A stretch of 64,000 nucleotides of DNA from Macrostomum lignano (Eukaryota): positions 25,357 through 89,356 of the forward strand of contig NIVC01003589.1 of assembly GCA_002269645.1 (NCBI GenBank), written 5' to 3'. Both the position numbers and the translations under genes were made by a program. This document shows, piece by piece, positions 1 to 64,000 of the stretch. Positions within the stretch are counted from its first letter, which is position 1. Every line of letters begins with the position of its first letter. The notes under the pieces were generated by a model. That model worked only from the letters and a program-made list of their open reading frames with translations. It was not told where the DNA came from and searched no databases.

Positions 1-74
1 AAAAATAGAATGAGCTCGGGAGAGCGTAGAGCTAGTTGCGGAGGCTAGAGAAGCAGTGCAGAACTCAGATCACC

Positions 75-353
75 CACCTCAAAATTTGAAACCAGCGGTT
101 TCATTTTCAGAGGTGGCTGTTTGACTAGGAGAGCTTAGAGAGAGCTAGTTGCGAAGAGAGGCACCCAGAGGACAGGCTTGGAATGAGAGGCGGTGGGGCA
201 AGACGGGTGAGAGAAGGGCTGGCCTGAGAGTTGGTCTACCCAGACCCCCCGGCCCTCTCTGGGGGTTGGGAGGCTAGAAAAAGAAAGACACAAGCGTCTT
301 TAGGGGATCACCCACCTCAAAATTTGAAACCAGCGGTTTCATTTTCTGAGGTG
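75..353. repeat. Two copies (75-115, 313-353) of a 41-bp imperfect palindrome CACCTCAAAATTTGAAACC-AGC-GGTTTCATTTTCTGAGGTG
   Basis: Read directly; five more copies at 58863-59592. Confidence 0.9.
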
Positions 354-496
354 GCTGTTTGACTAGTTGTGGAGGCTAGAAAAAAAGATACATGCAGAAC
401 TGGGCGGGGTGTTCAGTGTGGTGGGACTGGGGAGAAAAAGCAGGCGCTCACCCAGAAACCTTTTATATTGTTGCAAAGTTTAGACCCTGCACATAC

Positions 497-802
497 GGGG
501 TTGTAGCCTAGTGGTTAGGGCGTCGGACTCACGACTTGAATGAAGGTTGGGGGTTCGATTCCCGATCCCCCTGCAACAATGTGTCTTTGAGCAAGGCACT
601 TTACTCCGCATTGCTTCAGTTCACCCAGCTGTAAAATGGGTACCAGCATTAGCTGGAGTAATTGAGGGTGTGTGTGGCGACCCCCAGTCCTTGGACTGAA
701 CAGCCGCACGCAGCCTTCAGATGCGCCGCGCAATAGCTGCGGCTGAGCTGTCGGTTGCACATCTGCCCATTGGGCAGGTGTAATCAATTATTATTATTAT
801 TT
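497..802 (+). mobile_element. tRNA-derived SINE with CORE-like domain
   Basis: A box TAGCCTAGTGG (504-514), B box GGTTCGATTCC (552-562). TTGAGCAAGGCACTTTAC...CAGTT...CTGTAAAATGGG resembles the MIR CORE domain. (ATT)n tail. Second copy at 59763. Confidence 0.8.
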
Positions 803-1127
803 ACCTAAGATAGGTATTCTGTCTTCTGCTGCATGCTCTGTTGTTGCCACGTTGCTTACCACATGAAAAACTATAATAAACTAATAAACTATATAGCGAC
901 TATAATCTGTCGCTTCAGTCCTTCAGTTGTTTATCAATGTAAACTGTTCAGCAGTCTTTCTAATTCGTTATTTGGCTGCGCAATACAAAGGAAAGAAAGG
1001 AAAGGAAAGGAAAGCACGCGTGGAACTTGTACATTCGAAAAAGCTGCGCTCCCTCAGCAAATAGCAGTTACCCCACCCCTTTTCAAAATGCAGCTGTTGC
1101 GCTTGGCTGCGAATAATCTTTCCCGAC

Positions 1128-1619
1128 TCAAGCGCCTCTCTCAACCCCCAGCTCTTTCAACAGTCTTCCCAATTCATTGTTTGGAGCACACAAAATAAAC
1201 CCTGCTCCCGTGCGTCCGCCCGTGCACCAGCCCTCTCTCATCGTACACCCGGCTTCAGCGTCAATTCCTAATCCCAACTTTGTCTTACTAAAAATAACAG
1301 CTTTAACTAGCTTCCGAGCGATCGACTCACGAAATCCGCTTGAAGCCCCTATATTGTCTAGTCTCTTAAGCATTTCTTTGTCCCACCGATTCTTCTCCTC
1401 AGGAAAATCTCTATACTTGATGTCATGCCACATGCAGACAGAGTCTAGCTCGTTCACAGGCTCATGCCCAGGATTTGGATTATTGTTTCCATCCAGCTGT
1501 ATTTCAAGTGGATTCAAAGGCCCGCAATATTTATAGCCGGGAATTGTCCAGCCTTTGTTTGGATGAGGAAGCTTTTCTATCAGTCCATGTAAATCTAACT
1601 TACCACCAGAGTGTTGCAT
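1128..1619 (-). CDS. Parvovirus-type phospholipase A2 domain protein (PLA2X-like), 163 aa
   Basis: GYKYCGP calcium-loop motif and PVNELDSVCMWHDIKY catalytic HD helix. Confidence 0.88.
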   Translation of the reverse strand: MQHSGGKLDLHGLIEKLPHPNKGWTIPGYKYCGPLNPLEIQLDGNNNPNPGHEPVNELDSVCMWHDIKYRDFPEEKNRWDKEMLKRLDNIGASSGFRESIARKLVKAVIFSKTKLGLGIDAEAGCTMREGWCTGGRTGAGFILCAPNNELGRLLKELGVERGA

Positions 1620-1649
1620 TATTTTATTTTAAATTTTATTTTAAAAAAA

Positions 1650-2689
1650 ATGACAGATCAGAAACTTAAAAAACTCTACTACAGCGACAAAGGATTCTTT
1701 GTAGGAAAAAATGCAGTCACCAAACTCGCAGAACCAAGCAAGGAACCAAAAGCTAGAGTAGAAAAGTGGCTCTCTAAGCAGGCTGTCTTTCAAGTCTATT
1801 TCCGACCAGTAAAATTTACAAGACCTCACTTTAGCATCTATAATTCTAATGAAGCGCACCAAGCAGATCTTTTGTTTCTCCCCAATGACTCGGGCTACAA
1901 GTATGCTCTCACAATTACAGACATTGCTTCCAGATATAAGGAAGCTCGCCCACTCAAGACGAAGAAGTCAGAGGTTGTTCCCAGCGCACTGCAAGATATT
2001 TATAAAAACTCACCCATTAGTTACCCTGAAATTTTTATGACCGACCCGGGTAAGGAATTCATGGGTGCAGTGAAATCCCTTATGGAAAAGCACAATACAG
2101 AGATTCGCTATGGCAGAACAAACTTGCACAGAGACCAAGCGTACGTTGAGAGATTCAATCTAACTCTAGCCAAGAGGCTATTCACTAAGCAGACAGCTAA
2201 AGAGCTGAAACTAAAAAAAGTGGTCAGTACTATTCAAAATGGACAGACCGGCTCCCCACTGTTATAGAGCAACTGAACAATGAAGTCACACGCATGACTG
2301 GATTGAAACCATCCCATGCAATTAAACAAGACACTGTCGAACTTAAGGCATCTCATAGAACAGACAACAACACGACAACCCCACACAACACACACAACAC
2401 AAAACACACCTCGAACTACCCTAAGCTTCCAGGAGTTGAATCACCATACATACTGACAAACTCTGAGTTTCTACGCTTTTTATATCTACCTGGAGAGCTA
2501 GAGAAGGACACCAAAAGAAGAGCTACAGATCCATACTTCAGCCTTGATGTGCATAAAATAGACAGACATTTTACCTCCGACTCCGGTGACTATTACTTTT
2601 TATCTCAGGCCTTTAACCCTAAATCCCCCACACGGTCATTCACTAGAGCTGAACTCCTAGTGATACCAGCTGACACGAAAATTAATTAA
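1650..2689 (+). pseudogene. INT: Retroviral-type (rve) integrase, frameshifted near 2220-2290
   Basis: HQADL, TDIASRY, TDPGKEF, YVERFN motifs; intact paralogue at 52935-53972. Confidence 0.92.
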
Positions 2690-2705
2690 AATATTAAAAT
2701 AAAAA

Positions 2706-3161
2706 ATGACAAAGATTGAAACCAGAACCATTCATAAACTCAATAAAATCATTGAATCAAAGAAACCAGGTCTTATATCAATTAAAGGTATCAAAGTAAA
2801 AATCGATCCCGTGCAGCAAATAGTTCAATGTAATGAGCAAAGACACAGCATCACAGATGAAAAGTCAGGAGGAATCCTACCATTAGCAGCTCTTATTCCG
2901 ATCATTGCAGGCGCTGTAAGTGCCGCAGGTGGTGTAGCTGGAGGTGTAGCAACTGCTGTTAAAGCTGGGAATGATAGAGCCCACCAGCTAGAATTGCAAA
3001 AGATTGCAAGAGATAAAGGTATAACAATTAAGGCAAGAGATGGTTGCCCGGATTTTGATGATTGTGATGATTGTGAGCATGAAAATTCTGTAAGCAAATC
3101 TGACATTGTCAAAGCCATCATGACACTGCACAATGCTGGGTTTACAATAATGCGGATGTGA
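2706..3161 (+). CDS. Small protein with adenovirus pX (pre-mu)-like hydrophobic segment
   Basis: SGG|ILPLAALIPIIAGAVSAAGG resembles the adenovirus pX segment GG|ILPLLIPLIAAAIGA. Confidence 0.65.
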   Translation: MTKIETRTIHKLNKIIESKKPGLISIKGIKVKIDPVQQIVQCNEQRHSITDEKSGGILPLAALIPIIAGAVSAAGGVAGGVATAVKAGNDRAHQLELQKIARDKGITIKARDGCPDFDDCDDCEHENSVSKSDIVKAIMTLHNAGFTIMRM

Positions 3162-3302
3162 ATGTGAATGCGGACATGATGAGGTTTAAAACCCCACTTT
3201 ATCCAGCTTCATAAACCTAGCGCTACTTATAGGATGTAGAAACAGTTCAACTTTTCTATCAGGGTGGTCACCCTCAAAATTTTTTTATATTTTAGAGAAA
3301 AA

Positions 3303-6300
3303 ATGCCAAAAGCCAATCCAGCAAAAGATTTAGTCAACAATTATTTTTCAAAAGGCGTCTCATTTCAAGACAAAAGTAATTTACTAAGAGAAGCATGTAA
3401 ACAAACGTTTAACACCGACCCTGGTCACCTGGGAAGCTATGAAAAACAGTTGGAAATCATCAATCAATTAGAATTCAACCAGTATGCGCCTATAAAAAGT
3501 CCTGCAAAGGAACACCAAGAAAGGAGTCGCAACTTAGTTAACAAATACGAAACTCTCACTGGTGAAAAAGCAAAGTACCCACAAAGTAAGCAGGAACAAG
3601 AGAAATTAGAGCAATTAATCCATTTAAAAGAGTCGGAGCTTGCCATTGAAGAGATTAATTTTGCACAGAGGAAGTTTACAGAACATTACATAGAGTACAC
3701 AATCCCAATTAAGGATACCACCGCAAAAATCTACGACTATGAAGACAGCATCCAATCAGTTGTTGATCACACACTCAAAACACGCAAGACCTTTAAACTA
3801 CAGATATCATTCAAGATTGCGTTTTATATGCCTGCAAAACCCACTGAGCATCTCGAGTATTACATGACAACAAAGGCAAAGCCATTCACCCCTACAGACA
3901 CACTGGATCCTTTCCTTCAAGATGTCAATAAGAAAATTGAAGCGTTTACATCCAGAGGTTCCGGATGGGTCGTAGGAGGGATTCAAAGAGCGACTGTCAT
4001 GGTCATGAAATATGACCCACTTAAAGCCTCCTCTTATATAGAGCTCCCGCATAAGCTAGCCGGCAAAAAAGCTTGCATAAATGTTAAAAATAAAGACAAT
4101 TGCTGTGCTCTATGGGCAGTTCTTTCTGCACTTCTTCATGATAGTGTCCTTCACCACCCCGAAAGAACCTCAAATTATCAAAATTATTTCAACCACTATC
4201 TCATCGAATGCGAAAAGAAGGGAATCAGGTTTGACAAAGGAGGCTTGGCGATTTCTCAGATCCCTAAGCTAGAAGAAGTGTTTAATAACAAAATTAGAAT
4301 CACAGTCTTTGAGTGGAGTGAAAAAACTGAGAAAGTTCAACCGGTCAGATGTAGCAAAGACATTTTAGATCCTGAGGGGAAAAGGCAGACTGAATTGGAT
4401 CTTCTAGTGATTGGTAATTTACTAGAGAAGGCTCACTATGTTTGGATTAAAGATCTTTCAAGACTCATACACAAGCAGTTAAATAATCATCACGAGGCTG
4501 TTGCCATCTGCCGCTTGTGCCTTAAGCATTACAGTGGACCTGAACGCTTTGAAAAACTAGCAGAGCATGAATTATCATGAGAGGATCACCCGACAAACTG
4601 CTCTCTTCCTTCAGCTGAAGAGAAATATCTCCGGTTTAAGAACTATCACAAGATGGAAAAGCTCCCATTTGTTTTATATGCTGATTTCGAATGCTCAATC
4701 GTGCCGGAAACACAAAAACAAACTCAAACATGTCCCCAATTCAGTAGCATATGCCTTTATTAATACAAAAGGACTTGTTGAGTATAATTATTTCTTTGGA
4801 GAGCAGTGTGTGGAGCAGTTTATGTCCAGAATGTTAGAGTTGCAAAAAGTGATTAGCACCCTTCAACCTGTTCCAATAATGATGACTGAGGAGGATGAAA
4901 GCAATTTCCCATCACCAACTCATTGCCACATCTGCAGGAAACAGTTAACTTGCACTAATATTAAAAACCCCACCGTTAGGGACCACTGCCACTTTACTGG
5001 GAAATTTAGAGGTGCAGCGCATAACACCTGTAATCTAAAGCTAAAATCGAACATTCATGATCTAACGATATTTTGTCACAACGCAAAGAACTATGACATG
5101 CATTTAATAGTTGAAAAAATCGGCATGATTCCAGACATACACCTTGATTGCATCGCAGAGAACAAGGAGAAGTTTAAGTGTGTTGATATTTAACAGGATA
5201 ATTTAGGTAAAGGTAAAATAAGACTGAAGGATTCATATCAATTTCTAGCTGCCAGTCTAGACGAACTAAGCAAGAATCTAAAAGATGAACAATGCAAGTA
5301 AAATTAACAACACTGATGAATCATTTAAACTTTTAAGAAAGAAAGGCTTCTACCCCTATGAGAATATTACTGGGTATCACGTATTTGAAGAAGGTTTACC
5401 ACCACAGGAGAAGTTCTTTTCAAAGCTAACAGACTCTGGAATCTTTGACAAAGACTATGAGCACGCGAAGCATGTCTATAATTACTTTAATTGTCAAAAC
5501 TTCTTCCAGTATCACCTGTTTCTACTGGCTGATGTGTTTGAAACCTTCAGATACACCTGGTACACAGCATATGGCCTCGATCCAGCACATTATATGTCTC
5601 TGCCTGCCACTAGCTGGGAATCTTTGCTTAAAATGAAATGGGATCAAGATCCAGATTGTTACATTGAACTTCTTACAGACATTGACATGTACAATTTTGT
5701 CGAATCGTCAAAGCGAGGGGGGATCTCAATTTGCACCCATGGATATGCAAAAGCAAACAATCCCTACATTGAATCTTACAATAAGGAGCAGCCCTCAAAC
5801 TACATTACTTATTTGGACGCTAATAATCTCTACGGGTGGGCGATGAGTCAAGATCTTCCAGTTAGAGATTTTCGATGGCTACCCTCATCAGAATTCAAAT
5901 GGGACTTTTCATTGGCTGCCATTTATGAAGTTGATGTTTACATTCCACCAGAGCTTCACGACTATTTCTCTGACTTTCCACCCTTCCCAGAGAACATCAA
6001 GTGCCCGAAAATAATCGAAACTCCCAATGGAACTTGGCACCTGTCAGGAACAGAAAAAGAACATACAGAGAAACTAACACAGAATCTAAACAACAAGACA
6101 CGTTACAAAATCCATTACAAACTGCTTCAGTATTTTATCTCACTTGGTTGCAGGGTCACCAAAGTTCACCGGGCTCTTACATTTACAGAGGAAGCGTGGA
6201 TGAAACCCTACATTGATAAGAACACCCAGTTTAGGACCAAAGCAACCAACGACTTTGACAAGAACCTCTTTAAGTTGGCCAACAACTCTGTCTATGGCAA

Positions 6301-7085
6301 GACTCTTGAGAATGAGCGGAAAAGAACAAACCTGAAACTTGTTACCTCATCAGAGCCTGATGTTATTCAGGCAAATATGTCAAAGCCAACATTCAAAGAA
6401 CTCCATATCTTTAATAGCTACTTAGGTGTGATCATATTTTACAAAACCAAGGTGACGCTGCGCAAGCCGATCTATACAGGTGTCACTGTTCTCGACGAAT
6501 CAAAACGTCTGATGTACCAGTTCTTCTATGGCATGAAGCAGCAGTACAAGGATAAAATGAAACTCTTGTACACCGACACAGACAGTTTTATTATGGACAT
6601 TCAAACAGAAGACATTTATCAGGACATGCTGCAGCAAAAAGAGTTGTTTGACTTGTCTGAGTATGATGAATATTGCAGGACACAGAATGGCGATCAAGTG
6701 TTTGACGCCACTAACAAGAAAGTGATTGGGAAAATGAAGGACGAGATTGCTGGTGACAGTCACTGAATTCATTGGGTTGAGAGCAAAGTCCTATTTTGTA
6801 AAATGTGAGTCGTCAGACCCAATTAAAAAATCAAAGGGAATTCCGAAACGTGTGGTTAGGAAGGAAATTAATGAAGCTGAATACAGAGACGCCTTGAATT
6901 GCAACAAAAAGACATCACATGAGTTCTCAAAGCTACAATCTAAAAACCATATTATTCACACAATTCAGCAAAAGAAGATTGGGCTATCAGGTGCAGATAA
7001 CAAGAGATTCATTTTTGATGAAAACATTAACAGTCTACCGTTCGGGCACTGGAGATTAGGTTTAGGAGGTGGAGATTGGGTTTAG
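3303..7085 (+). pseudogene. pPolB: Protein-primed family B DNA polymerase, several frameshifts and stops
   Basis: SGW and KACINVKNKDNCCALWAVL N-terminal motifs; HNAKNYD exonuclease; YLDANNLYGWAM (A), KLANNSVYGKT (B), YTDTDS (C); GLRAKSY. Confidence 0.96.
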
Positions 7086-7148
7086 GAAATGGATATTGGG
7101 TTTAGGTTTAAGAGAAAGTTTAATAAACCTCATAAAAATGACATAAAA

Positions 7149-7517
7149 ATGACGACAAACAACTTTCTTGAAGATTTGGCTAACGAACTGGAAATCCCAA
7201 ACTTTAGAGGAATATTTATGAGGGACACTCTGCCTGATTTTCCTCTAAGAAAATAATGCGGCATCATGAACTTTGACACCACCGATAAGCCAGGATCTCA
7301 TTGGGTTTGCTGGGTGATTGATCGCGATCGCAAGCACAAGTGTTATTATCAATACTTCGATAGCTATGGGACGGCATTACCAGAAGAGCTAAGAAGTTTT
7401 ATGAAGGGAATAAAGAATAAAAATATCTATCGCTCAGACTTTATTCTCCAAGGTCTTAGCAGTGATATTTGCGGTGAGCTGTGCATGACTGTTTTGTATG
7501 CAATGACCAAAACATGA
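7149..7517 (+). pseudogene. PRO: Adenain-like cysteine protease with in-frame stop at 7254
   Basis: GSHWV, YFDSYG, LQGLSSDICG (His/Asp/Gln/Cys); TAA at 7254 where copy D has GAA. Confidence 0.9.
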
Positions 7518-7560
7518 AAGACCTACAAGGAAATTATTCTTGGCTGTGTTTCATAGGGGT

Positions 7561-8229
7561 TCATTGTGCATTTCTCGCCGTCCTTCTTGCCGAATTTCTT
7601 GCCGAATTTCTTTCCGTATAATGTTGAAAAACTTTCTCGAGTTCATTTTTCAGCTGACTCATGTCATCAGTACCGACCATGTTCAAGTTCATTCGAATTG
7701 ATTGTTCATAAAGATCCTGAATGGTTTTGAACTCATCCTCTGAAATGAACTTATCCTCGATTGCCCTTGAAATGTACCCTATGATTGAAGTGTGCACCCC
7801 TTTCTCTTTTACTTGCTTCTCCTGTAGCTGCTTTAGTTTTTTTCGCCTGTTTCGCGCTAATGCTCCAGTAATTGTTAAAATAAGTCCACATGCAGCACCT
7901 ACTGAACCAAGTGGAATTGCGATTGGGACTGTGATGGCTGGCAACACTGAGACAGCTGCAGCAGACCCAGTTAGAACAGACACAGATCCTAGAATCATAT
8001 TGCTGTAGTCGAAAAATTTACAGTGGTTGTCATAGCGCTTAATTTTCTTTGTGTTGTGGAAAATATTTTTTTCAAGATCATCACGCATTTTTTGAATCTC
8101 CACCAGTCGAAACTGCTGAGAGTTACAAGTAATGACGGGGTAGAGTTTTTGTTGCTCATATTGGGGTGCACTAGGTGCACTAGGTGTTGTGGGAGCGTTC
8201 GGATCATAAAGAGAATTTTGAGCATCCAT
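7561..8229 (-). CDS. Conserved Polinton membrane protein (adintovirus gasderminX-like), 222 aa
   Basis: FRLVEIQK helix, central hydrophobic hairpin (ILGSVSVLTG...PLGSVGAACGLIL), basic patch and ISEDEF motif, recalled from adintovirus accessory genes. Confidence 0.65.
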   Translation of the reverse strand: MDAQNSLYDPNAPTTPSAPSAPQYEQQKLYPVITCNSQQFRLVEIQKMRDDLEKNIFHNTKKIKRYDNHCKFFDYSNMILGSVSVLTGSAAAVSVLPAITVPIAIPLGSVGAACGLILTITGALARNRRKKLKQLQEKQVKEKGVHTSIIGYISRAIEDKFISEDEFKTIQDLYEQSIRMNLNMVGTDDMSQLKNELEKVFQHYTERNSARNSARRTARNAQ

Positions 8230-8405
8230 TTTTTTAAAGGAAATTTTTTAAAAAATAATCGACTACTAGTTGGTAGTGTTAGATTTGTTTTACGGTTGAT
8301 TGTTTCGTCTGCAGTCACGGCAACGGGTCTCTTCGAATCTGCCTATTCATTGTCTGTGAGCTCCATTCTACGTCTGATCTCAAACAAGTCGGTTGGATCA
8401 CTTAT

Positions 8406-9671
<1,266 letters not shown>

Positions 9672-9684
9672 TTTTAAATAAACA

Positions 9685-10485
9685 TTAAAGTAAAATTCTT
9701 TTCTCCTTATTAATCATAACAAACTGATAGGGTTGGTTCCACTTTTCATAGCATATGTTAACAAATTCCTCCTGTGATATTGTTCTGTTAGAGTTCTTAG
9801 CTGGATATGTAATGTGAGCTGGGGCAATGACCTCATTATAAAATCGTTTCAGTCGATCCTGTGGTATGGTTGGGAAAAGGAGAATCAAATTACAGTTACC
9901 TCTAATTGTTTTATTTGGCAGTTCAAACCAGTTTTGGGCAATCTAAATAACATTGCAGTTATTGTGTCTACCCCGGGTGAAATAATTTTCTATCTGTTTC
10001 TGGGGACCGGTCATGCAGTCATCAAAGACAATCAGGTGCTTTCTCCCCTTTTCTAGTTCATCAGGTTGAGGTAAGAGTTTAGTTTTAGGATCTATCTGTG
10101 GATCTCCATAAGTGAAAACTTTAATGTTTTGCCATTTTTCATTGTCTGGGATGTGCTTTGCGTATTCAGTAGCTAAAAATTCCGGGTTGCTGTTGAGGTC
10201 TTTTTGATGTCTAAAACATTGAATAATATCTTCCTTGTTGAGTTTGTTCTGTAGGCCCGCTACTAGCATTTTATACTCATCTTGATACAGAGTGGGTGAA
10301 TAGATATGTAGTGTGTCATAATCGAGGAATCCAGGTCTGAGGAGCATGTTAAAAACTCTGAAGGTTTTCCCTGACCCAGATGAGCCAACAACAATGCATC
10401 GGATGTGCCCTGGAATTATCTCGTTGTGAGCAAATTTTATCTGATTGCGTGTCCAGTGGGGATGAAAGTCGTTTGCGAAGTCCAT
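9685..10485 (-). pseudogene. ATP: A32/FtsK-like DNA packaging ATPase, frameshifted near 9900-9943
   Basis: Walker A GSSGSGKT, Walker B LIVFDD, TRGRH motif; C-terminal part in ORF 9685-9888. Confidence 0.9.
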
Positions 10486-10683
10486 TTTTTATGTAAAAAA
10501 AAACTTTTTCTTTTTAAACTTGTGTATTTAAGACGCGTGTGTCTTTTTTCGGGATGTGTATGTGTGTGTCTCTTTGTGGGATGTGTGTGTCTTTTTTCGG
10601 GTTGTGTGTGTCTTTTTTCTACTAGTCCTACATCCGACTAGTCCTGCACCCTCACACCTCTTTTACCGTCAGGGTGCACCAAA

Positions 10684-11064
10684 TTAGTCAAATTTAAAAC
10701 CGCCTCCTTTCTTATATTCAGCTCTCATCTTTGCGTAGATGGCTGGATCGACACTATCTGCACTCGGTGCAAGGGGTTGAATATCTGGTATTGATTTCCG
10801 GGTTTCATTAACCGTATCTTTAGTCTTCTTGGCTGCTGTGGCTACACTGCCAGCCGCTTCGGCAACGTTCTTGATGTTCTCTTTGTTCTCTCCAATGACC
10901 TTAAAAATCTTGGCCCCCTGAGCGATCAAATCGGCAAGGCCATTCCCAGAGCGTTCTTTTCTTGGATAGTGGCCTGCAGGGAAAAGTCCAGATCCGCGTT
11001 TAATGAGATTAAGTTCCTCTTTGTCATAGTATTTGTCAATGTCTTTTTCGAAAATAATTGGCAT
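10684..11064 (-). CDS. Small Polinton ORF (126 aa from MPIIF), possible core or protease substrate
   Basis: RGSGL, SGNGL and GGGF glycine motifs and an amphipathic helix; ATG at 11064 in AT-rich context. Confidence 0.5.
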   Translation of the reverse strand: MPIIFEKDIDKYYDKEELNLIKRGSGLFPAGHYPRKERSGNGLADLIAQGAKIFKVIGENKENIKNVAEAAGSVATAAKKTKDTVNETRKSIPDIQPLAPSADSVDPAIYAKMRAEYKKGGGFKFD

Positions 11065-11099
11065 CTTTTTAAATAGAAATTTATTTTTTGTTGAACCGC

Positions 11100-11635
11100 G
11101 AAAGCAGAAGCTCTCTCGCCCTCTTATCGATAAGAAGGACATTGATGTTGCATACACAGCCTACATGTGTCGAGATGAGCGAAACGAAACTAGAACAAAC
11201 ATCTGCATTAAAGAGGGATCATGCAGCAATCCAAGGTATATTATCATTAACATGAGAAACCCAAATAGAATTATACGCTACATGCATGGAGACGTGCGGT
11301 CCATTCAGCATGAAATCAGTGATAATCTTTACCCTGCACTGCCACAAAATGGAGATTTCAGTCAGAACAAGATTAGCAAATTTTACAGCGAGTTGGTCGA
11401 CTTGGCTGTGAAAGAGAACAATGGAATTGCTATCACTGCTCTTCAATATGGAACTCTATATCCGATGTTTGGCGCTGATGTGTCTGCCAGACAAATGCCT
11501 ACTGATAACAGCCCTGTGAATATCGTGACTAACATTGAAAGGACTGCCGCAACACCCGTGGACCTGTACATTGTCTATGCATTTGAGAGGAAGGTGAAGC
11601 TTAACATGATCAACAATTCATCCAGTAAAGTTTAA
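11100..11635 (+). pseudogene. PY: Major capsid protein, C-terminal part only
   Basis: NPRYIII, YPALPQNGDFSQN..FY, LYPMFGADVS, YIVYAFERKV match the second jelly roll of Polinton MCPs. Lies directly upstream of penton; N-terminal half absent. Confidence 0.72.
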
Positions 11636-11654
11636 ATATTTTTTAGGACAAAAA

Positions 11655-12518
11655 ATGGAAGCTATAGCCGAAAGACTAAACAACATTGTTTCACACTCTA
11701 AGGAGAGCATTCCTATTACAATAACCGGGCGAATTAATGACTCAAACGGGATGTTTGTTGAAAAATTAGAGCAGGCGATTCGCCTGGATCCAGGTGCTAA
11801 TTACCATGTCTATCTTAACGACTTCACTGGTTGGTCAAACGTTCCCAATGTGACGGCAGCAAATAATAAGTTTTATTACAAATGGAAAGGTGCAGCAGCA
11901 GACCCTGTGGTATTCCATGTGAGCACGCAGAGTGTTGATACCTACAATTACTTTCTAGAAAATGTCTTTACTAAAAGAGGCCATTTTGAGACACCTGATG
12001 CGAGTAAGCCAGAGAAGAAACTGTTCCCTGTCAAACTAACCTATGATCTCACTGTAATGAGAGTGGTCATGCAAGTTCACAAAGATGCGGAGGTTGAGTT
12101 TAAAGATGACACTTGGTATAGGGAATTACGATTCGAGAAGAAAGTTTATAAGGCAGAATCCGCGGCGCGGATCGCCACTCAAGCATCAGGGACCGTTAAA
12201 ATGGTCCGGGAAAGTGTAAGCGGTTTGTTCTTAGCACCCAATATTGAAGACATTGTAAAGGGTTTGAATATTCTAATCAGAAGCAATCTCAGTCTTGATT
12301 GGGTATTTAAGGGAAAGCGAACGAATATTTTGTACAACATCTCCAACTCTGTTGCTGGAGGACAGATTGTGGTAGAGAAACCAAATCCGGTGAAAAGAGT
12401 TGTATTGAGTAATAAGGAGATTCACGAGATTGTGCTACAGTTTGAGACTGAAGATGGGGTAGGTGTTGATTTCAACGGTGAAGATTTTGTATTGACGTTA
12501 ATCATTGAGAGAATGTGA
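11655..12518 (+). CDS. PX: Minor capsid protein (penton, single jelly roll), 287 aa, intact
   Basis: AIRLDP...YHVYL...NVPNV...NNKFYY start; GQIVVEKPN...TEDGVGVDFNGEDFVLTLIIE end. Confidence 0.85.
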   Translation: MEAIAERLNNIVSHSKESIPITITGRINDSNGMFVEKLEQAIRLDPGANYHVYLNDFTGWSNVPNVTAANNKFYYKWKGAAADPVVFHVSTQSVDTYNYFLENVFTKRGHFETPDASKPEKKLFPVKLTYDLTVMRVVMQVHKDAEVEFKDDTWYRELRFEKKVYKAESAARIATQASGTVKMVRESVSGLFLAPNIEDIVKGLNILIRSNLSLDWVFKGKRTNILYNISNSVAGGQIVVEKPNPVKRVVLSNKEIHEIVLQFETEDGVGVDFNGEDFVLTLIIERM

Positions 12519-12522
12519 GAAA

Positions 12523-12765
12523 TCACAATTGCTTAATGATTTCTTCAAAGTTATAGTAGCTGTCGTAATCGTTAATGACTACGGCAAGGCCATACTTATG
12601 AAACCAGTGTCTTTGGAGAGCTAGATTAATATTAGGGACATTGATATCAACGCCGGGCCAATATTTTCTCATGTATTCACTGCATTCCTTCTTGAATTGG
12701 TACTTACTCTTGTAATTAGGCTCGTGCGCTTTGTAATAAGAACCTGGGGAGACAACTGGAAACAT
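12523..12765 (-). CDS. 80-aa Tyr-rich ORF of unknown function inside the terminal inverted repeat
   Basis: Same ORF at all five termini (12523, 30877, 38731, 50053, 57360). Confidence 0.75.
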   Translation of the reverse strand: MFPVVSPGSYYKAHEPNYKSKYQFKKECSEYMRKYWPGVDINVPNINLALQRHWFHKYGLAVVINDYDSYYNFEEIIKQL

Positions 12766-13463
12766 TTTTAGAGAAAAATTAGATTTTTTTCAATGGGTAA
12801 GGACCCTGCGCTAATAATTTTAAGTCTTAGGGATCTGATTTCGCATTGCGAATTGAATGCGGGGAGAAGAATGCAGATTATTTTCTGATTGTTTCGAAGA
12901 TGCTATGGGTGGATGTCGGTGTCAATGAGCATAACAGGTGTTAGTGGACATCTGTTATGCTCTGATTCTGTCAGGGATAATAATGGATGGATTTAATAGG
13001 ATTATGTTCGAAGTTTTCGGAGCAAGTGCGACCCCCCTTTATTTCTGATTCTGTCAGGGATAATATGGATGGATTTAGGTGGATTATGGAGGATGTTTTG
13101 TGAGCGAGTGCGACCCCCCTTTTTTCTGATTCTGTCAGGGATAATATGGATGGATTTAGGTGGATTATGGAGGACGTTTTGTGAGCGAGTGCGACCCCCT
13201 TTTTTCTGATTCTGTCAGGGATAATATGGATGGATTTAGGTGGATTATGGAGGACGTTTTGTGAGCGAGTGCGACCCCCCTTTTTTTCTGATTCTGTCAG
13301 GGATAATATGGATGGATTTAATGGGATTATGGAGGACGTTTTGTGAGCGAGTGCGACCCCCCCCCTTTTTTTCTGATTCTGTCAGGGATAATATGGATGG
13401 ATTTAATGGGATTATGGAGGACGTGAAACATTTTGTCCCAGAAGCCCCCTCATGCCTTCGACT
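12523..13463. repeat. Right TIR of copy A with ~80-85-bp tandem subrepeats
   Basis: Unit TCTGATTCTGTCAGGGATAAT starts at about 12961, 13043, 13124, 13204, 13286, 13371; inverted homologues at 38227, 49512, 56911. Confidence 0.9.
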
Positions 13464-14938
13464 GGCACTTGATGTTTTCCGGGAACGGTGGAAAGTCAGA
13501 GAAATAGTCGTAAAGCACTGGTGGAATGTAAACATCAACCTCATAAATGGCAGCCAATGAAAAGTCCCGTTTGAATTCTGATAGCCATCGAAAATCTCTA
13601 ACTGGAAGATCTTGACTCATCGCCCACCCGTAGAGATTATTAGCGTCCAAGTAAGTAATTTAGTTTGAGGGCTGCTCCTTATTGTAAGATTCAATGTAGG
13701 GATTGTTTGCTTTTGCATACCTGTTAACACAAATTAAGATCCCCCCTCGCTTTGACGATTCGACAAAATTGTACATGTCAATGTCTGTAAGAAGTTCAAT
13801 GTAACAATCTGGATCTTGATCCCATTTCATTTTAAGCAAAGATTCCCAGCTAGTGGCAGGCAGAGACACATAATGTGCTGGATCGAGGCCATATGCTGTG
13901 TACCAGGTGTATCTGAAGGTTTCAAACACATCGGCCAGCAGAAACACATCTGTGAAGAGGTAAAGCAGGTGATACTGGAAGAATTTTTGACAATTAAAGT
14001 AATTATAGACATACTTCGCGTGCTCATAGTCTTTGTCAGAGATTCCAGAGTTTGTTAGCTTTGAAAAGAACTTCTCCTGTGGTGGTAAACCTTCTTCAAA
14101 TACGTGATACCCAGTAATATTTTCATAGGGGTAGAAGCCTTTCTTTCTTAAAAGTTTAAATGATTCATCAGTGTTGTTAATTTTACTTGCAAACATCTTT
14201 GTATATGTACATTGTTCATCTTTTAGATTCTTGCTTAGTTCGTCTAGACTGGCAGCTAGAAATTGATATGAATCCTTCAGTCTTATTTTACCTTTACCTA
14301 AATTATCCTGTTAAATATCAACACACTTAAACTTCTCCTTGTTCTCTGCGATGCAATCAAGGTGTATGTCTGGAATCATGCCGATTTTTTCAACTATTAA
14401 ATGCATGTCATAGTTCTTTGCGTTGTGACAAAATATCGATAGATCATGAATGTTCGATTTTAGCTTTAGATTACAGGTGTTATGCGCTGCACCTCTAAAT
14501 TTCCCAGTATAGTGGCAGTGGTCCCTAACGGAGGGGTTTTTAATATCAGTGCAAGTTAACTGTTTCCTGCAGATGTGGCAATGAGTTGGTGATGGGAAAT
14601 TGCTTTCATCCTCCTCAGTCATCATTATTGGAACAGGTTGAAGGGTGCTAATCACTCTTTGCAACTCTAACATTCTGGCAATAAACTGCTCCACACACTG
14701 CTCTCCAAAGAAATAATTATACTCAACAAGTCCTTTTGTAACGGTAATAAAAGCATATGCTACTGAATTAGGGACATGTTTTTGAGTTTCTTGCATGATT
14801 GAGCATTCGAAATCAGCATATACAACAAATTGGAGCTTCTCCATCTTGTGATAGTTCTTAAACCGGAGATACTTTTCTTCAGCTGAAGGAAGAGAGCAGT
14901 TGGTTGGGTGATCTTCACAGGATAATTCATGCTCTGCT
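13464..14938 (-). pseudogene. pPolB: pPolB central part (zinc finger to motif A), cut at ENIKC by the end of copy A
   Basis: ORFs 14311-14844, 13660-14196 and 13450-13650 match copy A PolB. Confidence 0.93.
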
Positions 14939-15034
14939 TTGACTTACTTGACTTAGCTGCAGGGCTGTCCCGGGGGGACACAGCGGGAAGGCGCAAACGC
15001 CCATTCCGCTAATCCCTGAACGGCCGACGCGTCG

Positions 15035-16260
15035 CTATGGACGAAGGGTTGGCGCCGCCCAGGTAGTTCCCCCAGTTACGCCAGCAGCTATGGTGCTCTC
15101 TGGAAAGGAGAGTTCAGCCCTGCGGTTGGCCCGGAGGTAGCGCATGAGCTGATTAAAGTTGTCGGGTTTGCACGCTTCAGTAATAGATGTGTGTGGCCCG
15201 AGGTAAGTGAGTCTGGCTCGCGTGAAGGCGGGACAGATGCTGACGAAATGCTCAGCGGTTTCGTCACCTGAGTTACAGAAACTGCAGATGGCGTTGGTGG
15301 CGTTGCCCTGCAGGTACTGGTGCCTAGAGAAGCAGCCGTGACATGAGAGGGTCATGATGGCAGCCCGGATGTCGCTGCGCGAGAGGCGCAAGAGGAGCTT
15401 CCGGAGCTGGTGAGAGGGCTGAGGGACAGCGCCTCTGGATTGCCTGCAGGTGGTGCAGTTCGCCCAAGTTGAGCGGTGCTGGGTCCTGATCCACGCTTTG
15501 ATGCGCGAGTCGATGACACAGCCAGGAATCGGGACAAGGGGATCAGGACCGAGAGAGGAGCCGGAGGCACCAACTTTCGCAAGGGCGTCAGCCAACTCAT
15601 TTCCTCGGATCCCCACATGCCCCGGAACCCACTTGAGGGTGATTTTGTTGGTGGAGCCCAACATGTTGAGGAGTTTGATACAGTCGAGGACTGTAGCAGA
15701 ATTGGTGCTGCAGCCACTGATGGCGTGCAAGGCAGCTTGGCTGTCCGAATGGAAAATGATGTTCTTACCGGTAACGCCAGTGGCGAGGAGCTCTGCGGTG
15801 CAGGAGCTGATGGCAAGAACTTCATTTTGGAAGACACTAGAGTTGACCCCAGTGTACTGAGCGTGGGTTGCGATAACCCTTCCGTTCAGAAAGATTCCAA
15901 CGCCAAAACCGGGGTTGGCTGACTGCTTAGAACAATCGGTGTAGCAGTGGAGCTCACCAGGGTTCTAGTGGTCATTGATGGTATCGCGCGAGTCGATAGC
16001 TACGGAGTGGCGCTGTCTCAGGTTGAGCGTTGAGGCAATGCCATCAGTGAAGACCCGATTGGCATGACACTCGTTGAGAATGTTGAGGCACAGGTCGCTA
16101 TGCGGGACGAGGTTCCGCTTAGCAGGTGCCCTCATGTAAAGGAATTTGACACCGGCATCAAGTAAACCCCGGGTCGTTCTAGCCGCCTCACGCCTGACGA
16201 AGAGGTCGAGAGGCGGTAGATTAAGGAAGGCCCCCATGCCAGCAAAGGGCGTGGACCTGG
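15035..16260 (-). pseudogene. Outer LOA ORF2 3' part: RT C-terminus, RNase H, zinc knuckle
   Basis: WVPGHVGIRGNELADALAKVG; CSFC...HFVSIC. Confidence 0.88.
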
Positions 16261-16632
16261 TCTGCACCCTCTATTTGCCTCTGGCAGCCGCAGACTCCCC
16301 CACGCTGTCTCGCAAGTCGACCCAGGGTACTCGTCCCCGCGTGTGTTCAAGGCAGACCCTAGGGCTGCTGGACAGACTGGGCTCCGGCGCTGGCGACCCT
16401 ATCCAGTGGCTTCGGCCGAATTTGGGTATGCGGGTCTGGCTCACCAGCCTGCAGGCCGTGGTACTGCTTAACGTACCCTCTAATGCCTAAGGTGTTTGAC
16501 CGTGCCGATGGGCTGGAAGGCCGGGGAGTAGTCCGGTCGCTAGCGGTCCTTTTTTCAAACCGGCTGGCTTGAGGTGTCGGCCAGTCGGGTACTCAACTCG
16601 CATAACGAGTAGCCCTCCCCCGCTTTTCAGCT

Positions 16633-18162
16633 ATGGGCACTAACGCCACCATCTCTAAAGAAACTGACCCGGTCGCCTCTGGCTCACCGGGATCAGCCGC
16701 TCCGGTAGCTACCACTGGTAGCACCAACGCCCAACCTGGTCCAACCGGGCCAGCTGACGCTGCCGCCGATCACCCTGGCCGCCAGTCTAGCCGACCGCGC
16801 ACGGCCGAGTCTCGACGACAGCGGAACATCCGCCGCAACCGTAAGCGGCAGGAGAAGCGGGCTGCTGCTGCGTCTGAGGAGGGCGGGCAAGCCGCGGTGA
16901 GGCCTTCGGGAGCCACCGCAGCGGGGAGGCCCTCTGGGGAGTCCGGTGGCGCGGCTGGGCCGTCAGGAACCGCCGTGTCCTCGGGCTCTCAGGGGGGCAA
17001 CCCTGCCGGCCTACCGCCTTCCAAAGACAAAGCGGCCCCGCTCAAGACCTCCGAGTCCTACGCGTCCAAGGTCAAGCAGCCGCTGCAACCCGCCGTGATG
17101 ATCCTCGGCGGGGATTTCGACCTGACGCCCGAGCAGCTCGACGTCGCGTGGCGTACCATCGACGAGGGCTTGCTCAATCTAACCCTGGAGGGCGTCTTCG
17201 TGGACATCGTCAAGTCCACCAAGGCGAACGGGTGCATCCTACTGTGGTGCAAATCCGAGGAGAGCACCCAGCTCCTGCGGGATCAGCTGCCCAAGTTCGA
17301 CTGGCACAGCGAACTGGGCCAGCTGACCTTCGCCTTGGAGAGCGAGCGGCCGAAGACCATCCGCCATCGGATTTGGGTCCCGGCCGACAGTGCAATCAAG
17401 TCCGGGGAGCAGCTGCGGCAGCTCCTGCTCAAGCGGCACCCGGATCTCGACGCCAGTGGTCTTGTGTACCACAGCACGAACCGCAAGGGCACGACCGGGG
17501 CCACAGTCATCCTCGGCCTGACGGAGGGATGGGCCAAGCGGCTACCGCACGGCACAAACCTCCACCTTGGTCTCCATCAACTGACCATCCTCCGCTGTGA
17601 GGAGGGCAAGGTGGAGACCAAGAAAGACGGGAAGCGCGCCGCTCCCGGAGCTGGGGCTCATGCCCCGCCGGCCAAGCGGCAGCAGCAACCCGATCCCGAG
17701 CCTAACAAGGCTATTCGCGCTGCTGAGTCCGCCTCGCGCGGACGTAGACCCGCCCGCAGTAGCCGGCGGTCCGGTCTAATCCAGCGCGCACTTGACGAAG
17801 CTCAGTCTCTGAGACTTCACCTCGAGCAGACTCGTGCCGCTCGCAAAAACACTGAAAGCCAGCCGAGGGAACTGGACGACGGCACGGCTCAGCCTTCCAA
17901 CTGGTGGGATTACCACCAGGAGGACGCTGCCGGCCGAGCTCAGACTCCCGACGGCGGGGCGCAAGGCGAAGGCAGCAGCCGTACCCCAATCGCTGGGGAG
18001 GAGGGCGGTGTAGCGCGGCTAGGTGACTCACCTGCCGTGGGCGCCGTGTCCGCCTCCGCGGCGGCTGGGGAGGCGGCTGAGCCTGAGCCAATGGAAATTG
18101 GCGACTCAACTCTCACCGATGAGGCTGAGAATGAGTTGCTTTTCTCCTCCCCTGGACAGTAG
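16633..18162 (+). CDS. LINE ORF1 (gag-like), 509 aa
   Basis: Directly precedes the endonuclease/RT ORF. Disordered ends, YASKVK motif, central folded domain (RIWVP); no CCHC knuckle seen. Confidence 0.82.
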   Translation: MGTNATISKETDPVASGSPGSAAPVATTGSTNAQPGPTGPADAAADHPGRQSSRPRTAESRRQRNIRRNRKRQEKRAAAASEEGGQAAVRPSGATAAGRPSGESGGAAGPSGTAVSSGSQGGNPAGLPPSKDKAAPLKTSESYASKVKQPLQPAVMILGGDFDLTPEQLDVAWRTIDEGLLNLTLEGVFVDIVKSTKANGCILLWCKSEESTQLLRDQLPKFDWHSELGQLTFALESERPKTIRHRIWVPADSAIKSGEQLRQLLLKRHPDLDASGLVYHSTNRKGTTGATVILGLTEGWAKRLPHGTNLHLGLHQLTILRCEEGKVETKKDGKRAAPGAGAHAPPAKRQQQPDPEPNKAIRAAESASRGRRPARSSRRSGLIQRALDEAQSLRLHLEQTRAARKNTESQPRELDDGTAQPSNWWDYHQEDAAGRAQTPDGGAQGEGSSRTPIAGEEGGVARLGDSPAVGAVSASAAAGEAAEPEPMEIGDSTLTDEAENELLFSSPGQ

Positions 18163-18164
18163 AC

Positions 18165-21100
18165 ATGACTGTCTCCCAGGGCATCCACTGCTTGCAGGTC
18201 AACCTGCAGCACAGCATTGCTGCTTTAGTCAACCTCTTGAAGCACACTGACCAATACGTGCCAGGGATTATCCTTATCCAGGAACCTTGGACGCTTAGGG
18301 GCAGCCCCCAACATGTCCCCACCGGCTACCAGTGTTTAACCGCTGGTACCCGGAAGGGAAACCTGGCACCAAGATCCTGCATCATGGTGTCCAGTTCTAT
18401 TAACGCATGGCTCAGATCAGACCTGTCCACCAGGGACATCTGTGTCATCCAGTCTGAAGACATACTCCCTGGGAGGACTACCCTCATCGCCTCGGTTTAC
18501 CTACCGGGCGACGGCGAGATGATCCCAGTAGAGCTTGTCACACTGGTCGAGCTCTGCTCCACCAGAAACTATGAGCTGCTCGTGGCAGGTGACATCAATG
18601 CCCACCACACCCACTGGGGCAGTTCTGATATAAACCAGAGAGGTGAAGACTTCCTGGCTTATATTGCTACTACAACCCTTGAGTTCTGTAACTCGGGTAG
18701 TACCCCTACCTTCAATAACGGACGCCGATCGGAGGTGCTGGATGCCACCCTCGCCACGCCCAGGCTCTTCCGGAGCACTAGGGAGTGGCGGGTGCTTCCT
18801 GAGGCGTCCCTCTCCGATCACAAGTTCATCTCTTTCACGCTGGCCAGCGCCCGTAACGCAGGCCAGCTTTACTGGAAACGGAATGCTAGGAATACCGACT
18901 GGACCGCCTTCAGGCTTGCCCTGGAGGAGACCTATCGTTGCACTAGCACTCCAGTCTCCATCAACACCTGCGAAGAAGCAGATGAATTTGCGGCCGCACT
19001 TACGGACTCGCTCACTGCTGCCTTCGAAGCCTCATGCCCACTAAAGGCATATAAAGGCAAACAGTCGGCCCCATGGTGGAACCCGCAGCTTGGCGACCTC
19101 CGTCGCAGAGCCAAAAGGCTTCACCGCAGGGCCCAAAAAACTAAAAACCCGGCCGATCAAACCGCCTACCTGAACTCTATCCACGAGTTCAAGAGGCAGG
19201 TTAGGAACGCCAAAACCAACAAGTGGCGCGAATACTGTGAGGAACTTGAGGGCTCCCGCCCCACCTCCAGAATCGTTAAAGCCCTCACCCTGGACAAAAT
19301 GTCCAAACTCTCCTCAGTCAAGAGAGCCGACGGCTCGCTCACTGAGAACCCAGGAGAAACACTGGAAGCGATGCTAACAGCGTTTTTCCCGAACGAGCCA
19401 GCCAGGCCCGACCCCCCTGACCACTCAGTGGGCGGACACGTACTGGCTGACTCAATCATCACGGAGGACCGCGTTACTAAAGCTGTCTCCTCCTTCAAAC
19501 CCTTCAAATCCCCAGGACCGGACGGCGTTGTGCCAGCCTTCCTGCGGGAGGCGGTGAAATGCACCGGTTTCCTGCGGAACTTTGTCGGCTTCTGAAAGCT
19601 TGCATTGTGCTCGGCTTTGTTCCGAAATCCTGGACCGAGGCCAAGGTGGTCTTTATCCCCAAGCCTGGCCGACCGGACTACCGGTCCATTAAATCCTTCA
19701 GACCAATTAGCCTCACCTCCACATTTGTGAAGCTGTTAGAGAGACTGGTGCTCTGGCGCCTCCTCTCTGTGGAACTGAAGAACAAGCCGCTCAGTGAGAA
19801 CCAGCATGCCTTTCAGGCAGGCAGGTCCACGGAGAGCGCGCTTCACGTTCTGGTTGACATGCTGGAGAAAGCCGTTCTTGGTAATGGCTACGCTCTCGCT
19901 GTCTTCCTCGACATTGTTGGAGCCTTTGATAGTGTCCTCTTTGAGGCTTTTGACAGAGCTCTACGTGCTAGAGGAACCCACTCGCACCTCACCCGGTGGA
20001 TCATGTATATGATCAGCCACCGTACTGCCACCGCACACCTGTTGGGCCACCAACGGACGGTAACCGTCTGCAAAGGCAGCTCCCAGGGCGGTGTCCTCTC
20101 TCCAGTTCTCTGGAACATGGTCATCGATGAGCTCCTCCAGGACAGCCATCTTGACCCCATCCTCAAGGTCGGTTACGCCGATGATGTCACTGCCGTGGCA
20201 TCCGGACCGTCACCTGAAACCCTTAGAGATCTTTTGCAAAACTTCATTCGCTCTGCTGAACGTTGGGCGGACAGGTGCGGCCTCAGGCTCTCCGAGACCA
20301 AAACTGTCGCGATCATGTTCACCAGCAGGGTAAACTGGCGTATTCGCCCACTAAAGCTTTACGGGGTGGAAATTCCATCCTGCAAGCAAACCAAGTGTCT
20401 CGGCGTTACGCTGGACCACCGGCTGAGCTGGTCCACCCACGTCCAGGCCAAAACCAAAAAAGCCCTCGCGATTCTTGCGCAGCTGCGCAGAGCCGTCGGC
20501 ACCACCTGGGGCCTCACCCCAAAGCGTCTCTGGTGGATCTATACCACAATGGTCCGACCGGCCGTTACTTACGCCGGCCTGGTCTGGACCAGCGCCTTGC
20601 AGATTAAAACCTGCCACGAAGCCCTCAAAAAGGTGCAGGGACGTGCGTGCCGCATGATCCTGAATGCCCCGCTCTCTGCTCCCTTTGACGGCCTCAACGC
20701 CTTTCTCTGCCTCCCGCCTCTGGACATCTTTGTCCGTCGCGAGGCTGCTAAAACCACCCGCCGGCTCATCGAGGCTGGTGTTAGCTTCAAGCCACAAAGA
20801 GCGATGGCGAAGCGCAAGCTCCTGCCGCACTCTGACCTGTGCCTTAAAGTTCTGGAGGAGAGTGGGAGTGCGGCTGTCCTTTCGGACGCTGAACCGCGCT
20901 CCCTCAATCTCTACCAACGCTTCAAGGTCACGATCCCCTCCAGGGAGAACGCCAACGACAGCTGGGCCCCTCAGGAGGTTCACTGCTTCACTGACGGATC
21001 CTCCAAAGACGGTTTATCCGGCTTTGGAGTCTGTATCCTTATCAACGGCCGCGTGATTGCTACTCACGCCCAACACACTGGCAGACTCTCCAGCGTCTTC

Positions 21101-21868
21101 CAGAATGAAGTCCTTGCCATCAGCTCCTGTGCAGCTGAGCTCCACTGCAAGGACTTCAAGGACAGTAGAATCTTCTTCCACTCTGACAGCCAGGCCGCTT
21201 TACAGGCCCTGTGTCACACCACTACGAACTCCCGAACAGCCCGCGACTGTATCGGGCAGCTCAACAAGCTGGCTCGGAGGAACACCGTCCGGCTCACGTG
21301 GATCCCAGGACACGCCGGCTTCAAAGGTAACGAGCTCGCCGACTCCCTCGCTAAGGCGGGCTGTTCCGGCTCGCCCCTTGGCCCCGTGCCCCTGGCCCCC
21401 ATCCCCGCCACAGTCATTAATCGTCAGATTAACGACTGGGCGGACATCCTGCACTTGCGCAGATGGGATGGTATCTCCAACTGCCGCCAATCTCGTGCGG
21501 CAGTGCCCAATCCGTCCCTCAAGCTGCGGAGAATCCTTTTGAACCAAAATCGAAAAGATATCCGCGCTCTCACTATGACCTTCACAGGTCACGGTTGCTT
21601 TGCCAGGCACTGCTTCCTCCGATGTGTTTGCCGGAGTGAACTCTGCCCCTTCTGCAGCCTCGAGAATGAAGATGCCAAGCACTTCGTCTGCTACTGCCCG
21701 GCCTTCAACCGAGACCGGCTCAACCACCTCGGGCCCAACCCGTCCCTGGACGACGTTTGCCGGCCCGAGAACATCCCACGGCTCATCCGGTTCCTCCGGG
21801 CCACCAAGCGAGCCTCCGTCTTCCCCACCGAAGACAACGCTGCAGACAGGACCGGCAGACCTCCCTGA
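18165..21868 (+). pseudogene. LINE ORF2: APE endonuclease, RT, RNase H, zinc knuckle; one frameshift near 19560-19595
   Basis: QVNLQH, IQEPW, GDINAHH, SDHKFI; KSPGPDG, FRPISLTS, QGGVLSP, YADD; FTDGS, SDSQAAL, WIPGH...GNELAD; CPFC...H...C. Confidence 0.95.
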
Positions 21869-21982
21869 CCGGCCCCGCGCCCTAGCCTATGCGGGTCTTT
21901 CAGGGATTAGCGGAATGGGCGACGCTCGCCTCCCCGCTGCGTCTTCGGACCGCCCTGCAGCTAAGTCAAGTAAGTAAGTCAA

Positions 21983-24504
21983 GGACCTGGTGGCGTTGCA
22001 GATGAGCCTACACGCTCTGCCTTGGATCGTGTTGAGCAGGTCTGCATGGCTTTTGACCTGGGTAGCGCTAACCCAGACAACAGAGGCGTACGTAATGGCA
22101 GGTCTAACTACGGAAGTATAGATCCACCAAAGCCGCTTTGGGGATAGACCCCAAGAAGTGCCAAGTGCTCGTCGGAGCTGGGCCAGGATGGCTGAGGCAC
22201 GCTTGGCTTTTGCTTTCACGTGGAAGGACCAGTTGAGCCGGTGGTCAAGTATGACCCCGAGACATCTGGTCTGATGCGCGAAGGCAATATCTCTCCCGTA
22301 AAGCTGCAGATGTCACATGTTCCAGCGGATTCTGCTCGTGAACATAATGGCAACAGATTTGGGCTCGGAGAGTTCCAGACCGTTGTCATTGGCCCAGGAT
22401 TCTGCTTTGCGGATAAAGCTCTGCATCAGATCCCTGAGCGTGCTGGGGGACGGCCCAGCCACAATGGCAGTGACGTCGTCAGCATACCCGACTTTGAAGA
22501 CGGGATCAGGTCGGGAGTCACCCAGAAGAGCGTCCATGACCAGGTTCCAGAGCGTCGGGGTGAGGACTCCGCCTTGGGGTCCACCCTTACAGACTCTGGC
22601 GGAGGCAGTTTGCCCAAGAAGTTAGGCAGTGACTGTACGGTTGGAGATCATGTACAAGATCCACCGTATGAGGTTAGCGTGAGCTTTGCGATTTTGCAGG
22701 GCCCTCTGAAACGCTTAAAAGATAACGTTGTCGAAGGCGACAACAATGTCGAGAAAAAGAGCCAGGGCGTAACCGTCACCCAGTACCGCCCGTTCAATCT
22801 TCTCGATTATCACATGCAGGACGCTGTCAGTCGACCTCCCGGTACGGAAGGCGTGCTGATTATTGCTGAGAGGCATTGCTGTCAGCTCGCATGAAATCAG
22901 CCGCCAGAGAATAAGCCTCTCAGTGAGATTAAGCATGGCTGACGTTAAGCTAATTGGCCTAAAGGCCTTGATGCTCTGGTAGTCACCCTTCCCAGGTTTG
23001 GGAATGAAGACTACCCGAGCTTCGGTCCAGCACTTGGGAACGTATCCCAGCTGGATAGAAGGCCGCATGAGATTGCGGGTAAGTCTAAGGAACGAGGGTA
23101 TCTTGGCTGCTTCACGAAGGAGAACAGGGTAGATACCATCAGGTCCAGGGATTTGAAGGGCTTGAAGGTTCTGACCGCACGAGCGATTAAGTCTTCAGTG
23201 ATTATGCCCGCCGCTATGGTGGCTCCATCCATTGAGTGGTTGGGTTCCGATCTAGCGGTGGGTACCCTCGGGAAGAATGTGCTGAGCATATGCTGAAGCA
23301 CTTCTTCAGGGTCTTTAGTAAGAGAGCCATCATCTTTTTTGATCATGGCTAATTTGGACATTTTGTCCATTGTAAGGGCCTTGACAAGCCTAGAAGTAGG
23401 TCTATCTTGATCCAATTCATTGCAGAATTGGCGCCATTTACATTCCTTGGCCTTGCGCACTTCAGATTTGAAGTTGCGGTAGGCTTGTCGGAAATTCTCC
23501 ATGTCCTCCGGGTTTCCAGTCTTCATGGCACGGCGGTGAAGGCTTTTGGCCTTCCGACTGAGTTTCCCCAGCTCCAGGTTCCACCACGGCGCCGAGGTCT
23601 TGCCTTTGTAGGCGCGAGCAGGACAAGCCGCTTCGTGGGCTGCAATAATGCAACCTGTCAGCGTCTCAGCCGCTTGGTCCACATCCTTGCAGGTCTCAAT
23701 CGGACGTAAGTCCGTAAGTTCCTGCAGGTGCAGATCAAGGGTAGCCTTATAGGCCGCTCAATCAGTGTTGCGGATGTTACGTCTCCAAGTAATCGAGGAC
23801 TGGGGTTTAGTTTCCGCGATGTTAAAGGCGATAAAGCAGTGGTTAGACAGGCACGGCTCCACAGACCAGACTCTCCGCTCCTCAACTCTGTCAAAGAGTC
23901 TTGGGGTAACGAGTGTGGCGTCAAGGACCTCAGTCCATCTGCCATTGTTAAAGGTAGGAGTGCTACCGCGGTTGCAGAGCATGAGGTTTGTGTTAGAGAT
24001 AAGGGCCAGAAGCTCCTCCCCTCTAGTATTGGTGTCTTTGCTGCCCCAGTGCTTGTGGTGCGCGTTGAGGTCGCCCCCCAAGCACAGCTCAGCGTTCTGG
24101 GACTCGCAGTACTGCGCAAGGCGTAGTAGACTCTCGGGAGCAGGGTCTCTGTCGCCAGGGATGTAAATCGAGGCAACAAGACACGTACGCGGAGAGAGAT
24201 GATTAGATTGGATGACACAGAGGTCTCCATCAGAGATATCAGTCCTCAGCAAAGCCTGGAGATGGCTAGCAGCGAGGATAGCCGCTCTAGGGCGGCTGTT
24301 CCCCGGGCCACACACATAAAAGTCAGAGTAGCCAGAGGGAATGTTGAGCAACTTACCGTTGCGCATCCAATGTTCCTGGATCAGGATGAGGCCTGGCCTG
24401 TACAGCTCAGCAATCTTCATCAGATTTACTGACACAGATACGCAATGCTGTAGATTTATTTGAGGACAGAATGTCGCTCCTTTGGCAGCGTGGAGCTTAG
24501 TCAT
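21983..24504 (-). pseudogene. Outer LOA ORF2 5' part (APE and RT), multiple frameshifts
   Basis: QINLQH, GGDLNAHH, FRPISLTS, GYADD spread over ORFs 23758, 23011, 22715, 22313, 21887. Confidence 0.9.
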
Positions 24505-25983
24505 ACTGTATTAAATGCAATTGTCTGGCTAGAGGCCCGGGCCATCAAGGAGACTTGGACAGCAAATCGTCCTCGTCCCAGGCCGTTGGGGCTTGACTGG
24601 GAGATGGGAGTTGGTCGACGTCCATTGCCTCCTCACCCCCACCAGCCCCCCCCCCTCAGCAGAGTCCTCAGGCTCCGATTGACAGGATGGAGGAAGCTTC
24701 CTCATCTGCATCTTTGCCTTCAGACCCCACCAGGGTGGCCGAGGAGAGCTCGGATTCCGAAGACCCGGCCTCGTCCTCAACTCCTTCTCCGGCTGGCAGG
24801 TTCGGTTCTCGGGGCTTGGCCGGAGCCGTTACCGCGGTGGCCGAACTGCTGCTAGCAGAGGGGCGAGATGCAGCTTTGGCTTTGGGATCGGCTTGCGCCT
24901 TTCCTTGGGCCTTAGACTGCGCCCGCTCTTGCCGGAGATGCCGGGGTTGGCAGAAGCCCTCCCTTTGGCAGACTTTCCTCGGCGCATCTTGAGCTTGAGG
25001 GCACCCAGCTTGAAAGAGGATCCATCAGGGTACCGACTCGCCCAAGCGTTGGAAAGGCCGAGGACAATTGAGTTGCCCGTCTCCCCCCTGCGGACTTTGC
25101 GGTGATACACCAGTCCACTAGCAGGGAGGTCGGGTTCAGACGCAGTAGGACCCGGCGGATAACGTCAGGTCCAGCTGCGGCGCTTTTAGCAGGGACAAAC
25201 ACCACATAGGGTATTGTCTTTGGACGCTGGCCTTCGCGAAGAAAAAGAGCTCCGCCAAGGTCAGCATCCAAGGAGACCGTCAGAAGCCGCTGGAGCAGCT
25301 GCTGAGCATCCTCCTCACTGCTGGGAGCAATAAAAACGAATGTGCTTCGCAGCACCATCCGCTCGATGCCGATGGAGATTCCCTCCTCGACAGTCAGCTC
25401 AATCAGATAGGAGTCAACAGCACTCCACACTTTTTGAAGCTGACTAGTGGTCCAGTCCTGGTCGCGACCTTGAATGATCACTCCCGGGATTTTGGCCTTG
25501 GCCTTCGCCGCAAAGGTAGCTCCTTGTTGGCAAGGAACCTGGTTGTTGCTGCTGGTTGTTGGTTGTTGGTTGTTGCCAAGAAACCTCCTTGTTGGCAGTG
25601 GCCATTTGTTGCGCCGTGGTTTTGGCCTCAGCAGCCGCAGCAGCATCTCCAGGGAGCGCCGCCGCTGAACTACTGGAGCTTCCACCGGCCGGCCCGTCTG
25701 GTTGCTTTGGGACGCCAGTCGCTTCAGTATTCATGCTGGACGCCGCCGCTTTGGCCCCTGCAGCTCCCTTCTTGGCCTGCCTTTTGGCGCGTTGCTTAGC
25801 GCGTTTGCGCTCAAGCCGAGCCCGCTGAGCTTCGTCGGATCTGCCAGATTTGGCCGGTCCTTTAGGCTCAGAGCTCGCGGTTCCCTTAGATCCACCAGCA
25901 GAGCTGGCAGGTCTTTGGGTACTTTGAGTTTGGTAGCTCTGGTCGGATCTGCCAGCAGAGCCAGCCGGTCCTTCCTTTGCCAC
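24500..25983 (-). pseudogene. Outer LOA ORF1, frameshifted
   Basis: ATFAAKAK and RPKTIPYVVFVPA correspond to YASKVK and RPKTIRHRIWVPA of the inner ORF1. Confidence 0.8.
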
Positions 25984-26626
25984 AGATGAATCAGTCGGTT
26001 GGGATCTGCCAGCATGGCCGGCCGGTCCTTCGGACTGAGGTTGGGGTTTAGAAGGGTCCCCGTCCCTAGAAATAGGGTTTTATCCATAGTCGGCTCGAAG
26101 GCCATGATAAAGGTTGGTGGGCTACCCTCGAAGGGGCGCGGTACCCACCCGGCCGCTCCACCTGACCGGGCAGTAGGCCAAAAAAACCCTCAAGGCTGGC
26201 CCGACACCAGGAGGGGGACCGCTTGCGACCGGACTACTCCCCAGCCTTCCAACCCATCGGTACGGTCGAAAACCTTAGGCATTAGATTTACCCCGTTGAG
26301 CAGTACCACAGCCTGCGGATTGGCGAGCCAGACCCGCATACCCAAGTTCGGCAAAAGCCACTGGATGGGTCACCAGCGCCGGTGCCCAGTCTGTCCAGCA
26401 GCCCTAGGGTCTGCCTTGAACACACGCGGGTACGAGTACCCTAGGTCGACTTGCGAGACAGCGTGGGGGGGGTCTGCGGCTGCCAGAGGCAAATAGAGGG
26501 TGCAGACGTCCCACCAGCCTTGACCTGCTGAAAATAGGGGCAGGCGTGAAGCATCGCAGACCTTAGCGCATGGGCCTAGTCAGTCTCATACTTCAGTGGC
26601 ATGCTGAATACGCCTTCGCGCGCCTC

Positions 26627-28050
26627 GTTTTTGAGTTTGAGTTTCTGGCATGATTGAGCATTCGAAATCAGCATATACAACAAATGGGAGCTTCTCTATT
26701 TTGTGATATTTCTTAAACCGGAGATACTTCTCTTCAGCTGAAGGAAGAGAGCAGTTGGTTGGGTGATCTTCACAGGATAATTCATGCTCTGCTAGTTTTT
26801 CAAAGCGCTCAGGTCCACTGTAATGTTTAGGGCACAAGCGGCAGATGGCAACAGCCTCGTGATGATTATTCAACTGCTTGTGAATGAGTCTTGAAAGATC
26901 TTTAATCCAAACATAGTGAGCCTCCTCTAGTAAATTACCAATCACTAGAAGATCCACTTCAGTCCGCCTTTTCCCCTCGGGATCTAAAACGTCTTTGCTA
27001 CATCTGACCGGTTGAACTATCTTAGTTTTTTTCACTCCACTCAAAGACTGTGATTCTAATTTTGTTATTAAACACTTCTTCTAGCTTTGGGATCTGAGAG
27101 ATCGCCAAGCCTCCTTTGTCAAACCTGATTCTCTTCTTTTCGCATTTATTGAGATGGCAGTGTTGAAATAATTTTGATAAATTGTAGTTCTTTTGGGGTG
27201 TGTGAAGGACACTATCATGAAGAAGTGCAGAAAGAACTGCCCATAGAGCACAGCAATTGTCTTTATTTTTAACATTTATGCAAGCTTTTTTACCGGCTAG
27301 CTTATGCGGGAGCTCTATATAAGAGGAGGCTTTAAGTGGGTCATATTTCATGACCATGACAGTCGCTCTTTGAATCCCTCCTACGACCCATCCGGAACCT
27401 CTGGATGTAAACGCTTCAATTTTCTTATTGACATCTTGAAGGAAAGGATCCAGTGTGTCTGTAGGGGTGAATGGCTTTGCCTTTGTTGTCATGTAATACT
27501 CGAGATGCTCAGTGGGTTTTGCAGGCATATAAAACGCAATCTTGAATGATATCTGTAGTTTAAAAGTCTTGCGTGTTTTGAGTGTGTGATCAACAACTGA
27601 TTGGATGCTGTCTTTATAGTTGTAGATTTTTGCGGTGGTATCCTTAATTGGGATTGTGTACTCTATGTAATGTTCTGTAAACTTCCTCTGTGCAAAATTG
27701 ATCTCTTCAGTGGCAATCTCCGACTCTTTTAATTGGATTAATTGCTCTAATTTCTCTTGTTCCTGCTTATTTTGTGGGTACTTTGCTTTTTCACCAGTGA
27801 GAGTTTCGTATTTGTTAACTAAGTTGCGACTCCTCTCTTTGTGTTTCTTTTGCAGGACTTTTTATAGGCGCATACTGGTTGAATTCTAATTGATTGATGA
27901 TTTCCAACTGTTTTTCATAGCTTCCCAGGTGACCAGGGTCGGTGTTAAACTTTATTACATACTTCTCTCAGTAAATTACTTTTTTTGAAATGAGACGCCT
28001 TTTGAAAAATAATTGTTGACTAAATCTTTTGCTGGATTGGCTTTTGGCAT
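26627..28050 (-). pseudogene. pPolB: pPolB N-terminal region of copy B
   Basis: ORFs 27022-27528 and 26586-27044 nearly identical to copy A 3303-4700. Confidence 0.93.
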
Positions 28051-28191
28051 TTTTTCTCTAAAATATAAAAAAATTTTGAGGGTGACCACCCTGATAGAAA
28101 AGTTGAACTGTTTCTACATTCTATAAGTAGTATTAGGTTTATGAAGCTGGATATAGTGGGGTTTTAAAGCTCATCACATTCACATTCACAT

Positions 28192-28605
28192 TCACATCCG
28201 CATTATTGTAAACCCAGCATTGTGCAGTGTCATAATGGATTTGACAATGTCAGATTTGCTTACAGAATTTTCATGCTCACAATCATCACGATCATCACGA
28301 TCATCAAAATCAGGGCACCCATCTCTTGCCTGAATTGTTATACGTTTGTCTCTTGCAATCTTTTGCAATTCAAGCTGGTGGGCCCTATCATTACCAGCTT
28401 TAACAGCAGTTGCTACACCTCCAGCTACACCACCTGCGGCACTTACAGCGCCTGCAATGATTGGGATAAGAGCTGCTAATGGTAGGATTCCTCCTGACTC
28501 ATCTATAGCATCACATCTGTGATGCTGTGTCTTTGCTCATTACACTGAACTATTTGCTGCACGGGATCGATTTTTACTTTGGCACCTTTAATTGATAAAA
28601 GACCT
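28192..28605 (-). pseudogene. pX-like gene, 5'-truncated; the adjacent integrase is deleted
   Basis: SGGILPLAALIPIIAG coding sequence on the minus strand, joined directly to the PLA2 start region. Confidence 0.8.
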
Positions 28606-28630
28606 TTAATATTTTATTTTAAATAAAATA

Positions 28631-29131
28631 ATGCAGCGCTCTGGTGGTAACTTAGACTCACATGGACTGATAGAAAAGCTTCCTCATCCAAACAAAGGCT
28701 GGACAATTCCCGGCTACAAATATTGCGGGCCTTTGAATCCACTTGAAATACAGTTAGATAAAAACAATAATCCAAATCCTGGGCATGAGCCTGTGAACGA
28801 GCTAGACTCTGTCTGCATGTGGCACGACGTTAAGTATAGGGATATTTCAGAGGAGAAGAATCGCTGGGACAAAGAAATGCTTAGGAGATGATACAATATG
28901 GGAACTTCAAGCGGGTGGAGGGAATCGATCGCTCGGAAGCTAGTTAAAGCTGTTATTTTTGGTAAGATAAAGTTGGGGTTGGGGATTTGCGCCGAGGGCG
29001 GGTGAACGGGGAGAGAGGGCGGGTGCAAGGGGAGAGAGGGCGGAGGCTCGGGAGCAGGGTTTATTTTGTGCGCTTCTAACAAGGAACTGCGAAGACTTTT
29101 GAAAGATGTGGGGGTAGAGAGAGGCGCTTGA
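28631..29131 (+). pseudogene. PLA2X-like gene with premature stop at 28889
   Basis: GYKYCGP, WHDVKY. Confidence 0.88.
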
Positions 29132-29555
29132 GACGGGAAGGGTTTAACTATTATTCTCAGCCTTTGCCAAACGCGACAGCTGCATTTAAAAAGTTTAGAA
29201 GCAGATGGAGGTATGTGGTTGATCGACTGCTATTTGCTGAGGGAACGTAGCCCTCTAGTGGATTTCGCTTTGCTATGAATTTTTTCAACACAATCTTAGG
29301 AATGGAAAAAGTGGGGTTGGGAGTCTTTGCTCGTTTTGCTGGTGTTAGGTGCTTGCAGAGAGAGGGTGGGGGGTGGCTTGATCGATCGATTGCAACAGCT
29401 AGCAACAGAAAGTTCGCGTACATGTAGATATGTACATTTGAAAACGTTTTTAGCTCTATATCTTCACTCGCATTATGCACTGAGAAACAGAAGCAACGGA
29501 TTATAGTTTTTTATGTGTAACTACTTTACGCTTCTGCTGCTCTACCGAAACCGAA

Positions 29556-30152
29556 ATGGCTTCTAGTTCGCCTATGGATGTCGATTGGCGTATAAAGCTG
29601 TCTGGCGAAACAGCGAAACGGAGACTATGCGAGGTCTTATCTGAGACTTTAGCAGAAATCAAGGATCCAGTTAGAGCTGCGGAGAAAAGACAAAAGATCG
29701 CAGAATTTTTCGGGCTTAACGAAGAGTCGCTGCAAATGGAAGTCCTCACTCTAACGCGGCGGCAGATGAAGGAGGCGAGCGATCGCAAGGCGGCGCTTGA
29801 TGCAAAGCGGCGAGATAAGCGCAAAGAAGACTTCAAACAGAAGCTCATCGCCTCACGAATTCCCCAAGCGGATGTTGGGAACCCTGCCGGTGATGAAGGC
29901 GGTGATGTGGTAGAGCGTCTGCAGTGCGCTCTGCTTCGTCTGAAAAGGTCGCAGAAGAGTGGTCTGCATCATGCGCTCCAATGTGGAAAAATCTTGTTGA
30001 AATTTAAAGCCAGTAACAAAAAATACGCTAGAAAGGCACGAAAACAGCATTATGACTATCTTCTTGCTCGAGTTAGCCTCAAGGTTTCATCAGCAAATCT
30101 TTATATGAAGTTTTTTAAGCTGAAAAGTGGAACGCTAATATGTCAATATTAG
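29556..30152 (+). CDS. Variable-slot protein, copy B allele (198 aa, C-terminus possibly truncated)
   Basis: Open frame between PLA2 and TIR; ALQCGKILLKFK...SSANLYMKFFKL. Confidence 0.6.
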   Translation: MASSSPMDVDWRIKLSGETAKRRLCEVLSETLAEIKDPVRAAEKRQKIAEFFGLNEESLQMEVLTLTRRQMKEASDRKAALDAKRRDKRKEDFKQKLIASRIPQADVGNPAGDEGGDVVERLQCALLRLKRSQKSGLHHALQCGKILLKFKASNKKYARKARKQHYDYLLARVSLKVSSANLYMKFFKLKSGTLICQY

Positions 30153-30206
30153 TTGAAATCCTTGAGGATGATCAGTCATGGAAGCAACTTGTTTGAAAAA
30201 TAGACA

Positions 30207-30480
30207 CTCTAGCCTGCTTCGGATTGGTCAGAAAAAGCCAACGCGTTGGCTTTTTTTCCTTTTGCAAGAGCAAACGAAAGATTTTTTATAGAAAGCGCTA
30301 GCCTGCTTCGGTTTGGTCAGAAAAAGCCAACGCGTTGGCATTTTTCCTATTGCAGAACACAAGAGAGAAATAGTTGTAAATGGTATAGTAATAATTTTTT
30401 TGTAAAATAATTTTGTAGTATACGGACGCTCTAGCTTGTTTTCGATTAGCCAGAAAAGGCTAACGCGTTAACATTTTTCC
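30207..30480. repeat. Three dispersed ~55-bp repeats with palindromic core AAAAAGCCAACGCGTTGGCTTTTT
   Basis: Perfect 24-bp palindrome at 30232-30255; variants at 30321-30345 and 30454-30478. Confidence 0.88.
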
Positions 30481-30628
30481 TATTGTGGCACCAGCTGTTT
30501 GTGACATGTTATTTCGGATATGCTATTTACTCAATTTCCTAAATAAAATGTAACGGACGCAATCTTACAATCAGCTTTGCTGATATTTATTCAAACGAGT
30601 TTGTCCATGTGTTGATTTATTCTTGAAA

Positions 30629-30870
30629 TGGTAATTAGCACCTGGATCCAGGCGAATCGCCTGATCTAATTTTTGAATAAGCCAAAAGACTTTATTCCGC
30701 ATTATCCAAAGGAGGACAGATGTTGGTAGAGAAACCAAATCCGGTGAAAAGAGTTGTATTGAGTAATAAGGAGATTCACGAGATTGTGATACAATTTGAG
30801 ACTGAAGATGGGGTGGGTGTTGATTTCAACGGTGAAGAGTTTGTATTGACGTTGATCATTGAGAGAATGT
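30629..30870. pseudogene. Penton fragments: inverted 5' piece (30629-30673) and 3' end (~30708-30870)
   Basis: Match 11761-11808 (reverse complement) and ~12355-12518. Confidence 0.8.
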
Positions 30871-30876
30871 AAGAAA

Positions 30877-31116
30877 TCACAATTGCCTAATGATTTCTGC
30901 AAAGTTATAGTAGCTGTCGTAATCTTTTACGTATGTTACTCCGTATTTAAGAAACCAGTGTCTTTGGAGAGCTAGATTAATATTAGGGACATTGATATCA
31001 ACGCCGGGCCAATATTTTCTCATGTACTCACTGCATTCCTTCTTGCACTGGTACTTACTCTTGTAATTAGGCTCGTGCGCTTTGTAATAAGAACCTGGAG
31101 AGACAACTGGAAACAT
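30877..31116 (-). CDS. TIR 80-aa ORF, copy B
   Basis: MFPVVSPGSYY...YNFAEIIRQL. Confidence 0.75.
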   Translation of the reverse strand: MFPVVSPGSYYKAHEPNYKSKYQCKKECSEYMRKYWPGVDINVPNINLALQRHWFLKYGVTYVKDYDSYYNFAEIIRQL

Positions 31117-31438
31117 TTTTAGAGAAAATTTATTTTTTTCAAAGGGTAAGGACCCTAGGTTTGGGGATTTTAAGTTTTAGGGATCTGGTTTCGCCGCTTC
31201 GCATTGCGAATTGAATGTGGGGAGAAGAATGCAGATTATTTTCTGATTGTTTCGAAGATGCTATGGGTGGATGTCAGTGGATTATGTCAGTGTCAGTGAG
31301 CATAACAAGTGTCCACAGTGAGCATAACAGGTATCAGTGGACACCTGCTCTGATTCTGTCAGGGATAATATGGATGGATTTAAAAGGATTATAGAGGACG
31401 TGAAAAACTGTCCCAGAAGCTCCCTCATGCATTCTACT
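30877..31438. repeat. Left TIR of inverted copy B
   Basis: Homologous to 12523-13463 with fewer subrepeats; ends CATTCTACT. Confidence 0.88.
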
Positions 31439-32489
31439 CAAGCTCGGCTATGTGCTTCATCATCGAGCTTTGCGCCTCTACTTGGAGTTGGGTTTGCGAG
31501 TCACGCGAGTTCGTCGGGCCATTGGATTCACAGAGAAGCCTATTCTACGCAAGTATATTAATCATAATATTGCTCGTCGTGTGGCAGCTAAAACCGAGTT
31601 CGAGAAGGACTTTTTCAAGCTGCTAAACAATGCCCTGTTTGGAAAATTCCTTCAGCGCTTTCGAGATCGCTTGACTTATTGAATGTGCTCTTCGCCAGAA
31701 AAATTGGAGACCTATATTTCGCGAGAGGAATTCTTGGATGTGAAAATTTACACTGAATTTTTGGCCAGTGTCAGTTTGTCTCCTCGGCGTGGTGCTCAAC
31801 AAACCGATAATCATTGGTGCATCAATTCTGGATATTGCCAAAACGATTGTATACAGTTTTTATTACAATCATGTACAGGTGAGCAGTAGGGGAATTTTTT
31901 GGATTTTGGGTTTGCTCTATTCTACTGCTGCTGCTGCTTTGATTTTAGGTGCACCGGTCACTTGCTTGTGCTCGCGTACTTGGCGGTGATACAGACAGTC
32001 TGATGATGGCTCTTATAATGCGGAATCCTGCTTAGACGCCTTACGAGACACTGTTCAAAGATTTGGCTGCACAATGCCTATTGGACACTAGTAACTACCC
32101 TCCAACACACAGTCTGTACTCGCTTGCACACAAAAGGAAAATTGCTCGCATGGAAAGACGAGTTTTGCGGACGTCTTCCGTTGGAGTTGGCTTTTCTTCG
32201 GCCCAAGAACTACTCTTTTCTGCATTGCACTGCTGAGGGGACAGTTGGTCAAGTGTCTCGGTCCAAGGGAGTATGCAAGGCTGTTGCTCGGACTCTGAAG
32301 CATACTGCTTACTTGCAAGTAATAGCCGATCGACGTTTGCACTATGTTACATTGCAAACAATTACGTCGCGCAAGCAGCTCGTGTTCTCGCTGAGTCAGC
32401 GCAAGCAAGCGTTGGGTTACTTTGACACTAAACGTGCCTGGACCAGCGATCTGGCGTCTCTACCGTTTGGTCACTGGCGACTTGACTGA
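31439..32489 (+). pseudogene. pPolB: pPolB C-terminal part, family C
   Basis: FFKLLNNALFGK (B), GDTDSL (C, ~31985), LRPKNYS, SKGV, SLPFGHW. Confidence 0.88.
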
Positions 32490-32840
32490 TGTTTGGTTTT
32501 ATTAATTATTTACTGACTAGTGTGGACTTTGTTTTTTGAACAATAGATGTGATGTTTAGTTGTTAATAACAGAAGTAATCTTGTTGTAAATTTCGCTATT
32601 TTAAAAAATAAGAATCTTATATAGGGTGTAATAAGCAAACTAAAACTAAGAGGATTAGAGCCATAGTTAGTTAGCTACGAGCGTGGAGAAATGAAGAAGC
32701 CCTACAAGTTAAAGCCGTTAGTTTTTGTAGAGATAGAAGAAGACGAGGGTTATATGCCACCCCCACAGACACCCCAGCCAACAAGTAGAAAATTGATTTT
32801 TCCTCATTCTTCGCAACTTTAAGCCACCACAGCAACTACA

Positions 32841-33113
32841 ATGGAATCAACGCAACAGAGAGCTGCTGGTCAGACAACTAATAATGCCAAACAATCGACC
32901 TCGCCGAAACGTCTGCCTGCGCTATTGCAAGTGAAGCGGTTGCGGGAGTGTGCCGTACTTCCTCTGCGCCAGACCAGAGGTTCGGTAGGCTATGATTTGT
33001 CTGCTATCGAGAGCAGACTTCTTCCTGCTCACGACCGAGTAGTGCTACCGCTCGGGATCACTATCCGGGTTCCGGAGGGCCCCTACGGGCGCATTGCTCT
33101 TGACAACTCTTGA
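32841..33113 (+). pseudogene. dut: dUTPase, truncated after motif 2
   Basis: LQVKRL...LPLRQTRGSVGYDL...ITIRVPEGPYGRIA, then a short CTTGACAA tandem repeat. Confidence 0.8.
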
Positions 33114-33220
33114 CAAATCTTGACAACTCTTGACAACAAGAACAAGAAGAATAGGAAACAAAATCGGCTTCCAGTCAAACTGCTTCCAAAAACCGTTGCC
33201 GCCGCCGTCGCAGCCCACCC

Positions 33221-33568
33221 GTGCAGTCTGTTGGAAAGCAACTAGGATTTGGAATAGTAAACTGGTTAATCAACCATTTGCCTGTTGAGGTCCACGTACT
33301 CGGCTACCGTTTCTGTGGTCCCGGAACCCGCCTACGCCAGCGTTCATCGGAGGGACAGCGCGGGGTTAATCGCCTTGATGATCTGTGTCTCATCCACGAC
33401 TTGGCCTATTCGAAGCACAAGGGGGTGAAGGAACGCTTGGAGGCAGACCGGGTTCTAGAAACCGGTGCCCGTGAAATTGCACAAGATCCAAACACCCCTT
33501 TCGGTGAAAAGGTTACTGCCAAGATGGTATCGAAAATTATGTCCTTGAAACAGAAACTGAGTGCCTAA
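33221..33568 (+). CDS. PLA2X-like protein, family C
   Basis: GYRFCGPGTRL, GVNRLDDLCLIHDLAY, RLEADRVL. Confidence 0.88.
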   Translation: MQSVGKQLGFGIVNWLINHLPVEVHVLGYRFCGPGTRLRQRSSEGQRGVNRLDDLCLIHDLAYSKHKGVKERLEADRVLETGAREIAQDPNTPFGEKVTAKMVSKIMSLKQKLSA

Positions 33569-34038
33569 TATGACTGCTGCAACGCCGGAGACATTCAACT
33601 TGCAATTGACAGACGATTCCTTGTGTGACGAGTTTATTTAGTTCGAGAACATGGGACTAATGCGCGTGCACGTGCTGAGTCTTAGTGCTAATCTTTTCAT
33701 AGGCCAATATACGTATTATTAATTTAACCGCTCAATTGCTAGTCTGAATAATGGCGGATAGGTCAGAACAGTATGGCAATGCCAACTATTTACCAAAGGG
33801 TAATCTGAGACGTCAAAATAATGCTAATGCCACTAAGCCTACGGGAGCTAAGACCACACACAGCGCGCGCGCACCCACACCAAAACTTTCAAGAATCAAA
33901 ATTTGAATAACCGCACTAATTGAAAATTAGATAAACAAAATTAAACTAAATGGGAAAGTAACTTAAAATAGTTATAGAAATTAGACCAAAATAAATATAG
34001 TTTTAAATATTAATTGCAAACAAACCTTAAATACGAAA

Positions 34039-34743
34039 TTGAGCATTTTCAATACAGAAGCGACGACGTTACACTTGTTCATTATTGCTGGCGCAGCGAT
34101 GTCTGGCAAAACCGAGTGGACCTTGCGAGTCTTGAAGGAACGCCAGGCGATGTTTGACAAGGCTCCAAAACGTCTAGTTTGGTGTCATGGGACCGATTTG
34201 TCAGCGATGGAGCAGCAACGTATTCGAACGTTTTGGCTAGACGGAGGCAACAGTCCAATTCACTTTGTTAGAGGATTTCCAGACACGCTGGTTAGCCAAC
34301 TTCAGGAGCACGATTTCGTGGTAGTGGACGATTTACAAAGCGAAGTTGCTAAATCTACAGCCTTGACTGGCATGTTCCCAAAATATGCACATCGTATACC
34401 CTTAACGTATGTGTACCTTTGCCAAAATCTATTTAATCGGTCGGATCCAGAGGCGCGAACTCAGAGTCTATCAGCTAGTTATATTTGTCTCATGAGGAGT
34501 GTGCGAGACCGATCTGCCGTTTAACATTTGAGTCAGCAAATGCTCAGTCGGGGCAGTAAATTCTTGGTTCGTACCTACGAGGACGCCACTGATAACAAAC
34601 CGCATAGCTATCTGTTCATTGATTTGCGACAGAAAACACCCGACTTTTTGCATTTTCGAACTGGAATTTTTCCGGGCGACAAGCACATTGTTTACAACAG
34701 GGCTTCGGAAATGGGTGATGCTTTTTTACCTCTTATAAGCTAA
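34039..34743 (+). pseudogene. ATP: Packaging ATPase, family C, with internal stop
   Basis: AGAAMSGKT, VVVDD, YLCQNLF, KPHSYLFIDL. Confidence 0.85.
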
Positions 34744-34788
34744 GGAGTTAACAAGAACCGTGCTCGGATTCGGATTCGGATTTAGAGA

Positions 34789-35780
34789 ATGAGTTTTTAC
34801 GTCTTTTTGTCCTCAAACGACAAATATTACTCGGACAATAGTCCGAACGATTTAATGGTACGACTTAAAGAACCTCTCCACTTGGCTCCAAATGGTATCG
34901 GATCGTACGAGGTAGCTCTGGTTGAATTGCTTTGCCAAGGTGCGGTTGTAGCAACGAGCGGTAATCGAGCTCGGCGATTTGAAGTGCCCTACTTTGCAGA
35001 TATTTTTCAAATTCTTAAAAGCACCTCAAACTACTCTGACGCGTTTGGGAGGACGTTGATTTGGAAGCTTATGTTTCGTGGAAACCAAATGACGAAAAAA
35101 GTAAGATGGTGTGGGTTCTACACAATGCTGGAAAGAAGACTTTGTCGGTAGAACTTCCCAAGCATTTCATGCTGATGAACTATTTTGCAAAGTGGAAAAA
35201 GATTGCGAGAACGAGTGAGCCGGAGAGCACCGACCTGGAATCTCCCGATGGTGACTACAAAGATTTTATCGAGAGCATGGGTGAGGTTACTGAGCTCTTC
35301 CCGGAAGAGTGGTTGAGCTTTGAGTGCGTTCTTGATCCTGGGGAGAGCTTGCATCTGGTCAGTGATAAGAGCCTCTACACCGAGCGCAGTTCTTCTACTA
35401 CATGGAACAGTGTGTATTCATACTGGAAAAAGAATAAGACGTGGCGTTTTCATAAGACCTACTTAGATACAAGTGGCACCAGCGCATCAATCAGTACTAA
35501 GACCGTTTACATGTACTGCTACACTGACATAGTCGAGTACCAAGCTGTGGGGAGTACTTCTGTTCCCTTGCTACGCGTTGTTGAACTTCAGCAGAGGAAA
35601 GATGGTGAGCTCGTGCGTGATAGTAGTGCTCTTCAGACACCACACTACTTGAAAACTAGTCGTCTACTTGTTTCGGAGATTAGCATCCGGCTTTGTGATC
35701 AGCGGGGGCAAGCGTTGAATTTTTGCCCTGGAGCTCATGTAGTTACTGTGTTGCATTTTCGACGGCGCTCGGATTTATAA
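34789..35780 (+). pseudogene. PX: Minor capsid protein (penton), family C, frameshifted
   Basis: FYVFLSSN...LKEPLHL...YEVALVEL start; YCYTDIVEYQAVG...PLLRVV...ISIRLCDQRG end. Confidence 0.85.
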
Positions 35781-35899
35781 GCAAACGTTGACTTCTTTTT
35801 TATTCTAACAATGTTCCGACTTGGACAACTGCGGCTGCGACTCTGTGTGTGTTGAGGCCCTATCCAGAGAATCTCGGAAAAAGCTAAGCGAAGTGCCAC

Positions 35900-36289
35900 T
35901 TCTCTATCCCGCTGTGCGAATATTTTAAAGATTGTTACGCGGCTTGGTAATCAGATTCAGCGAAAAAAGTTTCTACAAACGCTCACGTCGCCCGAAGTGA
36001 GGTGTTTGGTTGAATTGCTGCTAAATATTGTCAATCGCCGTGTACCGATCTCTCCATGCGACAAAAAGCGGCTTAAGAAACACGCCGAGTATATACGCCA
36101 ACTGGTGGATCGAAAAAAGCTTTAAGTAAAAAGAAGAAAATTATTGTCCAGCACGGGGGATTTCTTCCTTTCCTGGCCCCAATTATGGCCACGCTACCAA
36201 CTATAGCGACTGCATTGGGAATTACATCTGGTGGCGCAGGAACCGCCGCTGGTACAGCAAATTTAATTCGAGCAATTCAAACAAAATAG
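35900..36289 (+). pseudogene. Basic protein ending in a pX-like hydrophobic tail, one frameshift near 36121
   Basis: Translated by hand: ...CLVELLLNIVNRRVPIS...KKRLKKH...KIIVQHGG|FLPFLAPIMATLPTIATALG...; not in the ORF track. Confidence 0.65.
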
Positions 36290-36322
36290 TGCCTGATGGA
36301 CAGGCGGGGTGACCTACGACGA

Positions 36323-37337
36323 ATGGTTCTCTTGCCTGAAAGTGTCTACCATGTTTTATCCCAGCAGCAGCAGCAACAGCAGGAAGCGCCGCTTCTGCTG
36401 GATACCGGCGCACTGCGGCCTTTCCGGCAATGAGGCGGCAGACAGGGCGGCGGCCAGGGCGGCGGACCTCGACCAGCGACAAGTCCCGCTCCCGCTCAGT
36501 GCCGCCAGGACGGCGACACGCCACTCCAGACGCGCTCTTGATGATCTGGCGGTCCCGACCCACTGGAAGCCACCGAGCCACCTCCCACGCCGCCTACAAG
36601 TTATTGTCAACCAGCTTAGAGCCGGCGCCAGCACCATCAACCGCAGCACTAGGTTCAGACTCGACATCGACACCTCGCCCGACTGCCTCGACTGCGGTGC
36701 GCTGGACACGGTTCAGCACGTCCTATTCGAGTGCCCCAGAGGCGACCGCTTACGGGCAGCTCAAGGGCTCGCACCCGAGGACCTGATGGGGTTCCCAGAT
36801 GCCATTATCGGGCTCATTCGCAGCATGGGGCGTCTGCCCCCCTCCAGATCGGCCGGTCCGCACACGGAGGCGCCTTGAAAAAGAAAGAAAGAAAGAAAAG
36901 GAAGCGCCGCCGCCACCGAGAAGGACCGAGCCACTAGACACCTCAAACGTTGCTCTGCAAAAGGATATCGTGTCTACGCAGCTAGAAATGGTGGCGAGAT
37001 GGCGAAAAATCCGGTTTCGTTTCCGAAAGCTCAAATGAAACGCTCTGATTTGGAAAGCAAGTTGCTAAATTCTCGGCGAATACTGCAAAATGGGTCAAGT
37101 AGCGGTCCTGTTCGAGAGGTTGGTATTGAAGAAGCACCGAAATTTGTAATTCGGCTTCCGAAGGCATTCAAAAGGAGATACGATGCTCTTGTAAAAACTC
37201 TTTTCGAAGAAGAGGGTAGTTTTGCGGAGGCTCTTCCATCGTCTTTATCGGTGGAGAAAGTGAAAAAGTTGCTGGAGTATGTTGTCCGAGACAGACCGCT
37301 AAAAAGACATGGTAGTTCTCCCCCCTGTTGGCTTTAA
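36323..37337 (+). pseudogene. Family C ORF (MVLLPESVY...) split by a retroposon
   Basis: Frame MVLLPESVYHVLSQQQQQQQEAP/PPPRRTEP is restored when 36393-36910 is removed. Confidence 0.55.
36393..36898 (+). mobile_element. 5'-truncated RNase H-bearing non-LTR retrotransposon fragment
   Basis: 12-bp TSD AGGAAGCGCCGC (36381-36392, 36899-36910), (AAAG)n tail, WIPAHCGLSGNEAAD, CLDC...HVLFEC. Confidence 0.9.
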
Positions 37338-37757
37338 ATCTTTTTTGGATTTTTTGCGTAGACGTAACGTGCCTAATCGTCTTGTTGGTCAGCATGTGCG
37401 AGGACTCCTGCAGTCGTTTTTAAAGGGAATGACGACGACGAGGAGGAGGGTGTGAGCAACGTTGCTGCGTCGGACGATCTGAATGGTCTGGAACAATACG
37501 AGACCCTTGATTAGTATAAGCTTGTCAGGATTCGTTGATTTGAAAAGTATACGTGAGCCGATAAAAAATGTCGTCTGACGTTAGGCGTGGAATTTGTCTT
37601 TGCGTTTGTCGTTTTTTTGCTCGTCAACGCCTATGTTGCGCTCGATTGGTGACTAGTTGCATTAAAAAGGAGGACGATCTTGCAGATCACACTGTGAACG
37701 TTCAAGCGAGTTTTAACTGCTGCAACACACAGGGCGGAGCTGTTTCGACCGATATTC

Positions 37758-38226
37758 ATGGAGGGGCGCGAGAATACCAACCACCAGATTCATAGTGCTG
37801 TACACGAGTTTCTTAATCGCCAGTTTTTTTACTTGGAGAATCCGTCTTCTTATTCTGGAAATAAAACGAGCTTGCTTCGGGCGGTGCGCAAGATATTCCC
37901 TCAGATTCGGCTAGGGGTTGCGCGAGACATTGTGTTCGATTGGATAAGGTCAACTCAGAAGCACCATCTGTTTCAAAAGGCTCGACGGAATTTCCCTACA
38001 CCAAAATTAGTGTCCCGCCTGTTGCTCGGTTTCAGTTTCAGATCGACTTGGCAGATATGCAGCAGTATCAGGCTGAGAATCGGAGTTATCGTTTCATCAT
38101 GGTTTTAATTGACTGCTTCACTAGAGTTGTTCGTCTACGCGCACTTCGCACCAAAAAACCTACGGAAGTGAGTCGAGTTTTACGCGATATTTTCAAGAGT
38201 GGTTTCAAGCCGCTGTATTTGCAGGG
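37758..38226 (+). pseudogene. INT: Integrase N-terminal part, family C, cut by the copy D terminus before the second catalytic Asp
   Basis: NPSSYSG, FQIDLADM, VLIDCFTR, PLYLQ then AGTAGAAT. Confidence 0.87.
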
Positions 38227-39110
38227 AGTAGAATGCATGAGGGAGCTTCTGGGACAAAATTTTTCACATCCTCCATAATCCCAATTAATCCATCCATATT
38301 ATCCCTGACAGAATCAGAAGAAAGGGGGGTCGCACTCGCTCACAAAACGTCCTCCATAATCCCATTAAATCCATCCATATTATCCCTGACAGAATCAGAG
38401 CATAACAGGTGTCCTAGTTGCTCCGAAAACTTCGAACATAATCCTCTTAAATCCATCCATATTATCCCTGAATCAGAGGGTCCTACTCGCTCACAAAACG
38501 TCATCCATAATCCCCCTAACCTATCCTCCTTCCTCCACGACAGAATCAGAGCATAACAGGTGTCCTACATAATCCACTGACATCCACCCATAGCATATTC
38601 GAAACAATCAGAAAATAATCTGCATTCTTCTCCCCACATTTAATCCACAACATGCTACCAAATCCCTAAGACTTTAAATCCCCAAACCTAGGGTCCTTAC
38701 CCTTTGAAAAAATCTAAATTCTCAATAAAAATGCTTCCAGTTGTCTCCCCAGGTTCTTATTACAAAGCGCACGAGCCTAATTACAAGAGTAAGTACCGAT
38801 GTAAACTAGAACGCAGTGAGTACATGAGAAAATATTGACCCGGCGTTGATATCAATGTCCCTAATATTAATCTAGCTCTCCAACGACACTGGTTTCATAA
38901 GTATGGAATAACCTACGTAAAAGATTACGACAGCTACTATAACTTTGCAGAAATCATTAGGCAATTGTGATTTCTCACATTCTCTCAATAATCAACGTCA
39001 ATACAAACTCTTCACCGTTGAAATCAACACCCACCCCATCTTCAGTCTCAAATTGTAGCACAATCTCGTGAATCTCCTTATTACTCAATACAACTCTTTT
39101 CACTGGATCT
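38227..39110. repeat. Left TIR of copy D including the 80-aa ORF pseudogene (38731-38970) and ~140 bp of penton 3' end
   Basis: Inverted homology to ~12380-13463; TGG to TGA stop in the ORF. Confidence 0.85.
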
Positions 39111-39265
39111 TCTTTTCAAAAGATTACGACAGCTCCTATAACTTTGCAGAAGTTATAAGGCAATTGAAGCTTACTAAAAAACATACTGAGTTCATTTAGT
39201 CACAAGTATATTTACATAAAACAGGAGGAAATTAGGTGGAAAGAGCAGACACTGAGTGTGCAGGG

Positions 39266-40006
39266 CTATCCGGCAGAGAATTTCCTTCGCGACGTGCGAG
39301 CTAGTTGCACGGCTGGAAATGAAAGAACAAGATATTGTAGATCCTCGCACAATCCAAAATCGATATTATTCGGATCCAGAAGAATATTGATTTTCCTCCC
39401 GCTCATTTCGTGTACAGCAAATTGTATATGGCAATAGCCCCATAATTCTGCCTGCTTGCCAGACTCTAGCAGCCCCGTCCCGTCCATGGCTCCCGTCCTG
39501 TCCCTCTCTCCATCTCTTGCTTGCCAGTGCCTCAATTGTAGCACAATAGAAGCTAGAATGCCCTTGCCTCTTGGACTTGGAGTTGTAAACTATAGACTCG
39601 AGAGAATGCATTGCAGTAAAGAAATTTCTTTTTATTTCTTTTTCATTTTCCAGTCCAGCTAGGGCAGAGTCTAGGGCAGATGATATAGATTTATACTTTG
39701 GGTATACTAGCAGATCCTCGCACAATCCAAAATCGATATTATTCGGATCCAGAATAATATTGTTTTCCTCCCGCTTATTCCGTGTACAGCAAATTGTATA
39801 GGGCAAAGTTCTTCCAGGGTTGATAAAGATTTATACTTACTGGGTATACGAGCGCGTATTGTGTCTTTAACCGGTTCCACCAGCTGCTGCCACATTTGCA
39901 GCCCCAGGGATAACAACGTTACCATGAGCACCTTCTGGCATTTGATTGGCTTGCGGAACTGTTGGGTCAGTCCAAATATTTGCGTCGCGTTGGTAGCGGT
40001 ACTCAC
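39266..40006 (-). pseudogene. Variable-slot protein, copy D allele, partly duplicated and frameshifted
   Basis: ELWGYCHIQF...EDLQYLVLSFPAVQLA; ~95-bp direct duplication at 39338-39435 and 39711-39805. Confidence 0.5.
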
Positions 40007-40477
40007 TTTAAAATGAGAGTAGCGTTATCCAACAAGAAGGAAACTTCGGTCGAGTAGAACGTAATTTTTTGTGAACTAAAAACAAAGATTTAATTAAAAT
40101 AAGAGATTTTTCAATTCTTAACACAGGATAGAATTTCAGTAAGTAAAAAATGAATAAACTTAAAACATAATGAAATCAGCAGCCACAACGGTGCAGTATC
40201 GTGCGTGACGAAGAACGCGTGCGAGCAAAATGAGCTGAATTTTCTTGCTTGCTTTAACTAGCTTCCGAGCGATCAATTCCCTCCACCCGCTTCCTTCCTT
40301 CCGGTTGTCCAAGCGGAAAGGAATGCACGCGTGGAACTTGTACATTCGAAAAATAGATAAGAGGGCTATGCCCCCCTCAGCAATAGCAGTTACCCCACCC
40401 CCTTCTGCTTCTCAACTTTTCAAATGCAGCTGTCGTGTTTGGCAAGGGTTGAGAATAATAGTTAAACGCTTCCCGAC

Positions 40478-40965
40478 TCAAGCGCCCCTCTCTACCCGCA
40501 GCTCTTTCAGCAGTCTTCCTAGTTCCTTGTTAGGAGCGTACAAAATAAACTTTGCTCCCGAGCACCCCGTGCACCCACCCTCTCTCCCCGAAAGGCCGCC
40601 CTCGGCGCCAACCCCCAGCCCCAGATTTGTCTTACCAAAAATAACAGCTTTAACTAGCTTCCGAGCGATCGATTCCCTCCACCCGCTTGAAGTTCCCATA
40701 TTGTATAATCTCCTAGGCATTTCTTTGTCCCAGCGATTCTTCTCCTCAGGAAAATCTCTATACTTAACGTCGTGCCACATGCAGACAGAGTCTAGCTCGT
40801 TCACAGGCTCATGCCCAGGATTTGGATTATTGTTTTTATCTAACTGTATTTCAAGTGGATTCAAAGGCTCGCAATATTTGTAGCCGGGAATTGTCCAGCC
40901 TTTGTTTGGATGAGGAAGCTTTTCTATCAGTCCATGTGAGTCTAAGTTACCACCAGAGCGCTGAA
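40478..40965 (-). pseudogene. PLA2X-like gene, start codon lost
   Basis: PVNELDSVCMWHDVKY. Confidence 0.85.
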
Positions 40966-40996
40966 TTATTTTATTTAAAATTTTCTTTTTTTAAAA

Positions 40997-42003
40997 ATGA
41001 CAGATCAGAAACATAAAAACTCTACTGCAGTGACAAAGGATTCTTTGTAGGAAAAAATGCAGTCACCAAACTCGCAGAACTAAGTAAGGAACCAAAAGCT
41101 AAAGTAGAAAAGTGGCTCTTCAAGCAAGCAGTCTACCAAGTCTATTTCCCACCAGTAAAATTTTAAAGGCCTCATTTCAGTATTTATAAACCTAATGAGG
41201 CGCATCAAGCAGATCTTCTGTTTCTCCCCAATGACTCAGGCTACAAGTATGCTCTCACAGTTATAGACATTGCCTCCAGATATAAAGAAGCGAGACCGCT
41301 TAAGACGAAGAAGTTAGAAGCCGTTGCAGCCGCACTCTAAGATATTTATAAAAACTCACCCCTTAGTTACCCTGAAATCTTTATGACCGACCCGGGTAAA
41401 GAATTCTATGGGGCAGTCAAATCCCTAATGGAAAAGAAAAATACAGAGATTCGCTACGGAAGAACTGAGCAGCACAGAGACCAAGCGTACGTTGAGAAAT
41501 TCAATATAACTCTAGCCAAGAGGCTATTCACTAAGCAGACAGCTGAAGAGCTGAAACTAAAAAGTGGCCAATACTATACCAAGTGGACAGAAAGACTCCC
41601 CACTGTTATAGAGCAACTGAACAATGAATTCACACGCATGACTGGATTGAAACCGTCCCATGCAATTAAACAAGACACTGTCGAACTTAAGTCATCTCAT
41701 AGAACAGACACCTCAAACTACCCTAAGCTACTGGGAGTTGAATCACCATACATACTGACAAACTCAGAGTTTCTACGATTTTTATATCTACCTAGAGAGC
41801 TAGAGAAGGAAACTAAAAGAAAAGCTACAGATCCATACTTCAGCCTTGATGTACATAAAATAGACAGACATTTTACCTCCGACTCCGGTGGCTATTACTT
41901 TTTATCTCAAACCTTTAATCCTAATTTCCCCACTCGGTTATTCACTAGAGCTGAACTCCTAGTGATACCGGCCGACACAGAAATTAATTATAATATTAAA
42001 TAA
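40997..42003 (+). pseudogene. INT: Integrase, copy D, with stops and a frameshift
   Basis: TDPGKEF, YVEKFN; TAA at ~41164 and 41338. Confidence 0.9.
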
Positions 42004-42006
42004 AAA

Positions 42007-42288
42007 ATGACAAAGATTGAAACCAGAACCATCAATAAACTCAATAAAATCATCGAATCAAAGAGATCAGGTCTTTTATCAATTAAAGGTGCCAAAGTAA
42101 AAATCGATCCTATGCAGCAAATAGTTCAGTGTAATGAGCAAAGACACAGCATCACAGATGAAAAGTCAGGAGGAATTCTGTAGAAACAGGAGAATGATTG
42201 TGAGCATGAAAATTCTGTAAGCAAGTCTGACATTGTCAAAGCCATCATATAACTGCACAATGCTGGGTTTACAATAATGCGGATGTGA
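42007..42288 (+). pseudogene. pX-like gene with the hydrophobic segment deleted
   Basis: Sequence jumps from SGGIL to the DCEHENS region. Confidence 0.75.
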
Positions 42289-43117
42289 ATGTGAATGTGA
42301 ATGTGATGAGCTTTAAAACCCCACTTTATCCAGCTTCATAAACCTAGCGCTACTTATAGGATGTAGAAACAGTTCAACTTTTCTATCAGGGTGGTCACCC
42401 TCAAAATTTTTTTATATTTTAGAGAAAAAATGCCAAAAGCCAATCCAGCAAAAGATTTGGTCAACAAATATTTTTCAAAAGGCGTCTCATTTCAAGACAA
42501 AAGTAATTTACTAAGAGAAGCATGTAAACGAAAGTTTTACACCGACCTTGGTCACTTGAGAAGCTATGAAAAACAGTTGGAAATCATCAATCAATTAGAA
42601 TTCAACCAGTATGCGCCTATAAAAAGTCCTGCAAAAGAAACACTAAGAGAGGAGTCGAAACTTAGTTAACAAACACGAAACTCTCACTGGTGAAAAAGCA
42701 AAATACCCACAAAATAAGCAGGAACAAGAGAAATTAGAGCAATTAATCCATTTAAAAGAGTCGGAGATTGCCACTGAAGAGACAATTTTGCACAGAGGAA
42801 GTTTACAGAACATTACATAGAGTACACAATCCCTTGTTAGGATTCTCTCAGATCCCTAAGCTAGAAAAAGTGTTTTATAACAAAATTAGAATCACAGTCT
42901 TTGAGTGGAGTGAAAAAACTGAGAAAGTTCAACCGGTCAGCTGTAGCAAAGACGTTTTAGATCCTGAGGGGAAAAAGCAGACTGAAGTGGATCTTCTAGT
43001 GATTAGAAATTTACTAGAGGAGACTTACAATGTTTGGATTAAAGATCTTTCAAGACTCATTCACAAGCAGTTGAATAATCATCACGAGGCTGTTGCCATC
43101 TGCCGCTTGTGCCTTAA

Positions 43118-45539
43118 CCCTTATATGCCGGGTGGCTAGCAGAGCTGACCATAGCCATAGAATAGAAGGTGACGAGAAAAAAAATTGGTAGTCTATGGCC
43201 AGTGAGGCGCAGAATTGCAGCTCCTTTCCTGCCGAACATGTTCAGCTGAGCTGACCATGGAATAAATAGCGCACTCACTCAGTCTGTAGCACTCTGTAGC
43301 GACCACTAGAGCAACTTTCATGTACTAACAATGGCACAGAAGAAAGATGCAGTTTATTGTTGAATTAATTTCGAACTATAAAGTTAAAGGGAAAGTTAAA
43401 GTTAAAGTTCAAGCAAAAGAAGATATTTGTCCAAAAGCAACAAAAAATTTATGATTTTGAGACGCAACTACATGTACGCTCGTATAGTAGCATATAATAA
43501 TACAAGGAACAATATTGTGGTAGAGTGCCGCAGTTGGACATTTAATTATTTTTGTCTTAACATAAAGGTAAAAAATTAATAGTCAATGCCGAATACAAAC
43601 GCGAATTATATAGTACGGCTGGTGAAAGGAGTTCTTTAATTCAGTGATTCACATGCCACCGTTCAAAGCAGGGACTTGGGCACAGTCCAGGTGCATTCGG
43701 ACACGCACTGCAGCAGAACACGGTGCGCTTCGCAGTGCCGTTGCGGTAGCACACGCGGCATTGCTTCACCGGCCTCGGGCACGATTCCCTCGGAGGCAGC
43801 TTTGATGGAAAGTGCTGCTGAGCTGCGGCCGCCGCTGGTTGCTTAGCTGCCGTTCGCTGTCTTCCTGGTCCCGTGGAGTCAACCAGTAGGGTGATACAGC
43901 TCTCCAGGAATTTGAAGAACTGCAGCCGGCCACCGTGCTTTGAGTATACAACCCATGCATTGTGTACAAGCAGCAGACAGAGATGAAACCCCAACTTATG
44001 AAACCACTTGTAGGTTTTGCGGCAGCTGTCGTACGGTTTCAGCATGGCATCGAGTCGGTCAACGCCTCCCATGCAGCGGTTGTACAGCAGGTTCGAGGCG
44101 CTTTTCTGCACTTGCACAGCTTCACCATTCTTGCGAATTCGGTTCGTCGCTACTTTCTGAGCTGAGCCGTGGGTGTCGATCATGAAGAATGTTTTCAAGC
44201 CGCTTTCCTTGCGCTCCAGGATTTTCATGGCCAGCACTGGCAGCTTCCTCATGAAAACTACGTCATTTAACGGCACCTGCTGACTGCGCAATGCCAACGG
44301 CACTCCACGGTCGGCTCGAACAGTTGCTGTCAGCAGTGTGCTGCGTTCGTACAGAAAAGTCGCAAGCCGTACTGAGGCAAACCACTTGTCGACGAAAAGG
44401 TGATAGCCGAAACCGAGCAGGTCCTTGCAAAGGTGCACTACGATTTTCTCGCTTAGAGACAGCTGGTCACAACCGAGGTCGTCGCCAAAATGAGAGTTCT
44501 CTTCAGCAGTCGAATGTACTAGAAAGTTATACAGGTAGCCAGATACAGACTCACAGGCGCAGTACATTTTAATTCCAACTCTGGCTCTCTTCGATGGGAT
44601 GTACTGCCTAAACTGAAGGCGCCCCTTGTACAGAATCAGGGACTCGTCGACGCTGACCTGCTGCTCCGGCTGGTACACGTTCGCGCAGAGCTGCTGAGCC
44701 AGACGGAGCAGCGGCCGAATCTTGTGCAGTGGGTCGTTCGAGGCGGGTGCTCGTGAATCGTAGAAACGAAGGAAGGCCAGCAGCTGCTTGAATCGGTCAC
44801 GGGTCAAGCCATTGGGCGATTGAAAAAACGGAGTACTGTGAATGACACTGGTGCTCCAGTAATCATGCAGTTCCGGCTTCCGTGAGATGCCCATGAACAG
44901 GTACATACCCAACAGCTTGGATATCTCACTGCGGTTTGTGTCCTTCCATGACTTCAGCAAGCTCGAAACATCTTCTCCATCATGTGTCGCCTGCTCATAC
45001 TCAGCCCAAGCTTTTGCGTTTGTCCACTCCACGATCTTATCCAGCAGCTCATCGGTTAGTAGAAAATATTGGATGTCTTCACGGTCTTCGCGAAGGACAA
45101 TGCTGGGGTTTACACCCGAAATTCCAGTGAAACTGGGGCCGTCTTCAACAATGTCTTCGCCTGGCTCCACAAACTGCCAATCGTCTTCTACTTCGCTGAT
45201 AGTGACCGACTCAGACGACTCGGAGTTCTCCGCTATTCCAGCGTCACTTTCGGAGTCGGAAGTCAACAGAATATCCATATTTGGATTGATTTGAATTGCA
45301 TGAATAGAATTGTACAGAATTTGGCACAGCCCTTAATATACTAAAACCGGGCTGTCTATGGCCAGTCTTGTACAGTTTTGATAAGCGTGTGTGCAACCCA
45401 TTCCAAATGTACATTCTCCTTCAACCCTAGATTAGACCAGCGATGGCTGGCTTATCGGCAGGAGTGGCAGTGCAATTCAGTTCACTGAAAACTTGAAATA
45501 GTCTATGGTCAGCTCTGCTGACCATGCCGGCAGGAACGG
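43118..45539 (-). mobile_element. piggyBac-family DNA transposon
   Basis: TTAA at 43114-43117 followed by CCCTT; imperfect TIR (GCTAGCAGAGCTGACCATAG versus CTATGGTCAGCTCTGCTGACC) ending ...CAGGAACGG at 45539. Confidence 0.88.
43641..45278 (-). CDS. piggyBac transposase, 545 aa, intact
   Basis: DDD triad VSVDES / FVDKWFAS / MGGVDRLD; C-terminal Cys-rich domain CRVC...CCSAC...LCPSPCF..WH. Confidence 0.95.
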   Translation of the reverse strand: MDILLTSDSESDAGIAENSESSESVTISEVEDDWQFVEPGEDIVEDGPSFTGISGVNPSIVLREDREDIQYFLLTDELLDKIVEWTNAKAWAEYEQATHDGEDVSSLLKSWKDTNRSEISKLLGMYLFMGISRKPELHDYWSTSVIHSTPFFQSPNGLTRDRFKQLLAFLRFYDSRAPASNDPLHKIRPLLRLAQQLCANVYQPEQQVSVDESLILYKGRLQFRQYIPSKRARVGIKMYCACESVSGYLYNFLVHSTAEENSHFGDDLGCDQLSLSEKIVVHLCKDLLGFGYHLFVDKWFASVRLATFLYERSTLLTATVRADRGVPLALRSQQVPLNDVVFMRKLPVLAMKILERKESGLKTFFMIDTHGSAQKVATNRIRKNGEAVQVQKSASNLLYNRCMGGVDRLDAMLKPYDSCRKTYKWFHKLGFHLCLLLVHNAWVVYSKHGGRLQFFKFLESCITLLVDSTGPGRQRTAAKQPAAAAAQQHFPSKLPPRESCPRPVKQCRVCYRNGTAKRTVFCCSACPNAPGLCPSPCFERWHVNH

Positions 45540-46663
45540 AGCTTTCTATTTAGGAATAATAGGTAAAATAAGACTGAAGGATTCATATCAATTTCTAGCT
45601 GCCAGTGTAGACGAACTAAACAAGAATCTAAAAGATGAACAATGTACATATACAAATATGTTTGCAAGTAAAATTAACAACAGTGATGAATCATTTAAAC
45701 TTTTAATTAAGAGAGGCTTCTACCCCAATGAAAATATTACTGGGTATCACGTATTTGAAGAAGGTTTACCACCACAGGAGAAGTTCTTTTCAAAGCTAAC
45801 AAACTCTGGAATCTCTGACAAAGACTATGAGCACGCGAAGTATGTCTATAATTACTTTAATTGTCAAAAATTCTTCCAGTATCACCTGCTTTACCTCTTC
45901 ACAGATGTGTTTCTGCTGGCCGATGTGTTTGAAACCTTCAGATACACCTGGTACACAGCATATGGCCTCGATCCAGCACATTATGTGTCTCTGCCTGCCA
46001 CTAGCTGGGAATCTTCTTCTATGGTACCAGTTCTTCTATGGCATGAAGCAGCAGTACAAGGATAAAATGAAACTCTTGTAGACTGACACAGACAGTTTTA
46101 TTATGGACATTCAAACAGAAGACATTTATCAGGACATGCTGCAGCAAAAAGATTTGTTTGACTTGTCTCAGTATGATGAATATTGCAGGACACAGAATGG
46201 CGATCAAGTGTTTGACGCCACTAACAAGAAAGTGATTGGGAAAATGAAGGACGAGATTGCTGGTGACATAATCACTGAATTCATTGGGTTGAGAGCAAAG
46301 TCCTATTTTGTAAAATGTGAGTCGTCAGACCCAATTAAAAAATCAAAAGGAATTCCGAAACGTGTGGTTAGGAAGGAAATTAATGAAGCTGAATACAGAG
46401 ACGCCTTGAATTGCAACAAAAAGACATCTCATGAGTTCTCAAAGCTACAATCTAAAAACCATAATATTTACACAATTCAGAAAAAGAAGATTGGACTGTC
46501 AGGTGCAGATAACAAGAGATTCATTTTTGATGACCACATTAACAGTCTGCCGTTCGGGCACTGGAGATTAGGTTTAGGAGGTTCGGTTTAGGAGGTGAAG
46601 ATTGGGTTTAGGATGTGGAGGTTGGGTTTAGGTTTAGGAGAAAGTTTAATAAACCTTTTAAAA

Positions 46664-47065
46664 ATGACGACAAATAATTTTCTCGAAGATTTGGCTAACG
46701 AACTGGAAATCCCAAACTTTAGAGGAATATTTATGAGGGACACTCTGCCTGATTTTCCTCTAAGAAAAGAATGCGGCATCATGAACTTTGACACCACCGA
46801 TAAGCCAGGATCTCATTGGGTATGCTGGGTGATTGATCCCGATCGCAAGCACAAGTGTTATTACTTCGATAGCTATGGGACGGCAGTACCAGAAGAGCTA
46901 AGAAATTATATGAAGGGAAAAAAGAGTAAAAAAATTTATCGCTCAGACTTTATTCTTCAAGGTCTTAGCAGTGATATTTGCGGTGAGCTGTGCATGACTG
47001 TTTTGTATGCATTGACCAAAACACGAAAGACCTACAAGAAAATTATTCGTACCTGTGTTTCATAG
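46664..47065 (+). CDS. PRO: Adenain-like cysteine protease, intact (133 aa from MTT)
   Basis: GSHWV, YFDSYG, LQ...DICG. Confidence 0.9.
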   Translation: MTTNNFLEDLANELEIPNFRGIFMRDTLPDFPLRKECGIMNFDTTDKPGSHWVCWVIDPDRKHKCYYFDSYGTAVPEELRNYMKGKKSKKIYRSDFILQGLSSDICGELCMTVLYALTKTRKTYKKIIRTCVS

Positions 47066-47069
47066 GGGT

Positions 47070-47781
47070 TCATTGTGCATTTCTCGTTGTCCTTCTTGCC
47101 GACTTTCTTTCCGCATAATGTTGAAAAACTTTCTCGAGTTCATTTTTCAGCTGACTCATGTCATCAGTACCGACCATGTTCAAGTTCATTCGAATTGATT
47201 GTTCATAAAGATCCTGAATGGTTTTGAACTCATCCTCTGAAATGAACTTATCCTCGATTGCCCTTAAAATGTACCCTATGATTGAAGTGTGCACCCCTTT
47301 CTCTTTTACTTGCTTCTCCTGTAGCTGCTTTAGTTTTTTTCGCCTGTTTCGCGCTACTGCTCCAGTAATTGCTGAAATAAGTCCACATGCAGCACCTACT
47401 GAACCAAGTGGAATTGCAATTGGGACTGTGATGGCTGGCAACACTGAGGCTGCAGCTGCTGAACCTGTTAGAACAGACACAGATCCTAGAATCATATTGC
47501 TGTAGTCGAAAAAATTACAGTGGCTGTCATAGCGCTTAATTTTCTTTGTGTTGTGGAAAATATTTTTTTCAAGATCATCGCGCATTTTTTGAATCTCCAC
47601 CAGTCGAAACTGTTGAGTAACAAGTAATGACGGGGTAGAGTTTTTGTTGCTCATATTGAGGTGCATTCATATTCGGTGCCAGGTTTTGCGTGTTCGAATT
47701 CGGTGCTGTCGGGTTTGGTGCTGTCGGTATTTTAGGTTCAGCGTATTGAGACTGATCGTATAGAGAATTTTGTTGGGCCAT
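47070..47781 (-). pseudogene. GasderminX-like gene, one frameshift near 47620
   Basis: Near-identical to 7561-8229. Confidence 0.7.
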
Positions 47782-47947
47782 TTTTCCCTAGAAAAAATAT
47801 AAAAAATTATAAAGCTATCCGGTTGAAATATCTGTTATTTTCTCTTTGGTATTTCATCTGCAGTAATGATCGAAGGAGCAGTAGATTCTGCTTCATCAAT
47901 AGCAATGTCACGAAGATTGAGTGTTCTCTCAAGACGATTAAGCCTCT

Positions 47948-49165
47948 TTAGTGTTTTACCCAAGAGCTATACATTCCATTTAGATAGCTACTGTGTGATA
48001 CATCGTTTCTCTCTAATGCTTGAAGTCTTTCTTTAATTCTATCATGCAACGCTGTTGACTGGTTCATGAACTCTTCTAAATTCCTCACTTTAACTGTGTT
48101 TGTGAAAAATTCTTTTTCAAGAATGCGCATCTGTCTAGCAGTAGAATTTCTCAGAAGATTAATTGTCAATACCAACCCGTTGATTTGCGAGACTGCCGAA
48201 GTTATTTCTGACCTTAGTTCAAACCTGTACATAAAGCTTATCACGTTCAAACTTCTGCCTGGCCACTTTTATGCGGAGATCTTCTATGTTTATCTGTAGC
48301 TGGTGCTTTGATCGCTCTAATTGTTTCAGTCTGTTTTTATTCAGTTTGATCTCTGGGATCTCTTCGGCTTTAATAAAATGTTGTTGCTGTGGTTGTGGTT
48401 GTTGTTGTTGCTGTTGTTGTGGTTGTTCTAGATATTTTATGACTTCCCCCTGATCTTGCAAACCGAACCATACTTTGATGTGCTTGTACTTTTTGAATCT
48501 AGTCAGGTTGACACCGTTATCATACATAAGTCTCAGGACTTCTGGGGCCTTTAGTATTTCTATATCTCTACCAAGAGCAAAAGTCACTAGATCTCTATAG
48601 TTCTTTAGCTGTTTGTCCGAGATTCTCTCTTGGTTCTTGGTCATAAAATTCAGTAAGGTTTCTGTGAAAAAATGCTCTTAGTTTCCGAGCCTTTGAAAAC
48701 AGAAATATTTTCCTTATTTATGTCGATATAATATTCCACTGGTTCATTATAAATATTTTTTCTCCACATACTTATTCCAAATACATATTTCCCATCATGT
48801 TCTACACGCTCTACTGGTCCAAAAATGTTATCTGTCACTTTTAGTTGCTGTTGTTGTGGTTGTGATTGTTGTGGTTGCGGCTGTTTCTGTGGTTGCGGCT
48901 GTTGTGGTTGCGGTTGTATCTGTGGTGCTTCTGGAATTTTGCCCAAAACCTTTTGCACCTGGGTTTCCTGTATGTCGTCGATAGTTTCTTTGACCTGATC
49001 AATATTTTTCTTAGCTTCTCCATACCCGGGCTTATGAAACTCTGTGGCTGCTTGGACAAACTCATTGTAGGATTGTTGCTCCTTATTTATTAGCCCGGTA
49101 ACTCGTTTCTCTGCTTGTGCTAGCTTCTCCAATTCAGATATCTGCTGTGTACTTTTTCGCTTCAT
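47948..49165 (-). pseudogene. Coiled-coil and Q/P-rich Polinton ORFs (48650-49165, 48219-48644, 47948-48250)
   Basis: 48219-48370 matches copy A 9480-9585; the upstream ORFs are absent from copy A. Confidence 0.55.
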
Positions 49166-49195
49166 TTCTTATTTTATTTTATTTTTAGTTAAAAA

Positions 49196-49265
49196 ATGAA
49201 CGACCCACTGACACCAGTTTTCTACAAAATGAACAAGCCTATTTTGAGTGATGATAGTGTAGTGA
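49196..49265 (+). pseudogene. Possible stub of the major capsid N-terminus
   Basis: MNDPLTPVFYKMNKPILSDDSVV after an AT-rich leader, divergent from the minus-strand block where MCP is expected. Confidence 0.35.
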
Positions 49266-49511
49266 CTGGCTGCTATCTGGTTATTCAGCAGCATTCACTA
49301 GCTTTCCCTAAGGGCGCTGTGATCCGCTGCACAGTAGCTCAGTCCACCTGATCTAGTGAGAGAGATACCCTGTGCTGGGCCTAAGTGTTTACTGCCCGAT
49401 GACTCATCGCCTGAGCAGGCGTGGGCAGCCACACTCAATGTCTTCCCACTCGCGCTGAGAGGCGTAGCAGGATGACTCATCACCTGCGCGGAGTGTAATG
49501 GCTGCCCAGAG

Positions 49512-50669
49512 AGTAGAAGGCATGAGGGGGCTTCTGGGACAAAATTTTTCACCTCCTCCATAATCCACCTAAATCCATCCATATTATCCCTGACAGAATC
49601 AGAAAAAAAGGGGGGTCGCACTCGCTAACAAAACGTCCTCCATAATCCACCTAAATCCTTCCATATTATCCCTGACAGAATAAGAAAAAAAAGGGGGTCG
49701 CACCCGCTAACAAAACGTCCTCCATAATCCCATTAAATCCATCCATATTATCCCCGAAAGAATCATGAAAAAGGGGAGGGGCCGCACTTGCTCCGAAAAC
49801 TTTAATCCCATTAAATCCATCCATATTATGACTGACAGAATATGGGAATATGGGTCCACTGATACCTGTTATGCTCACTGACACAGACATAATCCACTGA
49901 CATCCATCCATAGCATCTTCGAAACAATCAGAAAAAAATATGCATTCTTCTCCCCACATTCAATTCGCAACATGAAACCAGATCCCTAAAACTTTAAACC
50001 CCCTAACCCAGGGTCCTTACCCTTTGAAAAAAAAATTAAATTTTCTCTAAAAATGTTTCCAGTTGTCTCTCCAGGTTCTTATTACAAAGCGCACGAGCCT
50101 AATTACAAGAGTAAGTACCGATGCAAACTAGAATGCAGCGAGTACATGAGAAAATATTGGCCCGACGTTGATATCAATGTCCCTAATATTAATCTAGCTC
50201 TCCAAAGACACTGGTTTCATAAGTATGGAGTAACCTACGTAAAAGATTACGACAGCTACTGTGACGTAGCGAGTTCGAGATGTAGTCAGCGATTAATTAA
50301 TTATTAGTTGTTTATTTATTAGTTATTTATTTATTGGTTAGCTAGTTCAGTTATTAGTAGTGTTGACACGCATGGTACGAGACAAAATGCCGAGTTGAGG
50401 AGAGTACAAAAAACGAGCGCGAGGTAACAATTTAAATTGTCAAGATGTCTATCAAAAAAGTAATAACAACTTGGACTGAAATAAATAAAACTTCAAGTAC
50501 ATTTTTTTCTAAATAAATTACATTGAATTAATAGCTGGGAAACCTGCAAATTAATCAACTACAATAATTTGAAGTAATAAAAACTCAGATAGAAACTAAA
50601 AATTTAAGATGCTAACGACATCGTCACAGCTACTATAACTTTGCAGAAATAATTAGGCAATTGCGTTAG
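49512..50669. repeat. Left TIR of copy E including the 80-aa ORF (50053-50669) split by a solo LTR
   Basis: Tandem subrepeats; ORF resumes YNFAEIIRQL after 50633. Confidence 0.87.
50260..50628. mobile_element. Solo LTR (369 bp)
   Basis: TGTGACG...CGTCACA termini; 5-bp TSD GCTAC (50255-50259, 50629-50633). Confidence 0.85.
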
Positions 50670-50691
50670 GCGTGTGAAAGTACTAACATTT

Positions 50692-51080
50692 AAAAATGGC
50701 CCCACTGGTAGCCATTCTAAGCGTTCTCATTGGTTGATAAGATTATACTAAAGAGAGAGTGGAAATGACTTGTTACTAAAAATAACTCAAGACAGATATT
50801 GCGATCGTGTCAATTTAAAATTGGCTGGCCCCACTGGTAGCCATTCTAAGCGTTCTCATTGGTTGATAAGATTATACTAAAGAGAGAGTGGAAATGACTT
50901 GTTACTAAAAATAACTCAAGACTGCTAATACGGTCGTATTTAAAATTGGCTGGCCCCACTGGTAGCCATTCTAAGCGTTCTCATTGGTTGATAAGATTAT
51001 ACTAAAGAGAGAGTGGAAATGACTTGTTACTAAAAATAACTCAAGACTGATATTGCGATCGTCTCAATTTAAAATTGGCT
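50692..51080. repeat. Three tandem ~125-128-bp repeats
   Basis: GGCCCCACTGGTAGCCATTCTAAGCG...AATAACTCAAGAC units start near 50692, 50816, 50941. Confidence 0.92.
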
Positions 51081-51099
51081 AAGTCATAACCCGTAACCG

Positions 51100-51738
51100 T
51101 CACTGTCTCCACATCGCCGCATCCGCCTGGTAGCGAACCTCGTCCCGAATGAGCTTCATATTTTCCAGAACGAAGCTAACTGGTACGGCGCAGCGTTGTA
51201 AGGCCGGAAATTCTGTCAATAAGTCGTACACTCTCAACTTCTTGTCCAAAGTCTGCCTCGATACTTGTAGATTAAGCCGTCGAATTATATTCCGAACCGA
51301 CTTTAGTGTACGTTTGAGCCGGTGAATGATGGAGCCGATGTAAAATGACACAATTAATGTGCGCTTATCATAAAAATTCTCATGCTGAAATAATTCCACC
51401 AGCATGTTCTGTACAGTGGGTAGAACAGTGGGTAGATGACGAAAGTTCAACGCGTGCATACTTTCCTCGATAACTGATAGCTCCCTTGTTGGCGCTTGAA
51501 CTTCGACTCCATACGAAGCACGAAGGCGCTGGAAAACAGCAGCTACTCGTGCTTCGTAGGTGGAAATATCGCGTTGGGTTTGTCCTTCCATGCGAGCCAA
51601 ATCGTGCTGTATTTCCTCTTCTTTGAAATTTTCAAACAATTGTTGGAGTCCATCTCTCTGCTCTAAAGGTGTTAAATTAATCAAATCGTTCACAAATGCG
51701 TTAAGTCGAGCGGTTCTAACTGTAATTCTTTCAGCCAT
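51100..51738 (-). CDS. Variable-slot protein, copy E allele (212 aa, intact)
   Basis: Open frame; FYIGSIIHRLK...YDLLTEFPALQRCAV. Confidence 0.72.
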   Translation of the reverse strand: MAERITVRTARLNAFVNDLINLTPLEQRDGLQQLFENFKEEEIQHDLARMEGQTQRDISTYEARVAAVFQRLRASYGVEVQAPTRELSVIEESMHALNFRHLPTVLPTVQNMLVELFQHENFYDKRTLIVSFYIGSIIHRLKRTLKSVRNIIRRLNLQVSRQTLDKKLRVYDLLTEFPALQRCAVPVSFVLENMKLIRDEVRYQADAAMWRQ

Positions 51739-52429
51739 TGCGTTTTCTAATAGGAATTGAGTGAAGAGGGCTGGCTGGCTTCCGCCTATACTTAAAAACC
51801 GTCATGTAGGGTTTGAGGTGGTAGTGGTTGCTGCGCCGCGCCAATATTTTGGCAATTGGAAAGGAAAGCCGTCTCCACACTAGGTAGTCTTTCGTGCTAT
51901 GAACTGACTGGTTGATTGGGGTTGCCAAAGCGGAAAGGAAAGCATGCGTGGAAGTTGTACATTCGCAAAATCGATTAAAAGGCTACGCTCCTTAAGCAAA
52001 TAGCAGTCGATCAACCACATAACCTCTCTCTGCTTCTCAACTTTTCAAATGCAGCTGTTGCGTTCGGCCAGGGCTGAGAATAATAGTTAAACCCTTCCCG
52101 ACTCAAACGCCTCTCTCTACTCCCCCATATCTTCATACCGTAGAGACCAACTAGGCGGGCCACATTCCGAGGCCAAATCGGCGGGCCGAGGCCAACTCGG
52201 CGGGCCAACTGGCCTCGCAATTTGGCCAATAATCAATATCAATCAAACATACACAGTCCATGCATGCTAATGGCGGCGAAGCGGTTGACTTTTTATTTTC
52301 TGCTCTTAGCTCTCTGGAGAATGAGAATCTCTCTTGTGCGCAACTCTTTAGGGAATAAAAAACTGTACTTACTCAAATCCACACTTGCTCATGCCCTTCC
52401 CGATTCAAGCGCCCCTTTCTACCCCCAGC

Positions 52430-52904
52430 TCTTTCAGCAGTCTTCCTAGTACCTTGTGAGGTGCGCACAAAATAAACCCGGCTCCCGTGCGTTCGCCCTC
52501 TCTCCCCGTGCACTCGCCCTCTCTCCCCAAACACCCGCCCTCGGCGTACACCCCCAACCCCAGTTTTGTCTTACTAAAAATAACAGCTTTAACTAGCTTC
52601 CGAGCGATCGACTCCTTCCACCCGCTTGAAGCCCTATATTGTCTAGTCTCTTAAGCATTTCTTTGTCCCAGCGATTCTTCTCCTCAGGAAAATCTCTATA
52701 TTTAACATCGTGCCACATGCAGACAGAGTCTAGCTCGTTCACAGGCTCATGCCCAGGATGTGGATTATTGTTTTTATCTAGCTGTATTTCAAGTGGATTC
52801 AAAGGCCCGCAATATTTATAGCCGGGAAGTGTCCAGCCTTTGTTCGGATGAGGAAGCTTTTCTATCAGTCCATGTGAATCTAACTTACCACCAGAGCGCT
52901 GCAT
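52430..52904 (-). pseudogene. PLA2X-like gene, copy E, frameshift near 52620
   Basis: GYKYCGP, WHDVKY. Confidence 0.87.
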
Positions 52905-52934
52905 TATTTTATTTAAAATTTTCTTTTTAAATAA

Positions 52935-53972
52935 ATGACAGATCAGAAACTTAAAAAACTCTACTACAGCGACAAAGGATTCTTTGTAGGCAAAAATGCC
53001 GTTAGTAAACTCATGGAGCTGAGTAAGGAACCAAAAGCTACAGTAGAAAAATGGCTCTCTAAGCAGGCTGTCTTTCAAGTCTATTTCCCACCAGTAAAAT
53101 TTGAAAGGCCCCATTTCAGTATTTATAAACCTAATGAAGCGCACCAAGCAGATCTTTTGTTTCTCCCCAATGACTCAGGCTACAAGTATGCTCTTACAAT
53201 TATTGACATTGCTTCCAGATATAAGGAAGCTCGCCCACTCAAGACGAAGAAGTCAGAGGTTGTTGCCAGCGCACTGCAAGATATTTATAAAAACTCTCCG
53301 CTCACATACCCCCAAATCTTTATGACCGACCCGGGTAAGGAATTCATGGGTGTAGTGAAATCCCTTATGGAAAAGAAAAACACAGAGATTCGCTATGGCA
53401 GAACAAACTTGCACAGAGACCAGGCTTTTGTGGAAAGATTCAATCTAACTCTAGCCAAGAGACTATTCACTAAGCAGACAGCGCAAGAACTCAAACTGAG
53501 TGCGGGGCAGTACTATACCAAGTGGACAGAAAGACTCCCCACTGTTATAGAGCAACTGAACAATGAAGTCACACGCATGACTGGATTGAAACCATCCCAT
53601 GCAATTAAACAAGACACTGTCGAACTTAAGGCATCTCATAGAACAGACAACAACACGACAACCCCACACAACACACACAACACAAAACACACCTCGAACT
53701 ACCCTAAGCTTCCAGGAGTTGAATCACCATACATACTGACAAACTCTGAGTTTCTACGCTTTTTATATCTACCTGGAGAGCTAGAGAATGACACCAAAAG
53801 AAGAGCTACAGATCCATACTTCAGCCTTGATGTGCATAAAATAGACAGACATTTTACCTCCGACTCCGGTGACTATTACTTTTTATCTCAAGCCTTTAAC
53901 CCTAAATCCCCCACGCGGTCATTCACTAGAGCTGAACTCCTAGTGATACCAGCTGACACAGAAATTAATTAA
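52935..53972 (+). CDS. INT: Retroviral-type integrase, 345 aa, intact
   Basis: DDE core: HQADL (D), TDPGKEF (D), FVERFN (E). Confidence 0.95.
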   Translation: MTDQKLKKLYYSDKGFFVGKNAVSKLMELSKEPKATVEKWLSKQAVFQVYFPPVKFERPHFSIYKPNEAHQADLLFLPNDSGYKYALTIIDIASRYKEARPLKTKKSEVVASALQDIYKNSPLTYPQIFMTDPGKEFMGVVKSLMEKKNTEIRYGRTNLHRDQAFVERFNLTLAKRLFTKQTAQELKLSAGQYYTKWTERLPTVIEQLNNEVTRMTGLKPSHAIKQDTVELKASHRTDNNTTTPHNTHNTKHTSNYPKLPGVESPYILTNSEFLRFLYLPGELENDTKRRATDPYFSLDVHKIDRHFTSDSGDYYFLSQAFNPKSPTRSFTRAELLVIPADTEIN

Positions 53973-53988
53973 AATAATAAAATATTAA

Positions 53989-54434
53989 ATGACAAAGATT
54001 GAAACTAGAACCCTCAATAAACTCAATAATATCATTGAATCAAAGAAACCAGGTATTATATCAATTAAAGGTGTCAAAGTAAAAATCGATCCCACGCAGC
54101 AAATAGTTCAGTGTAATGAACAAGGACACAGCATCACAGATGAAAAGTCAGGAGGAATCCTACCATTAGCAGCTCTTATTCCGATCATTGCAGGCGCTGT
54201 AAGTGCCGCAGGTGGTGTAGCTGGAGGTGTAGCAACTGCTGTTAAAGCTGGGAATGATAGAGCCCACCAGCTGGAATTGCAAAAGATTGCAAGAGACAAA
54301 GGTATAACAATTAAGGCAGGAGAGGGCTGCCCGATCGTGATGATTGTGAGAATGAAAATTCTATAAGCAAGTCTGACATTGTCAAAGCCATCATGACACT
54401 GCACAATGCTGGGTTTACAATAATGCGGATGTGA
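53989..54434 (+). pseudogene. pX-like gene, copy E, frameshift near 54330
   Basis: SGGILPLAALIPIIAG. Confidence 0.7.
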
Positions 54435-54557
54435 TGAGGTTTAAAACCCCACTTTATCCAGCTTCATAAACCTAATACTACTTATAGGATGTAGAAACAG
54501 TTCAACTTTTCTATCAGGGTGGTCACCCTCAAAATTTTTTTTATATTTTCGAGAAAA

Positions 54558-56910
54558 ATGCCAAAAGCTAATCCAGCAAGAGATTTAGTCAACAAATATT
54601 TTTCAAAAGGCGTCTCATTTCAAGACAAAAGTAATTCACTAAGAGAAGCATGCAAACAAAAGTTCAACACCGACCCTGGTCACCTGGGAAGCTATGAAAA
54701 ACAGTTGGAAATCATCAATCAATTAGAATCAAACCAGTATGCGCCTATACAAAATCCTGCAAAGGAACACCAAGAGAGGAGTCGCAACTTAGTTAACAAA
54801 TATGAAACTCTCACTGGTGAAAAAGCAAAGTACCCACAAAATAAGCAGGAACAAGAGAAATTAGAGCAATTAATCCATTTAAAAGAGTCGGAGCTTGCCA
54901 CTGAAGAGATTAATTTTGCACAGACGAAGTTTACAGAACATTACATAGAGTACACAATCCCAATTAACGGCACCAACGGTACCACCGCAAACATCTACGA
55001 CTATAAAGACAGCATCCAATCAGTTGTTGATCACACACTCAAAACACGCAAGACCTTTAAACTACAGATATCATTCAAGATTGCGTTTTATATGCCTGCA
55101 AAACCCACTGAGCATCTCGAGTATTACATGACAACAAAGGCAAAGCCATTCACCCCAACAGACACACTGGATCCTTTCCTTCAAGATGTCAATAAGAAAA
55201 TTGAAGCGTTTACATCCAGAGGTTCCGGATGGGTCGTGGGAGGGATTCAAAGAGCGACTGTCAGGGTCATGAAATATGACCCACTTAAAGCCTCCTCTTA
55301 TATAGAGCTCCCGCATAAGCTAGCCGGTAAAAAAGCTTGCATAAATGTTAAAAATAAAGACAATTGCTGTGCTCTATGGGCAGTTCTTTCTGCACTTTTT
55401 AGTGTCCCTTTACCACCCCGAAAGAACCTCAAATTATCAAAATTATTTTAACTACTATCTCATTGAATGCGAAAAGAAGGGAATCAGGTTTGACAAAGGA
55501 GGCTTGGCAATCTCTCAGATCCCAAAGCTAGAAGAAGTGTTTAATAACAAAATTAGAATCACAGTCTTTGAGTGGAGTGAGAAAACTGAGAAAGTTCAAC
55601 CGGTCAGATGTAGCAAAGACGTTTTAGATCCCGAGGGGAAAAGGCGGACTGAAGTGGATCTTCTAGTGATTGGTAATTTACTAGAGGAGGCTCACTATGT
55701 TTGGATTAAAGATCTTTCAAGACTCATACACAAGCAGTTGAATAATCATCACGAGGCTGTTGCCATCTGCCGCTTGTGCCTTAAGCATTACAGTGGACCT
55801 GAACGCTTTGAAAAACTAGCAGAGCATGAATTATCATGCGAGGATCACCCGACAAACTGCTCTCTTCCTTCAGCTGAAGAGAAGTATCTCCGGTTTAAGA
55901 ACTATCACAAGATGGAGAAGCTCCCATTTGTTGTATATGCTGATTTCGAATGCTCAATCGTGCCAGAAACTCAAAAACAAACTCCAACTCAAAAACAAAC
56001 TCCAACTCAAAAACAAACTCAAACTCAAAAACATATCCCCAATTCAGTAGCATATGCCTTTATTAATACAAAAGGACTTGTTGAGTATAATTATTTCTTT
56101 GGAGAGCAGTGTGTGGAGCAGTTTATTGCCAGAATGTTAGAGTTGCAAAAATTGATTAGCACCCTTCAACCTGTTCCAATAATGATGACTGAGGAGGATG
56201 AAAGCAATTTCCTATCAGCAACTCATTGCCACATCTGCAGGAAACATTTAACTTGCACTAATATTAAAAACCCCACCGTTAGGGACCACTGCCACTTTAC
56301 TGGGAAATTTAGAGGTGCAGCGCATAACACCTGTAATCTAAAGCTAAAATCGAACATTCATGATCTAACGATATTTTGTCACAACGCAAAGAACTATGAC
56401 ATGCATTTAATAGTTGAAAAAATCGGCATGATTCCAGACATACACCTTGATTGCATCGCAGAGAACAAGGAGAAGTTTAAGTGTGTTGATATTAAACAGG
56501 ATAATTCGGGTACAGGTAAAATAAGACTGAAGGATTCATATCAATTTCTAGCTGCCAGTCTAGACGAACTAAGCAAGAATCTAAAAGATGAACAATGTAC
56601 ATATACAAAGATGTTTGCAAGTAAAATTAACAACACTGATGAATCATTTAAACTCCTGAGAACCAAAGGCTTCTACCCCTATGAAAATATTACTGGGTAT
56701 CACGTATTTGAAGAAGGTTTACCACCACAGGAGAAGTTCTTTTCAAAGCTAACAGACTCTGGAATCTCTGACAAAGACTATGAGCACGCGAAGCATGTCT
56801 ATAATTACTTTAATTGTCAAAACTTCTTCCAGTATCACCTGCTTTACCTCTTCACAGATGTGTTTCTGCTGGCTGATGTGTTTGAAACCTTCAGATGCAC
56901 CTGGTACACA
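54558..56910 (+). pseudogene. pPolB: pPolB 5' two-thirds, copy E, one frameshift near 55400, cut by copy F
   Basis: ORFs 54519-55451 and 55345-57183; PolB stops at TWYT then AGTAGAAGG. Confidence 0.94.
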
Positions 56911-57599
56911 AGTAGAAGGCATGAGGGGGCTTCTGGGACAAAATTTTTCACCTCCTCCATAATCCACCTAAATCCATCCATATTATCCCTGACAGAATCA
57001 GAAAAAAAGGGGGGTCGCACTCGCTCACAAAACGTCCTCCATAATCCCATTAAATCCATCCATATTATCCCCGACAGAATCATGAAAAAGTGGAGGGGTC
57101 GCACTTGCTCCGAAAACTTCGAACATAATCGTATTAAATCCATCCATATTATCCCTGACAGAATCAGAGCAGGTGTCCACTAACACCTGTTATGTTCACT
57201 GACACTGACATAATCCACTAACATCTTCGAAACAATAAGAAAATAATCTGAATTCTTCTCCCCACATTCAATTTGCAACGTGCTACCAGATCCCTAAGAC
57301 TTTAAATTATCAGCGCAGGGTCCTTACCCTTTGAAAAAAAATAATAAATTCTCAATAAAATGTTTCCAGTTGTCTCTCCAGGTTCTTATTATACTCAGCC
57401 TAATCCATTGTACAAATCCAAGTACCAATGCAAACTAGAATGCAGCGAGTACATGAGAAAATATTGGCCCGATGTTGATATCAATGCCCCTAATATTAAT
57501 CTAGCTCTTCAAAGACACTGGTTTCATAAGTACGGAGTAACATATGTAAAAGATTACGACAGCTATTATAACTTTGCAGAAATCATTAGACAATTGTAG
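56911..57599. repeat. Left TIR of copy F
   Basis: Inverted homology to 12523-13463. Confidence 0.88.
57360..57599 (+). CDS. TIR 80-aa ORF, copy F
   Basis: MFPVVSPGSYYTQPNPLYKSKYQC...YNFAEIIRQL. Confidence 0.75.
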   Translation: MFPVVSPGSYYTQPNPLYKSKYQCKLECSEYMRKYWPDVDINAPNINLALQRHWFHKYGVTYVKDYDSYYNFAEIIRQL

Positions 57600-58148
57600 A
57601 ATGTCGTTACGATACGCTTTAAGACTTTAAGACTGCAATAATAGATATTTTTACGCATGGTATTTTGCTGTGTGGCGGGTGGGTGATAGCGGAATGGGTA
57701 TGGCAGCTGTTTCTGGTCATAGCGCGAGCGGCGTGTGCAGCATAGAGAAAAAAGCTTTTGCCCAGCTCAACCCTAACTAGCTCAGAAGATCCCTTGCCTA
57801 GCTTCAGAAACGCCCATTTAGTTCCTTGTTTAAACCCCCAGCCTTTTCAACCCCCAGCTCTTTCAGCAGTCTTCCTAGATCTTTCCCAGGCAACCCCAAT
57901 CAACCATTAATAGAAAATACTGGCTATAAGTAGAAAATCTGCGGGTTTCCCTTCTAGAATTCGAATTCTAGAAAATTCTAGAACAAAAAGAGAATCCGTG
58001 GATTCCCGAGCCCACACCAATGGTATATATACAGCCGATTCACACCGCCCCTCGCCTCACCCTGCCTGCCCCGCCTCGCCTCACCCCGCCTCAACTCGCT
58101 GAGCCAGCAACTTCTTATTTTTGACTAGCTTAATCTCTGGATCTTGCC

Positions 58149-58772
58149 ATGGATGAAGAAATGCAAGCAGGCAACAACGTTTACATCCAAAATCTGGAGA
58201 ACTTCATCAAGGCGGTTTTTTCTAGTAAAGATCTCGACAACTGGAATCTTTGGGCCGATAAATACAATGCAATTGCTCGGTCACCAATCGTGAAGCCAAC
58301 TATCAATGGACGGCTAGCGAAAACTACCGACAAGCAATTACAAATCGGCAAGGCTCTGGACGAGTTGCGCACGGCCTATAAAACCAACAGTGAGCCTGTG
58401 CCAGTGCATTCTCTAGAAGAATTTATGCAGGGAACATTTACGATCGACGCAGTGCTTGTACAGATTGCCAACCTTCATAAGCTAGTTGAACGGTATGGTA
58501 AGCATGGCTTTGCAAACGGCCTACAGCTCGGCAGGATCTCTCTGAGAATGGAGCGGGTTCTCAGTAAGGAACAGTTCAACGAGCTGAAAAGACGTGCACC
58601 GTTCACCAGCCAGTGGACCAACTTTCTGATGAAATTGGCTGACCAAGCTGAGAAATATCCGGTGCTACAAAGATCTGCAATGTCCCTGCACAAGCTGAAG
58701 TCGATGATTGCATACTTGCCAGAGGCCCTTGCGATGCTGCAACAGGAAGTGGACGAAGGCTTGTTGTTTTAA
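58149..58772 (+). CDS. Variable-slot protein, copy F allele (207 aa, intact)
   Basis: GCCATGG start context, TATATATA at ~58024; LQLGRISLRME...AEKYPVLQRSAM. Confidence 0.75.
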   Translation: MDEEMQAGNNVYIQNLENFIKAVFSSKDLDNWNLWADKYNAIARSPIVKPTINGRLAKTTDKQLQIGKALDELRTAYKTNSEPVPVHSLEEFMQGTFTIDAVLVQIANLHKLVERYGKHGFANGLQLGRISLRMERVLSKEQFNELKRRAPFTSQWTNFLMKLADQAEKYPVLQRSAMSLHKLKSMIAYLPEALAMLQQEVDEGLLF

Positions 58773-58862
58773 CTTTTAAATTACCTATCTATTGTTTATT
58801 TAGCAACTCATGAAGCTACAATAATAGCAAGTTATCCTTGGATAGTTACTAATGTTGACACC

Positions 58863-59592
58863 AACCTCAAATTTTGAAACCACTGGTTTCATTTTCTGAG
58901 GTGGGTGTTTGATTAAAATAGCAAATTTGCTTGAGACAGTGTAGACAAATGTTTCTGCTGGAAGCAGTGCAGAACTCAGATCACCCACCTCAAAATTTGA
59001 AACCAACGGTTTCATTTTCTGAGGTGGGTGTTTGACTAGGAGAGCGTAGAAGAAAACGGAGGGATCACCCAGAAGGTTGTACCTTGTAGAGTGTAGACGT
59101 AAGTTCTAAAAATAAAACCCATACAATGTGTTGGGAGAGCGTAGAAGAGATCACCCACCTCAAAATTTGAAACCAGTGGTTTCATTTTCTGAGGTGGCTG
59201 TTTGACTAAGCTCGGGAGAGCGTAGAGCTAGTTGCGGAGGCTAGAGAAGCAGTGCAGAACTCAGATCACCCACCTCAAAATTTGAAACCAGCGGTTTCAT
59301 TTTCTGAGGTGGCGCGGCGCCCCTGTGCAAAGAGAGCCCAGTGCTCTGGCCCGGACTGCTGGGGAAGGGAAAGGGAGAGGAGCTCAAGGGGAAGGAGATT
59401 TCAGTACAACGGGAGACTCAAAATTCCCAGGCGCCCCTCTACCCCCCAGCGCGAGATCGCTAGTGTTATGTTTGACTACAAATAGAATGAGCTCGGGAGA
59501 GCGTAGAGCTAGTTGCGGAGGCTAGAGAAGCAGTGCAGAACTCAGATCACCCACTCAAAATTTGAAACCAGCGGTTTCATTTTCTGAGGTGG
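58863..59592. repeat. Five copies of the 41-bp hairpin repeat with modular spacers
   Basis: Copies near 58863, 58986, 59156, 59271, 59551; loops ACT, AAC, AGT, AGC, AGC. Confidence 0.92.
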
Positions 59593-59762
59593 CTGTTTGA
59601 CTAGGAGAGCGTAGAGCTAGTTGCGAAGAGAGAGAGGCACCCAGAGGACAGGCTTGGAATGAGAGGCGGTAGGGCAAGACGGGTGAGAGAAGGGCTGGAG
59701 AAAAAGCAGGCGCTCACCCAGAAACCTTTTATATTGTTGCATAGTTTAGACCCTGCACATAC

Positions 59763-60064
59763 GGGTTATAGCCTAGTGGTTAGGGCGTCGGACTCACTAC
59801 TTGAATGAAGGTTGAGGGTTCGATTCCCGATCCCACTGCAACAATCTGTGTCTTTGAGCAAGGCACTTTACTCCGCATTGCTTCAGTTCACCCAGCTGTA
59901 AAATGGGTGCCAGCATTAGCTGGGTAATTGAGGGTGTGTGTGGCGACCCCCAGTCCTTGGACTGAACAGCCGTACGCAGCCTTAGATGCCGCGCAATAGC
60001 TGCGGCTGAGCTGTCGATTGCACATCTGCCATTGGGCAGTTGTAATCAATTATTATTATTATTT
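59763..60064 (+). mobile_element. CORE-like SINE, same position as in copy A
   Basis: A and B boxes, CORE-like block, (ATT)n tail, same flanks as 497-802. Confidence 0.8.
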
Positions 60065-60389
60065 ACCTACGATAGGCATTCTGTCTTCTGCTGCATGCTC
60101 TGTTGTTGCCACGTTGCTTACCACATGAAAAACTATAATAAACTAATAAACTATATAGCGACTATAATCTGTCGCTACAGTCCTTCAGTTGTTTATCAAT
60201 GTAAACTGTTCAGCAGTCTTTCTAATTCTTTATTTGGCGTGCGCAATACAAAGAAAGAAAGGAAAGGAAAGGAAGCACGCGTGGAACTTGTACATTCGCA
60301 AAAGCTGCGCTCCCTCAGCAAATAGCAGTTACCCCACCCCCTTTCAAAATGCAGCTGTTGCGCTTGGCTGCGAATAATCTTTCCCGACT

Positions 60390-60870
60390 CAAGCGCCTCT
60401 CTCAACCCCAGCTCTTTCAGCAGCTTCCTAATACCTCGTTTGGAGCACACAAATAAACCCCGCTCCGAGCACTCCGCCACACCCGCCCTCTCTCCCAAAC
60501 ACCCACCTTCGCCTTGAACCCCAAACCCAATCTTGTCTTACTAAAAATAACAGCTTTAACTAGCTTCGAGCGATCGACTCACGAAATCCGCTTGAAGCCC
60601 TATATTGTCTAGTCTCTTAAGCATTTCTTTGTCCCAGCGATTCTTCTCCTCAGGAAAATCTCTATATTTAACATCGTGCCACATGCAGACAGAGTCTAGC
60701 TCATTCACAGGCTCATGCCCAGGATTTGGGTTGTTGTTTCCATCCAGCTGTATTTCAAGAGGATTCAAAGGCCCGCAATATTTATAGCCGGGAAGTGTCC
60801 AGCCTTTGTTTGGATGAGGAAGCTTTTCTATCAGTCCATGTGAATCTATTTTACCACCAGAGCGTTGCAT
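60390..60870 (-). pseudogene. PLA2X-like gene, copy F
   Basis: GYKYCGP, WHDVKY; indels downstream. Confidence 0.85.
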
Positions 60871-60900
60871 TATTTTATTTAAAATTTTCTTTTTAAATAA

Positions 60901-61921
60901 ATGACAGATCAGAAACTTAAAAAACTCTACTACAGCGACAAAGGATTCTTTGTAGGCAAAAATGCGTTAGTAAACTCATGGAGCTGAGTAAAGAGCCAAA
61001 AGCTACAGTAGAAAAATGGCTCTCTAAGCAGGCTGTCTTTCAAGTCTATTTCCCACCAGTAAAATTTGAAAGGCCCCATTTCAGTATTTAAACCTAATGA
61101 AGCGCACCAAGCAGATCTTTTGTTTCTCCCCAACGACTCAGGCTACAAGTATGCTCTTACAATTATTGACATTGCTTCCAGATATAAGGAAGCTCGCCCA
61201 CTCAAGACGAAGAAGTCAGAGGTTGTTGCCAGCGCACTGCAAGATATTTATAAAACTCTCCGCTCACATACCCCCAAATCTTTATGACCGACCCGGGTAA
61301 GGAATTCATGGGTGTAGTGAAATCCCTTATGGAAAAGAAAAACACAGAGATTCGCTATGGCAGAAAAACTTGCACAGAGACCAGGCTTTTGTGGAAAGAT
61401 TCAATCTAACTCTAGCCAAGAGACTATTCACTAAGCAGACAGCGCAAGAACTCAAACTGAGTGCGGGGCAGTACTATACCAAGTGGACAGAAAGACTCCC
61501 CACTGTTATAAGCAACTGAACAATGAAGTCACACGCATGACTGGATTGAAACCATCCCATGCAATTAAACAAGACACTGTCGAACTTAAGGCATCTCATA
61601 GAACAGACAACAACACGACAACCCCACACAACACAAAACACACCTCGAACTACCCTAAGCTTCCAGGAGTTGAATCACCATACATACTGACAAACTCTGA
61701 GTTTCTACGCTTTTATATCTACCTGGAGAGCTAGAGAAAGACACCAAAAGAAGAGCTACAGATCCATACTTCAGCCTTGATGTGCATAAAATAGACAGAC
61801 ATTTTACCTCCGACTCCGGTGACTATTACTTTTTATCTCAAGCCTTTAACCCTAAATCCCCACGCGGTCATTCACTAGAGCTGAACTCCTAGTGATACCA
61901 GCTGACACAGAAATTAATTAA
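60901..61921 (+). pseudogene. INT: Integrase, copy F, several 1-2-bp indels
   Basis: Near-identical to 52935-53972. Confidence 0.9.
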
Positions 61922-61937
61922 AATATTAAAATAAAAA

Positions 61938-62380
61938 ATGACAAAGATTGAAACTAGAACCATCAATAAACTCAATAAAATCATTGAATCAAAGAAACCA
62001 GGTATTATATCAATTAAAGGTGTCAAAGTAAAAATCGATCCCACGCCAGCAAATAGTTCAGTGTAATGAACAAAGACACAGCATCACAGATGAAAAGTCA
62101 GGAGGAATCCTACCATTAGCAGCTCTTATTCCGATCATTGCAGCGCTGTAAGTGCCGCAGGTGGTGTAGCTGGAGGTGTAGCAACTGCTGTTAAAGCTGG
62201 GAATGATAGAGCCCACCAGCTGGAATTGCAAAAGATTGGCAAGAGACAAAGGTATAACAATTAAGGCAGGAGAGGGCTGCCCCGATCGTGATGATTGTGA
62301 GCATGAAAATTCTGTAAGCAAGTCTGACATTGTCAAAGCCATCATGACACTGCACATGCTGGGTTTACAATAAATGCGGA
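61938..62380 (+). pseudogene. pX-like gene, copy F
   Basis: Near-identical to 53989-54434 with indels. Confidence 0.72.
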
Positions 62381-62509
62381 TGTGATGAGGTTTAAAAACC
62401 CCACTTTATCCAGCTTCATAAACCTAATACTACTTATAGGATGTAAGAAACAGTTCAACTTTTCTATCAGGGTGGTCACCCTCAAAATTTTTTTATATTT
62501 TCGAGAAAA

Positions 62510-64000
62510 ATGCCAAAAGCTAATCCAGCAAGAGATTTAGTCAACAAAATATTTTTCAAAAGGCGTCTCATTTCAAGACAAAAGTAATTCACTAAGAGAA
62601 GCATGCAAACAAAAGTTCAACACCGACCCTGGTCACCTGGGAAGCTATGAAAAACAGTTTGGAAATCATCAATCAATTAGAATCAAACCAGTATGCGCCT
62701 ATAAAAAAATTCTGCAAAGGACACCAAGAGAGGAGTCGCAACTTAGTTAACAAATATGAAACTTCACTGGTGAAAAAGCAAAGTACCCACAAAATAAGCC
62801 AGGAACAAGAGAAATTAGAGCAATTAATCCATTTAAAAGAGTCGGAGCTTGCCACTGAAGAGATTAATTTTGCACAGACGAAGTTTACAGAACATTAATA
62901 GAGTACACAATCCCAATTAACGGCACCAACGGTACCACCGCAAAAATCTACGACTATAAAGACAGCATCCAATCAGTTGTTGATCACACACTCAAAACAC
63001 GCAAGACCTTTAAACTACAGATATCATTCAAGATTGCGTTTTATATGCCTGCAAAACCCACTGAGCATCTCGAGTATTACATGACAACAAAGGCAAAGCC
63101 ATTCACCCAACAGACACACTGGATCCTTTCCTTCAAGATGTCAATAAGAAAATTGAAGCGTTTACATCCAGAGGTTCCGATGGGTCGTGGGAGGGATTCA
63201 AGAGCGACTGTCAGCGGTCATGAAATATGACCCACTTAAAGCCTCCTCTTATATAGAGCTCCCGCATAAGCTAGCCGGTAAAAAAGCTTGCATAAATGTT
63301 AAAAATAAAGACAATTGCTGTGCTCTATGGGCAGTTCTTTCTGCACTTTTTAGTGTCCCTACCACCCCGAAAGAACCTCAAATTATCAAAATTATTTTAA
63401 CTACTATCTCATGAATGCGAAAAGAAGGGAATCAGGTTTGACAAAGGAGGCTTGGCAATCTCTCAGATCCCAAAGCTAGAAGAAGTGTTTAATAACAAAA
63501 TTAGAATCACAGTCTTTGAGTGGAGTGAGAAAACTGAGAAAGTTCAACCGGTCAGATGTAGCAAAGACGTTTTAGATCCCGAGGGGAAAAGGCGGACTGA
63601 AGTGGATCTTTCTAGTGATTGGTAATTTACTAGAGGCAGGCTCACTATGTTTGGATTAAAGATCTTTCAAGACTCATACACAGCAGATTGAATAATCATC
63701 ACGAGGCTGTTGCCATCTGCCGCTTGTGCCTTAAGCATTACAGTGGACCTGAACGCTTGAAAAACTAGCAGAGCATGAATTATCATGCGAGATCACCCGA
63801 CAAACTGCTCTCTTCCTTCAGCTGAAGAGAAGTATCTCCGGTTTAAGAACTATCACAAGATGGAGAAGCTCCCATTTGTTGTATATGCTGATTTTCGAAT
63901 GCTCAATCGTGCCAGAAACTCAAAAACAAACTCCAACTCAAAAACAAACTCCAACTCAAAAACAAACTCAAACTCAAAAACATATCCCCAATTCAGTAGC
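62510..64000 (+). pseudogene. pPolB: pPolB N-terminal region, copy F
   Basis: Near-identical to 54558-56050 with indels. Confidence 0.92.

Follow-up and report, generated by a model that had tools for sequence, protein, structure and literature searches.

A variable slot of nested Polinton/Maverick elements holds divergent genes with adjoining repeat arrays: a candidate protein-plus-site cassette

The Polinton/Maverick elements described here have a slot of 1.2-2.7 kb between the left TIR and the PLA2 gene that cannot be aligned across copies. To judge from the DNA comparison, whole cassettes must have been swapped at this slot by recombination between Polinton lineages, rather than having diverged in place. 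Four cassette types are found among the five copies in the window (the whole stretch of 64,000 nucleotides that was analysed). The proteins encoded by two of them, in copies F and E, are supported as distantly related members of a helical protein family that had not been described before. We tentatively read the slot as an exchangeable cassette, composed of a predicted sequence-specific DNA-binding protein and its cognate cis site, and hold this reading at a little short of even confidence. If the repeats should prove to be incidental, there is still a clean cassette replacement at a fixed slot of a eukaryotic virus-like element.

Organisation of the nested elements

Self-comparison of the window identifies a nested cluster of five related elements, copies A, B, D, E and F, which are of the Polinton/Maverick type. 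Their TIRs are 0.7-1.1 kb long, are present in both orientations and carry subterminal tandem repeats of 82-84 bp; the dinucleotide 5'-AG is found at the termini of F, E and D and at the right end of A. The left TIR of copy F (56911-57597, forward strand) is typical in starting with 5'-AG and in having its 82-84-bp subterminal repeats at 56953-57168. It also contains a conserved ORF of 79 residues (57360-57599), for which exact look-up returned no record. Tandem repeats in subterminal position are frequent in other parts of these elements.

The core genes encode a PLA2-domain protein, an rve integrase, an adenovirus pX/mu-like protein and a protein-primed family B polymerase (pPolB). In copy E, the polymerase (ORF 55345-57183) matches DNA_pol_B_2 (PF03175) with 28.4 bits against a cut-off of 25.8, and the integrase matches rve (PF00665) with 34.7 bits against a cut-off of 32.6; the integrase of copy A, at 32.4 bits, falls slightly under the same cut-off. 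The PLA2 Pfam match was obtained with the copy A homologue. An A32-like ATPase match is sub-threshold (20.2 bits against 22.8), and sequence models for a capsid or a protease had no match among the ORFs scanned.

The pPolB gene of copy E (left end 49512) harbours copy F (left end 56911), and copy E in turn lies within copy D (left end approximately 38227). At the other end of the window, the pPolB gene of the leftward-running copy B is interrupted by copy A (right end 13463). A GC-rich retroelement of approximately 11.7 kb, at about 14.9-26.6 kb, which encodes an endonuclease, a reverse transcriptase and RNase H, splits copy B further. A gene for a piggyBac-like transposase is present in copy D. 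No two copies share an identical real ORF. Not all of the copies are intact, the pPolB gene of copy A (3264-6766) being interrupted at least twice, and since the copies sit in a nested and partly broken cluster, their current function is not assured. Part of copy A has a counterpart, at 76-90% identity, in a fragment of another Macrostomum lignano contig (NIVC01002974.1).

The variable slot

An earlier, sequence-only reading of this DNA had described closely similar core genes and a slot with no obvious nucleotide similarity between copies, and this description is correct. The flanks are 87-98% identical at the nucleotide level in every pair of copies, whereas comparison of slot against slot gives nothing at E<=0.01 beyond two trivial matches of 18 and 38 nt. 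The slot lies at 57598-60257 in copy F, where it extends from the inner end of the TIR to a conserved boundary block, at 50262-51929 in copy E, at 39109-40302 in copy D, and at 29257-30710 in copy B, in which the element runs leftwards. The right boundary is sharp, and is the same in A, D, E and F. The block that marks the end of the slot (60258-60380, forward strand, in copy F) is common to these four copies, with B joining slightly later. The first conserved core gene beyond the slot encodes the PLA2-domain protein (60556-60870, reverse strand, in copy F). Sharp and conserved boundaries of this kind bear out the earlier description of the slot as exchangeable.

The window opens inside the slot of copy A, which has its array and its boundary as in F. 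The end of this array, cut by the start of the window, occupies positions 1-390 (forward strand) and contains exact copies of an 18-nt core at 74-91 and 312-329, which implies that copy A carries an F-type cassette. The cassette is inverted between copies, its order being TIR-array-gene in E and B, and TIR-gene-array in F and A. Relative to the element, the gene is in the sense orientation in F and antisense in B, D and E, as the sequence-only reading had it.

The flanks have diverged by 2-13%, while the slot proteins differ at about 81% of positions and lie in DNA that cannot be aligned. This excludes drift in place, and implies that the cassettes were exchanged between lineages by recombination.

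The slot proteins of copies F and E

The slot gene of copy F (58149-58772, forward strand) is an intact ORF of 207 residues. Its product belongs to the new family, which is modelled as all-alpha, and is acidic in its N-terminal part and basic in its C-terminal domain. A heat-shock-element-like site (57966-57983, forward strand), the only perfect four-unit one in the window, precedes a TATA-like sequence (58025-58035) by approximately 45 bp and the start codon by 166 bp. The homologous gene of copy E (51100-51738, reverse strand) is an intact ORF of 212 residues. Exact look-up of the F and E ORFs, and of the B ORF discussed below, returned no record.

F and E are only around 19% identical, and the signal from direct pairwise comparison is weak (blastp E=0.003; Smith-Waterman z=4.1; 1 of 500 shuffles). 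A family profile was built from F and four relatives from outside the window (P0001, P0002, P0003 and P0006), with E left out. This profile recognises E with an hhalign probability of 93% (E=3.4e-7 over 137 columns), and an hmmsearch that covered the window in all six frames (1460 segments) finds it with E=4e-7. The motifs that had been picked out by eye are present literally and with the spacings quoted: LQLG-41-YPVLQRSA in F, FYIG-41-FPALQRCA in E and ELWG-39-FPAVQLA in D. The LRxxY pattern upstream is likewise present in both F (residue 73) and E (residue 72).

The four outside relatives came from a full HMMER scan with F against 1.84 billion cluster representatives, from a collection of around 15 billion proteins. 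All four are singletons. P0001 has 212 residues and is 45% identical to F over its whole length; P0002 has 180 residues as called; P0003, from M. lignano (PAA54076.1), has 104; and P0006, which is metagenomic, has 144. Full-length relatives, at 45% and 40% identity, are present in other samples. The genes of P0002 and P0006 are split by frame-preserving GT-AG introns, an upstream exon coding for the N-terminal part. The M. lignano relative shows decay: an LTR retroelement (L005 5294-9720) has cost it the N-terminal end, and it is interrupted at one other point. Two more candidates from the scan, P0004 and P0005, were rejected as repetitive proteins that sum many sub-significant matches.

Word-indexed protein searches with F and with E gave no match, and the same kind of search with the family alignment returned P0006 only. 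A search of metagenome loci with the five-sequence alignment confirmed no locus. The family has no description in current libraries, and has only four relatives among the 1.84 billion cluster representatives. Across the family, the columns without variation are those of G, I, R and L, with no Ser, Thr or Tyr among them.

The slot ORFs of copies B and D

The sequence-only reading had placed divergent alleles of one protein family in the slots of all four copies. This holds for F and E, on the profile evidence given above; for B the evidence is suggestive, and D is unsupported. The B ORF (29556-30152, forward strand, 198 residues) stops short of the C-terminus of the family. It ranks third of the 1460 six-frame segments, with an hmmsearch E=0.03, and is aligned at homologous columns; by hhalign it has E of 0.007-0.028 and a probability of at most 5%. 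When a continuation of its C-terminus was sought in another frame, the short segment there had no statistical support, and we claim no frameshift.

The D ORF (39266-39544, reverse strand, 92 residues) has no profile support, and no frame of the D slot gives an hmmsearch match at E<=20 (hhalign E=0.5). The ORF reads through a segment of about 100 bp that is duplicated 373 bp away. The only link of D to the family is the five-residue motif [FY]P[AV][LV]Q, which was defined post hoc from the F, E and D slots and occurs three times in the whole six-frame translation, once in each of these slots. Its restriction to the three slots is suggestive of a relationship. With B at E=0.03 and D without profile support, the presence of one family in every slot is not established.

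Predicted structure and nucleic-acid binding

Scans of the slot family against Pfam, PHROG, NCBIfam and PADLOC found no match at a meaningful level, and a profile search of PDB sequences gave only noise at E>0.3. A loose likeness to the phage domain DUF3102 had been suggested earlier, and this suggestion has to be dropped: hmmscan of the six family members does not list this model even at E<=10, and the slot proteins have no more in common with this Pfam entry than a loose visual pattern.

AF2 run on the six-sequence alignment generates a confident all-alpha model (pLDDT 80.7, pTM 0.62), in which a long helix (99-137) is followed by the most conserved segment of the family, consisting of a helix (140-149), a four-residue turn and a second helix (154-169). 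The prediction for F from its single sequence was useless (pLDDT 40). Comparison of the whole AF2 model with PDB and BFVD using Foldseek identified no related fold (E>0.7, TM<0.25).

The C-terminal 110 residues have a predicted pI of 9.5-10.2, and the N-terminal part a pI of about 5. In E, the conserved segment matches HTH_Tnp_Tc3_2_like with 19.8 bits, under the cut-off of 27.2, and F gives an ARID match at E=0.25; no DNA-binding domain was found in the family at curated threshold in the Pfam and NCBIfam scans. The basic C-terminus, the modelled helix-turn-helix and the sub-threshold HTH match are hints that the family may bind nucleic acid.

The repeat arrays

A different array lies directly 3' of the gene in each of copies F, E and B, in agreement with the original description of the slot. 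The F-type array (58858-59628, forward strand) has five imperfect dyads of approximately 50 bp (58858-58907, 58982-59031, 59152-59201, 59267-59312 and 59548-59595) set among short direct repeats. The E-type array (50697-51080, reverse strand) is composed of three tandem units of 125-129 bp, and the B-type array (30209-30478, forward strand) of three 48-nt units, each with a 24-bp dyad. In the D slot, the duplicated segment of about 100 bp mentioned above (39339-39434 and 39712-39806) contains a 38-nt dyad.

Dyad symmetry is significant in the units of F, B and D, and in those of a metagenomic relative, L002, with z of -2.4 to -6.5. The F dyads, taken as single strands, form much more stable folds than shuffled sequence does (z -4.6 to -6.5). 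In the first F unit a change in one arm is uncompensated in the other. The E units have no significant dyad symmetry, and fold no better than shuffled sequence.

All of the arrays lie between convergent ORFs, and always 3' of the gene. They adjoin the TIR in E and B, and begin approximately 1.9 kb from the terminus in F and A. Comparison of the F array with Rfam gives long-hairpin miRNA models at 24-29 bits, against gathering scores of 180-230, and ARAGORN found no tRNA.

Association of gene type and array type

The earlier reading also proposed that gene and array form one module, and what can be compared is in favour of this. The comparison covers five loci, and the F type is the only one that can be compared across loci. 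The 18-nt core of the F-type array (as at 58985-59002) occurs seven times in the window, exclusively in the A and F arrays, where 0.01 occurrences are expected. It is found once, without a mismatch to the search pattern, in the 20-kb M. lignano locus that contains the decayed relative (0.00 expected), where it begins 10 nt past the stop codon of this F-type gene. In its coding DNA the homologue is only 53% identical to F, and the rest of the 3' flank is unalignable. The F-type core has been kept at an independent locus. Only one arm of the dyad is present there, which speaks for conservation of the sequence rather than of the hairpin.

In L002, a 45-nt dyad unit lies 14 nt after the stop codon and is repeated 57 nt later, the contig ending inside the second copy; here too gene and array appear to travel together. 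The P0002 locus is represented by two independent assemblies of identical sequence, each of which breaks off 51 nt past the stop codon, as would be expected at a repeat boundary. In every locus that can be evaluated, the distance from the stop codon to the first repeat is 14-90 nt.

The coupling of gene and array across loci depends on a single half-site at one decayed locus. Scans of the sequence collections for the 18-nt core gave 111 metagenome and four viral matches, all of them single and none near a family member, which by our own estimate is about the number expected by chance.

Possible function of the cassette

We propose that the cassette would be made up of a promoter region of its own, a gene for a small all-alpha protein with two domains, and an allele-specific array directly 3' of the gene. 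The basic C-terminal domain, in which the stretch of highest conservation is modelled as a helix-short turn-helix, would bind the repeats of its own array. The array would act as an element-specific cis-acting site, and co-resident elements with different alleles would escape competition for, or control by, each other's protein. There are several ways in which such a site might function. It is quite possible that it is a signal for genome packaging, or a replication enhancer, next to the terminal repeat. A role in the tethering or segregation of an episome seems to us rather doubtful, and we have similar reservations about a role in transcriptional control or immunity. Several observations speak against the cassette reading as a whole: the arrays are not built alike, that of E being without dyads, and they differ in their distance from the TIR; no DNA-binding domain at curated threshold and no related fold were identified; B and D are not established as family members; and the cross-locus coupling comes from one half-site.

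The alternative that we take most seriously, while finding it doubtful on balance, is that the slot protein is a fast-evolving accessory or host-interaction cargo protein (with for example a counter-defence or regulatory role), and that the repeats are an incidental satellite in the only non-coding spacer of the slot, with no recognition of DNA by the protein. Such a protein would be expected neither to match a DNA-binding family at threshold nor to have a related fold, as is the case, and the extreme rarity of the family, with its four singleton relatives, also fits. A satellite origin is in keeping with the difference in architecture between the tandem 125-bp units of E, without dyads, and the dispersed dyads of F, and with the frequency of subterminal tandem repeats elsewhere in the elements. 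It does not however explain why the 18-nt core has been kept exactly beside an F-type homologue with only 53% identity in its coding DNA, why repeats are found 14-90 nt from the stop codon at every evaluable locus, or why dyad symmetry recurs in four unrelated array types. The arrays could alternatively function as RNA, as hairpins in the 3' UTR or downstream that serve 3'-end formation or transcript stability, or that are sources or targets of small RNAs, and they would also insulate the convergent units. The position of the arrays, always 3' of the gene and between convergent ORFs, the stable hairpins formed by the F, B and L002 units and the weak matches to long-hairpin miRNA models would suit such a role, which we nevertheless regard as improbable: the Rfam scores are far under the gathering scores, the E units fold no better than shuffled sequence, the arm change in the first F unit is uncompensated, and the M. 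lignano locus, with its single arm, has conserved sequence and not pairing.

Two further explanations concern the protein alone, and both are in our view very improbable. We know of no terminal protein identified in Polintons, and a small, helical, fast-evolving protein that is encoded beside the terminal repeat of a pPolB element could be a candidate for the priming protein in protein-primed replication by pPolB. However, the pPolB regions are 92-97% identical where the slot proteins are around 19% identical, a poor fit for a partner that docks with the polymerase; the family lacks an invariant Ser, Thr or Tyr; and the arrays are left unexplained. The remaining explanation is that the ORFs are chance frames in decayed and unrelated filler DNA, with a coincidental shared pattern. 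This would account for D, which is without profile support and reads through duplicated DNA, and for B, which is not significant alone. For F and E it is refuted by significant profile homology, and conserved full-length relatives are found in other genomes, some of them with introns that preserve the frame.

We therefore keep to the cassette of DNA-binding protein and cognate site as our tentative reading. In its most extended form, it would be a specificity cassette of animal Polintons, comparable to the immunity region of a phage or the incompatibility determinant of a plasmid, in which a predicted private DNA-binding protein and its array select the element that is packaged, replicated, maintained or silenced, and in which competition among mutually inserting elements keeps the cassette diverse; stated as fully as this, we consider it unlikely. 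To our knowledge, nothing has been described of cis-acting signals or element-specific recognition in Polintons/Mavericks, whether packaging, origin or maintenance sites, and we know of no mechanism for the coexistence and competition of many related Polinton copies in one genome. If the cassette reading is true, the swappable protein-plus-site module is a concrete candidate for a Polinton cis-acting signal, and explains the mosaicism between copies that are otherwise near-identical.

Comparison with known systems

The cassette resembles several known systems. These likenesses are no claim of membership: the defining domains were sought and not found.

In the SopB-sopC system of the F plasmid and the ParB-parS system of P1, a gene is likewise followed by an array of repeated, often dyad-symmetric sites. 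These pairs are specific, which leads to incompatibility of co-resident replicons and favours diversification, and the same is proposed for the cassette. Unlike these systems, the cassette has no detected ParB-type domain and no partner ATPase or second gene in the slot; its host is a eukaryotic virus-like transposon, and its binding is only predicted.

The immunity regions of lambdoid phages also have diverged or unalignable alleles between conserved flanks, which are exchanged by recombination. There, the specificity between co-resident elements is set by a regulator together with its sites, as is proposed here. The differences are that the sites of the cassette are 3' of the gene and are not promoter operators, that there is no match to a repressor family, and that the host is eukaryotic.

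The F array, with its several imperfect palindromes of approximately 50 bp in direct repeats, is similar to the baculovirus hr elements, the target of IE-1, and to the family of repeats of EBV oriP, the target of EBNA1. A dimeric viral protein binds those arrays, which function as enhancers, origins or maintenance elements. No homology is found here, and the array of the cassette differs in being allele-specific, and linked to the gene as one swappable unit.

Finally, the packaging domain of adenovirus is a series of repeated motifs that lies next to the left inverted terminal repeat and has serotype-specific recognition proteins. The slot family has no sequence or fold similarity to adenoviral proteins in the PDB profile and Foldseek searches, the F and A arrays begin some 1.9 kb from the terminus, and the element is known here from its DNA alone. 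The resemblance lies in the repeated cis element next to the left terminal repeat in E and B, in the pX/mu-like domain that is present in this Polinton lineage, and in the adenovirus genome itself, which is a Polinton-related linear dsDNA that encodes a pPolB and is replicated by protein priming.

Nested Polinton copies and their genes

The Polintons in the window lie one within another, with copy F inserted in E, E in D and A in B, and insertion junctions at 13463/13464, 49511/49512 and 56910/56911. In two of the three insertions the target was the gene for the protein-primed family B polymerase (pPolB) of the recipient, entered at differing positions. The alleles of the slot, the variable segment between the left TIR and the PLA2 gene, differ among all the nested copies involved, with the exception of A and F.

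The core genes encode, among others, a parvovirus-type PLA2 domain (1128-1619, minus strand; PF08398, E=8e-14) and two domains whose scores exceed the cut-off: one adenovirus pX/mu-like (2706-3161, plus strand; PF05829, 30 bits), the other endonuclease VII-like and located towards the N-terminus of the pPolB region (4567-5193, plus strand; PF02945, 25 bits).

Every copy has a conserved ORF of 79-84 residues within its inner TIR (57360-57599, 50053-50307 and 30877-31116), with no match in Pfam. Since this ORF lies inside the TIR, an element presumably has one at either end. Copy E shows the final ~40 nt of its TIR-proximal conserved sequence a second time at 50626-50663, preceded by ~370 bp of AT-rich DNA (50262-50630), and this repetition points to a small insertion separating the TIR from the E repeat array.

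Other transposons and a SINE-like segment within the copies

Copy B is split by a non-LTR-type retroelement, a GC-rich block at ~14939-26629 (~55-64% GC, against ~40% in its surroundings) with long ORFs for AP-endonuclease, reverse transcriptase and RNase H, and with inverted repeats of 290 bp (16260-16549 and 26216-26507). Copy D holds an inserted piggyBac-type transposase (43641-45278, minus strand), which is intact at 545 residues and matches DDE_Tnp_1_7 (E=8.5e-70), with the C-terminal zinc finger present.

The DNA between the F array and the boundary block includes a segment of SINE-like appearance whose head resembles a tRNA (59740-60030). It recurs in copy A (474-768) at 95% identity and nowhere else in the window; ARAGORN called no tRNA.

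The slot boundary and relatives outside the window

One stretch of the conserved block that bounds the slot on the right is found in the window at 52045-52061, 60347-60361, 1086-1100 and 40420-40433. Its 17 nt recur exactly at positions 145-161 of L003, the locus of P0002, an outside relative of the F slot protein (search E=0.02). The match precedes exon 1 of P0002 by ~370 nt and hints that this locus, too, sits in a Polinton slot, but its orientation relative to the gene is unlike that in both E and F.

At L005, the M. lignano locus of an F-type relative, very long arrays of a 23-bp tandem repeat in several variants (14888-18670) adjoin a diverged pPolB fragment (13917-14364).

A heat-shock-element-like site

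Using a search pattern taken from general knowledge of the motif, we found a perfect four-unit heat-shock-element-like site at 57966-57983, the only one in the 64-kb window. A TATA-like sequence follows ~45 bp downstream and the start codon of the F gene 166 bp downstream; the promoter regions of the E and B slot genes have no perfect four-unit site. Polintons are not mentioned in the study (bioRxiv 10.1101/2024.12.18.629116) that reports heat-shock elements in some LTR retrotransposons of M. lignano.

Follow-up and report, generated by a model that had tools for sequence, protein, structure and literature searches.

A palindrome array 3' of a small helical gene in Polintons of Macrostomum lignano: candidate protein-binding sites with host-like DNA in the spacers

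Among the closest described layouts to the locus presented here is that of the F plasmid, in which sopC, made up of 12 repeats that are each 43 bp long and include a 16-bp inverted repeat, adjoins sopB (excerpts of PMC3177203). According to the excerpts available to us, SopB-sopC and the helix-turn-helix ParB-parS systems resemble the Polinton array in joining a small helical gene to an adjacent array of inverted repeats (PMC3177203, PMC5002424), and further in having centres more variable than the arms, terminal units that are more diverged, and a variable repeat number. Unlike ParB-parS, however, the array belongs to a eukaryotic element, neither a ParB N-terminal domain nor a ParA was found with it, the fold match is weak, and its irregular spacers contain DNA that appears to have been captured. 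Baculovirus homologous regions (hrs) are similar in that they comprise three to eight conserved repeats built on an imperfect palindrome in an invertebrate DNA virus, but they occur in several regions per genome and are demonstrated origins and enhancers (PMC4535591, in part). In contrast, the Polinton array occurs once per element, is tied to one gene family and is missing from some related elements. The analogy with hrs drawn in a preliminary description of this DNA thus holds for the cluster of imperfect-palindrome repeats, and fails for their number, there being one array per element rather than several.

The spacers have parallels of their own. Module reshuffling and uptake of foreign enhancer-active DNA are known from the SV40 enhancer trap and from rearranged polyomavirus control regions (PMC5410105, in part); the SV40 trap is a laboratory selection, whereas the Polinton array carries three natural host upstream pieces, putative enhancers, between its own palindromes. 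Templated insertions at breaks, as portrayed in excerpts of PMC11724301 and PMC9457163, copy and paste distant DNA with microhomology at the junctions and with donors biased to active or fragile regions. These are known from yeast and B cells, while the Polinton case is inherited in a mobile element and has three of three host donors upstream of genes. The element itself has in common with Polintons and adintoviruses the rve integrase, the pX-like core, PolB, adenain, the A32-like ATPase and terminal inverted repeats (PMC8502044, PMC11161782, both in part). In the text available to us, the former does not use the words hairpin or palindrom-, nor the latter HTH or DNA-binding, and neither feature appears in the titles and abstract openings of the Polinton literature within reach of our search, which most subscription papers are not. 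Unnamed conserved proteins in the supplements of PMC8502044 may include the gene family discussed here. Analogues of the layout are known already.

Comparing sequences, we favour a reading to which we give a little better than even chances: the 41-bp units are likely double-stranded DNA sites for the product of the element's own 207-aa gene, they likely make up a regulatory array, and some spacers include what are likely copies of host promoter-region DNA.

The array within its element

The window, a stretch of 64,000 nucleotides (contig NIVC01003589.1, positions 25,357 to 89,356), is a nest of Polinton copies in which Pfam identifies rve integrase, pX-like core, PolB, endonuclease VII, adenain and A32-like ATPase; genes for integrase, PolB, protease and ATPase lie within terminal inverted repeats, as expected of a Polinton or adintovirus. 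From 56911 onward the element is ordered as heat-shock-like promoter, 207-aa gene, array, SINE-like repeat and integrase region. Its left terminal repeat (56911..57599, plus strand; inverted copy at 12525-13463) begins with AGTAG and includes 82-bp tandem repeats at 56953-57168. Two 18-bp direct repeats on the plus strand border the cassette, on the left at 57852..57869 and on the right, ahead of the integrase region, at 60406..60423. Between them lie an inverted GAA/TTC run (57952..57983, plus strand), which we take to be like a heat-shock element, with a TATA-like box at 58024; the 207-aa gene, P0001 (58149..58772, plus strand); the array; and a tRNA-headed, high-copy SINE-like repeat with approximate bounds 59763..60060 (plus strand), which shows very high contig depth and has an Rfam tRNA match in a sister copy at 497-570. 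At 56910/56911 the element sits in the polymerase gene of a different copy of its own family; the element at L033 has this junction too. LINE-like elements (endonuclease, reverse transcriptase, RNase H) and a DDE_Tnp_1_7 transposase are also present in the window, at 16633-21868, 23758-24504 and 43641-45278.

The main array consists of five imperfect 41-bp palindromes between 58863 and 59591, each with the architecture 7-5-7-3-7-5-7 and with no strand assigned. The units occupy 58863..58903 (loop ACT), 58986..59026 (AAC), 59156..59196 (AGT), 59271..59311 (AGC) and 59552..59591 (AGC, 40 nt, one C short). Two further units, at 75..115 and 313..353, bring the window to seven copies; they belong to a second element copy (L031) with eight units in total, most of which precede the window start and the last of which is the unit at 313. 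In the arms, 16 of 19 positions pair in the units at 313, 58986, 59156 and 59271, 15 in that at 75 and 14 in that at 58863, and the units fold as DNA with z-scores of -3.8 to -6.3, far beyond shuffles. The preliminary description of seven hairpin copies inside a Polinton is therefore borne out by the positions and the Pfam-defined element, as is its consensus pairing of 16 of 19, with individual copies at 14 to 16. Its variable loop is only partly free: ACT, AAC, AGT and AGC are indeed present, but 99 units show only these and AAT, with A as the first base in all 99. Spacers within arrays measure 26-263 bp, so that the spacing is irregular. Other identities that were considered and dropped are a Helitron end (no fixed terminal motif), an integron attC site (no cassette genes) and a miRNA precursor (3-nt loop). 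Resemblance to parS and sopC words was judged to be no more than chance.

Across the genome, a 17-bp core of the unit has 94 exact matches, compared with 4 for the reversed control. Ninety-one of these fall in 17 array loci and one in a rearranged piece of the same element, whereas the remaining two, which lack the outer arms, lie in an unrelated reading frame. As 92 of the 94 matches to the core fall in copies of this element, the unit is not a MITE dispersed outside Polintons. All 16 array loci that were fetched belong to the same Polinton family and have one array per element in the same slot, 3' of the same 207-aa gene in 15; the sixteenth starts at a contig edge. Unbroken arrays have 4-8 units, and across copies whole units have been doubled or lost at the repeats. 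The 11 element copies examined share their start and have 9 distinct flanks, a sample of few and related copies. L033 and the window copy occupy the same insertion site with 6 and 5 units, respectively, a difference that reflects either a unit lost once the element was in place or a collapsed assembly.

Four related elements (L140-L142, L144) are without the whole cassette, their left border joining at about 60400-60480, which argues against an essential origin, one role the earlier description had entertained. Protein-primed replication from the termini needs no inner origin. Other copies, with a backbone about 85-95% identical, carry alternative cassettes with genes of subfamilies D, F, G and H.

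A gene family with its own palindromes

A structure model of P0001 built from 34 sequences is all helical (pLDDT 89), and the protein is the predicted binder of the sites. P0001 has 62 matches in the genome. A profile search found 27 unnamed relatives elsewhere, of which 10 were checked and none had a name, while a word-based search gave 221 candidates and no significant homologue. No Pfam family was found at E of 0.1 or below, the PDB sequence search returned only coiled-coil noise, a Foldseek search with the model gave no match at E of 0.001 or below, and no related locus was found in viral or metagenome contigs. A homodimer prediction, run without an alignment, scored 0.01.

In eight of the ten P0001 subfamilies a palindrome array of the subfamily's own begins no more than about 120 nt past the stop codon, a pattern established in one genome that backs the earlier proposal of a link between the array and the gene upstream. 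The site of subfamily A, to which P0001 belongs, is TGAAACC-N3-GGTTTCA; that of B is a related unit with A-like outer arms, in which parts of the unit are kept at 38% protein identity, and A and B units have similar outer pairing including a G-T pair. Subfamilies C and D share the site ATACTGCAGTAT in 47-bp units. The site of F is GCCAACGCGTTGGC, that of F2 is TCTAAC-N2/3-GTTAGA, that of G2 is TATTGG-N5-CCAATA, and that of G, the weakest of the set, is the AT-rich CAATTT-N-AAATTG. These sibling palindromes are short and were located by repeat search. The C, D and F sites have no loop, and in G2 and F2, as in A, the arms are kept and the centre varies. By BLAST, C and D proteins are 57% identical, and all other pairs of subfamilies are below 40% or undetected. 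Although they lie in different backbones, C and D have one site in common. This C/D site has 131 genome matches against 4 for its control, and 97 of the 100 matches listed are directly 3' of a P0001 homologue.

We kept 70 of 86 gene rows (at least 75% identity to the representative, 3' end present). Sixty-four of them have their own motif 3' of the gene, 3 of these duplicating a place already counted; 5 have none, and 1, from subfamily H, has only other subfamilies' motifs, at a distance of 540-700 nt. The seven motifs were upstream of the gene in none of the 86 rows. In two A rows without an array the sequence breaks off at the gene end, neither of the two G3 copies has an array, and one G copy is also without one. 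Within a subfamily, the linkage of gene and array amounts to descent, and the same loci served to define the motifs; the weight of the rule comes from eight different sites in the same position and from the sharing of a site by C and D across backbones. The window holds two remote homologues in the same cassette slot as P0001: one of subfamily F (29556..30152, plus strand, profile E 8.5e-7), followed by palindromes at 30238 and 30327, and one of subfamily G (51100..51738, minus strand), followed by three 125-bp repeats (50697-51080).

Several features of the surrounding cassettes may be recorded alongside. A 43-bp hairpin lies 758 bp 3' of the B gene (L057/L058) and, reversed, about 1270 bp before the end of the C gene match (L061-L065). 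Apparently the same SINE-like repeat as in the window is found about 830 nt 3' of an F gene (L122), behind the F-type array. The heat-shock-like promoter (57952-58029) is common to the A gene and the remote H gene (L148, L149) at 88%; heat-shock-like triplets precede A, F2_L115 and H and are absent before the other 12 of 15 ORFs.

Given the plasmid parallels, protein and array could instead be a partition or tethering module of the SopB-sopC type, holding a free linear genome on host chromatin, with proximity to open promoters explaining the captures. Besides the adjoining sopC and sopB (PMC3177203, in part), this would fit the 47-48-bp tandem units of C, D and G2, the absence of the site from the promoter of the gene, and the ParB-type rows in both fold searches: Spo0J, KorB and ParB, and Raf1 besides, can be aligned with the greater part of the C-domain (about 95 residues for the first three). 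The Z-scores of these alignments are about 5-6, which is background level; the matches to 1vz0 (Z 5.8, rmsd 4.3 over 95), 1r71 (Z 5.4, rmsd 4.2 over 96) and 6s6h (Z 5.1, rmsd 5.3 over 93) are equalled by unrelated chains. Further, P0001 is without the ParB N-terminal domain by Pfam, ParB families are absent among the NCBIfam and PHROG rows listed for 34 family members, and the 42 window ORFs scanned, out of 71 listed, include no ParA and only an A32-like ATPase. The irregular spacing in subfamily A also speaks against such a module, and for the number of sites compared, the 5/7 agreement between the A arm and that of sopC does not exceed chance. We consider partition an unlikely function.

Variation within the units

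Variation was counted within slots in 79 indel-free units of 87; the decayed copy L044 was set aside, as were 5 units that are recombinant or broken and a further 8 with an indel of one base. The variable slot-sites number 1/255 in the paired arm and 0/48 in the unpaired arm, or 1/303 in the whole arm, and 5/24 in the loop. Substitutions are thus not spread evenly over stem and loop; an even spread is the outcome that would have told against the preliminary description. Among the comparators, 16/276 sites vary in multi-copy modules and 66/552 in unique spacer, and within the 207-aa gene 30/401 vary at codon positions 1 and 2 and 31/201 at position 3. The arms are less variable than the comparators, with Fisher p values of 3e-12, 7e-5 and 7e-7 in three contrasts, which overstate independence because the element copies are related. 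With L044 included and indels uncorrected, the counts are 7/303 for the arm and 75/552 for unique spacer.

It is the sequence of the arms that is maintained, not their pairing. The check for compensatory changes in the stem returned none in 99 units, overall variation being low, and three arm mismatches are fixed across the same units. Since unpaired arm bases are invariant and compensatory change is absent, binding sites fit better than a hairpin. A role as single-stranded hairpins or cruciforms, be it as a 3' UTR structure, a small-RNA precursor or a replication signal, is not supported by these counts; the earlier proposal had included a cruciform. The stable folds would agree with it, as would the outer pairing with a G-T pair shared by A and B. 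So would a CpG across the loop/arm boundary: of 72 units (L044 excluded), 18 have TG there and none has CA, as if the loop C were exposed; selection on the arm fits this skew as well. However, the C, D and F sites are loopless, no Rfam family is matched by the unit, and the cassette is missing from four related elements. We regard a hairpin function as quite improbable. At the second base 3' of the right arm (59028 and equivalent flanks), a single slot can show G, C or T, and a piece resembling the upstream region of a host TRIM-NHL-like gene is inserted alongside.

Could the uniformity of the arms be neutral, the product of a break-prone repeat homogenised by recombination that acquired filler DNA by accident? 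Units have been gained and lost at the repeats, as the range of 4-8 in unbroken arrays and the one unit by which the window copy falls short of L033 attest; modules are also less variable than unique DNA, and repair is known to leave captured filler DNA with microhomology (PMC11724301, in part). Conversion between units may indeed contribute, as the lowered variability of the modules suggests. Nevertheless, the loop allele is bound to its slot (AAC in 12 of 12 slot-2 units counted), and because slot-specific loops persist, conversion between units is insufficient to explain the uniformity of the arms. The arms are less variable than both the modules and codon positions 1 and 2, subfamily B, at 38% protein identity, still has parts of the unit, and arrays recur in eight subfamilies. 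A purely neutral origin seems to us about as improbable as a hairpin function.

The arms could also be sites for a host protein. GAAANNGAAA, presumably an IRF core, occurs with two fitting bases once per unit on the minus strand, 5 times in the array and 0 times in 16 kb of backbone, and the genome has IRF domains (16 matches above the Pfam cut-off), so that the element might respond to immune signalling through IRF-binding elements. This motif was noticed post hoc, accounts for the right arm only, and is missing from the sites of sibling subfamilies; we hold an IRF role to be very unlikely.

Host-like DNA in the spacers and what it may mean

The preliminary description had regarded the spacers as shuffled modules. 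Modules are present, but pieces of other DNA of 60-186 bp are found as well. Six unique array pieces were searched for outside donors, and four had one. Three long spacers have matches of about 90% identity in the DNA immediately 5' of host TRIM-NHL-like, P450 and DUF5524 genes, and each runs in the opposite orientation to the array strand. A 150-bp piece with sharp ends (59319..59468, minus strand) is 91-92% identical to the proximal upstream region of a Filamin+NHL (TRIM-NHL-like) gene at two duplicate host loci (L126, L127). It stops 47 bp short of the TATA-like box of this Pfam-identified gene, and one low-depth contig has the first exon joined to the base before the ATG context with a GT-AG pair. 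A 186-bp piece has its matches at three loci, 330-515 bp 5' of a P450 ATG; it is present at full length in 13 units and absent from the window copy. A 116-bp piece likewise has three matching loci, some 290-410 bp 5' of a DUF5524 ATG, and is found in full in the second copy (155..268, minus strand, 91% to L135) and as a 72-bp part at 59627..59698 (minus strand, 90% to L135). The P450 and DUF5524 gene starts were inferred from reading frames. The fourth donor is another Polinton: a 60-bp piece (59073..59132, plus strand) is 93-97% identical to the start of a sister Polinton cassette (L148, L149), just inside the terminal repeat and upstream of the promoter. Searches with the slot-1 spacer (14 matches) and the slot-7 tail (8 matches) yielded no outside donor, and that with the G2 spacer (10 matches) no host donor. 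Control searches with two non-array pieces gave 43 and 17 matches, and the 9 inspected were all backbone of this Polinton.

Distances are 0-0.02 between donors, 0.02-0.03 between arrays and 0.07-0.09 between array and donor, and the donor loci are without array DNA. This pattern makes a host-to-element direction likely, and the pieces were likely copied from the host into the element in one event each. The chance of three of three donors being upstream is at most 5e-4, assuming that upstream kilobases make up 4-8% of the genome, and with the caveat that low-copy conserved donors are the easiest to detect. Insertions have occurred at various points, within the right flank, within a module or beside the left flank, and the junctions share up to 12 nt with array modules. 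Since junctions are variable and show microhomology, the array is not CRISPR-like, and a store into which an element enzyme deliberately inserts host DNA at repeats is most improbable: palindromic repeats do alternate with unique pieces, four of the six tested have outside donors and the element encodes an integrase, but insert lengths range over 60-186 bp, different copies have their inserts in common, none of those seen being new and specific to one copy, and cas genes are absent among the 42 window ORFs scanned. The captured pieces are as variable as neutral DNA, and in the window copy two of them are missing or truncated, so they may persist neutrally. The P450-derived piece (L032:5030-5215, minus strand) contains a 13-bp inverted repeat whose array version is perfect while the donor version deviates at one base, and 8 of 8 fixed differences from its donor are C>T or G>A.

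We return to the reading of the units as binding sites within a regulatory array. P0001 would bind as a dimer, with one subunit per half-site, and the array would serve as an operator or enhancer between the gene with the heat-shock-type promoter and the integrase-core genes. The helical model and the alignments with Spo0J, KorB and ParB chains would suit such a binder, though these alignments are at background level. Full sites occur in the array alone, and none was found in the promoter of the 207-aa gene itself, which is unlike a usual autorepressor. Breaks or template switches at the repeats would be patched, via microhomology, from open promoter DNA; capture would then be a by-product of breakage or template switching, with some patches kept. 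A bolder version, which we put forward as a rather doubtful speculation from these sequences, is that of a natural enhancer trap, in which a ParB/KorB-like protein would bind the array, dock at open host promoters and sample regulatory DNA that retunes the element, while at least eight co-diverged specificities would keep co-resident Polintons separate.

The eight candidate protein-site pairs offer a direct, small-scale system in which to approach the regulation of animal Polintons. The element may borrow host gene switches through the captured pieces. If host promoter-region DNA did enter a viral control region three times, this would represent natural enhancer capture, or else a record of the position of the element in the nucleus.
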